In this document: piece after piece, positions 1-60,000 of the stretch
How positions within the stretch are numbered: position 1 is the first letter of the stretch
Layout: every line of letters begins with the position of its first letter
Assembly (NCBI GenBank): GCA_051294905.1
Contig: CM119372.1
Coordinates: 18,726,001-18,786,000 of the forward strand
Origin: Botryllus schlosseri
Lineage: Eukaryota
Direction of reading: 5' to 3'
Length of the DNA: 60,000 bases
The notes under the pieces: model-generated
What the model was told of the DNA's origin: nothing
The model's database searches: none
What the model saw: only the letters and a program-made list of their open reading frames with translations
Program-made: the position numbers and the translations under genes

Positions 1-326
1 TCCATATCCATGAGCAGAATACAATTTATACTCTAGTAATCAGTACGGCGGAAGCTTTCCATTGATACCCGTTTTATCAAATTTAGCGCTCGGCAAGCTG
101 GTCAAAAATGGCCGTAAAATTGCCTTTGGACGAATGGAAAGTATGACGTAAACCAAGTGCAGTCAGCCGTTCAATCTCGCTGTGCCCACACCATTTAGGA
201 CACCATACTTTCTCCCCTAATGGGTGGGCTGGACCCATAGAGTAAGAAACCTGCCCTTCACACACGCTCTTCTCGCTTGTAATTCGGTCCTGTTAACACA
301 ACACCATGAACGAAATACACTATTGG

Positions 327-441
327 CAGGCCGTGTTATTTTTGGCATTTGCCAAAAATTGGTTATTTTTGGCATTTTCAAATTTTTATTTTTGGCAGTT
401 TTGGCATCTGGCTCCTGAAATGCCAAAAATAACACGGCCTG
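327..441. mobile_element. 115-bp hAT-like MITE
   Basis: TIRs caggccgtgttatttttggcatt...aatgccaaaaataacacggcctg; 8-bp flanks actattgg (319-326) / actattgc (442-449). Confidence 0.75.
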
Positions 442-696
442 ACTATTGCTGACCAGTCCTTGATCATACACTTTTATTATTCCAATTCAAGTTACACCTC
501 CAATCAATGATTCTTCTATTTGAATTGCTACATGAACACATTACCCTTGAAATCTTATACAGTGTACACAGTGATCCATTTCACATGTTTATTATGGTTT
601 TGTGCTACTGTTGTTACCCATGTAGTTTAAATGTGATGTGCTACTTTTTTCGGAGTGAAACAAATCTCCCATGTGCCTGTCTATGAATTATAATAG

Positions 697-3600
697 GTGA
701 CAAATGTGAAGGAGATGTATGAAAATGAGCTGAGGGAAGCTCGCAATATCCTCGACGATGTGGCCAAAGAAAAGGCCCAACTGCAAATAGAGATTAGCAC
801 GCTGAGAGACCGGGCGGACTCGGAAACGACTAGGTATAATTAGAGTTCATGAATTGTTGGCATGCATTCACGAATTGAGAGAACAATTCAGTTGCGACAT
901 GATATTTATTTTCAATTTTTCAATGAGTCATTACGAATAGAGCCTACTTCTGACAATACGTCTTCAGTGACCTATCGTGATATCGACTTGTATCTTTGAT
1001 TTGTGCTGTGAAGTGTGAGTTTCTGTCACGCACAGGATGTCACTGTTCAATGCTCGTGACATATTTCTGGTAATCAATGTATTGCGCTTGCTGCGTTCAC
1101 GTACCTGCGTAGTAAATGTGCTTATGGTAGTATAACCACTACGCGTACCCTATGCCAACAAAGACCGGCAGTGATCGCTTGTCGTGTTTCTAGTTCTACC
1201 CGCGGGGAGACGAAGATATTATCTTTTTAATGTCGCCAGACCGTAAGGCTCTCGATTCTGCCGGTGACGCGTTGGTATATCTTGTCGCTCTAATTCGCGG
1301 AGGTTTGACGCCGGTTCTGGCATCGCTGGAATAGCGGCAACGCCCAGTCGCCGCTAATAACAGTGGATCTGTTTGCCGACGCCGGTGTTTCACAAAGCTC
1401 GCGAACTGTTATTTCTGCGATCCGCCGATTTAACACGGCGTCACGCTGTGCGTGAGTCGACAGACATTCTAACTGCGACGCGTAACAGCAAAGGGATTTC
1501 GCGTTTTGCGATGATTGCAATTCCACAATATCGCGTTAGCGCGGTTGCGTAATGGGACACAAAACCGTACCGTGCTGCTTCTTAATTGCGTGCCCGTGTC
1601 GGGCTTGCTTATATATTATATATAGATTGGTGGCGCGCGTGTTCGGGGAAACAGTGTCTCGCATTTAAAGTAAATTTAGGCGATCACGCAATGCGTTAGT
1701 GCTAGAACGGGTGCTTATCCTGTTTCTCCCTCTGCTCATGTCACAATCCCGTAATTTGTAGACAGTCGATGTGAATTTGTTAATTACGTACATTGTGTCA
1801 CCAAAGAAACCGACCGGACAAGGGCTGTATTCATGACAGCATGGTGTCGTTTTTAAAAATTAAATTTCCACCTCATCTCTAATAGAAATTAATGCAGTCT
1901 ACTAGGAACCAATGTTCTAAAAAGCTGAGGGTGGGCCTACTTAACGATTTCCAGTGAAATTCGACCGTCGGTAAGTTAGGGCGCAAGTGACACATTTGGC
2001 ATAAGTATGGGTAAGAATCCCAACATAAAATCACCGATTCATTAATTAGCTGGCGTTTGGCGCCAAGCTGTCACGTGCGTGGTCACGGGAATTTCGAATC
2101 AAGAACGCAAGCTAGCCTAACCGTAATCGGTACCGATTACCCTTAACACAAGTATTTGTCTCTTCGTGTTCAGAGCTAACGGGCTCGCACACGATATCTC
2201 AGTGTTGGAGTCGAAATTGAAGGACGCCCAGAAGAAATTACGAGTGAAGGAAGCCCAGGCGGCCAACTCTCTCAAAGAAAGAGATGATGCTGTGGACGCG
2301 CTTGGTAATACCATACCGACGTACTATTATCGTGATTTGGTTATATATTGTATTAGGTGACCGTTCTAAGCTGAAAGTTATCATTCAGATTTGATGAATC
2401 CGGCCGCTGGTCAAAGTAGCAATATCATTCCCTATTATGGTCTTTTCCCAACCAATCTTATTGCCGCACTAAGACTCTCCCCGTTTCTAGCCGCGCTAAA
2501 GTCCAAGTTCAAGGACCTGCAGCAGGAATTGGACTCGAACAAGTGCCTACTGGAAGGCGAGACCGTGCGCCGGGTGGAATTTGAAAACAAAGTGCAGTCC
2601 ATGACCGAAGACATCCAGTTCAAAGAGAAATTGTGGAAGGAGGTAGGCGACGAATTCGGCGAGATTGTGCGCCGTTTGGTTTCTATACGTTGTGGTTCTT
2701 TCCCCGCCCAGGAAATCAGGGAATCCCGCAAAAAGCACGAAATCAGCGTTACCGAGATCGATCAGAAAGTGCAGCGCGACTACGAATACAAATTAGCGCT
2801 GGCCATCGCCGATCTGCGCGAGCAGCAGAACTACGAAATCGAGCAGATGCGCGAAGATTTGGAGACGCAGTATCTCGCGAGGGTGAGCGTTTCGCGCTGG
2901 CGATATGTAATCAAGATTACCAGCGACTTCGGCATTCTGAATTTCGCATTAGAAATGTAGTAACTATTATTATGAAAGCGGTGCATCAATATTGTATTTA
3001 TAAATTTGAAAATGAATGTTTCACTGAATATCAGGCTGAACAGTGATATACGGCACTATATAAGTATGTATTCGAGTTAGGCTAGAATAGGATTAGGGCC
3101 GCCAAGTGCCGAATTCACTGGTAATCATGTATTGAATGGCCGATTGCAATGGACTCACTCTGTCCATTGAAAGCAATTGTCACTTCCTTCAATTATACCG
3201 ATTGTCTTTCGAGTAAAGCGACTTATCGTCACCTCCGCTTGTTCTTATGATGTTTTGTAAGAGGCGGTGATAGCGTCATCGTTGCGTGCCGGTGTGTTTG
3301 CTCGTTAACGGGTTTGTTGTCGACTGTCGTTTGATATGTGACGAAGTTCGTATTCTTAGATCAATACAAGCAAAGGGAACGCCGACACCACCCGCCGGGC
3401 GTTGATGCAAATCCAGGAAGAGTCGAAGGGCTATCGCCTGAAAGTGGACCGTCTGCAATCCGTAGTGAATGCGCTCGAAAAGGAGGTGTGTAGCCAGTAA
3501 ACTGAACAATGAACATTATACAACGCCCATTTCTACCAGGGAGTTATTTTATGAACAAGAGATTCCTCTTACCTCCCACTGCAGGGTCGTTTAATCGTTA

Positions 3601-6600
3601 AAGACATGTAACACCACGCGACGCCCCTAGATAGAAAAATCGTTTCTGTAAAGCAGTGATCAGCTGCAGCGTGATCTGGTAGCCCTTATAGCCCAACAGT
3701 TTTACATGGTTACATTCACATGGCTCGTGCAAATTTCAACATGGCCTGACAATGGGCTGACATCTGAAAAGAGGCGTATCCTGACAGAATTCAAGGGTTT
3801 GGATTTGATTTACCTATTTGTATTGAAGCGGTCACCGAGACTTCATGCTGCGCGTTAATACCTCCGCATCGTCGATATTATTATCATCGCATAGAGCAGG
3901 CCGACCACGATCGCCACTAACGAATGCAGAGGCAGGCCTGCGTGAATTGTGTGATTGTAAACGACTTTCCAAGGACAACTACAGCACGCGCGAGGATAAC
4001 CTCACCCATATTGTTCTGTTGGCAGTCACGCATCGTTCTATCTATTCCTACAAACCGGGATGAAATCAATTTGTCGCCTGAGGAAATTGTTAACATGGTA
4101 TCGTTTGTTGAGTTTCTTTACCAAGTTCTGGAACTCTTCGGGTGTAATATAACGTTGCACAACAAAGCCTACATTGCAATGGCAGGGCCAGCAAGCTACG
4201 TACTCAACTACCTAACAATCGGGAATGCGGCTGGATATTTGTAATCTAAATTAGTAAATGTTAATGTCACTTCCAACAAGTTCTTTTCCGTCGATGATTA
4301 GGAACATAGGAAGACAATGGGGATTTGAAAGCCGCATTGTCATATGGGCGCCGCCATGTTTGCTGATCAATCAACGCATTTTGCAATCCTCAAGGTTTCG
4401 CTATTGGCGCAACGAAGTAGTATACTGGAATTCGTTGTACTTTTTTTTCGACTGATTTCCCGTTAGAGTGAACTCGATTTACCCCGTTAATTTTCTCAGA
4501 ACGGAAAGCTCTCCGCCAGAGTCAAGGATCTGGAAGCTCAGTTGGAAACCGCGGGAGAAATGCGCCGGGCCGCGGTCATGGTCATTGAAGAGGAGAGAAA
4601 CGAGGTACGGGAAGAAATTTGTTTCGGTTGTTTGCCCGGCCTTGTCTTATCCGCGTCCCGGTGACAGCTTCGCGTCCGCGTGGACACACTGGAGGGCGAG
4701 TACTCGGAGCTGCTGAACTTGAAACTGCAATTGGACATGGAGATCAACACCTACAGGAAGCTGCTCGAGGAGGAGGAGTCTAGGTAATGATCGCTGTTTT
4801 CTCGCGCGATTCTGTGACGCGATCCCGGTCTCTCTCGGCAGATGTGGTCAATTACGCGAAGTACTTGTGCGATTTCGAAAATTTATGTCTACAGGTTTTG
4901 CCTATTTGTAATGGTGATTCAACTGGTTATGATTTTAGGCTGCTTCCACTTCTGATTGACAGTTTTCTTTAGGCAAAACAAGACCTTATTGGCTGTCTGT
5001 TGCCATTCGTTGAATGAAACGGCAGCCTGCTGATAAAGATACTACGAATATCATAAGTCATACTATCATCATCGCGAAATGAAAGTCATGCGTATTCAGT
5101 ACGTACAACGAAGAAGCGGATTATGGAATATTGATAGATATATCGCTCTACAAGCGTGCAATTCGTTGATTGTCTGATTTTTTATTGAAGCCACTACCTA
5201 GGAGACGATCGTAACGGTCATTATCGGAAATTTTTGCGCGTAGAAATGTTACGCAGAGTATGCAGTTTTTATAGATAACTAGTTGTCTATATAGCTTGTT
5301 CCTGTCTGATAAATAATGCGGTTAAAAGTATCCTTATGCGCTGCGATCAACCGGTTTCCTTAATCCTGGTTTGTTAAATCCTGATAAACGCGATAATCCA
5401 ACTTTATGATCTCCGCCCTAAATGACTTGGAATTTTCTACTTGTACTTGAGTAGAAGTTAATGACGTTACTTCTACTTGAGAACCAACGATCACTACTAT
5501 CCCGGCGTCCATTAGGCCTTTGTGGTTGCAACGTCATGGCATGTGCTTTAAAGCACATAGATTTATGCGCGTGCTATCGCAATTTTACGATGACGAAGCA
5601 GACATTACAGATGTACAAATTTGATGACCTTTTTCTAATGGCCGTTGTCGAATACGCGTCTGTGGTGACGGCTGAGAGAATGTGAGCGCGCCCCTACTTG
5701 AATTGGCACTGGCCTCTGTACTGTTGCAAAAAATACGTTGGGTCCACGACGATTAGTTTGCCCAATACGCGTCACGTCGAGTTGGGGACGTTACAGCGGT
5801 TGCTAGCACTCTCCTGATTGAAAGTAGCGCTAGCCTAGGTACCGTTGCAATAAGTCGATTGAGTACGCGATGACCGATATGCCGAATACGCGTCACTAGT
5901 TTTAACGTCACAGTGGTTGCTAGCGCGACCCTGCTTGAACTCGGTACTGGCCTATGTGCCTCGATGATTTGACATTCACGGTGGAACGACGTGATGTTTT
6001 TCGCCTGGCGACACTGTCCTGTGATGGCGATCACAGCAATGTAACAATCAAGTCAGCATCGCTAACACGACCGATTGAACAACGCAGCACAATTCCGTGT
6101 ATTTGCTTCTATTAAAGTCTGTCTAACCGTTGAAACCTTTTTATTATCTCGCGTCAGGCTGAACATCACCCCGAGCCAGGCGGCCAGCGACTCGAAAGTC
6201 CGCACCAGGGCGCGCAGAAAGCGCAAGATGGTCAGCCAGGAGCAGCAGGAGGTACACCAGAAGCAGAGGAAGGACGTGCGTATTTTCGGGCATTTTTTTT
6301 CGCGCGCGAGCACTTGTCTGATTCGCGACATTTTATTTGCATGTGCGCAGGACACGACGACGACCATCACCAAGGAAACCGTGACCGTGGAGTCGACCTC
6401 CCGCGAGCACCGCACGATCGAGGTAGGGAGGGAAGATTTATTTCACGAGCAGGTATCTGAACGCCGGGCCTGCTTCAAGCGTTCTGTTCGCGGCGCTTGT
6501 GGTTTTGCGTAGGCGGTTTTCTGTATTGACAATTCGCTTGATTGCCTTCGCGATTCATCGGTTCAATATATTAATTAGTTCATCGTTTCGAAACGCCGCG

Positions 6601-7683
6601 GCATCGCGATAAAATGGAGCGACTTGGAGTAGTCTTCAATATAACACCTCGCCTTAGCGTGAAACATGTCAATATCAGGCATGCACTGAATATACACTAT
6701 GAACGGCAACAGATGATAGCATAGGAATGGCAAGCGATGAAAATGAATTGGCATGTGTCCGTAGGCGAAAATAGTATGTCAGATCGTGACACGGTAATCT
6801 CGAGCGCAAGCTAGTTTTCATTCGGTAGAATCTACCGTATGTGGTAGAGTAGGTAGACAATAGACAATTGGACATGCATCGTAAGTTCGGGGGGTAGTCT
6901 AATCAAAATAATAGCAAGGGACGAAGGACTGCAAATGTTCAACTTTAGCGTCAATCATTTTCGACACGTCACAGCGGATATGCGCTGTTTGTTCATGGCG
7001 TTATTTTGTAAAATTTCGCGCCTCGACTTTCCATGCAGGCTACTGTGTGTGGAGTCTGAAATGGCGCTCCCTTCTATTTGAAATCGCCGGTGACATACCA
7101 TGTGTGCGTCGAAATGCTTAATTCGATTTCCCGTCGCGTTCATGGAGCGGCAGGTACGGCGAGTTGATTGGGCATGCAAACGGGACTCGCGGAATTGGGT
7201 ATCTCTCTACCTATCGGATTTGCCCGGCGTGAAACCAGGATGTGGGCATTGTGCGACAGAAAGCGGCTTGTCGGCGCGTCACACAGTCAATTGAATTTAT
7301 ACGTGAAAATTGGCCAAGACACGCAATATCAAATTCGCGTCGTAGTATGGAACTATCACGGGGTATATTTGCAAAAATCGCTAGTTCTACCTGTAATTGT
7401 GTAGAAATTTACATCGTTATTCGCGCTTCAAAACCTGTAGCAACGCAGACTAGTATGATCGCCTCTGGATATATCCCGATCCCATACCATTGTGGCATTT
7501 GCGAAATGAATTTTCGATCGCGAGCGCTTTCACAATGTGGTAATTCCGAAGACTGCTTTTGAGCACAAGCGGTTTTGTTATAACCGCGGGTCGCGTTTGT
7601 TTTATTTCGTTACTCAACCAAGGGTTGATTTTCCGCAGGGATCGCCGCCTCACGAAGACGAGAAGTCTTGCTCCATCATGTGA
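697..7683 (+). CDS. LMN: Nuclear lamin (B-type-like), 5' exon(s) upstream of window; short tail without Ig-fold
   Basis: GT-AG exons in consistent phase: 697-833, 2174-2304, 2491-2642, 2712-2882, 3360-3485, 4500-4604, 4668-4783, 6158-6275, 6351-6422, 7639-7683. Translation follows the lamin rod: [65 protein letters not shown], and the IF signature [22 protein letters not shown]. Tail has LNITPS (CDK-site position), NLS RRKRK and terminal CaaX CSIM*. Confidence 0.95.
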
Positions 7684-8143
7684 GCCGGGCCGCCGCGGAG
7701 AACACACCACTTATCATGGACCTCTCGATGTATTTCCTTTTAGTGACAGAACGCTGCGCGGGTGCTGGCTTGAACTTTTTACCACCGGCTCGCGCGCTAC
7801 CGGATCATGTTATTTACAGTCCGGCAGCGTTCGTGAATTTTTCGTTGTATATCCCGGACGCGTATCATGTATCAAATGTAACCTTTGCACTGTTGCGTAG
7901 CTCCGTTGTGAAATTCGTTTTCGTTGCATGTGTTGGCGTACGGACGTTGCTGAAAGCGGATACTGCCTGGGTGTGTTTTCAGCCCTGTGTGCTACAGGAA
8001 CAGTTCTGCCGTTGTACTGTATATATATCGTGTCTGCTGTTCGTTGTTATGGATATTCGGGCACTTTTCGGACGCTCTGACAAGCCCTGGTTGCGTTGTC
8101 GTGCTGCTCGTGTATCAAGTTTTTACGAGACTTCCGTCGAGCT

Positions 8144-8149
8144 AATAAA
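8144..8149 (+). promoter_or_regulatory. Probable polyadenylation signal of lamin mRNA
   Basis: AATAAA ~460 nt after the lamin stop codon, following a GT-rich 3'UTR-like stretch. Confidence 0.55.
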
Positions 8150-8475
8150 TTCTCACCATTCCTAGCTTGACGTGAGTGCTATTTTCACTGAAGTCGGATT
8201 ATGCTATGATTTTAAGGCTGTGGCTAGGCATGACATTACACGTTTTTCAAGGGAGTCGAATGGTGTTGGCCGATGCCGACTATATGATGCGAGTATCATG
8301 TCTCCTTGGTAACTCGAATTCCTCTCTGGCAGTAGGCCTGTAGTTTTAGTAGTTACTTTGCTTAAGGTATCACGATTGGGTTTGCTAGGGTATTGCACAA
8401 GTTCAAACTCTGAAAAATGGAGCCCCAGGTAACATTTATTATACTGCTTTGTTGCGGCGATAGCAGATAGCATAT

Positions 8476-8623
8476 ATAAACGCAAGACCTTGGTAGCTTT
8501 CACACTATATTTAACGACCACTTGCGAATGAATATAACTTGATTAAGAAAGTAACAACTAAAGCTATATTCATTCGCACGTGGACGTAAAATGAGTGTGA
8601 AAGCTACCAGGGTCTTACATTTA
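8476..8623. repeat. ~150-bp imperfect palindrome (hairpin MITE remnant)
   Basis: aagaccttggtagctttcacact...tgcgaatgaatata pairs with tatattcattcgca...agtgtgaaagctaccagggtctt. Confidence 0.7.
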
Positions 8624-11602
8624 TTATACTTTGATTAGTGTGTACAAACAACATGTTATGGCATCACGTACAAGACGGCGGTATTTGGTTATCATAGGAT
8701 TCATTTTAAAATTTACAACCGGTGGTGTTGCCTGGACGCCGATGTCTTTCGCAGTGTCGTAGGAGCATATATGATACTGCCCCTGGCTTTCGTTGAAAAT
8801 GCCGCCCTCCGTAAACTGCAGTAAATTTGGAAATAGTTTCATGTTGAAGCACTCTTTTCAATAGAAATAATTACAAATGACGTGCCTCATCTCAGAAGTT
8901 ATTCACATCTGCAAAAGTCTTACTATCTCAGCGTTAAGGTCAATAATAAAAGAGAAAAATGGAGAACAAATCCATTACGCAAAGGAAAGGTCAATAACTG
9001 CCTCAAAATTGAACTTTCGAGCTCTCGCCGAAGTAAAATCAGCGATATCTTCAAAATCAAGTTGAAAAGAATAGATAGAGCTGATTGCCAATCATCATTC
9101 ATGGTAGAACGTAAATACGACTTTATCATTTTGAGCTTTGGGAAACTCCTCTCGCAGTTGAAACACCAATGGTAAGATAATTTTTGAGACAAGCATAAAT
9201 ATGGACAAAATCGTTAAGTCGTTACAATTATTACCTCGTGATTAGCCATCTCTCCATGATGTGTGCACTGTGCAGCCTCATTTTGTCGCCCCTGGCGCAG
9301 AACCACAACCGCCAAGTAGCTGCTACACCAATGGTCCTTCATGGCATGCGGAATTGCTAACTCAATGTTAATTGTGATGTTGGCGAAGGCATGGAGGAGA
9401 AAAAACCGGGGGTGCAGACTAGATGACCTTACTATAAAGGCCGTATCGCATCTCCGTCGTCAAAGCATCTCGATGGTGCAGGCGAAAAAGAATACCATAT
9501 CTCTCTCTCTCTCCGTACCTATCTTAGGACTTGGGGAGATATTGTTCCCTGAAAGTATTGACCACCTAGTGCCAGTTGGTTGATATATTACAAATAGCGG
9601 AGCATAATTATTCGAGTGCTCGAATCTGAATCTAGTATTAATTTTAATAATTCGAGTCGAGTAGTAAAAGTCGATTTTTTCGAGTACTGAAATGATACGC
9701 TCCTCACCACTGAAAGTTAATCAACGAGAATTATAGTTTCGATACTAATTTTCACTGTTGAAACCTTGTTTGGCGATATCGTAACATACGAAACATGTAG
9801 AGTACAAAGCCACGAAGGTTACTGCACGTAGCACATTTTCGAAGTCATGATTATCCCACAACATTGTCACCAAGTGCAATGAAATCGGTGGTCGAAAAAA
9901 ATACCAAAGTATCATTTATGACAGGGGCGGGCAACTTCTCCAGTCGGCGGGCCGGATATATGAAAATTAAGCACTTGGCGGGCCGGATTGTTGAATCGAC
10001 ACATTATTCGACCATTTATCCACATATACAAGGTGTATATCGTATTTAATGAATGTATGTTAACGACAGAAATGTCACTTCAAAGCCATTTCTCGCCCAT
10101 AATGACGAATACAATGTGGATTCGAGAACAGCATTATTGTCATACAGGCGCACACACCCGGTGCAATCACTAATTAAGATTTCAAGGCGTTCGATAAGCC
10201 AGGTACCCCAAATTTACCAAGATATCGTCAATTCATTAGGGCTGAGTAGATGACGAGATAGCGTCGTTGTTCATGTTGAACTATGTGGCCTATTTTATCT
10301 CGATATTGAATCCATGCGGACCACGACTCCTACGACATTTGAAAAGTGTCCCGCGACCCGTTCTGAGTTGGCGACCCCTGACATAAGCGGTGTATTACAA
10401 AAGCCTAGAAGTGTGCCGTGCTACAAGTCGACGGCTACGGTATCAAAAGTAAGAAATATCGGCCTGGTGTAAATGACCATTGTAGTCGACAAACGCCATG
10501 ATTACCACAAACGATATTTGGGTTGAGTACATCGTAAATGCCGATAATGCAAGTCTTTCCGCTTCAACGAACTTACGCGTAATATCCACTATCGCACGCT
10601 ACGCAGTGCGCATACATGTATATAATAAAATAACATACGGTCACTAAAATTTGACGTAGTAAGCAAATAGCGGGGAATCTCGGCAGACTGTATAGCCTCG
10701 GGCCACATTATCATATAAGACGGAAAACTGTCCGCGGGCCGTATGTTGCCCGCCCCTGATTTATGAGATGGATAACACGCATTATATACTTTGTGGTGGC
10801 ATACACGGTGCAGTCGGTACATATTTGAACTTTGACGAATTATGTTTGGTTATGACGTCATAATGAGTGATACTCGACTCGAAGCATATTACGGGATTCA
10901 GAATCGAATCACTCAGGTACTCGATTTTGCCCAGCCCTAATTACAAGCGAATAATAATCCACACAATTTCTAATGATCTGCGGGCTTTTCCGGAATAGTG
11001 ACTTTACTGCGGCGAACTCATAACGGCGACTTTGGATATGTCTCATTGGACAATACCAGGGTTCTTCCCACTGAGCTATATAAACAGCTATTGCCGTCAA
11101 CATTCCCTTCTTTATGCCATCACTAACTTCAAAGGCAAGCGCTCCAAGCCGTTGTGCCTGTTGCCTCTGTTGAGTGATGATGGTTGTGCTGAATGTCCAT
11201 TTCCAATTAATCCAATCAGAAATGGTATGGATATACTGATGTAGGCCTAGTTTGGAACATTTTGAAGTTAGTTTGTCATCCTATGAATGCTGTGCTCAGG
11301 TCTTACGGTATTGGGCCTAAATTCATATATAGGGGAATATTATGCCACAGCCGTTATTACGCGACACCGTTAATATATGTGTTGCAAAAGACGATAGGGC
11401 TTCTAATCCGGCTTCTTTAAAATCGTATATCGACTTAATTAGTAATCTAATCCTAGTTAGTGCAGCCTACTTATTGCTCATCTCTTCTTCAACGTATGGG
11501 GCCTGGGGGTCAATTCAATTGCCTATCACTGGTTGTACCATCGTCATTCTAAGAAACTTTTGTCAACGATTGCGACAGGAGAGTGCCGAAACGACATAAA
11601 AG

Positions 11603-11879
11603 TAGGGTTGCCATACGTCCTCTTTTAAGAGGATTTGTGCTCTTTTTTGACTTTTCTGAAAGTGTCCTCGGAGGACGTCCAAATGTGCTCTTTTTTTGAG
11701 ATTTACTCCTCTCTTTTGAGAATTTAGGTTGAATAAAATTCGACTGAGATACAGTAATTCAGCACTGAAGTAACGCTCCGGCGTTACAATTTTTTCAGGA
11801 TTTTCCTCCGGTATTGCAAGTCTGAAAATTTTGGAAAAGTGTCCTCTTTTCAGATTTCCAAAATATGGTAACCCGCCTT
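11603..11879. mobile_element. hAT-like MITE, TAGGGTTGCCA family (copy 1)
   Basis: Starts tagggttgccatacgtcc, ends near atggtaaccc; cataaaag on both flanks (11595-11602, 11880-11887); homologous in reverse orientation to 15504-15847 and 15891-16366. Confidence 0.75.
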
Positions 11880-12871
11880 CATAAAAGTAAGCGACAAAAT
11901 GAATGCTGCATGTTCCAGTAGGCGAGGTAGATATGGCAAGTCATGGTCCGTAATCTTGAGGGCTGACTATAGTATTGATCCAGTAAAAATTGCTTGTAGG
12001 CTTATTTCGATTTGAATGTGGAGAATTTCCACTTGTCATGCTAGACGACTGTTGGATAGCCGGCGAGATGCTATTTCACACTACAGCAATGTTGTAACAA
12101 AGTCACGAGGTTCCGAGTCAAAAGTCAATCTCACTTTTATAGTTTTGACTCGAGTGAAGTCGAGTAATTTTCAATTCACCGCCGAGTCAAGTCCGAGTTC
12201 AAGCCTGTGAGTAGAGGTTCGAGTCCGATTCATAGTGTTGTGACTCGAGTCCCATTGTCAGAGTCCAAGTCATTGCGTTCACTGTTCAGTTTTGAGTTCA
12301 ATTCAATTCATTGCTACAATTTTCATCATTTCAATACACCTCAAGACTGCGATACAATGAAAGATAAGAAGGTGTCGAAGCGACTTGGAGTAGGCCTAGT
12401 CTTCGAAATCATACACCCACCTGGCCTAGGCAATGTAAAAAAGGATGCATGCACAGTACACCAGAATTGGATCAATTGTAATTTGTAATTGAGCTGAATG
12501 TAATATATTACATTTTTTCATGTAATTGTAATTGAAGCATCTCTATTTTGTGTAATTGTAATTGTAATTGTAATTTGATCAAAATTTTGCTCCATTCCAA
12601 TCTAAATTACATTTTCATGGAAACCTGACAATCACAACATAAAATAATCAATCATTTATTCGTCGCACCAGTGAAAATCCGGTACGAACCAGGATGATGA
12701 CGAGGGGCCTTAAGGCCTTATAGTAAACAGTCACCACATGTAATAATTATAGCCTATTTACATCAGTGTTCTATGCGTGCCGCGTTATAACTAGATAATT
12801 CATTCGCGCTAAACTGCTTCCCATTCTTCAGTAACAACAGAAAACTTTGTGAATTACAATATAGGCTAAAC

Positions 12872-13182
12872 CAGTGGTTCTCAAACTGGGGGCGTGACCC
12901 CTTGGGCGGCGTGAAAGCCTCTGAACGGGGCGCGACGCTCCAGTGAGCTGAAATCTTTTCCACGCTTGACCCGATTCACCTCCGTTTTATGGTTATTGCT
13001 CGATGTATAGTTTGAATTTCGTATTGGAGAATTCTCTCATCAACCGTCATAACCTTCCATACCATCAAACTATATGTAAGGATTGCTAACTTTCTGGTTT
13101 CATTGTGTGCTATGACGATAAGGGGGACACGAAATATTCACTGTCATAAAGGGGGCGTTTCTAAAAAATTAGAGAAACAGTG
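12872..13182. mobile_element. hAT-Charlie-like MITE
   Basis: cagtggttctcaaac...gagaaacagtg; TSD ggctaaac (12864-12871, 13183-13190). Confidence 0.8.
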
Positions 13183-13704
13183 GGCTAAACTAAATCTTAA
13201 TATTTCAAAAATGGATGAACAGCAAATAAACTCTTCTGAAAACCAATGATGATGAAACCTGTGCCGAACCATTTCCTATACCACGGTAAAAGTATTTTTT
13301 TTTAAATATCGAACCAGTACCGAGGCTTGTTGCAACAATAGCATAAAAAAATCATGTTTCCAACCAAGGCTTCATCAAACTTGATCACGCATTTGTAGAG
13401 ATGTTATCCCAATCTTACCTCCAATCTTGGCCAAATTTACTGGGGCCAGAAACTTTTCGCACCCTAATGTTCATCAAATGCAATCTAACAGTTTCCGAGC
13501 AAGTGAAAATGTAAATGCGAACCAAAATATTGTAATTCTTAGTAATCAGGAGGTTCTTTCCTTTTGCATTTATTTTAATTTTACGCACCTTATCGGTATC
13601 ATCCTTATCGCTGACGCCTTAGCCTACCAATTACATTTCATTATCCTGACTCAGCTCTGAGTAGCCTAATCGTTTGATTACATTTCATTAACTGTCCTGT
13701 AGCC

Positions 13705-15062
13705 CAGTGGTTCTCAACCTTTTTCACCTCGCGGACCGGTAAAATTTCAAAAAATATCTTGGAGGACCGGTGAAATTTCAAAATTGAAATGAAGCCAAAA
13801 TGCAATGTATGCAACTGTTTTCTGCAATTATATGGTTCTGGAGAGAGTGATATTTGAAGGGTTTTGATCGAAATTAATTATCTTAATGGTGGCATTCATG
13901 TGATTTTATGGTAGTCAGTCCCCTGAGTCGAGGTAAAATTGCCTTGTTCAGATAAACGTGCTACCGCCGAGAGTCGTTTACAGTCTTTCGCGCCGAAGGC
14001 CGTGGGTTTAACCGACCACGCCAACTCGAATAATGTTCTTCTCTTTGACAATATCAAGAGAAGAAGCGTTTCGGAGTCTAACCAAGCATCTTGTCGTGCT
14101 ACCTTGTTCATTGCCAACTGCCACCCGACGCATAGGCTACTCTGGCAACAATGCGTGCCGCAAGAAAACACCTTACAGCAACTATACCAGCCATCCGCCA
14201 ATCCGTGCCGAAAGAGCACTACGTCAGCCCTCCTCCAAAACGTTGGTTTTGAGCCCTCACAGAGCGATAAGCCAAACTTCCAGGGGCTTCGCACCCAGAC
14301 CCTATCAGTTGGGCGGATATTTTCACCTGAAGTTGTGAGCACACTCTTTCTACTAAGTGTAAGCAGAGATTTATGTAGCTTAATCGCACCAATAGCGAAA
14401 ATTTTCCATCATTCATGACTGAATCGTTTTTTTCGCTGCCGAATTTTTGGCACACCTTTCGGAGTCCCATGTTAGCCGCAACTTCATTATGTGTTGGTAC
14501 GTCGTGGCGAGATAATGGCTGACGCCGAAATGCCTATTTCTATAAATCAAGCGTATTTCTCGGAGAAGAGCACCTAATGAGCAAGACAGTTAGTGACACT
14601 AAATCGCGCAAAGCGCGAAAAGAAATGGAAAAATGTTGGAAAAAGTTTCAATAAAATACGCTATGATTTATGTTCATTTGCATTATAATTTTGGGCTCTT
14701 TTCAAGCTCGGCCCCCTTGAGCGGTTTGGGGTGCCCCGGTTACGGTCCTGCATAAAATGAATGAATCGAAAACGAATGATCGCGCACACTGCGCTGTTTA
14801 GCGATGAGTCAGCTTATACCTGTACTGTACTTGTCGTTCGCATGTTGTCAAATGACACGTCTTGAACTTTGAGTCAAATGGAACATTTGTCCAGCCCTAA
14901 TGTTACCTCACGAAGTTTTGAATCAGTTTACAATTTGATGTTTTATTTATTTTATCAATGGACAAGTCTTCAACATTGCATCTTGAATTTAAGGTATAGA
15001 ATTGTAATATACCTGGCGGACCGGCAGGAATGTAGTCGCGGACCGGCGGTTGAGAGCCGCTG
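13705..15062. mobile_element. hAT-Charlie-like non-autonomous element, 1.36 kb
   Basis: cagtggttctcaacc...ggttgagagccgctg; TSD ctgtagcc (13697-13704, 15063-15070); a related fragment lies at ~33105-33320. Confidence 0.8.
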
Positions 15063-15503
15063 CTGTAGCCTATTCGCTGTTAGTCACTCAAACCTTTGGT
15101 TCTTAACAGTCGCTTGAAACATTTTTCTGTGTTTGTAGTTTTCAGTACTCGTGATTAGGAATAGTTCGAATACGTTCGATTATTTTATTAAAGGGTATTC
15201 CACATATCAGGAATGAAACATGAATAGCTTGAGATTGTTGCTAATTACGTCGCTACGGTTGTCAAAGAACACCTCTTTACTGAATCAATTACCTGTTTAA
15301 AAGTAATTGTAATTGTAATTATAATTGTAATTATTTACATGTTTTACAGTAACTGTAATTGTAATTTGATATTTTTAACATTGAGTAATTGTAATTATAA
15401 CATGCAAGGAAGTAATTGTAATTGTAATTGAAGTAAAATATTGTAATTGATCCAACTCAGCAGTACACATACTGAATGAAAAGTAAAAGAAGATAATATA
15501 AAA

Positions 15504-15847
15504 TAGGGTTTTACCATATCTTATAAATGTGAAAAGAGGACACGTTTTCAAATTTTCAGACTTGCAATACCGGAGGAAAATCCTGAAAAAATGGTAAATT
15601 TCTCCCACTTCGTGATCGGTTGGCAAAAAAAAGGTCAGCTTACCGGCTCAGCTCCCAAAATAGCCACCGGAGCGTTACTTCAGTGCTGAATTACTGTGAC
15701 TCAGTCGGATTTGGCCCTGTATTTATCCAAGATTCTCAAAAAAGAGGACAAAATCTCAATTGGACATTTGAGCGTCCTCCGAGGACACTCTCAGAAAAGT
15801 CAAAAAAGAGGACAAATCCTCTCAAAAGAGGACGTATGGTAACCCGA
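15504..15847. mobile_element. hAT-like MITE, TAGGGTTGCCA family (copy 2)
   Basis: tagggttttaccata...atggtaacccga; TSD atataaaa on both sides. Confidence 0.8.
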
Positions 15848-15890
15848 ATATAAAAGGACAATAGCGAACAAAAATGGTATCCGGTTAAAT

Positions 15891-16366
15891 TCGGGTTACT
15901 ATATTTTGGAAATCTGAAACACTTTTTCAAAGTTTTCAGACTTACAAAACCGGAGGTAAATCCTCAAAAAATGGTAAATTTTCCCCACATTGTGGTCGGT
16001 TGACTATATAAAAAAAGGTCATCTTTCACGCTTTTAGCACCCAAGATACAATTTTTTCTTTCACATTATAAGATGGTTGACTTAAAAAAGGTCAACTTTC
16101 CGCTCAGTTCCCAAAATACATAGTTTTTTCTTTCACATGATCAGGTGGTGGTTAACTAAAAAAAAGGTCGACTTTGCGGCCCAGGCTCCGAAATACCCGG
16201 CGGAGCGTTACTTCGAAGTGCTGATTTACTGTATCTAAGTCGATTTTGCCATATATTTAAGCAAAATTCTCAAAAAGGGAACATTTGGGCGTTATCCGAG
16301 GACACTTTCAAAAAAGTCAAAAAAGAGGACAAATCCGCTTTTAAGAGAGGACGTATGGCAACCCTA
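15891..16366. mobile_element. hAT-like MITE, TAGGGTTGCCA family (copy 3)
   Basis: tcgggttactata...atggcaacccta; TSD ggttaaat on both sides. Confidence 0.8.
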
Positions 16367-16453
16367 GGTTAAATCCACTTTTCCACTCTGCTCGAGTGAT
16401 AGGCTATATAATTGCTGGCATTCATAACATCGTAATTTTCCAAGTATCAGGAC

Positions 16454-17400
16454 CACTGGTGTAGCCAGGAAGGGGCGAAAGGAGCGGTCGCCCCTCCCAA
16501 ATTTTTGGAAAAGTTTCGAAAAATCAATAAATACTACAGTATTTTGGGGCAGATGAATGTAACCTAAAACTTTTCTTTGCGCTTCGCGCCATAGTGTCAA
16601 TACATGTATTGATTTTATTAATGGTATTCCGAAAAATAAATTCTACCGCCAATACCCATAGTTATATTCAGCTGCATTCTCAATTATGAGAATACCACAG
16701 GACCTGTATTGATACACTATCTATAGAGTAGCCCGAGGTCGTTGAGTTGATTGAGTCTAGTGGTGTTAGTCAAGTATTGGGTTGGGGACTGTTAGTTCCG
16801 TCAATTTCCGTTTCGGTACACACGAAGACATATAGAGTATAGGCTACACGCGACTCCGCAAAGTGCGCTCCCAAAATCATTGACAGTCATAACATCGACG
16901 CGTGTATTCCGAAGCCTTCGATATGGATTTTCGGGTGCTTAAATGGCTGGCGCCTAATGACTCTGTACCTGCAATCAGACCCCTTTGACATAAATGGGTT
17001 TGACACAGGAAAATATCACCACCTCCCGTTAATAAGGGTTAATTTGAAATCGAGTCGGATCAAAGGAGTTTTTTAATTGGTTTGGTATGTATCAGCGATC
17101 CCAATCTTTGAAGTAGCGTCAATCTTTACCAGAGGTTAGCCTACTAAATATAACCGTGCTTCCACGAAGTAATAAATAAGAATGGCAGCACTTGCTCATA
17201 TACACGCGCGCACCAATATTATTGATCAAATTCTTTCATTTATTGGAAAATATTTACGCTCGGCGGTGCGACTAGGCCCAAAAGGCACAGTGTGCATTGC
17301 ACACTGATGGTTCATCACTTAGTGTCAGCGATTTGGGCTCGTCCGTGAAACGACCGTCTAAAACAAGCTGTAGCTGGCAACCGGATGCTTTCATAGGGTA

Positions 17401-17435
<35 letters not shown>

Positions 17436-18128
17436 GTGTGTGTGTGTGTGTGTGAGAGGCTAAGAATCGAATGTATAAAATCGTAGTGATGAAAATGGGC
17501 GATGGAAGTATGTATGGTTCTGCGAGGTGTTTCCACAGGGGAGCTCACCTAAACTCATTAACTCCCCCTTTAAAAAAATGTTTTTTTTTCTGGCTACGTG
17601 GGTACGGCCCTGCGTGTGAGTGATCTTTTGAATGGTCCCAGCATTCTCCGCAAGTCTTGACGTGTAACAGCAATAAATGACAGCTAAGTCCCGCCCGGCG
17701 GCCACCCTCTAGAAATTCATAAATAGTCTCACCGTATGATATGAATGATATAGATCAAGATGCATAATTAAGTGCCCCCTGAATGTTCTATGAAACCACT
17801 TATATCCGCCCTACCGGTAAATATGACAATTAAAACGTATTTGCAATATGCATTAAGTAACAATATAAGGATCCAATTTCATTCATTGCGCATGAAAAAT
17901 TTTCGCGATTCGCGCGAAAGCGTTGACGCCTGATATTATCACATCACTTCATATCTGTAAGTGGAATATATAAAGATCGCCCCAGATGTTGTGTTAATCA
18001 TCCAATAAGGGTCCAGGACCATCATTGATTCATTGTTACCTATCTTTAATACTTGTCATTGAGGGGGTGTTCATTTACGTCATCGAATTTTTCGCCCCTC
18101 CCAAATATTTTTTCTGGCTACGCCCTTG
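16454..18128. mobile_element. hAT-like non-autonomous element (CAGTGGCGTAGCCAG-type ends) containing further fragments and a (TG)n tract
   Basis: cactggtgtagccag...ctggctacgcccttg; TSD atcaggac (16446-16453, 18129-18136). Confidence 0.75.
17399..17454. repeat. (TG)n microsatellite
   Basis: Direct dinucleotide run with one tatg interruption. Confidence 0.95.
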
Positions 18129-18662
18129 ATCAGGACTGATATAAACGAAAACCAATAATGAGGAGACTTTACTATTCTTCGAACTGCGAAGTGAATTGTC
18201 TGTCTTGGCCGTCCAGTATCGAGTCATATGACTTGTTTCGAATCATGCACATATGACTCGAGTCGAGTCACTTTACGCATTATAAAAATTGACTCCAGTC
18301 AAGTCGAGTCTTTCAAAAATCGTGACTCGAGTCGCGCTCGATTCATTATAACCCTGCACTACATGCAAAGTATAACTTAGTGTAAATTGCTATGATTGAA
18401 TATTCTAGATCCAAACTCAGATCAGTAAAAACTGTGAATTTGATTTTCCATGACTTTTATCTTTTATTATTTTTATGTCCATTGGTTAACTGTCATAATC
18501 GTTAGCATTGATAGACTTACATCTTGTCATATTTACTCATTTATTACTCCGCTGGGTGGCGACTGAATCTAAGACCTTCCGGTCCCCCGGCGTCTCCCAA
18601 TCCATACCAATTTACATGTTTTGTTTTTTGGTGAGATGAATAAAAGCATACTGACTGACTGA

Positions 18663-18754
18663 CCATAGCAATTTATAGCGTAGCTACTACGCTGTAAATT
18701 GCTATGGACTGACTGACTATAGATAACTAACCTACGGAGGTTAGTTATCTATAG
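18663..18754. repeat. Two tiny hairpin insertions (45 bp and 38 bp) in an (ACTG)n tract
   Basis: ccatagcaatttatagcgtag...tacgctgtaaattgctatgg (18663-18707) and ctatagataactaacct-acgg-aggttagttatctatag (18717-18754), separated and flanked by actga repeats. Confidence 0.75.
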
Positions 18755-18802
18755 ACTGACCTCGCAATCTGACCCAAAATCTCAGCTCAGCGAGTGAATC
18801 GA

Positions 18803-21800
18803 GAGCAATTCCCTGCACAGACAACCGATGTTCCCACCACTACCTCTTCAAATCTCTTGAAATTTGGTACACGCACAGATGAGCTAATTCCAAACAGGAT
18901 GAACTTTATTTCATAAAAATTGGACTTTGGGGTCAAAAGTTACGTCACTTTGAAAATTGACAATTTTCTGCTCATTTCGGGTCTGCACTTTCAGGTTTTA
19001 TCAATGCAATATTCAAGAAGGTGTAGCTAAATGTTAGACGACAGTTGAGATACGGCACTGGGATTTATTTGAAGCTTGTCTGATCGTCTATATTTCCAAG
19101 TGAAATTTAATGCCCTGTAGGTTAGGGTCAAAGGTTAAATTTAGGGGGAATTTGGTCAATGGTCTAAAATCAGTCAGGCGTTACACGATTTAGACTGCGG
19201 ATTGCTCGAAAACATATTAAAATATTTTGGAAAATAGGATCTTAAATGAAAGTTTGCTTCAAGGAGACTTCGTTCATAGCTGTTTGATTTTGGTTTTTAG
19301 ACTGCAAAGTGATGAAATTGCAGTTTCAAGAGCACACTTCATTTGCACGTGGAAATGCAGTAGTAGTAGGGTGTGTTCGGACATCGATTCTGGGGTGCGT
19401 GTGGGCATCATGTCTGGGGTGTGTTCCGACATCATGTCTTGGGTCTGTTAGGACTGTGTTGCCATTCGAACATCGTGTCTGGGGTGAGTTCGGACTGTTT
19501 TGTCCCACGATATCCGAGGGGGGTGTTCAGACACCATGCCTGGCGTGTGTTAGGACTGTGTTGTCACTCTGACATAGTATCTGGGATATGTTTGTGTTGC
19601 GCCAGACATGACTCAGACCTGATATCTGCGCACTAATTTTATCCGGACATGCTCCGGAGCTGATACCTGCCCACTAAATACCCCCAGGCATGGTCCAAAC
19701 CGGATATATGCGCGCTTAATGGACACAGATATGCGTCAGACGTGATACCCGCATCCTAAACGACGTGTTTTTGCTGATATCTGCGATAGCTGGGTATATC
19801 CACAGTAGTGGTAGCTGAGTATATCCACATTCACAGTAGAGATAGCTGAGTACATCCAAAGCTTTCACTACTGTGGTTATACTCAGCTATCACTGCTGTA
19901 GATATACCCAGCTATCGCAGATATCAGCAAAAAACGCAAATATAGAGGACATATATAGGTTAAATGTCGTTTAGGACGTGGGTATCACGTTTGACGCATG
20001 TATGTGTCCATTAAGCCCGCAGATATCAGGTCCGGACTATGCCTGGGGGTATTTGGTGCGCAGGTATCAGCTACGACACATGTCCAGATTATAATAGTGG
20101 GCAGATATCAGGTCTGAGGCATGTTTGGCGTATCACAAACATATCCCAGACACAATGTCCGAGTAGCAAACACAGTCCGGACACACCCCAGGCATGATGT
20201 TCGAACACCTTCCAGACACGATGTCCGAATGACAACACAGTCCGAGCTCACCCCAGACACGATGTTCGCCTTGCAAAACAGTCCGACCATACCCGAGACA
20301 TAATATCTGGGGTGAGCTCGGACTGTGTTGTCATTCGGACATCGTGTCTGGAAGGTGTTCGGACATCATGCCTGCGGTGTGTCCGGACTGTGTTGCTACT
20401 CGGACATCGTGTCTGGGATATGTTTGTGATACGCCAAACATGCCTCAGACCTGATATCTGCCCACTATTTTAATCTGGACATGTGTCGTAGCTGATACCT
20501 GCGCACCAAATACTCCCAGGCATATAGTCTCGACCTGATATCTGCGGTCTTAATGGACAGTTGACACATACATGCGTCAGACGTGTTACCCACGTCCTAA
20601 ACGACATTTGGCCTATATACGACCTCTATATTTGCGGTTTTTGCTGATATCTGCGATAGCTGGGTATATCTACAGCAGTGATAGCTGAGTATAACCACAG
20701 TAGTGATAGCTTTGGATGTACTCAGCTATCTCTACTGTGAATGTGGATATACTCAGCTACCACTACTGTGGATATACCCAGCTATCGCAGATATTAGCAA
20801 AAACGCGTCGTTTAGGACGCGGGTATCACGTCTGACGCATATCTGTGTCCATTAAGCGCGCATATATCCGGTTTGGACCATGTCTGGGGGTATTTAGTGG
20901 GCAGGTATCAGCTCCGGAGCATGTCCGGATAAAATTAGTGCGCAGATATCAGGTCTGAGTCATGTCTGGCGCAACACAAACATATCCCAGATACTATGTC
21001 AGAGTGACAGCACAGTCCTAACACACGCCAGGCATGATGTCTGAACACCCCCCTCAGACACGATGTCCGAGTGGCAACACAGTCCAAACACACCCCTGAC
21101 ATGATGTCCGAACACGCCCTAGACACGATGTCCGAATGGAAACACATTCCGAACACACCCTCGGCTCGATGTCCAAGTTGCAAAACTGTCTGAACGCATC
21201 CAAGTATGATGTCCGAATACACCCCAGACACGATGTCCGAGGGGCAAAACAGTCCGAACTCACCCCAGACACGATGTTCGAATGGCAACACAGTCCGAAC
21301 ACACCCAAGACATGATGTCGGGACTCACCCCAGACATGATGTTTACACACACCCCAGAATCGATGTCCGAACAAACCCTACTACTACTGCATTTCCACGT
21401 GCAAATGAAGTGTGCTCTTGAAACTGCAATTTCATCACTTTACAGTCTAAAAACCAAAATCAAACAGCTATGAACGAAGTCTCCTTGAAGCAACCTTTCA
21501 TTTAAGATCCTATTTTCCAAAATATTTTAATATGTTTTTGAGCAATCCGCAGTCTAAATCGTGTAACGCCTGACTGATTTTAGACCATTGACCGAATTCC
21601 CCCTCAATTTAACCTTTGATCCTAACCTACAGGGCATTAAATTTCACTTGGAAATATAAACGATCAGACAAGCTTCAAATATATCCAAGTTCCCTATCTC
21701 AACTGTCGTCTAACATCTAGCTACACCTTCTTGAATACTGCATTGATAAAACCTGAAAGTGCAGACCCGAAATGAGCAGAAAATTGTCAATTTTCAAAGT

Positions 21801-21944
21801 GACGTAACTTTTGATCCCAAAGTCCAATTTTCATGAAATAAAGTTCATCCTGTTTGGAATTAGCTCATCTGTGCGTGTACCAAATTTCAGGAGATTTGAA
21901 GAGGTAGTGGTGGAAACATCGGTTGTCTGTGCAGGGAATTGCCC
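18803..21944. mobile_element. 3.14-kb palindromic non-autonomous DNA transposon with Sola2-like termini
   Basis: Left end GAGCAATTCCCTGCACAGACAACCGATG, right end CATCGGTTGTCTGTGCAGGGAATTGCCC; tcga on both flanks (18799-18802, 21945-21948). Arms stay complementary to a centre near 20260-20305. GRG termini with a 4-bp TSD are the described Sola2 pattern. Confidence 0.8.
19907..20664. mobile_element. Central CCCAG...CTGGG palindromic MITE (EnSpm/CACTA-like ends) inside the 3.1-kb element
   Basis: cccagctatcgcagatatcagcaaaaa ... tttttgctgatatctgcgatagctggg, flanked by TA; related half-copies end at 19794 and start at 20777. Confidence 0.65.
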
Positions 21945-23201
21945 TCGAGCTAAAAGTTAACGCTTCATTGAGCAATTTTTTGTTATTAGCTTGGCTTACT
22001 CAGCGGTAAGCGTCGCATAGGTTAGTAATCTATCTATCGTCGCAACGTCGGTACTTTGCGCTGCCAGTCATCACAGTATAATACAAACTGATTTTGGACA
22101 TTGGTTATTTTTATTCACCAACCTCCAATATAACCTGTAGGAGACAAATGAAAGTCAGGGAGTTGTTAATTGGGATTGGTGAAATTAAGTCAAAGCCGTT
22201 TGCCGTTTCAATGGAACTCTCCTGATACTTGAGGGTATCCTTTCCCGAACCGCTAAATTTTAATTACAATATTATTTTCTACTAGACGAGCAGTTATTCG
22301 AGCATACAATGAAAACGAATTCCACAGCAAGGGCTTCGTGTAGAGAACTAGAATGCATAAAATATACGCAATCATAGTTGCAAATGAATTTGGCTTCCGA
22401 TTAAAATTTTAGAGCATTCTAACCTCCGTCCACCGTTTCCAGCACATGATATCCATTCAAGTTACAGATTGTCACAGTAATTCCAGCAGCCTTGAGACAG
22501 TAGAGGTTTGTGAAATATCAAAATATTTCTTTTCCTCAAATTAGTAAATTTTCCTGAGCCCTCACTCTGCCAGAATTGACTGATTTTGTGAGTGATCAAC
22601 TTGGTATGATGAATATTATGTGAAGACGTATGCAATTCACATATCTGAAATGCCGGCTTCTATTCTGAAGGCCTTTGAGCCTAAATCAAATTGAAGCCTC
22701 GATGTTAATTTCTCAACCTCCATTTACAGTGTAATCGCATGAACAAACCTGAGTCATCAGCAAATGAAATCAATTATGAGCTCAGTGAAACAGTATGACA
22801 GTGTAGGAATTGATGCCAAATGACATATCACTGATTCGAACTCCCCATTCCTAATTGCAAACCTTGTGTGACCTTCGCAGCAGTAGTATTTTTGACAACT
22901 ATGTCGTAGATAAATGTGGCATGTAATTTGATGATTGTAGATGTAGATATTACATTGATTCATAAATATGGTGAGATGCATGTTAAGTGTGAAGTTACAA
23001 TGAAGTTGTTGGCTATGTTATTTATCATCGAAATCCTAACCTCGTCCTCGTGCATTACACTCTGTACTACCCGCATTTTGAATTTTTGTGACGGGATACC
23101 ATTCATTGTAATGTTTGTACTAACAATTGCACACGATCAATGCAGCGTGACATTTGAATTGATATAATCACCATACAAAAGGCTAAATACTATGTGTCAA
23201 A

Positions 23202-24686
23202 ATGGCTGAGTCCAATTCAGTCCAAGGCAATGAAGGTTCAGATGTCAATACAAACAATTTACGGAATGACACTCAACTGAGCGACAAACCATGTGAAGCA
23301 GAAGCATCTCCAACGAATTTAGTGATTGATGAAGATGACGAAGGGTGTCCCAAACCAAGCGACGGCATTCATGGCATGGGAAATCAAGTGCATGTGAATT
23401 CAGTAAATAATTCTGTTCCAAATGATGGTTTCCCATCGCACCCTACAGATATGGTTTCGGATGAATCGTTCAACAACAGCACCAACTTTGAATCGAATGA
23501 GCTCCCTAAGAAATTTACCAAAAACGCTAATTACTATGGTACTGGGAGGCTACCATGTCCGTCATTGGGAGAAAATTGGGCAATGGAGCAAATCGTTCGA
23601 CAGCAGGGAAAATCAGCGGGCAAGTATGACACCTACTATTACAGTCCATGTGGCACAAAATTTCGATCAAAGACAAAATTGCATGAATTCCTGGACATGG
23701 ACTTGACATTCTTCGACTACAATTCGGGAAAATTTGTTGAAAACGCTAATAAAGTCAATTCTGTTTCACCGAGGCGAAAGAAGAATTTTCTAAAAACGAC
23801 TAAGCTGAAGACCATCGATAGATCGGTGGACAGCGGTTCCGTTAAATCCAGGCCCAAGAAGAAACTGACTGTCAAGATATGCAATTACAAAAAAGAGCCG
23901 TCTACCACATTCCCATATCGTAGTGACTCGCAAGCAAAAAAGAAACATCATAAGAAGGCCAAAAAGCGCAAGATGCAGTTAATGCCTGGTGATATTATCG
24001 ACGAGGACTCCATGCAAAATAGTCCGTTCGAAGCTTTCAAGCGTGAGGCCATGCTATTGTCAAACTACTTCTCCGACATGAAAGACTATGAAAACCTCAT
24101 CCAATTCACTTGGAATTTTCTTAGCATTGAAAGCAAAACATTATTCAACGATTCCGTTTCCTCCGATGTCAAAGGAATTTCACCCAAAGCATCTGCCGAT
24201 TTAGACAGTGAATGTAAGACCGAAATGAAGTCCTCTAGCATTGAGGAAGATGTTGCCATGGATACCACTGTAGCTAACAGCATCTGCACACCTGCCGTGG
24301 CCAAGCTCCCTACGAAAGTGCTGGATGTGGGACAATATTCTGGTGATGGGGGTGCTGGTATGACTGGTTTACCAAAAGTGTACTCCTCTACAGCTTCTGT
24401 CAAACCAAATGACTCTGATACCATCGAAATTGGTACAACGACATTAAACAGTCATGATCAAGAAATGGCAGATGATCAATCTACTTTGATACATTCCAGT
24501 GCAAATAATATTTCATGCAGTAATTTAAGCGCTAGACTTGACACTGATCATGCCGATAAGACGTTGTTGAATACGGAAGGATCACTTGCTGTTGAGGGTA
24601 ATTTCTCTGAACATAACTGTTTGAAACACAAATTTCATAAAAGGAAATCTCGTGTCCCTGTCTGTATTAAGCAGGACTCGAAGTGA
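23202..24686 (+). CDS. Methyl-CpG-binding domain (MBD) protein, 494 aa, intronless ORF
   Basis: Aa ~116-177 RLPCPSLGENWAMEQIVRQQGKSAGKYDTYYYSPCGTKFRSKTKLHEFLDMDLTFFDYNSGK match the MBD1/2/3-class MBD consensus (CPxL..GW...R..G.SAG..D.YY.SP.G..FRSK..L..L...DL..FDF..GK). A basic NLS-like tract KKKHHKKAKKRK follows; the rest is low-complexity S/D/N/T-rich. Confidence 0.9.
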   Translation: MAESNSVQGNEGSDVNTNNLRNDTQLSDKPCEAEASPTNLVIDEDDEGCPKPSDGIHGMGNQVHVNSVNNSVPNDGFPSHPTDMVSDESFNNSTNFESNELPKKFTKNANYYGTGRLPCPSLGENWAMEQIVRQQGKSAGKYDTYYYSPCGTKFRSKTKLHEFLDMDLTFFDYNSGKFVENANKVNSVSPRRKKNFLKTTKLKTIDRSVDSGSVKSRPKKKLTVKICNYKKEPSTTFPYRSDSQAKKKHHKKAKKRKMQLMPGDIIDEDSMQNSPFEAFKREAMLLSNYFSDMKDYENLIQFTWNFLSIESKTLFNDSVSSDVKGISPKASADLDSECKTEMKSSSIEEDVAMDTTVANSICTPAVAKLPTKVLDVGQYSGDGGAGMTGLPKVYSSTASVKPNDSDTIEIGTTTLNSHDQEMADDQSTLIHSSANNISCSNLSARLDTDHADKTLLNTEGSLAVEGNFSEHNCLKHKFHKRKSRVPVCIKQDSK

Positions 24687-26059
24687 TTCGATCTACCATG
24701 CTATTCTAATTGAGTATATTTGTGATATGGACTACAATGAGCTATGCTGCATATTCGCTGACTAAAGTATATTGATTGTGTACGTCATTTGCATTTTTAG
24801 TTTGCATCATGGTATTTCATATAAAGGAAAAAACGTATCAATGTTATTTCCGCGATACGCAGTAGCAGCAGGATATTGTCACAGAATACTTTGTTGAAAT
24901 TGACTAGTCCTAGAAACTGGATCAGGAAATTATCGCATGTGCGTGTGCTTGCCAGCCACATACCATTATACGATTTATTGTTTTCAACACACTCTCACTG
25001 GTAGTTGTGACATGCACGTTCTTTGAAACTTTAAGATACTTGAATGACGAAATCACTGACCTCTTGTTTATTATTTGTTGAATTATATTTATTTAAAATC
25101 TTGGTTCTTCAATTAAATGCTTTGTACTATATTGTTTTGTGCCTCATCGATTATGTTGTGTCCGTGCTAGTCGGAAGGTAGCACCGTTGCACCAGTATGC
25201 AAAGCTATACAAGAATGCATGACAAAGTTGTCACACTAAAGCAGTGGTCTCAACCTGGGGGTGACGTTCGCGAAGGACTTTTAGTATACAGGTTGCATGA
25301 GTTTGTCAGAACAACTTGAGGAGAGAGGTACGAAAATCAAGAAGCTTCAACACCTCTCCCTGCTGAGACTAACCACTGACATGGTGACGTTATAGGCCTA
25401 TCCCCTGTGCTTAGGAGAACTAGAAGAGTTCCCGATTTCTGGAGTAGAATTTGATCTATGGAACACGGTGGCATAACGATCTCGGCAAGCACCACTATCA
25501 CCTCGTGTTGCTGGTATCAATCTGTTATACAGGGTGGATTATTTGGGGTGTCGACCCAAGATCAGAATCACAGACAAAGCACAATATCCATAGTTTACAT
25601 ACAAGTGCATTTTGTGCAGAATTGTCATTTTCTATAATACACTCATAACTAAATCCAATCCATGGGCCATCTTGGCAATGCGATTTATTACAAGTATGAA
25701 ATAATAAGAACGGTAAATAACGTAGCCATGCCAAATAGCAATTACTGGCATCAACCACACAACTTCCCAACGTGTTGAAACAGTTATCTTGCGAGTCTAC
25801 AAGGACTATTATCAGTCCGTTTCCAATCATATGCGACTGATTTTGCTGTGGAGTTGTATACATTACCGCCGATCCTGACATACTTCGTAAACTATTTATC
25901 CTGGATATCAACCAGTTGCTCAGACAGTGAGCAATTGACGGCAGCCCGGGCCTACTGTTTGACTCCGTCCTTTTTTGTTGGGGTTAGCATTAAGGCGGAA
26001 TGTCGAGATGTAAAGCTGTACAACGCAGCAGTTTAATCGTGAAGCGGTGGCTGCTATTC

Positions 26060-28154
<2,095 letters not shown>

Positions 28155-30194
28155 TTAAAGCAAAAACATTTTATTTTCAGTGATATAGTCAGATACGGTA
28201 TTACGAAGCTATAGGCATATCTGGGGAATCCAAATAAAAAAAATAAAAAAACAGACGGCTTGGAATTTCCACGCACTCTACATGCACACTGAATGCTGTC
28301 ATACCATAAATTTTGACTACGTCGTTGAGTCGATTTAGTTACAATTAAGATTGACCGATTTCAAACTTTATTCAACGTCCCATTACAAATTAACAACGTC
28401 ACGCCCACATTCGAAATTCCAAACTCCTGGTAGATAAGTGGTGCGACGCAATCGGTATAAATATCACGTTATTTTGCAATTGTTCTGAACAATGGCAGTT
28501 TAGAATTCGTGCCAATAGCTTTGGCATATGGGATATGAAACTGTTTTTACAAAATTTGTGGCCACAGGCTATAAAATGACCCAAATTGTCGCCGCATTTG
28601 TTGGGTTTCAAGTGATAAGCATTACACAAATATACTTGGGCTATAGTACTAATCAAATCTCATGCAAATTTGCTTTTGCTTGGATTTCAGCAGTGTTGAG
28701 ATCAAGTCACCACCTTTGAGCTGGGTTGGAATACTGTTACATTTAGCGTAGATAATTTGGGGTGCCAAGACGGCTCTCGGCGTCACACCTATCTTTAGTC
28801 AGTAGTATCTTTATGGTGCACGAGACACCGATTCCATATTGGCCTTCAAGGCACAAGTCACATCAATACATTTCACATTTTGACACGAGTCAAGCACTGG
28901 ATATTCGGAGGCGACTCGGCACATGACATAGCATTTCGCAAGAAGATTGAAGTACGGATTGTCAATCATGCAAGCCAAATCCAGGACTCGAGATTCGCAT
29001 TGAGACTGGACCACATTGAGATTGGACTGATTATAGTATAACAGCTGTACAAGGTAGGCCTATTATAGCATTAGCCTATAACAAAACACCATAAAAACAA
29101 AAAATCACACGTGCGCGGGGGATTTTAAAAATCCACTCAACGCATCTGTGAACTAAATACACAATTATGAAGGTCCGATATCCGTTTCAAGAAATCCTGA
29201 AAATCAGGATCTTCAGCTTTGGATGTATAGGCCTCTATGTAAAATGCAGATTTGTAACAGCTATTCTACAATGAATCTTATGGATTCATACTATATTTGG
29301 ATATTGTTAAGGTTTCTCTATTCGATCAGCATTACTTAACTAGGGCCTAGGCCAATTCGTCGAATTCTCCAATCAACAGTAAAAGTTTGATGTGTAAGAT
29401 AATATAGGACATTACGTATACTCAAGACACATCATCGTTATCTTAGGCAAAGTCTATGATTAGCATGTCACAAATCGAAATACAGCAGTCAATATTACCA
29501 CAGGGTCGGAAGCGTAAAACAATCTAGCCTGAAGTCCTGAAACAACACGTAACAAATTCACTAGATAGGAGAAGGTCGGAAAATAAGCGCTAATGAAGAA
29601 TTCGGACTTTCTACAGGGTTGGTGCGATGACATGCAAAATAAGGTCAAAAACATGCAAAATAAGGTCAGTCGCGACATGCAAAATAAGGTCAGTCACATG
29701 CAAAATAAGGTCAGTCGCGACATGCAAAATAAGGTCAGTCCGCGCATAAATCCAAATCTGTACTTCAATTACAAATCCAACTCTTTTTCTTATGAAAACG
29801 AAATTCAAAATATCTTTCCTGTATAGTAGCCTACTTTCAACATTGAAATTCCTTGTCTATATCCTAAATTTTAAGATGTTTCAATCAAAAGATAATCATG
29901 ATTTTCTTGATTATGAAGTCAGTCGCATGTACAATATTATTATCAGTCCGCGCATAAATCCAAATCCTTATTTCAATTACAAATTCAACTCTTTCTCTTA
30001 TGAAAAATAAATTTAAAATATCTTTCCTACCATGATTGACATTCCTCATCTATATCCTAAATCGCTGAAGATGTTTCAACAAAATATAATCAGACGATTA
30101 TTACGATTACGAGGTGAGCCGCATATAGAATATAAACAGTACGCGTATATATCCAAATATTTACTTCAAATCCAACTTTTTTTTCTTATGCCAC

Positions 30195-31105
30195 TGACCT
30201 TAGTCTGCACTCTTCATGTGGCGACTGACCGTGTTTCGCATGCGACTGACCTTATTCTGCATGTGACTGACCTTATTTTGCATGTCGCGATTGACCTTAT
30301 TTTGCATGTGACTGACCTTATTTTGCATGTGACTGACCTTATTTTGCATGCGACTGACCTTATTTTGCATGTCGCGATTGACCTTATTTTGCATGTGACT
30401 GACCTTATTTTGCATGTGACTGACCTTATTTTGCATGTCGCGATTGACCTTATTTTGCATGTGACTGACCTTATTTTGCATGTCGCGATTGACCTTATTT
30501 TGCATGTGACTGACCTTATTTTGCATGTGACTGACCTTATTTTGCATGTGACTGACCTTATTTTGCATGTCGCGATTGACCTTATTTTGCATGTGACTGA
30601 CCTTATTTTGCATGTCGCGATTGACCTTATTTTGCATGTGACTGACCTTATTTTGCATGTCGCGATTGACCTTATTTTGCATGTGACTGACCTTATTTTG
30701 CATGTGACTGACCTTATTTTGCATGTGACTGACCTTATTTTGCATGTCGCGATTGACCTTATTTTGCATGTGACTGACCTTATTTTGCATGTCGCGATTG
30801 ACCTTATTTTGCATGTGACTGACCTTATTTTGCATGTCGCGATTGACCTTATTTTGCATGTGACTGACCTTATTTTGCATGCGACTGAACTTATTCTGCA
30901 TATCGTGACTGACCTTATTTTGCATGCGACTGACCTTATTTTACATGTGACTGACCTTATTTTGCATGAGACTGACCATTCTGCATGTCGCGACTGACCT
31001 TATTTTGCATGCGACTGACCTTATTCTGCATGTGGCGACTGATCTTATTTTGCATGTGACTGACCTATTCTGCGTGTAACGACTTATTGCGACCTTATTT
31101 TGCAT
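30195..31105. repeat. Left inner tandem array of 21/24-bp units (tgaccttattttgcatgtgac / tgaccttattttgcatgtcgcgat)
   Basis: About 40 direct units; the source of the spurious LILHVTD and MQNKVSH ORFs. Confidence 0.95.
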
Positions 31106-31111
31106 ATCGCC

Positions 31112-31703
31112 CAGGGTTGTAATGACTCGAGTCATGACTCGACTCGAGTCTGACTCGAGTCACGATTTTATGATGACTCGACTTGACTCGAGTCATTTTC
31201 TCAAAATACGGAAATGACTCGACTCGAGTCAATCTGTGTATTGACTCGACTTGGACTCGAGTCATTGGGCATGACTCGAACCAAGTCATATGACTCGAGA
31301 CTCAGACGGTCAAGACCGACATTTCATTGTAATTTCGAAGCATAGTAAAGTAACCACACTATTGGGATTTCGTCTATTGGTACTGGTACTTGAAAATGCG
31401 ATCAGAAACTGCTAAAAACGAGGAAAATTAATATATTTTAAAAACGAGCCATTCGATATCGCCAACCAGAGTTATAAAAAGTGGATTTAACAATATTTTA
31501 ACTGGAAAACTGGACAGTCAACACAATGACTTGGACTCGACTCGAGTTATAATACCATGACTCGGACTCAAACCTCTGCTCGCTGACTTGGACTCGGACT
31601 TGACTCGGTGGTGACTTGAAAATGACTCGACTTGTTTCGAGTAAAAACTATAAAAGTGAGATTGACTTGTGACTCGGAGCCTTGAGACTTGGTTACAACC
31701 CTG
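31112..31703. mobile_element. GACTCGAGTC-rich hAT-like MITE inserted at the inner end of the left FB arm
   Basis: cagggttgtaa...ttacaaccctg; flanks atatcgcc / atatcacc. Confidence 0.85.
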
Positions 31704-34039
31704 ATATCACCAAAACATATAAATTCGCGGACGGGTATATAATTTTCGTCATGTTTCACGCGGAATATATGTATGGCGTGACCAATCTGCTTCCACTAAA
31801 GTCTAGTTCAATATAATTTAGGTAGTGGTTGTGTGGTTCATGCGCGAAATTTGAGGGCACATAGTCGCTCATATAACGGTTTCGTCACAGCAAATATAGC
31901 TCAGCAATGAGTTTTGAATTCTACGATCTACCACATTTTCAGTTGCCTTCGTAAGCCTAATGGCGTGAAGCGCCACCCACACAATTTCAGTTTAAATTTA
32001 GCTCAACTATATTGTTTAAATAGGACAATAAACAGAGTAGCCTAATTACCATGGAACTAGAGGCGAATTTTTTAGTTAACTGCAACTTGGCGCCCCCTTC
32101 AGAAGCTTTACATCCCCCCAGTTAAAATAACTAGTATAGAACCTCGTAGCAAAGATATTTATAACATGATGCGGACGAGTCGTCAAGCTGTTTGAAATAC
32201 ATTTCTGCCTGGGATGAAGTAACTAACATAAACCGCACATTCCGCATATTTTCATCATTTTGAAACTGCGATGCAATGAGAAGATAGGAAGGTGTCGAAA
32301 CGACTTGGAGTATTCTTTGAAATCAGGCACCACCTAGGCGAAGTAGAGAAGAGGCAAGCACACTAAATGAAAAGTAAAAGAAGATAGTATAGAAAAAATG
32401 GGGTGGCATGTGGCGGCAGGCGAGGTCGATATGTTAGTTCGTGGTCCGGTAATCCTGAAGGCTGACTAATAGTAGGCCTATTCATCTAGAAGAAATTGCT
32501 TGTATTTCGACTTGAATTCGGGCATGCTCGACGATTGTCGTATAGCCGGGAGATGCTGTTCCACCACTACAGGTCCGGCATACTTAGCGCAATGCGTTTT
32601 CTTGTATTCCACCCTGATCATATGGTATTTGTTCTTCGTTTACGCATATGTCAGTTTCCAGGTTTTGACGGGCAGTGAGAGAACATTTATAACTGCTTTT
32701 CAAAACTACTTACTTGAGTATACAGAGTCGCCTAATTCTACTTAAGGATGGTTTTGTCTGCTTCGAAAATAACTTCTAGCCTACTCGTACTTAAGAATGA
32801 TTATACGTCGCTACTTCTACTTGAGTAGCCTTCTTGATTACATCGACCACCTCTTACGGTTCGCAGTGATCAGAGGTCACTACCTTCTAAATTGCAACAT
32901 GCATCTTCGTAGCTAATGCAAAATTACTATGACATAACAAGTAGCTGCCATGTTCGAAAATAATTCGTAATTCGGAGCCTATTTCACGCAGTGCTGGTGA
33001 CAATTTCACTGATGAAAGTGATGCAAATTCATCACAAAACAACTTTTAAAATTGATAAGTTAATTTGTTTTGCCTAAAACTGTCCAAGTAGAAGTGGTCT
33101 AAAACAGTGGTTCTCAACCGCCGGTCCAATATTATTCAAATTGGCGTGGTCAGTTTATCCACGGCTTTCGGCACGAAACGCTGTAATCGAATCTCGGCGG
33201 CAGCATGTTTATCTGGGCCAGGCAATTTTATCTAGTCTAAGCAGAGTTGATAGCGTAAAATTATGTGGAGCCCATAATGAACATATTTGATTACGAACTA
33301 AAACCACAAAATGTCACTCTAGGACAGGGGTGGGCAATTATTTTTCTCTGCGGGCCAAATGAGAAGCAGAAAATACGTTAGCGGGACGAGTCAAAATTTT
33401 AGCTATATTTTCAAGCGTATGAATTTTATTTCTAAATTGGAAGCAGTGAATGCCATTGTTCAGTGGATATGTCGATATATATCGCTAATAATCTCATCCA
33501 CGAAGGCCTCGACGCGACGATTGTTCACAACGTTCACGTTCAGTGATGTTCAGCGCAGGAACTTCGGTAAAACACGTTAGTAGTTATATAGATCGCTCGC
33601 GAACTAGCGTTGTGGCTTATGGGCGGGGTGGTGACCTGCCTCAAAACCCGGGGTGATGACCCCACCCTTTTAGACCCCCCTTGTGGTGGTGACCTGCCAT
33701 TGTTTCTTATGGGTGCGGTGATGACACCACCCTTTCAGGTATAGGCTGCGGCGATGATATACCTTGAAAACTCGTGTTGGTGACCCCACCCTTTCGGTAT
33801 AGGCTGCGGCGATGACCTCCATGGCTTGTTTGGTAGTGAACTAACGTTGTGGTTATAGACCGCGGGGTCTTTTCGCGCTGTGCCTATTGATTCCTACGTA
33901 ACCTGAATAGCACGCCGACTTTCAGATCGGGTTATTCACACCTTGTATACCGCTGTTTCGCACCTACAGAATAGTCTGCTGTTCACAGTCGTGACTTCAC
34001 CGCGATAGCGCAATTTTCGAATCAGTCGCATGGTAATGT

Positions 34040-34600
34040 TTTGCTATTTAGTTTACCACAGAGCCGGTGTAGACGACGATTCGAATACCAACAATAGCCG
34101 CGTTCACATACTAACACTCCAAAAAGGTGTGAAATATTTCCTACGACCACTCACAAGATAGCACATCAGAATACTCATCTCTCGTGGTTTGATGTTACAA
34201 AGATAGGAATCACGCACAAGTAATATTTTGGTAATAAGTTTGTCACATAACCGGCGTAGACGGTGATACCAACAATAGCCGCGTTCACAAACTAACACTT
34301 CAAAAAGGTGTGAAATAGGTTGCAAACCCCGCGATCGCTGACAAGATATTGTCTCGGACATAACCATCTTTCGCGACTTGCTGTTACATACATTCCAATC
34401 ACTCACAAGATACTATTTTGGTACTTAGTTTGTCACAGAACCGGATTTCACTGGTAAAATTTAATAAGTAACGAATAACAGAGCCGGCGTAGACGGTGAT
34501 TCGAATACCGACAAATTTTCACTTATTTCTGCCCCAACCCTAATCCTCTGTGAAGTTGACGCTTATTCAAAAAAGGTGTGAAATAATTGTAAAATCCTAC
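34040..34600. repeat. Degenerate ~190-bp tandem repeat, ~3 copies
   Basis: Recurring ccgg(c/t)gtagacg..gat, aacaatagccgcgttcaca and aaaaggtgtgaaata motifs; the last occurs at ~34122, ~34303 and ~34570. Confidence 0.7.
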
Positions 34601-37600
34601 GTCGGTGACGCGATAATGCATCAGACATAGCGATCTAATTATAGTACGGTGTCGGAATCCATTCGCGAGATGTTCTATAGGTAAATTGAGATAATCCGAA
34701 ACGAAATATTTTGACTTTGGTGTAGTGTGAATTGAAATAGGATTGACAAACATGACTATCAACTTTCCCACAGTCCCATATTGATATTATACGCACATTG
34801 ATTTGAAACAAGTAATGGAACATTGCAACTCTATTCGCGATCCGACTTTTCGTTTGTCAAAGCGACATTTTAACATCTTACCATACTCAAAAGAATTATT
34901 TACAACATTTACAAGTGTTCAAAATCTAGTTTTCACTTACTTGATTATATCGCTGCAACCCACAAATTTGAATTAATTCATCCTGGTTGTATTCGTATGA
35001 TCGGTCTTTTTTATTCAATTGTAAAGGTCGTTACTATTCTGAAGACAAAGTAAGCTATTTACTAATCGACACATAAATGACTTGACATAAACATATTATA
35101 TTTTGAGTATACGAGATTTGAATGTCTGAACAATAACTGAGAAATAATTTATCACAATAAAATACGTATATTACAGCGTAAAAGATGTTTGAATGTCAGC
35201 AACTCTGTACGGTCATAGTTACTACCACTAATTTACCCGACCAACTCGTCATGATCATTCCTGAAATCAACACAAATATGACCACTGACTTGAGTTAACC
35301 ACAAAACAGCATCAAGTTTTAAATCCACTCGTAGCTTACGGATTATTTGAATGCTGGTTATGTTTTGTTGTAATTGAGTTAACGAAATAGTATTACGTCT
35401 CGACATCTTACCATCTTACCATATTCAAAGAATCAACCACGAAAACATTGTCAAGTAAATCCGTTAACCGACCAACTCAAACAGTATCAATACGAAAAAC
35501 AACCAAACATACACGAATCCATACAATCACTAAAACCTAAAATCCATAACGAACTCGGTTGTATTCATATCCCAACTCATCTTTTTTATTCAACTTGAAA
35601 AGTCGTCACTATTCTGTAAGATAGAGGAATTACTACGCGGTATATTCTGCAAGACAAACTAATTATTACTCGGTATATTTTGTAAGACAAAGTAAATACT
35701 ACTCGGTGTGCGGTTTGGGATTAACATAATATGTTTGAGTAAACGAGATTTGCCAGTCTAACCGTCGTAGTTGAGAATTCATTTCTTACAATCGAACGCC
35801 GGTGCTACATTGAAAGTTATCATGTTGTAAACATCCTTATTGACACATTGATTTGACATATGTAATAGTTGATCATGACTTGATTATTAAATTATTTGCG
35901 TTAATTAGATCTGCATTGTGGTAAATGTTATGACAGCAACAAACTTTTCAGTACCAATGTTATTAACATATTAAGCTGTAAAACTATGTGTGTCTGAAAT
36001 GTTCTTGATAGGAAAATTACTCCACCTTGGTAAAAATCACCCTGCGTATCGCAGATATCAGAAAATATTTCCAGTAACCAAGACTAAAGATGACACAACA
36101 ATTTCGTTATTCAAACATTGAACACCCGATGCAAAATGCTTTATTGGTCAAATTCGCAACGGTTAATTGAAACGACTAAGTGTAGAGTCAGTATATCACA
36201 ATGGGACGTCGTTACTATTGAATCCAGCAATTGATACGATTTATTGTCGGGATTTGTGACAGCGCATTGAAACATACACAACTTACAGAGTGTGAAAATA
36301 TCACTTTGGGTATCGAGTACTGTTTGAAGCGTTTGATCAATACATAATTACGTTCGCACTCTCTAAGACGTTGTGAAGTCTACAGATTTACATTTCAAGA
36401 CTTTGATCAACACAGAAGAAATTTGGAATATCTTTACTGGACGCATCCTATTCTACTAGACTTGAGTAATACACAAAACTCATAGCATTAACAAAATCGC
36501 AATAGGTGCTACACTGAAATCTACAAAATGTGTTTGTATTGCTCAAAGTAGTGATCATAAATTATCATTTGAATAAGTAATTGTAATCATAAAACCAAAC
36601 TTGCGAAAGTCATTACCATAACAAAAGAATATTGTAGGTTGCTTGCTAAATGTATGCCGGAAATATTTGTAGAACGCTCACGACCAAAGAAATCGGAAAT
36701 CTTCCTATTGTCATTCGTCAAAGTATATGTTGACACAATACTCATCCCGTAAAAGATCTTACTTGTATGTGATTGAATCGCCGGTAATTAACTCGCTAAA
36801 TCAAACCATAAGAAAATTTCACTCACTCGATGGATATGAAACAGCGTCGCTTAATCGGTCTATATCGTTTTTCTAAAGGTAAATCATATCCACCCAATAG
36901 AAAACAATTTTCACTAGCTTGATAATGAAACCGAAGTCTTCATTCAACGTTTTGTTTGTGTCAAATACTTTGCAATAAACACATTTGAGTGGTTGGGCTT
37001 TACATCATCAAGCTGTAATCTGTAAATCAAGCTTACATCGATTTGTAACTGTATTGTTTACCTAACCGAGTTGTATGCACAGTTTGATATTTTTGTCTAG
37101 TGATTGCAGAACATACCAAACGATACACATTTACTCCCGAAATACTGCATTGATCTCAATTCCCTTTGTCGTGATAATCGAAGTACATTTGTTTCGAATT
37201 CGTAACAACCGGCGTTTCTATGACACGATAAATTTTGACAAGTTATGCTCAGAAGATTGGTTGGATATCGCGAAAAATAATATACTACACACATTGATCC
37301 TGTTAATCGGTATTTTCACGCGAGTCGATTTTCAAACGAGTAAAATTTATTACTTGAGTTGTTCCGCTTACTATATTTAAATGTAAACTCAGCCATCTTT
37401 CAACAACAAACAATGATAAAAAAGTACGCAATCAAACACAACACTTTGTACGACACTAATTATTATTCCACACATCTCATTTCATACTAAGTTTCATACT
37501 ACGAAAGATATTCGTGACACATGAAAATATTCGCTTATGCTACGAACATACGCAATGATTGGTGACGCTTTCAAACTGTCTCGATATCACAAGAACTTTA

Positions 37601-38629
37601 TTGTCTGAATGGGTGTTCATGTATCTTAATAATCAAATAGTTCAACACAGAACTAGTACTAACAGAAACATCAGAGTTGTTTACACAAAAGTTTGTATGT
37701 GTACAGTATGCGAATACCATGTGTAAGTCCAGCGCAATTGCGGCATCCATCCGAGTTTAGTTAACACAATTTACGACACCGAGGTCACCTCATCTTTCGT
37801 AAAACAACAAACCAACCAAGGCTTCAGGATATGTCCTTGTCATAGCAATAAATCAGCTACTCCAACAACAGAGTACATATATTTTCTAGTTACGGAACTT
37901 ACATCTACTTTGCTAACGAAAAGTGCCGAGTCATCACATGGTTGTCCTCACAACAATACAACTAAAACATACTAGCATACAAAATGGTCGTTATAGTTTG
38001 CACACCAACGTTACATCGTACAAGTAAAAAGTCTTGAGGATCGAGTTATTGAAAAAAACTTTAAAGTGTGTCTCCTGCACCAAGTCGTTATCTTGACGAA
38101 AGCGTATATTGCAATACCATGATCGATTTGCATTCGTCGGTCACAAACTGTCACTACTCTAAATAATTATTTTTCACTCAAACACAAAAGTATACTTGTC
38201 ACCATTCGTTTTCATCAAGCATGAGTTCAAGAAACTTACTTACTACGACATGAATAGTTATTTTTATGTTGTGTAAATAGGTAATAATAAATTTTAGTAA
38301 CACTATATCAACATCATCGAGTTGTGCGAATAGATTTACACGTGGTCTTGTGGTTTTAATCGAAGTACACATCCCGGTCTAATGTAGAGTCATCTCTATT
38401 GTACAGCAACTCGGTAATCGAAATACATTAAAATTTAAACAGCGATCTTGTTTCGTCACGTGAAAAATATGTTCACTATCGCGATACTCTGCACATGACG
38501 TGCAAATCCTTTTCACACTCGTAATAGTATACCAACAGCTACCGGCGACAACGTTTAACAACACCAACGACACTAAACATACGATACCTACCCAAGTATA
38601 ATTACCATTTTCAGCTGGAGGTCTGTCGT

Positions 38630-39020
38630 TTCCTAGAGTAACAAAACCCCTTTCCTTTGGAAATCTATTTCCCCCCTGGGTAACAAACCTTTTTCACGTG
38701 GAAATATATTTCTTCCCCGGGTAACAAACCTTTTTCACTTGGAAATACATTTTTTTCATGAGCAACAAACCATTTTCACTTTGTAGTCCGTCGTTTACCC
38801 GAGTAAAAATGTCATTTTCCTTTCGAGATCCAGCGTTTACCCAGTGTAACTATACATTTTCACTTGGAAAAATACTTTTACCTAGAGTAACTAAGCATTT
38901 TCTCTTGGGTAACAAACCCTTTTCGTCTGGAAACTATCATTTACCTGAGTACCAATATACCGTTTCACTTGGAAATCTATCTTCTCCCTAGGCAACAATA
39001 TCATTTTCGTTTTGGAAACT
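38630..39020. repeat. Degenerate ~40-bp minisatellite
   Basis: About 10 copies of gtaacaaacc(t)ttttcacttggaaat-like units. Confidence 0.75.
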
Positions 39021-40374
39021 GACAACCACACCGGACAATTTGATATTTTTGTATATTGTTACAACGGGCAGTGACAAAATATACACCAACAACGACCCCG
39101 ATACATTTGTCTAATCAAATATTCACTTGCTCTGATGCATCCCATCAAAATCATTGGTTACTCACATACAATAACAATGAGCTATTGTACATCGATATGT
39201 ATGTTTTCGGAATTGGCGAATAAAGGGGTTGCCGATATGTCCTTGATGTCCGGGTTCGTGCTTTGGATTTTCCAGAGTCAAAATGTCTGAATAAAACACC
39301 TCCTCGACTTTGGTAACTGGTTGATACACGGATAATGGTGTTCGGAAAACGGATGAATTTATGTTCCCCATCGCGCTAACAACTCCCGGTTTCCTCAGGC
39401 CTGTTTACTATATTGTGTCTTTACTGATCAATACATGTCGCTCTAGTCAGCTGAAACCGGATCACTAATATGAGAAAGTGTGTGGGGGGGGGCCTGATCC
39501 GGATATTCACTCATGAACCAACGACCAATATTCAAGTTACAGACCGTGTTTTGTCTCCATGAAAAATACCAATGCATACACCACATCAAGTACTGAGATC
39601 GTCATCGTGTATTTGTCATTTTTATATCATTTGATATAAATTTCGAGCCCAATAAATTTATTTTTATCCGCTCAAGACACACATACACATGGCATACCCG
39701 ATATAATGAACGGATAGAAGATTGCTGAAACGATATGTCCTGGCCTGATTTCATATTGTTCGCTATATATCTTTAGACGCTTCTTCTTGCTCTCTTTATT
39801 CACTTTATATTTTGTATTACTTTGTATTCGTCATTCACCTGGTTTTTCTTGAAAAGAAGCTGTATATGAACACTGACGTCTCATCATGTATGCGACGAGG
39901 AGCCCGGACATCAATATACATTATGCAATGCCCGTCCGGCCGAAGATGACAGCAGTCTCAAACCACCTCTTTCAACTTCCAATCCGTACATAAGAAGCAA
40001 ACAATTCAGATTTTCTGGCGCCGGCGGTAATGACGTAATGAACTTACGATTTACATCCTGAATCAAGCATTTCTTCGTAATGGTTGGAAGAACCCACCAC
40101 TACAAAATTGCTCCCGGTCTTCCCCTATATTTGGATATGAAATTTAAATCATAATGTAGGCATGCAGTTTGCAGACAAGCAAAATAGAATTTGGATTTTA
40201 AAATGGCCAAAGGAAATAAATTGAACGTTTCAATTTTCACGAGGACATATACCTGAATTTCCATTCGAATTTTGCAATTTCAATGTTGAAAGTATAGTGT
40301 AGGTAGCAAAATATATAGTTTGATTTCAAGTAGAAAAAAATTGGATTTGAAATTATGATTTATGCGCGGACTGC

Positions 40375-41030
40375 ATGCAGAATAAGGTCAGTCGCGACAT
40401 GCAAAATAAGGTCAGTCACATGCAAAATAAGGTCAATCGCGACATGCAAAATAAGGTCAGTCACATGCAAAATAAGGTCAATCGCGACATGCAAAATAAG
40501 GTCAGTCACATGCAAAATAAGGTCAGTCACATGCAAAATAAGGTCAATCGCGACATGCAAAATAAGGTCAGTCACATGCAAAATAAGGTCAGTGGCGACA
40601 TGCAGAATAAGGTCAGTCACATGCAAAATAAGGTCAATCGCGACATGCAAAATAAGGTCAGTCACATGCAAAATAAGGTCAGTCACATGCAAAATAAGGT
40701 CAATCGCGACATGCAAAATAAGGTCAGTCACATGCAAAATAAGGTCAGTCACATGCAAAATAAGGTCAATCGCGACATGCAAAATAAGGTCAGTCACATG
40801 CAAAATAAGGTCAATCGCGACATGCAAAATAAGGTCAGTCACATGCAAAATAAAAGGTCAGTCACATGCAAAATAAGGTCAAATCGCGACATGCAAAATA
40901 AGGTCAGTCACATGCAAAATAAGGTCAATCGCGACATGCAAAATAAGGTCAGTCACATGCAAAATAAGGTCAGTCGCATGCGAAGCACGGTCAGTCGCCA
41001 CATGAAGAGTGCAGACTAAGGTCAGTGGCA
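40375..41030. repeat. Right inner tandem array of 21/24-bp units (catgcaaaataaggtcagtca / catgcaaaataaggtcaatcgcga)
   Basis: Reverse complement of the left array, ~29 units, different unit order. Confidence 0.95.
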
Positions 41031-42829
41031 TAAGAAAAAAAAGTTGGATTTGAAGTAAATATTTGGATATATACGCGTACTGTTTATATTCTATATGCGG
41101 CTCACCTCGTAATCGTAATAATCGTCTGATTATATTTTGTTGAAACATTTTCAGCGATTTAGGATATAGATGAGGAATGTCAATCATGGTAGGAAAGATA
41201 TTTTAAATTTATTTTTCATAAGAGAAAGAGTTGAATTTGTAATTGAAATAAGGATTTGGATTTATGCGCGGACTGATAATAATATTGTACATGCGACTGA
41301 CTTCATAATCAAGAAAATCATGATTATCTTTTGATTGAAACATCTTAAAATTTAGGATATAGATAAGGAATTTCAATGTTGAAAGTAGGCTACTATACAG
41401 GAAAGATATTTTGAATTTCGTTTTCATAAGAAAGAGAGTTGGATTTGTAATTGAAGTACAGATTTGGATTTATGCGCGGACTGACCTTATTTTGCATGTC
41501 GCGACTGACCTTATTTTGCATGTGACTGACCTTATTTTGCATGTCGCGACTGACCTTATTTTGCATGTTTTTGACCTTATTTTGCATGTCATCGCACCAA
41601 CCCTCCTCCGGACTTTCGGAGTCGTGCGCCATCTCTGAATTTTGCACTGATGGCACCAGAGAGCATCTTGACATGGGCCCGATAACATCCAGCAGCTATT
41701 CGTTGCGCTGCTTTAATATTCATATTATTATGTGAAAAATATTACACAGTGCTTATAATTATATTTAGATTTTCTGTTGTAACATACCATTGTTCTATGA
41801 ATATATTACCACAGAACTGCTGCCATTGCATTCGGTAACTAATGAATATCTTTCATAAAATGCAACAATCACTGACCTTCTAGATCTCTTTCAGGTTGAT
41901 TCACTGGTAATATAATGGGATTCAAGTAATTACTCGCATATTTGTTATGGCTGTCTGATCAGTGATTGCAGCACTGGTTATAGAAAATTCGGCAGATGGC
42001 GGTAAAATAGATGAATGATTTGCGCAGTTGTGCATGTGACAGGAGAAACACTAACAAGACAACGGTAACGACGAAGATTGCGCAAGCGACGTGGACAACG
42101 CTGCGGATGCCGAACATAAATCTTGGAGGATAACAACGACGTGAAGACTCGTTTGTGACATTTCTATCGCGCGTTTCGGATACTGATAAAATCTTCGTCC
42201 GCAGTTTGTGTCGGCTTCATCGGTGTCATCGCGATAATCGCAGTCGTTTTTGCAACGTCGACATCTTCGTCGTATCGTCTACTTAGTTAATGCAACCCCC
42301 GTCGTTTTGCCGGACCAGTCGCGCTTTCGGGGTGTTGTTTTCTGTGGAGACGCTGACGCTTGTCATGCTTCGTTTCATTCGGGGTTTGGGGCTATTGAGG
42401 TGGGCGGAAGATCCCATGCAAAGATAATACAAAAATATAAACATAAATACATTTTGTGAAAAAGATACGCGGATTTTTTTAGTCTGGTAAAGTATCGCGA
42501 CAGTTGCACGGGTTCGGACATGCTGCCCTGTCCTGCTGCAATTTTGGACTTGAGATAAAATGTTACATCGCATCTTGCTTTTGTCATTGCTTATCGATCA
42601 TTGTTATCTTTTTACGTGAATCATATGGAAAGAATAATAAACTCTACTGTATTATCTGTAGAATGAATATTGATGATGTGAGGAGTCCTGTTATTAGTCG
42701 AAGAGGCATTGACTCATAATTCATTTTGGGATTCTACTAATTTACTATGCGTAAGTGACGATTTATAATTTCCTGATTTCGTCAATAGAATGCGTTAGTT
42801 GATGGCTTAATCCATTCCTATTGAAGGAA

Positions 42830-45800
42830 ATGTCTTCTGCAAACGATTCCCAACCAGTACAGGAGGAAGAGTGTAGAAGTCGTGATGTCAAGTCATCCAA
42901 AGAAAAGAAACGCCGGTAACATTAATTTTCAGATACGAAGATGTCAGTATTCATGCAAAACCATTCCTAAATGTGATCTTTTATATAACAGTCGGCGTAG
43001 TCGCAGTAAGCAGAAGGAAACTCCAGAAGCTCCTGTGACCGAAGGAGAATTGCCTGCTGAGGAAGATGGAAACAATTCGAATTCTTCGACCCCAATTTAT
43101 GAAAGATCTGACGACTCTATATACCCGGTGTATGCAATTGATAACTAAATATTCCACTTTTTTAATGCTTAATACTCAGTGATATAGGTCTTTCTATGCA
43201 TTAAAATTGGAGTAGCCTACCTCAAATTTCCAAATTTATTCATGCATAAAACAATATATTTAGTATTCCGAGCATTGGCAAGTTGATTTTTTTTTCTGCT
43301 GCAATTACCTGTTTATGGGTTTGGTTCAAATATCCAGAAATTTTTGCAAAACTTTCACATGTGAGAAACATGATCTTTAAAGCTCGCTGATTAACGTGGG
43401 AAGATATCTGCTACCTTTCTCTTTTTTTATCAAAGTAGCTTATGTCGATTTTAAGCATTTTGAGAAAATTAACTTTATGTAAAGTTTTCATTTTCTTTCG
43501 GCCATATAGCGACGATATTTGACTTTGCAACAATGTGACAAGCATGGTTTTGACCACGTCCGAAAAACTTTACCAAAACTTTATTTTCTATCAATTTGAA
43601 AAATGGATCTCCAAATTTGAAAAAATGAACATAAGCTACTTTTATTCCACCACGGCGATATAGCAAAGTCAGCAGAATCATACCAACATTCAACAGTGTG
43701 GATGATACTTCCCAAATATTCTTTTTGATTCTCTCCAATATATTCAATTTGATATCAGTCAAAATTTTGGAAAAATTGCCATGTAAATTTCGGGAATTAT
43801 TCATAATAATTATAATTCTTTTTATTGGGTGACACGGTGACGGTGACTATCCCTTGTATTTTTTACGAGTCTGATAAGTTTAATACTTACTATCCTTGCG
43901 CAAAATCTTTTTGAATTGTGATCTGCCTTTATTAATCCTAGTGTAACATTTCTTATTTTGAGGTCGAAATATCAGATATAATCGAAGTTTGGGTTTGTAG
44001 AATCATGTCATATGACGTGTCTTACGTTTTTCATTTTAATTCCATTACACAAAACATAGTTAATATTAATGTGAATATCCAACCTGTGTTTCAGAGGCGG
44101 GACTCGATGTGCGTTTTGCTACTGTGGGGAGAAAAGCTTGCTGGGGCAAGGCGATTTAACCCGCTATAGTCCGTCGTCTGGCTTCAATCCTTTCAAAAAA
44201 CCGCCCCTCAGAGCTAGAGGTAGCCGAGAAATGCTGTATGGCTCGTCACCTGGCTCCAGTGGATCCCAAGATAATTACCTCAATATGGAAAAAGTTACAA
44301 AGACAGCGGCTCAAAGGAGAGGTAGCAAGCAAATGTATGTTGGATATACTTGTACCGAATTCTGTTAAAGACGTTCAGCTGATAATTTACATTTAGGCGA
44401 GAGACCATGAAAGCTGTACCCAAACCGAACGAGTATGTTGATGAACTTTCTACTGTTGGATCGTCAGAGGTTTTGGATGTTGGACTCGTGTTTGAACCTT
44501 CGGGTGAGCGTGTGTATGCGAGCGATGCTCTGTAACCTGGGATCTGGTAAATGGCAAACAGGAGACAAAGTATTACGGCACACCAAATCAATTATAGAGC
44601 AGAATGGAACGGATGTAAAGTAGCCCACTCTAGTAACTTTTTAATAGTTTCTGTTGGCAAGTCGTACATTTGGTGTTTGTTAAATATGACCCGTGACATG
44701 CAGCCCATTATTGAGTAATGCAGGGTGGTTACTAATGCTACGTAGACTAATATTTCGAGAATATTTCCCATGGTTGCTCACCCGTTATGACTGTATTTTT
44801 CCGGAAAAGCAATGCAAATTTTCACTTCACATTTTCAGGCGGGATCTTAATACTATTTGACGGTTTGAAGTGTAAGATAATAGGTATGAATTTCTGAAAT
44901 AGAAAAAAAATTGGACCAACTCGTAGATATATTATATTAAGTCCTTGTTGTTGTTAGTATCAGAAGTAGAAGGAAACTACTCTTATCATTGTACGAAATT
45001 ATCCTACCGATACTCTACATTCATGTGAGGTATCTAGTATAATTGGAGTATTGCCACTTTACAGGACACGTGACGGCTCACCATTGCTGCGCCGCCTGGT
45101 CGGAAGGCGTGACTCAGAATGAAAGCTACAATCTACTGTGCGTTGATAAGGTGGTGTTTTACGCGGTTGGGTATGTCTCGGGTTTTTACATTGCTCTTTT
45201 CCAGGCTGTCCACGCCGGAATGTCCCAACGCTGTCACTCGTGCTCGAGATACGGCGCTACCATCAAGTGCCGGGCACCCAAGTGCGAGCGCTTATTCCAC
45301 TATCCATGCGCTGCTGGGAGCGGCTGTTTCCAGGTAATTTGTGTTTCGCCCTCAAATTCTTCAAGCAGTAAGCGACCTCCTGGACGCTATGTCCAATGTG
45401 CGTAGACTACGTGAGATGTATGAAAGTAAATAATCGGACTATACTTAATCTACCTGTTTGTTGTCGGATTTTTTAATGCATATGCAAATATTTTTGAATT
45501 TTGTATCATTTTATTGCTAATTCCTAATGTATGATCCACTAAATCAGAGTGGCGCGAAAGGGGGGTTACCGATGTGGGCTAGACTAAGTTCAAATGGGTT
45601 TTAAGAGAGTGCCAAGCACAAATAGACTCGTATGCTGACTTTGAGAATGGATATTTTGGACAAGATTTTTAAATTTATTCAATGACTTAATGATCACGCT
45701 TGATGCGATTTCATTTCTGTTATTTGCGATTTATATTGTAGTTCGATATTGAATTTCGTTAAGAAATCTGGCCATTGCAGGTACCAATTCTTGAGATTGT

Positions 45801-48800
45801 CGACTATTAGAAAGCGCATGTGCAACCCTCGGTGTTACCGTGTTATCTATATCTGGTCCAGTTTCAAAAAAGGTTGCACACATCTGCAGTACAAGCTTGT
45901 CTTTAATTCTTTGGTTTCCTGTGCCATATGTTAATTGCAGTACGACTAGTTTCGGAATAATTTCTTGGTCTTGAAATTGCGTCAGTGACTTGTTAGCCTG
46001 TGAACTGACTACCATTCCTTCGAACACAGGATATAAAGTCGATGTCTTTGCTTTGCACGGATCATTTGGAGCTAGCTTCTACAATTGCTGATCCCGACGA
46101 ATTGAACTGCGCCGTCTGTGACAGTCCAGGTGACAATGCCTATTATTAACATATGTAGAGAGTTATTTAGAAAAGAAATTGGTTTGCCGCTTGAACAATG
46201 TACCACAATCTATGCTCCTTGCATTGCTCTGATTGCGTAAAGGCTGTTTTGCTGCCTCTGGTACTTGTTCTTGGAACTCGCACTGCATAACGTATTCACT
46301 GAAAGCTGATGCAAACCTACTTGAGGAATGCCTCTTCAAAGGGATGTGTTGTTTCTTTATTAAGTAGTAGCGCAAACTCAAAATGACCCCTTGGTGTTTT
46401 TAATTTGCATTTAATGGCAAGAAGCGATCATTCTGTTTTAGAATGCGGTTGCCTACCAGATGCATACCGTACTAATATTATTTAGGTCTGTGTATAAAAT
46501 TTGATTGAGAAGTGATTTTGTTGCCGCCTGCTCAACTAGCCAAAATCAGACCACCACTGATTTCAAATGTGAAGATGATTCTCATATATCTAACCTTTCC
46601 CACAAATAATTTTTGATAGTGTAGAAATTTAGGCTACACTGATCTTAAAATTTTTCTTCATAATGAGACGGGTTCTGAGACAGTATATAAGTTTCCTAGA
46701 TTCCTGATTGGCCATTTTTCAATGATTGAAATGGATGAATTGTTGCATAATTTTAGAAATATCGTCTTTCAGTTATTTCGCAGAATTATTGTTTGATTCT
46801 GGATCGAGCCAGACTCATTCAGACCTTTGACTTCATTTACGTATTATCTCATTTTCCAGGTAGCAAAGGCCTGTCGATATCAATCAACACTCTAACTAGG
46901 GTGTTCCCCGGATTTATTTACGCAAAAAATCACTACTGATCCATTAGTCCGTCATATTACTATGATCGGTAAACAGATATGCTATGTGTTATTGATTGTA
47001 ATAGTAGGTCCGCCTCCAACATGCATTTGTTGAAACTTTGTCAAGTCTTATTAATATGGAAGTAACTGTGCAAGGCACGGCCGATATTATCAACAACAGA
47101 TGGCTGATGCTGAAGCCTGATATTGAATTGTTCTACGAAATGAACTCAAGAGGGTAATTTACAGTTAAATCTCATTAATTACCCCCTCCCCCGTAATGAT
47201 ATAATTCCCCTGGTCCATATTCAGATGGCATGTTCAGAACAAATTGACCGTGATTAAGGTTGAGTGTTCTTCATAAATAATAATAATTCAAGTGAATAAT
47301 ATGTCGACATGTCAGAACACTTGTCACGGCAGATGTCCAGCCAGTTCAGGCAGAAAAAATATATCACTGCTAATGCAGCAGGTAGTAGCTTTACAATAAT
47401 CTATTGTTTCTTTCTGGCAGGTCAAATATCGGATCTTTTGTTTTGTACGTCCTGCGGCCACCATTATCACGGCGACTGCCTGTATCCGCACGTTGACGTC
47501 AACCCGATGGTGCGGGCAGGTTGGCAGTGTCCAGAGTGCAAAATATGTCAGACATGCAGGTATACCTTTGTTTTATATTTCATCTCTAATGCCCGTCTAT
47601 GACAAGTGACAGTGGCGCGTATATTGATGAGACATGATGTTAGGCGTAATGTCGTTGCCAGGGAAGGGCATATATCTTGAACCGAGCTTCGTATTTCAAG
47701 TTTTCGCCGCTTTTCTCACAAATAGTCCAATTTCATATTTTTTTCGTAATTTCGTCATTTTCAACAAGTATAATGAAAAATAAATACTTGCGTCGAGCAA
47801 TAATGACAACAACAATCTGCATGTACTTCTTCGTTCACACGCTTTCCACAGATATGTGTCTGAATTTTGAGTTTCTGCGTTCTGTTCCTTGTTTATAGTT
47901 CTTGTCAATTCACAATGGATTGATTATTCTTCATCAATTCGAGCCTATCAATTAGAATCCTGCTTGAGTCGTTGTAGGTCGTCGTGACGATACTAGGTAT
48001 AGGTGCATATGCATAGGCAAGTTTTCACTTGGGCTGGACAGAATCGAGTACCTGAATGCTTCGATTCCAAATAGAGTATTAAAATTGGAGTTGAGTTTTT
48101 GATTATCAATCATTATCATGCCACACACATATGGAAAAGCCGAAATGGGTTTGGTACCTTACATTTGAACGCAACTTGATCAGAAATAATTTCATGTGTG
48201 TCTGAATGTCTACCAAAATACAACGCATTGTGACAACGCCGTGGGATGACCGGCACTTCACAAAAATCATTTTTCCAGGTGAGAAACGTATTAGTTTAGT
48301 AATTGTTTAATTGACTTGCACTGCTTTACCCGAATCATTAATAACAATACCGCACTCAAGTTCAAGTACTCGGATCACTGTGCTCAGCCCTAGTCGTCAG
48401 CGGCGAGCAACCCATTTCTACTCTGAGAACTTGCCTATTACTCTAATAGCAACTTATCTCTGTTTCTTAGTCTGTTCAGTGCTTACAGTGCTCCCCCTTA
48501 ACCAACCCTCTTGTATAGTTTGAATCGAACGAATATAGTTGATGCGTTTATATTTTCATGGGTGTGTGGATTGGTAGTGCATTATACCATATCAATTTGT
48601 TTCAACTTCTCGACGCTTTGTATTCAATCCTCTAATTTGGCTGATAATACCAGACTGTAGCATACCGCTATACAGTTACTCGGGTGTTTTTTTAGCAGTT
48701 GTAGGTGTGCGGGAGCGATACGATGCCTTTTCGGATGTATAGTTAACTTTATATTCGTTGTTTGATTCAAGATAAATGTTGTTCGATTAATCTGTCTTTC

Positions 48801-51800
48801 ACACAACTTGCAAAATTTAACAACTCTGAATCATCACTCATACGTCGAAAATTCAATTTGACTTGAATTGTGACTTGACTCGTGACTGACTTGACTCGAG
48901 TCACCTTCGAAAATCGATCAACTTGAGTTGACTCGAGTCAAAATGTGCAATGACTCGTGACTTGACGGTAGCGACTTGATCCCAACACTGCTCAGTAGTA
49001 CTATGCCATTGAACAGGCTATGCCCATGAAGGTGTAGTACAGAGATTCCTATCCATAAATGAGATTACAGAACACGCATGTCTGAAAAGCCCCAAAACCC
49101 GACGCGTTGTCTCGAGCATTTGTGGTTTGATATTGGCGTAACGTTCCGTTGTTTTCATCGGCAGGCAACCCGGCGACGATAATAAGATGTTGGTTTGTGA
49201 TGCTTGCGACAAAGGATACCACACCTTCTGTCTGCGACCCGCCATGACGTTTATCCCGAAAAACGGATGGTGCTGTAAAGTGAGAGTTTATACTTATTGT
49301 ATTTGCGTGACCGCCATGACTTCAATAGCACATGCGTTCTCTCTGTAGATGTGCAGACGATGTACGGACTGCGGATCGAGGACACCCGGCAATGGGCCTA
49401 GTTCACGATGGCACATTAATTATCAGGTATGTCCCCACGTCCATGAGATTTGAGCCGTCGGTTCATTTTTGTGTCATTTCTAAACAGATTGTTGTTAGAT
49501 TTGAGAGAACAACACCTCAAATCAAATGTCAAACTTGAGTATTTTGGCCCTGCTCTGAGCTAAATAATGGAGCCATTTTTCTTACTTGTATTCAAGTGCC
49601 TATGACATCATATTTGGTAATACAAATGTTGTTATACAAAGTTCTTTTGAATTCTCTACTACTTGTTGACTATAACCCCTGTGTCAGTGTCAGCCAAAAT
49701 ATTCAGGTTTATTTCGATTTGAATGTATTATTCAATGGCAATCTGAAGTTCTGCACCTCCAGGAGCCTCTTCAAGCACTGCGTTTTGCATTCTAAATCGC
49801 TTCGATGAAGCTTCCCACTAGATAGTATAGCACAATTTCACAATGTACTTGCTTCGCTCGATAGTAGCTTGCTCATGGCTGTACGAAAATGAGTGGAATT
49901 TTCGTATATTTTTTTAATTGGTAATGGCAGAAATGGTAAGGATGATAATTTGGTGGAATCGATGATGTGACAAAGCTGGAAAAGCAAAATTGTAAATTGG
50001 GTTATCGGGTCCTGATTCCACTCTTCTTGCAGGTTTGCGACAAATGCTACCAGCTACGAAACAAGGGCCATTCCTGCCCGGTGTGCAGTAAAGCTTATCG
50101 CAACATTCCGGCGTCTCGTGTTGAGATGGGACTCTGTACCAGCTGCAATAAATACGTAAGCCTACATGTTCTGGGATTTCTTGAACCATCAGCCTAATTT
50201 TGGAACTGAAAACGGTTGGGAAAACAGCCTATAGATCAGAGGTCTCAAACTCAAATGTGCTCACGGGCCAATTTCCAGTTTTTGATGACGCCGCGGGCCG
50301 CAGCATCAATAATAGGGTTATTCAATGTATAATTTCCAAGTATATAGCCCTTGTTTGACGGAAGCTTGCGGACAGGCATTCCACAAATATCGTGAAAATA
50401 TAATTTAGTAATTATTGTACTATTCACGCTTGACACGGAAAAAATCACATTTTCAAATATTTTAATAAAATTGTTTTGTGCCGGGCATAATTTGTTAAAA
50501 TAATGAGTTATAGACATCATGTGAGAGGATGCATAATGACATTGTCAAACTGTCGGGTTGTAATATTGCAGCTAGTGGACTTTTGACGTGCCAAAATTTC
50601 GTGCAGACCATTTTAAAATCTACTGAAGATTGATCTGATATCAGAGCGGTGTTGCCCAATCCTGTTTTTGATGTATTCGTGATAAGTATGCTATTGTTAC
50701 TGTCATTGCCAAAGTCAAATGAAATCAGCATTCGATTTTGCGTCCGATTATTACTGGAACATGTCAATAACAACTTAAACATAATCATTATTGAGCCATA
50801 GTAATAGCATTGTTTCTGAACTTTAGCGATCGTATCCCTCGTGCTTGCAATAAGATTTCTCGTAGCCCCTGTTCATTTTCAACACAATTTCTAATGGTAG
50901 GGCCTACATAGGCCTACCTACCTATAATAAAATCAGAAAGCACATTCACCGTACTACGCGCGAAGACCATTTTCCAGTTGAATAAATTGGCCAAGAAATA
51001 TTCCACAGCATATAGGCCTAATTCCACAATGCATCTCCCTGATGTGGGGCTTCGTACCCCGAAGGGTCTACGGACCCTGGTTAAGAGCCCCTGGAATAGA
51101 AACGTCCAATCGTCGATCAATTCATTGGTGTTACAGCTGTGGAGCGTACTACTAACTTACTCGTCACCAGTAATAACATAGATGAAGAAAACAAACAACA
51201 CCCAGCAGCATGTTACAACTATACGTCACAGGGGTCTCACAATACCGATGGTTGCCATACTGACCTGATAAGATAGCTAGATACCATACGCAACGAAAGC
51301 TACCACCTTTTGATATATCACTATTCCCCATGATAGTTTCATAGATTGTTGCGTCCGTAGGATTACCAAGTCACCGTTCCGAGTCGCAAGTCCCTGTGTG
51401 ATTTTAACGGTTGCCCGACTCAACTCGAGTCCGTTTTATTTCTTAATCACCCAGTCAATCCGAAATCGAGTAATTTTACGAAAGGTCGCACCAAACCAAA
51501 TCTGAATTTTCAATCACAAATCAGCAATGGGTCAAGTTTTATCATCATGAACTAGAAATGTAATAGCTGATCTTCTACCGCATGGTAGCTTTTAAAAGTG
51601 ATGTGATGGAGTAGTTCGTGGAGATTTCAGTGGTTTTTATAGTAGTTTCAGAGTGAACTTCGAATTTTTATATCTAAATGAGATATGTGGCACTTGACCA
51701 TATTGTCGAATACTTGAAATTTCATAATGCCGTCGCGGGCCGCACAAAATGTTCTCGAGGGCCGCATGCGGCCCGCGGGCCGCGTGTTTGAGACCTCTGC

Positions 51801-54800
51801 TATAGATATTGATCAGTGATCACATACGAGTTAGATTGTGTTATGGACATCTCGGTGGTCATAGTAGGCGGTGTTGCTACTCAGTAGATGTAAAAGTAGG
51901 CCTACTGTAACCGCAAATTTCTGTTCAATTAGTAGTAGTAGCGGTACCGACTTCCAAGAAAATAAAGATTTGAAGTAGCTAAGCCTTAAAAATTGTCAAG
52001 TAGAAGAGGAATTCGTCTAAAAACAGGTAGTGTAAGCAGGGTTGTAATAACTCGAGTCGCGATTATTTGGTGACTCGACTTGACTCGAGTCATTTTTCAA
52101 ATGCGTAAATGACTTGACTCGAGTAAATTTTTGTATTGACTCGACTTGACTCGAGTCATTTTTCAAATGCGTAAATGACTTGACTCGAGTAAATTTTTGT
52201 ATTGACTCGACTTGTGCTCGAGTCATTGTGCAAGACTCGAACCAAGTCATATGACTCGAGACTAGAACGGCCAAGACAGACATTTCACTGTAACCTGGAA
52301 GCATAGTTAGTTAAGTTACCACATTATTGGCATTTCGTCTATCAGTCTTTGAAAATAGGGCCAGAAACTGTTGAGACCGAGGAAAATTACTGTTTTGAAT
52401 GTGAGCCATTCCATATGCCTCGAGCAGGGTTGAAAAAAGTAAGTTGAAGCGGACTGTACTGAAAACTGAACAGTCAACATAATGACTTGGACTTGGACTC
52501 GGACTTGACTCGGTGGTGAATTGAAAATGACTCGACGTGACTCGAGTAGTTGAGATTGCCTTGTGACTTGGTGACTTGGTACAACCCTGATTGTCACACA
52601 GTCAAAACTTGCCTTGGTACTTTGAAAAGTAGAAGTACTTTGTATCTGACCACCTCTAGTAATAAACAATATAGCCTTGTAATGCTCCGAAAGATTATTA
52701 TTGTCAAAACGATATCCAATGTGCCAGACACGACACTATCAACCTATCAAAATGTATTGAGTGCTATATTACATACTTTGGTATCAAAAAATTTTTGGTT
52801 GGAAACATTTCATCAGCAAAACAGCACTCGATTCATTGAGTATGAGCGCACCTTATGTACCGAAGAGACATAGTAGAAGCCATCTGTTCCGAGCCTCTCT
52901 ACGATAACATCAAACGTTGGCGTTGTTTCTCTAGGTTCATTGGACTTGCGAGGAGGAAATCTACCTGGACGCGTGTCAGAACGCGTCTGACGATTACAAG
53001 TGCCCGCCGTGCCGTAACCCGCCAGCTATGGCCGTCTCCGACGTCATCATGGCTGAATTGTCTCCTCAACCGGCGCCACCGGAAGCTACTGCACCGGCGG
53101 CCGAAGAACCCGTTCCGCCGCCCTTACCGGAGCCGGCGAAAGACGCGGAGCCGAAGGAGCCCGCTGCTCCCGTGGAAGTGATCGCGCGACCGCCGACGCC
53201 GACCAATGTGTGCGCCGCCACGAGGAAGCGAGCCAGCACTTCTTCAAGTGTCGGGTCGGATAAAGGAGGCTGCGCTCTCAAAGGTATGTTCATTCGTTCG
53301 TGGACGCTGGACATATCAACATGCGAGCGGATTAGAATTGGAATTACAGCTACAAAGATTTTTCCGCATTGGAGTCAAATTAGAATTAGCCTATAGCAAC
53401 GCGGGTTTTTTCCAAGTTAGATTAGAATTAGAGTCACTGAATTTGCGAAAACTTTGACATTGCATCAAGTTCCGTTCATATGAAGTCAGTGTTCATTCTT
53501 ATGCGCATAGCATGAGAATAGCAAATGTCTGTACAACAAGCTTGGCTCGTTTATCCGCTGTACACTTCTCTTGTTGCATTTGCAGGAAAACCAAAAATTA
53601 TATTAGAATTAAAATTCGAGTATAGAAACATTTCACAAATTAAATTAGAATTAGAACAAAGGGACATTTTACAATTATTAGAATAAAATTAGAATGCCGG
53701 CATTTTGCTCTAATTAGCCAACTAGAACCATCCAGTTGTCCCAGTCTACATGCGAGATAATAGCATGTAACGCTTGCTCATGTGGGTTTGGGTTAGATTT
53801 AGGGTTAGGTCCGGGTTTGTGTAAGGTTTCGTTTTGGGGCTAGGGTTAGGATTAGTGTTGGGGTTTAAGCACCGAATGCTCAATTGTCGTTTTTTATTGT
53901 TTCGCATGCCACTCAAATGATGGGCCACCGTGTTCATTGGGTTTTCTCCTGTCACTGGGCCTTGTCGAGCCGTGTGTGTACATGTGAAACTATCATAAAT
54001 TTTACCATAGTCCTTTATCGTCGGAAATTGACACTTATCGAGACTTTTCACTGTAACGGATGTACCTTTTTCGCCGCAGGTAGCAGCCTTGATCCGATGC
54101 TAAGCGTCGGGGACAATAGCAACGATCCAAGCGGATTCGTGAGGGATGCGGAAATGTCGTCTCCGCCGCCCAAGATTCGTCACCTCAGTTTGGAAGAAAG
54201 CTCGACACCAAAGAACAAAACCATGTCGCAAGCCTCAGCGGACGGGAACCTGGGAAACCTTTTCCACGACGACAACGCCCAAGTATATATTTCTATCGCT
54301 GTTTGTGTTGTCAGTTACGGTCGGATTATGACGTTGATATTCCGCAGAGCTCTTTGTGGGGGCTGCGTGATATTGTATTTGTCATTGCTTATATTGGACG
54401 ATTGTGTAACGTCACAATTTCAGGATTATGTACGTTGCGGTGTGACTTTGTGAGAGCATAATGTTGGCTTAATGTATTTTGCATCTACCTCGTTGTATCA
54501 ACATGTCCATTTTTGGAATTACAGTGAATTTTATAAGTGAATGATGCTATGCGGTGCCGTCCCATCTACTTACTGCATTCGTGACTGTCCTGCTTTCGTC
54601 ATATGCCACTTATGAGTTGTTTCACCAAGATTTGATGTTCAGTCGTTCTGATCGAAACGATTTTCTTGCAATTAAAATGACCGCTATCAAATGTTAATCG
54701 AACTCTCCCAAATTTGGTGTTCTGAATATTACTCATATTCAATTTCAGGACGCTATATCTCTGTTCGGCATGGACTCTCTCCCGCAATCGTCAACAAAAC

Positions 54801-57800
54801 CGACCCCGATGCTCTCACCCACGGCTACCCCCGTTACGGAGGATGAAAAGGCACCGGTGCCTGATGATATTTCGCCTATGGATTTTCCGAAAATTGCTAC
54901 ATCGCCAGTCCGCAGTCCGTCTATTTATGGTAGTAATCGAGGAGTTATGTCATACTAGTGTGACTTGCGTCTCAAGTCATGGTGTATCTTTTGCAGACAC
55001 ACCCGTCATGAAACCTCCCGGTCCTGGTATCGGAAAGCCCGGCGCTATGTTCGGCCGGGGGAAACCGTTTGGTCACAAGAAAAAACCGGCCACCGCCAAG
55101 TCCCGAGGCAAAGGAAAGGGGAAAGGGTGAGGCGTCAAATCGCGATGCTCTGTCTCAGAGTTCATTGTATTCCGTTACAGCCATAAACGGGGCAGTCTGT
55201 CTGGCCCGCGGAAGCGTCCGCGTGGCGGAAAAGGCAGCGCGGCGTACTCTCCGTCGGAAAGGATTGCTCCTAGACGCGCGAGGCGGTCTTTCAATAAACA
55301 ACCTTCTCTTTCGCCAGCTATTATGGGTATTATTGCTCATCTTCCAATACTTTTCAAATGTTAATGCTATCGCTACTCGGAAAATTCTCGACAACAGCTG
55401 GTCAAATTAGTCATTATTGGTTCTCAAGTAGAAGTAGAATTAATTTCTGCTCAAAGAAAAGTAGTAGTAACAATTTCCGAGTAAGTAAAAATAGCCTAGT
55501 TTTGGCTAAAATATGAAAACTGTCATGTAGAAGTGAGAGTGGTCTAAAATCATACCCACTGCAGCAAGTAGCCAAACTATGCGAAACCTGCTGAAGAAGT
55601 ACTTTGAAATATGAGAAGTTCTCTGATACTGACCACCTCTGTGTTTGAGCTGCCTCTTTGTTCGTTCTGGGGTAGAATTTTACGGGGCTACCTTCAATTG
55701 TAGTGGTTTTCTACCTGGGGGTCATTGCCTGTTTTTAAGGTCCTGACTTTCTTTATTCGGGCAAAGGTGCTCACCATTTTTTATCGGAATAAAGGGACGA
55801 GTTTTTTTGCTGTTGTGATCTTACCGTGATTTTGCTCTTGATTTTTAAATGCTTGGAAAGTGGTTGTCATGTGTAATGTAAGTCGTGTGCGTGGGGTCGG
55901 ACAGACGAACAGTTGACCTTGCTAGCACTCTATAAAAATGTATTGCAATTCGGAACTGCGGACAGGTCAGCAGAATTAGAACAGGTCAAGTAACAGGGTG
56001 AGGACTTGTAAATTCTATTTCTTTGCCTAGGTCGTGTAGACTTGTAAGTTATCAAAGTAAATTTGTATGTAATGTAAAAGTACTCTCTCTCTGTCAGAGG
56101 AAGGTTTGCCACCCGCTTCGATTCTGACTAGGACTGAGCCGGTAGTACCGATTGCCCGCGAAGAGGAATACGGCGACTCGATGCACAACACCGTCGTGAT
56201 TTGCTCGACCGATGACAAATTTACTCTGACACAGGTAATGCACGGTCGTTTTCTGACGACGTCCGGGAGCGCCGTCCATTTCTTGAAACTTGGTAAAATC
56301 TGGCAATTTTTTATGTTATTAGGATATGTGCGTCGTGTGTGGCAGTTTTGGCAAAGACTCGGAAGGCAGATTGGTTTCGTGCTCCCAATGCGGGCAATGT
56401 TATCATCCGTACTGTGTGGGGCTGAAACTTTCGAAGGTCGTGCTGAGGAAAGGGTGGAGGTGCTTGGACTGCACGGTGAGTGACTCTATGATGTTGTTTG
56501 TATTTGTTAACTGTCTTGCTTCGTCTTTTTGTCCTTCTTTTAGATGATCAATCTGATGTTGGACGATATGATAGTCGTGCTGGGTTTTTGATGTTCTCAA
56601 AGGTTTATAACTTTTTTAACCAATGCAGGTTTGTGAAGAGTGCGGTCAAGTGGACGATCCGGCTCATTTGCTTCTTTGCGACGACTGCGACATATCGTAT
56701 CACACTCATTGCCTGAAACCTCCGTTGCTTCACGTTCCAAAAGGCGGATGGAAATGCAAGTGGTACGTCGATTGTTGTTCTTTAGTTGTTCACTTTTTTT
56801 TCGCGGCGGAGCATACATACTTGCAAAGTAAAGAAACGAGCGACTCTCAAAATGATAAGTCGTGCTCTAATGCTGACTTTTGGCGCGATCGCCAGCTCGG
56901 TTAACCGCAGAGGTGGTCAGTAACGAAACCCTTCTACTTTTTCGAAATACGGAAGTAGCTTTTGCCTATTCTGCTTGAGTGGTTCTGTGTTAAGTCTACC
57001 TCCACTCCTAGTTCTTAAAATTTCGATTTTTTGAAGTAGAAAGCATAGTTTCATTGCATTTTTCGTAGTGACCAGGAGAAATAGCCCCTTATCACGGTAT
57101 CTGAAGAGCTAATTGAAAATTTCCTCCTTCAGTAGTGTCATGATTAATTTGCATCGGTGGCGGAGATGCACTGCAATTCCGGAGATGCCCGCATACTAAC
57201 CGCTTGAAGTATGCGGTCCCACCACCAAATCTGCTTTATGAAAGTTCTTACTTGAGTATTTTTCGTACCTTCATTTTCTACTTCTACTGGAAGTAGTTAT
57301 GACATGTCTCCGCAAACACTACTTTACCTTGTAACTGAGTGGACATTTACAGCGTTACTTATACCTCTACTTACGAGAACCAACATTATCTACTTTGAGA
57401 CCACCTTTGGTGAACCGTTAAAAATTGAAAATTTTGAGTTACGCACAAGATCCAGATTGTATTTCGATCTGGATGGAATCCTGATTCTGGCAATGTGAAA
57501 TATCTCGTTTTTCATGTGACTTCAGTGTTGGGATGACTCGAGTCATGACTTGACTCGAGTCACCTTTTTCGAATGACTTGACTTGACTCGAGTCACTTTG
57601 CTAAAATGACTTGACTTGACTTGACTCGGCGTATCAGAAATATGGATTGACTCGTGACTCGGAGCAAAATTCACAAGTCAATTTCGAGTCATCAAATAAT
57701 CGGTGTCGATAAAGATCACTAAATCTTGCATATGTTCGGATTGTTCGCGAAACGCTGGTGCAACCGTGAGCGCGATCAATCATTTAATGATCGTGCGTTT

Positions 57801-59361
57801 TACTGAGCCTCCATTGTTCCCTCACAAATAAATTGACCGCAAACGAAGTGATCGAAGCTTACAGCTTACGTTGTCGTAAAGTAGTATAGTAAAGTAATTA
57901 ATCTCTGTTTTTTTTTACCTTAACCAAACCTCTTGTTTTATTGAAATTGAATTCGAATATAGTTTAAATAGTCCTCAACCATTTGCACAGGCTCGAATTG
58001 TATCATATCGATTTGTAAAGGGGTGATGTATTGCATCCTATCAATTCGTATCTATCCTCTATTTAGGCTGGTAACTATAAACTGTGGTCAAGCAGTTCTA
58101 CGTATCTGTGAGCGATACAGCGTCTTCTTGCGTGAATATTAAAGTCTATATTCGTTCATCGGTTCAAAATCAATGACCACTCAATCTGTTCTTCAGACAG
58201 CTTTCAAAATGCAATGACGTTATCATGCCTCGTGCTTCGAAAAGGCAACTTGACTTGAATTGTGACTTGACTCGTGACTTGACTTGACTTGACTCGACTT
58301 GACTCGAGTCACCTCCAAAAATCGAGTGACTTGACTTGACTCGAGTCACCTTTGAAAATCGATTGACTTGACTTGACTCGAGTCAAAATGTGCAATGACT
58401 CGAAATGACTCGTGACTTGAAGGTAGTGACTTGATCCCAACACTGGTTCCGACACTTTGAATTTTCCAGGTGCGTGAGATGCGTGCATTGTGGCAGCACC
58501 TCCCCCGGGAAGAATTGCGAATGGCAATCCAATTATCAGTCCTGCGGGCCGTGCGCGTCCGCCAACCAATGTCCGAAATGCAGGAGGAGCTATCGGGACG
58601 AAGATATAATTATGCAATGCGGAACGTGCGATCGGTATGTGAAATGAATCTGCTTCATGTGTCGCGATATTATCATCTCACCTGTCAGGTTATATTACAA
58701 GTGTTTGTTATATATAAGTCTGAATATTTCAATGTCTACAACGGGGAAATCTATATACTAAGCAAGTGTTCCAATATGCTAGGCTATATTTAATTTAGTG
58801 GTAGTAGTAGCCTACTTCTACTTCATAGTTTTGAGATTTTATTTTGGAAAAACTAGCCCTAGAATACTTACCCTTTTACTTGAAAACTTCTTCTGCTTGA
58901 GTAACAGGTATGACCCCTTTGACCACATCCGCTTGATTATGACCTCTATTCAGATGGGTCCATTCGTCGTGCGAGTCCTTGTTTAGCGAAGCCGACATCG
59001 AAAAAGTCTTGGAAATGGGGTACGAGTGCTTCGGGTGCCGCCCGAAAGACGCGACCCCGCCCCATCTCGTATTGGCCGCGCAAAGCAACGATCAGGAGCA
59101 CGGCAATTTTTATATGGGCCGGACGCGTTACGAGGTCGACAATGTCAAGGTGGGTTTGGTGGATGGAAATCGACGTTTTTTTTATTTTACGACATTGCGG
59201 TTTGATTGTGCGAGTTGTTTTGTTATCATCTGTTGGCTTGTCCCGTAACAGGAATATCACAAGGACTTTACGGCGTTGACCATCAAAGGGCTTCAGCATA
59301 TTCAGAAACTCATGCAAAAGCATATGGGACTGCTAAAAAAGAGACCCCAACCGGCCAGAGG
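42830..59361 (+). CDS. KMT2C: Histone H3K4 methyltransferase KMT2C/MLL3-like (KMT2C/D family), N-terminal PHD-finger region; gene continues beyond window
   Basis: Phase-consistent GT-AG exons: 42830-42915, 42992-43129, 44095-44334, 44397-44503, 45065-45150, 45205-45333, 46030-46129, 47421-47559, 49165-49279, 49349-49426, 50033-50155, 52935-53283, 54080-54282, 54749-54929, 54997-55126, 55181-55326, 56098-56234, 56323-56475, 56629-56762, 58470-58634, 58954-59149, 59252-59361. Diagnostic peptides: CAFCYCGEKSLLGQGDL, AHHCCAAWSEGV, RAGWQCPECKICQTCR, KMLVCDACDKGYHTFCL, SMHNTVVICSTDDKFTLTQDMCVVCGSFG, KGWRCLDCTVCEECG, LLLCDDCDISYHTHCLKPPL. The start codon is tentative and the SET domain is not in the window. 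Confidence 0.92.
50237..51799. mobile_element. hAT-Charlie-like non-autonomous element in KMT2C intron
   Basis: cagaggtctcaaac...gtttgagacctctg with subterminal gcgggccgc motifs; TSD ctatagat (50229-50236, 51800-51807). Confidence 0.85.
52037..52589. mobile_element. GACTCGAGTC-rich MITE (same family as 31112-31703)
   Basis: cagggttgtaa...gtacaaccctg, colinear with 31112-31703; TSD degraded. Confidence 0.75.
56908..57409. mobile_element. hAT-like MITE, CAGAGGTGGTC family
   Basis: cagaggtggtc...gaccacctttg; flanks gttaaccg / gtgaaccg; related gaccacctct ends near 32850, 52655 and 55640. Confidence 0.7.
57523..58445. mobile_element. (GACTT/GACTC)-rich MITE ending 24 bp before a KMT2C exon
   Basis: cagtgttgggat...atcccaacactg TIRs; its right end matches a fragment at ~48855-48990; no clear TSD. 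Confidence 0.65.
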
Positions 59362-60000
59362 GTAATTGTCTTAGTTCTTACTTATGTAGCACCATGCTTA
59401 CCACGACTTACTGGAAACATTACTAGTTTTGGTTTCTGCTCCACTTTTGAGCTGCCAGCTTGTTCCAACTAGTCTTGACGGCTCATTTTGGAGCCAAATC
59501 TCTCATGGATATGGTACTTTCATCTTCACATCAATGACCCACAACCCTATTCAAACACTAGCATCCAGTCTGCAATTCTGCGTTTCTTGATGACTTGATA
59601 ACTGGCGATTTGGCCTAACCTTTTTCAAACTTTGGATTAGGATTTCGATTCTATCGCATCCAATTAGGAGTCCTGAAATAACGTGCAAGGGGAAAAGGTG
59701 GCCGGTTGAAAAGTAATTTTTGTTGCTTGGAGTATTCTAGTAGGTTTTGCCTACCATGTGCTACTTACTCAATTGATTATCACTGGTCAACAAAAATTTT
59801 GTTGCATTTCTACCAACACTTGTTCTTACCTAATTTGGGGGCGCTGAATCCGAATCTGACCTTAGTTTTTTTCTGCAAGGTCTAGATTTTTTGCAAATCG
59901 AGATTTTTTATTGTATTTCTAAATTCAAATTTTCTGAAAAATTACATGATTTGTCAAATGACGTTCTTGCTTATAGTCGAATAACCAACCTCAAAACAAT

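Follow-up and report, generated by a model that had tools for sequence, protein, structure and literature searches.

Among described systems, those closest to the 12-kb element that we report here from Botryllus schlosseri are foldback-like transposons of several kinds. Tm1 of root-knot nematodes has 9-bp TSDs, composite TIRs with short tandem motifs in variable and unequal number, asymmetric bases beyond the TIR, and mostly noncoding copies with nested elements (PMC3169594), all of which recur at this locus. In the accessible part of that report, the Tm1 examples are about 1 kb long with ~14-bp motifs, and no opposite-facing second array is described; Tm1 also has a Phantom-type transposase, whereas none was found in the 12-kb element. 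The MULE-related Rehavkus elements likewise share the 9-bp TSD, which is the length typical of the MULE/Mutator superfamily, and long inverted termini with tandem repeats whose number varies; some of the Rehavkus-like termini of Tribolium are longer than 11 kb (PMC6446971, PMC13359780, 10.1101/2024.12.02.626372). Within the same accessible portions, Rehavkus TIRs measure 26 to 400 bp (Table 1 of PMC6446971), in contrast to 716 bp ungapped and about 1.25 kb in total here. Rehavkus has a PHD-finger transposase gene (PMC6446971), which was not found in our element; a nonautonomous copy may lack it. Rehavkus also has a minisatellite before the 3' TIR; our element has arrays in both arms and no gene to orient it. 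The listed hosts of Rehavkus are arthropods and annelids.

Two Drosophila systems resemble the arms in other respects. Galileo of Drosophila mojavensis, a member of the P superfamily, has TIRs of up to ~1.25 kb with ~210-bp repeats inside, internal short inverted repeats (two subfamilies), TIR extension, and its longest TIRs in nonautonomous copies; it belongs to another transposase superfamily, and 21/24-bp arrays in two orientations are absent from the description available to us (PMC3573991). Tetris of Drosophila virilis has three-domain TIRs that reach 1,735 bp and contain ~220-bp tandem units, a noncoding middle of variable composition, and an unknown mobilizing enzyme, but the accessible text describes no opposite-oriented short-motif arrays (PMC4079207). 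Pack-TIRs, Ssk-FB4, and the Ising TE also place foldback ends around DNA unrelated to those ends; as far as the available parts of these sources go, they differ in having identified host genes and known parent loci, whereas the interior of our element consists mostly of nested repeats (PMC8277862, PMC6431247). A literature search on foldback elements in ascidians, including Ciona, yielded nothing relevant.

RESULTS

A single foldback insertion with mirror-image arms

The element is real and gene-less, with mirror-image, repeat-filled ends. It spans positions 29612 to 41608 (~12 kb) of the window, i.e., the whole stretch of 60,000 nucleotides analyzed (contig CM119372.1, positions 18,726,001 to 18,786,000), and comprises, with its TSD, the following features.

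29603..29611, plus strand: left copy of the TSD, 9 bp, matching the right copy
29612..29628, plus strand: left terminus, TAC (3 asymmetric bases), then TIR from 29615
29629..29740, plus strand: left outer array, in which the 21/24-bp motif occurs 5 times
29735..30190, plus strand: left spacer, formed by S1 (208 bp), S2 (194 bp), and a third, truncated unit, S3 (~55 bp)
30191..31111, minus strand: left inner array, facing the other way, with 36 motif hits and degeneration at each end
31112..31703, unstranded: nested high-copy MITE with TSD ATATCGCC/ATATCACC (1/8 mismatch), separating the left inner array from the loop
31704..33578, unstranded: low-copy loop DNA A, broken into by short repeats (about 32030-32950 and 33099-33400); found in runs X1, X5, and X7
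33579..39500, plus strand: arm (~5.9 kb) of a very high-copy element starting AGTAGT, with a Maverick-type end; inner end approximate, 39490-39515
39501..40275, unstranded: low-copy part B of the loop; searches gave no protein relative, and a few RNA reads fall at 39757-40065
40276..40373, minus strand: S', a spacer-like unit and the fourth of its kind, 70% identical to S1 with two identical 17-bp blocks, abrupt joint to the right inner array
40374..41028, plus strand: right inner array, 26 motif hits, without the degenerate inner tail of the left array
41029..41484, minus strand: right spacer, mirror of S3, S2, and S1
41479..41608, minus strand: right outer array, with 5 copies of the motif; the TIR ends at 41604, beyond which lie 4 asymmetric bases, GAGG as read on the minus strand
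41609..41617, plus strand: right copy of the TSD, 9 bp, matching the left copy

The locus lies between two divergently read chromatin genes, RBBP4-like and KMT2C/D-like, which it moves apart: the gap is about 2.7 kb without the element and 14.7 kb with it.

The two copies of CGGACTTTC are identical and were the best match among all offsets tried; a 9-mer match has a chance of 5e-6, or 2.5e-4 with 49 offsets allowed. Separate TSDs, sought near the inner ends of both arms, gave no match within 2 mismatches, and neither inner end has a second terminus, which speaks for a single insertion, as the first-pass annotation had assumed. A candidate decayed terminus at the inner end of the left arm was dropped, its letters fitting a worn array unit equally well. 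Scans with the terminus and the motif returned 0 matches in metagenome contigs and 0 in viral contigs.

That annotation had also described a 9-bp TSD, asymmetric extreme ends, near-identical arms, spacers of duplicated ~205-bp units, inner arrays of ~910 versus ~650 bp, and opposite-facing arrays by which either arm can self-fold, all of which hold up on measurement. The bases beyond the TIR are TAC on the left versus GAGG on the right. Over their ungapped stretch of 716 bp (29615-30330 versus 40889-41604), the arms show 5 differences (99.3% alike). A 16-nt core motif occurs five times in each outer array and 36 and 26 times, respectively, in the left (921 bp) and right (655 bp) inner arrays, both of which run opposite to the outer ones; it is found nowhere else in the window, and the order of array units also differs between the arms. 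Each spacer consists of two full units (77% alike) and the partial third. Because its outer and inner arrays face opposite ways, an arm can fold on itself: within one arm, the two arrays give an ungapped alignment of 112 bp with 4 mismatches, and 29612-30420 has a predicted self-fold of -159.8 kcal/mol (z -15.6). Long modular TIRs that hold tandem repeats, with repeat numbers unequal between arms, are traits of the foldback structural class, another of which is a middle segment that differs from copy to copy.

The S' unit and the origin of the right arm

Inside the inner end of the right arm, the first-pass annotation had overlooked S'. The right inner array matches the first 670 bp of the left inner array, then stops abruptly and adjoins S' exactly where the outer array would start. 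By analogy with TIR extension in Galileo, this layout suggests that a truncated copy of the left arm now forms the right one, overlying an older end. Galileo copies lengthen a TIR by copying internal sequence of the other end, and the accessible part of the source gives TIRs 98 to 100% alike within a copy versus 92 to 97% between copies (PMC3573991). The 70% identity of S' to S1 is, however, little lower than the 77% between S1 and S2, and S' may be an ordinary family paralogue. If the right arm was copied from the left, as it looks, arm identity would provide no date for the insertion.

Loop content

Two nested elements, likewise overlooked before, fill 70% of the 9,262-bp loop. The smaller is the 0.6-kb MITE, which we take to be hAT-like from its CAGGG ends and 8-bp TSD. 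The larger (33579-39500) accounts for about 5.9 kb, or 64% of the loop. It begins with 5'-(AGT)2, the end motif of Maverick/Polinton-type elements (PMC8097293). Neither a matching reverse end with a partner TIR and 6-bp TSD in the loop nor a partner end elsewhere in the window was found, which we read as truncation. Pfam searches of the six read-through frames of the loop detected none of the Maverick/Polinton core genes (pPolB, integrase, capsid, ATPase), and the window holds no parent locus of the low-copy loop DNA.

The same Pfam search of the whole loop returned no family of any kind, which agrees with the first-pass view of an element that lacks a visible transposase and is nonautonomous, and Rfam returned none in the window. 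When twelve frames of the low-copy parts were searched, Pfam yielded no more than three hits, weak and below cutoff. Word-based searches with three minus frames of part B found nothing, being weak negatives of one length class each; for the plus frames and for low-copy part A, the search was confined to Pfam. There is no stop-codon deficit that would mark a coding frame across most of the loop. Three phmmer hits to one minus frame of 39501-40199 (E 1e-6 to 9e-4) were rejected as chance because they involve internally repetitive proteins over short stretches of 27 to 44% identity, and a PHD-like relic picked out by eye near 39500-39600 (minus strand) was supported by neither Pfam, phmmer, nor word-based searches.

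Copy levels in three DNA runs

The loop was cut into 30 bins and compared, over the loop only, with contigs of the DNA runs X1, X5, and X7. High-copy bins, defined as >20x the lowest bin, numbered 26/30 in X1 and X5 and 25/30 in X7, and the high-copy plateau begins at the AGTAGT end. The low-copy loop DNA occurs in all three runs at 98 to 99.7% identity (1/332, 10/534, and 6/1116 differences in the contigs listed) and at a depth of about one locus. X7 record 20 matches 33353-33579 exactly and then departs from the stretch for 41 letters, apparently without the Maverick-type junction; X5 record 12 continues 25 letters into the Maverick-type end, below the 31-letter bridging rule. The Maverick-type insertion, at least, appears to postdate the low-copy loop DNA. 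Differences from the listed contigs amount to 53/602 for the MITE and 10/617 for the Maverick-type arm, versus 5/716 between the arms, with age estimates biased (upward for the MITE) by the use of the longest contigs only. With the comparison confined to the loop, the low-copy DNA of the other samples could sit at a donor locus elsewhere.

DISCUSSION

We somewhat favor the view that the locus is a nonautonomous Foldback cut-and-paste transposon, inserted once and probably long-resident, whose interior was filled later and whose arms are late products of left-to-right copying. It probably works like a nonautonomous Mutator/Foldback element of the Tm1/Rehavkus type, an assignment made by structural analogy; no transposase was found that ties this family to Mutator. 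A Foldback-type transposon inserted once between the two divergently read genes, as the common 9-bp TSD shows; a Mutator-type enzyme supplied in trans would have bound the repeated 21/24-bp motif. The element has probably been resident for so long that it is now common in the population. Meanwhile the interior, a mosaic of copy levels, would have gathered MITEs and a palindromic Maverick-type element, and a later deletion would have taken the second arm of the latter and neighboring loop DNA. The long near-identical arms would be a late product: a break near the right end may have been repaired by inward copying of the left arm (outer array, spacers, and about 650 bp of inner array), with the copy rejoining at the old right-hand spacer S'. 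The opposite-facing left inner array would have preexisted as the outcome of an earlier deletion or inversion within the element, and inner array length would shift by slippage. The mini-foldback arms would thus be a by-product of repair and repeat turnover. A perfect TSD nevertheless fits a young insertion better, its chance of staying unchanged being 0.44 to 0.83 at 4.5 to 1% divergence per lineage.

That perfect TSD and the 99.3% identity of the arms suit a possible but, to us, rather doubtful history in which all 12 kb arrived together in a recent move out of a donor locus also present in other individuals, either as a remobilized, old, insertion-laden copy or as a Pack-TIR or composite of two mini-foldbacks around host DNA. 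There are precedents in the accessible parts of two reports: multicopy Ssk-FB4 is a case of FB4 with a host gene on board (PMC8277862), and in the Ising TE large segments are moved by pairs of FB elements (PMC6431247). The one-locus depth of the low-copy DNA in other runs suits a donor just as well. Against recent movement, the inner ends have neither a second terminus nor a TSD, the joint between left arm and loop is older than the MITE insertion, and no second copy of the 12-kb unit is known; even if the idea were true, the "cargo" would be mostly nested repeats. A stronger version, in which the self-folding arms are functional modules with transposase-binding arrays both ways, a pair of which takes up intervening DNA, seems improbable. 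The unit would then have moved recently, with low-copy host DNA and half a Maverick-type element, between the RBBP4-like and KMT2C/D-like genes, where an inner end may supply transcripts.

The favored history could also hold with a mobilizing enzyme that is not of the Mutator type, Foldback structure having arisen in several superfamilies. The available text of PMC3169594 names P-type (Galileo) or MULE transposases for FB-like elements, no transposase relic was found in the loop, and the TIR is longer than those of Rehavkus, but the 9-bp TSD and the short asymmetric bases beyond the TIR are described for Mutator-like elements, and we consider another enzyme unlikely. It is far less credible that two mini-foldbacks inserted independently on each side of native host DNA. 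Each arm is indeed self-complementary, and the low-copy loop DNA, common to the runs, resembles ordinary MITE-littered host DNA, but the outer ends share an exact 9-mer at a chance of 2.5e-4 or less and the inner ends lack both a terminus and a TSD match. Errors arise easily in long inverted repeats with tandem arrays, and the read comparison covers the loop, not the arms; still, an assembly or read fold-back artefact is scarcely to be believed of arms that lie 9 kb apart, differ at 5 sites and in unit order, and have an exact TSD outside.

The first-pass reading of a Foldback/Mutator-like, nonautonomous single insertion is therefore kept, and its two further claims are not. A recent insertion is unsafe because it rests on arm identity: the arm/loop joint is split by a MITE with an altered TSD, the low-copy DNA is present in three of three runs, and the right arm is an apparent late copy. 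A large-cargo vehicle fits poorly with a loop that is 70% nested elements and high-copy in 25 to 26 of 30 bins. The element looks like an ordinary, probably long-resident example of a kind already known, and nothing here amounts to a new type of system.

If the favored history is true, identity between foldback arms is a sign of copying from one arm to the other and cannot serve as an insertion clock, and the locus shows how a single repair step can build a long composite arm. In the improbable case that the arms are functional modules and the unit moved recently, it would be a polymorphic Pack-foldback with large cargo that acts on two core chromatin genes. Presence or absence of the element could affect the expression of these flanking genes, which is testable.

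Element boundaries and arm anatomy

The 9-mer CGGACTTTC lies at 29603-29611 and 41609-41617, immediately flanking an 11,997-bp foldback element, and ranks as the top TSD among all offsets tried (chance 5e-6, or 2.5e-4 allowing 49 offsets). Comparison of the paired arms (29615-30330 and 40889-41604) shows 5 differences over 716 positions. Each outer array holds five copies of a 16-nt core motif, and the inner arrays hold 36 (left) and 26 (right) in the opposite orientation; none was found elsewhere in the 60-kb window. The 9-bp TSD, near-identical arms, and opposite-facing outer and inner arrays of the first-pass annotation are thus borne out. Its proposal that an arm can fold on itself also holds: within one arm, the two arrays align over 112 bp with 4 mismatches, and the element's first 809 nt self-fold with a z of -15.6 (versus 20 shuffles). 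The 21- and 24-bp units follow a different order in the left and right inner arrays, whose 24-bp variant is not used by the outer arrays.

Two independent insertions, one per arm, might have left separate TSDs. The 9-mer has no match at two or fewer mismatches near either inner end, in keeping with the single TSD proposed earlier, and exact terminus copies are confined to the element's two outer ends. These results make a single insertion far more probable than two.

Nested repeats in the loop

A search of sequencing runs with 33000-40300 listed 24 runs (20 with part of the query; 9 studies). Contigs of three DNA runs (X1, X5, and X7) and reads of one RNA run (X23) were aligned to 31105-40372 at 90% likeness. 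Summed depth, which is not copy number, varies over three to four orders of magnitude across the loop, and exceeds 20 times that of the lowest bin in 26 (X1), 26 (X5), and 25 (X7) of 30 bins.

Segments of the loop
31112-31703: high-copy MITE (by depth; loose contig ends stack at both its ends)
31704-32030: low-copy DNA, found in X1, X5, and X7
About 32030-32950: high-copy repeats (by depth)
About 32950-33578: low-copy DNA, found in X1, X5, and X7
About 33580 to 39490-39515: continuous high-depth plateau (by depth), starting with AGTAGT at 33579
About 39500-40373: low-copy DNA, found in X1, X5, and X7

AGTAGT is given as the most frequent Maverick end motif in PMC8097293. No partner end of an AGTAGT-ended element was found in the loop, and the 5.9-kb plateau may be read as one truncated arm of a Maverick-ended palindromic element. 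Together, the MITE and this Maverick-type arm make up 70% of the 9,262-bp loop. With 25 to 26 of 30 bins being high copy, the large cargo supposed at first is mostly nested repeats. The loop was correctly described as lacking a visible transposase: searches for protein and RNA families gave no match in it, and those for relatives of the three minus-strand frames at its right end gave nothing or spurious hits.

The Maverick-type arm has internal repeats at 33643-33815, 34033-34514, 35610-35707, and 38638-39014 (units of 59-65, 181-190, 33, and 41 bp). Contigs from other copies skip about 630-680 bp near 35100-35780. The GACTCGAGTC-rich MITE family has left at least six relics in the window, 71-86% alike.

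Relics of the GACTCGAGTC-rich MITE family
18134-18351
28843-28918
31112-31703
48694-48990
52050-52591
57523-58445

Low-copy DNA and age of the insertion

In the listed contigs of the three DNA runs, the low-copy DNA left of the Maverick-type arm shows 1/332, 10/534, and 6/1116 differences relative to the window. One X7 contig (record 20) matches 33353-33579 without difference and continues with 41 letters not placed on the stretch; one X5 contig (record 12) reaches 33603, 25 letters inside the Maverick-type end, the bridging threshold being 31 letters. The most parsimonious interpretation is a polymorphic insertion at 33579 in DNA common to these samples. One run may be the assembly source, which would leave at least two independent runs. 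Because the alignments covered only 31105-40372, this common DNA may reside here or at a donor site elsewhere. X23 RNA depth is about zero on low-copy bins, except at 39757-40065, where 6% of the run gives a depth of roughly 3-fold; the reads there run in both mate directions with several differences each and prove little.

Recency of the insertion, previously deduced from arm identity, is unproven. The perfect 9-bp TSD speaks for it, although such a TSD would stay intact with a probability of 0.83-0.44 at 1-4.5% divergence per lineage. Against it, the MITE is located exactly between the last left inner-array unit and the loop, with an 8-bp TSD carrying one mismatch; this arm-loop joint therefore predates the MITE. 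Differences from the window in the listed contigs amount to 53/602 for the MITE and 10/617 for the Maverick-type arm (X7), as compared with 5/716 between the arms; both contig figures are hints, biased by the use of the longest contigs only.

Proposed origin of the arms

The 921-bp left inner array matches the right one over its first 670 bp. The right array lacks the worn inner tail of the left and ends abruptly at a fourth spacer-like unit, S' (40276-40373). S' is 70% like the arm spacer unit S1 (score 87 versus a best of 44 in 200 shuffles), is oriented as a right-end spacer, and is cut exactly where an outer array would start; no counterpart is seen on the left (score 28 versus a shuffle mean of 28.9). 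The left arm would thus be the original and the right arm a repair copy of it, made from the outer array inward and rejoined at S', the old right-hand spacer. The left inner array might have been reversed by an internal deletion joining a left end to a right-end array, or by a local inversion. Alternatively, S' would be an ordinary family paralogue, for which it counts that S1 and S2 are themselves just 77% alike. Under the repair-copy reading, Galileo offers a parallel: internal sequence recruited into the opposite TIR, and TIR likeness of 98-100% within a copy versus 92-97% between copies (PMC3573991). Its TIRs reach 1,250 bp, with internal repeats of about 210 bp and short internal inverted repeats in two subfamilies (PMC3573991).

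By analogy, the 21/24-bp motif is a putative transposase-binding site, a role that a Tribolium preprint cites for TIR repeats (10.1101/2024.12.02.626372). Two 17-bp blocks of S' (40276-40292 and 40357-40373) are identical to S1, the remainder being far less alike; these blocks may be protein-binding sites.

Comparison with known systems

The element is real, well defined, and of an already known kind, and appears to work like a nonautonomous Mutator/Foldback element. A foldback element from Ciona was reportedly described by Simmen and Bird in 2000. Like the present element, Tm1 has a 9-bp TSD, asymmetric bases at its ends, unequal numbers of repeats, and insertions nested inside it (PMC3169594). 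Rehavkus has the TSD and repeat-rich termini in common with the present element, although its listed TIRs are shorter and it has a PHD transposase, which was not found in our loop (PMC6446971, PMC13359780). Tetris has similar three-domain arms (PMC4079207), and Ssk-FB4 and Ising TE are precedents for foreign DNA borne between foldback ends (PMC8277862, PMC6431247). Short-motif arrays in two orientations within one arm had no match in the literature searched, partial texts included, with Repbase and most subscription papers outside its scope; such arms are a modest structural curiosity.

Genomic setting

Pfam domains in the window mark an intermediate-filament exon, an MBD gene, an RBBP4-like WD40 gene, and a PHD-like zinc finger, as befits animal DNA. 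The element lies between the starts of two divergent genes.

Genes flanking the element
26895-28097, minus strand: RBBP4-like gene, at least 380 codons within one exon; start at 28097, 1,506 bp from the element
From 42830 (candidate first ATG), plus strand: PHD-rich gene, presumably KMT2C/D-like; the element ends 1,213 bp upstream

A methyl-CpG-binding domain lies in a single-exon ORF of 494 aa (23202-24683), for which an Atlas search gave no look-alike. A second, unrelated foldback structure (18799-21948) shows no TSD at its alignment-defined ends; its outer arms are 93% alike over 781 bp, and it contains 24/41/65-bp repeats and internal duplications of about 850 bp.
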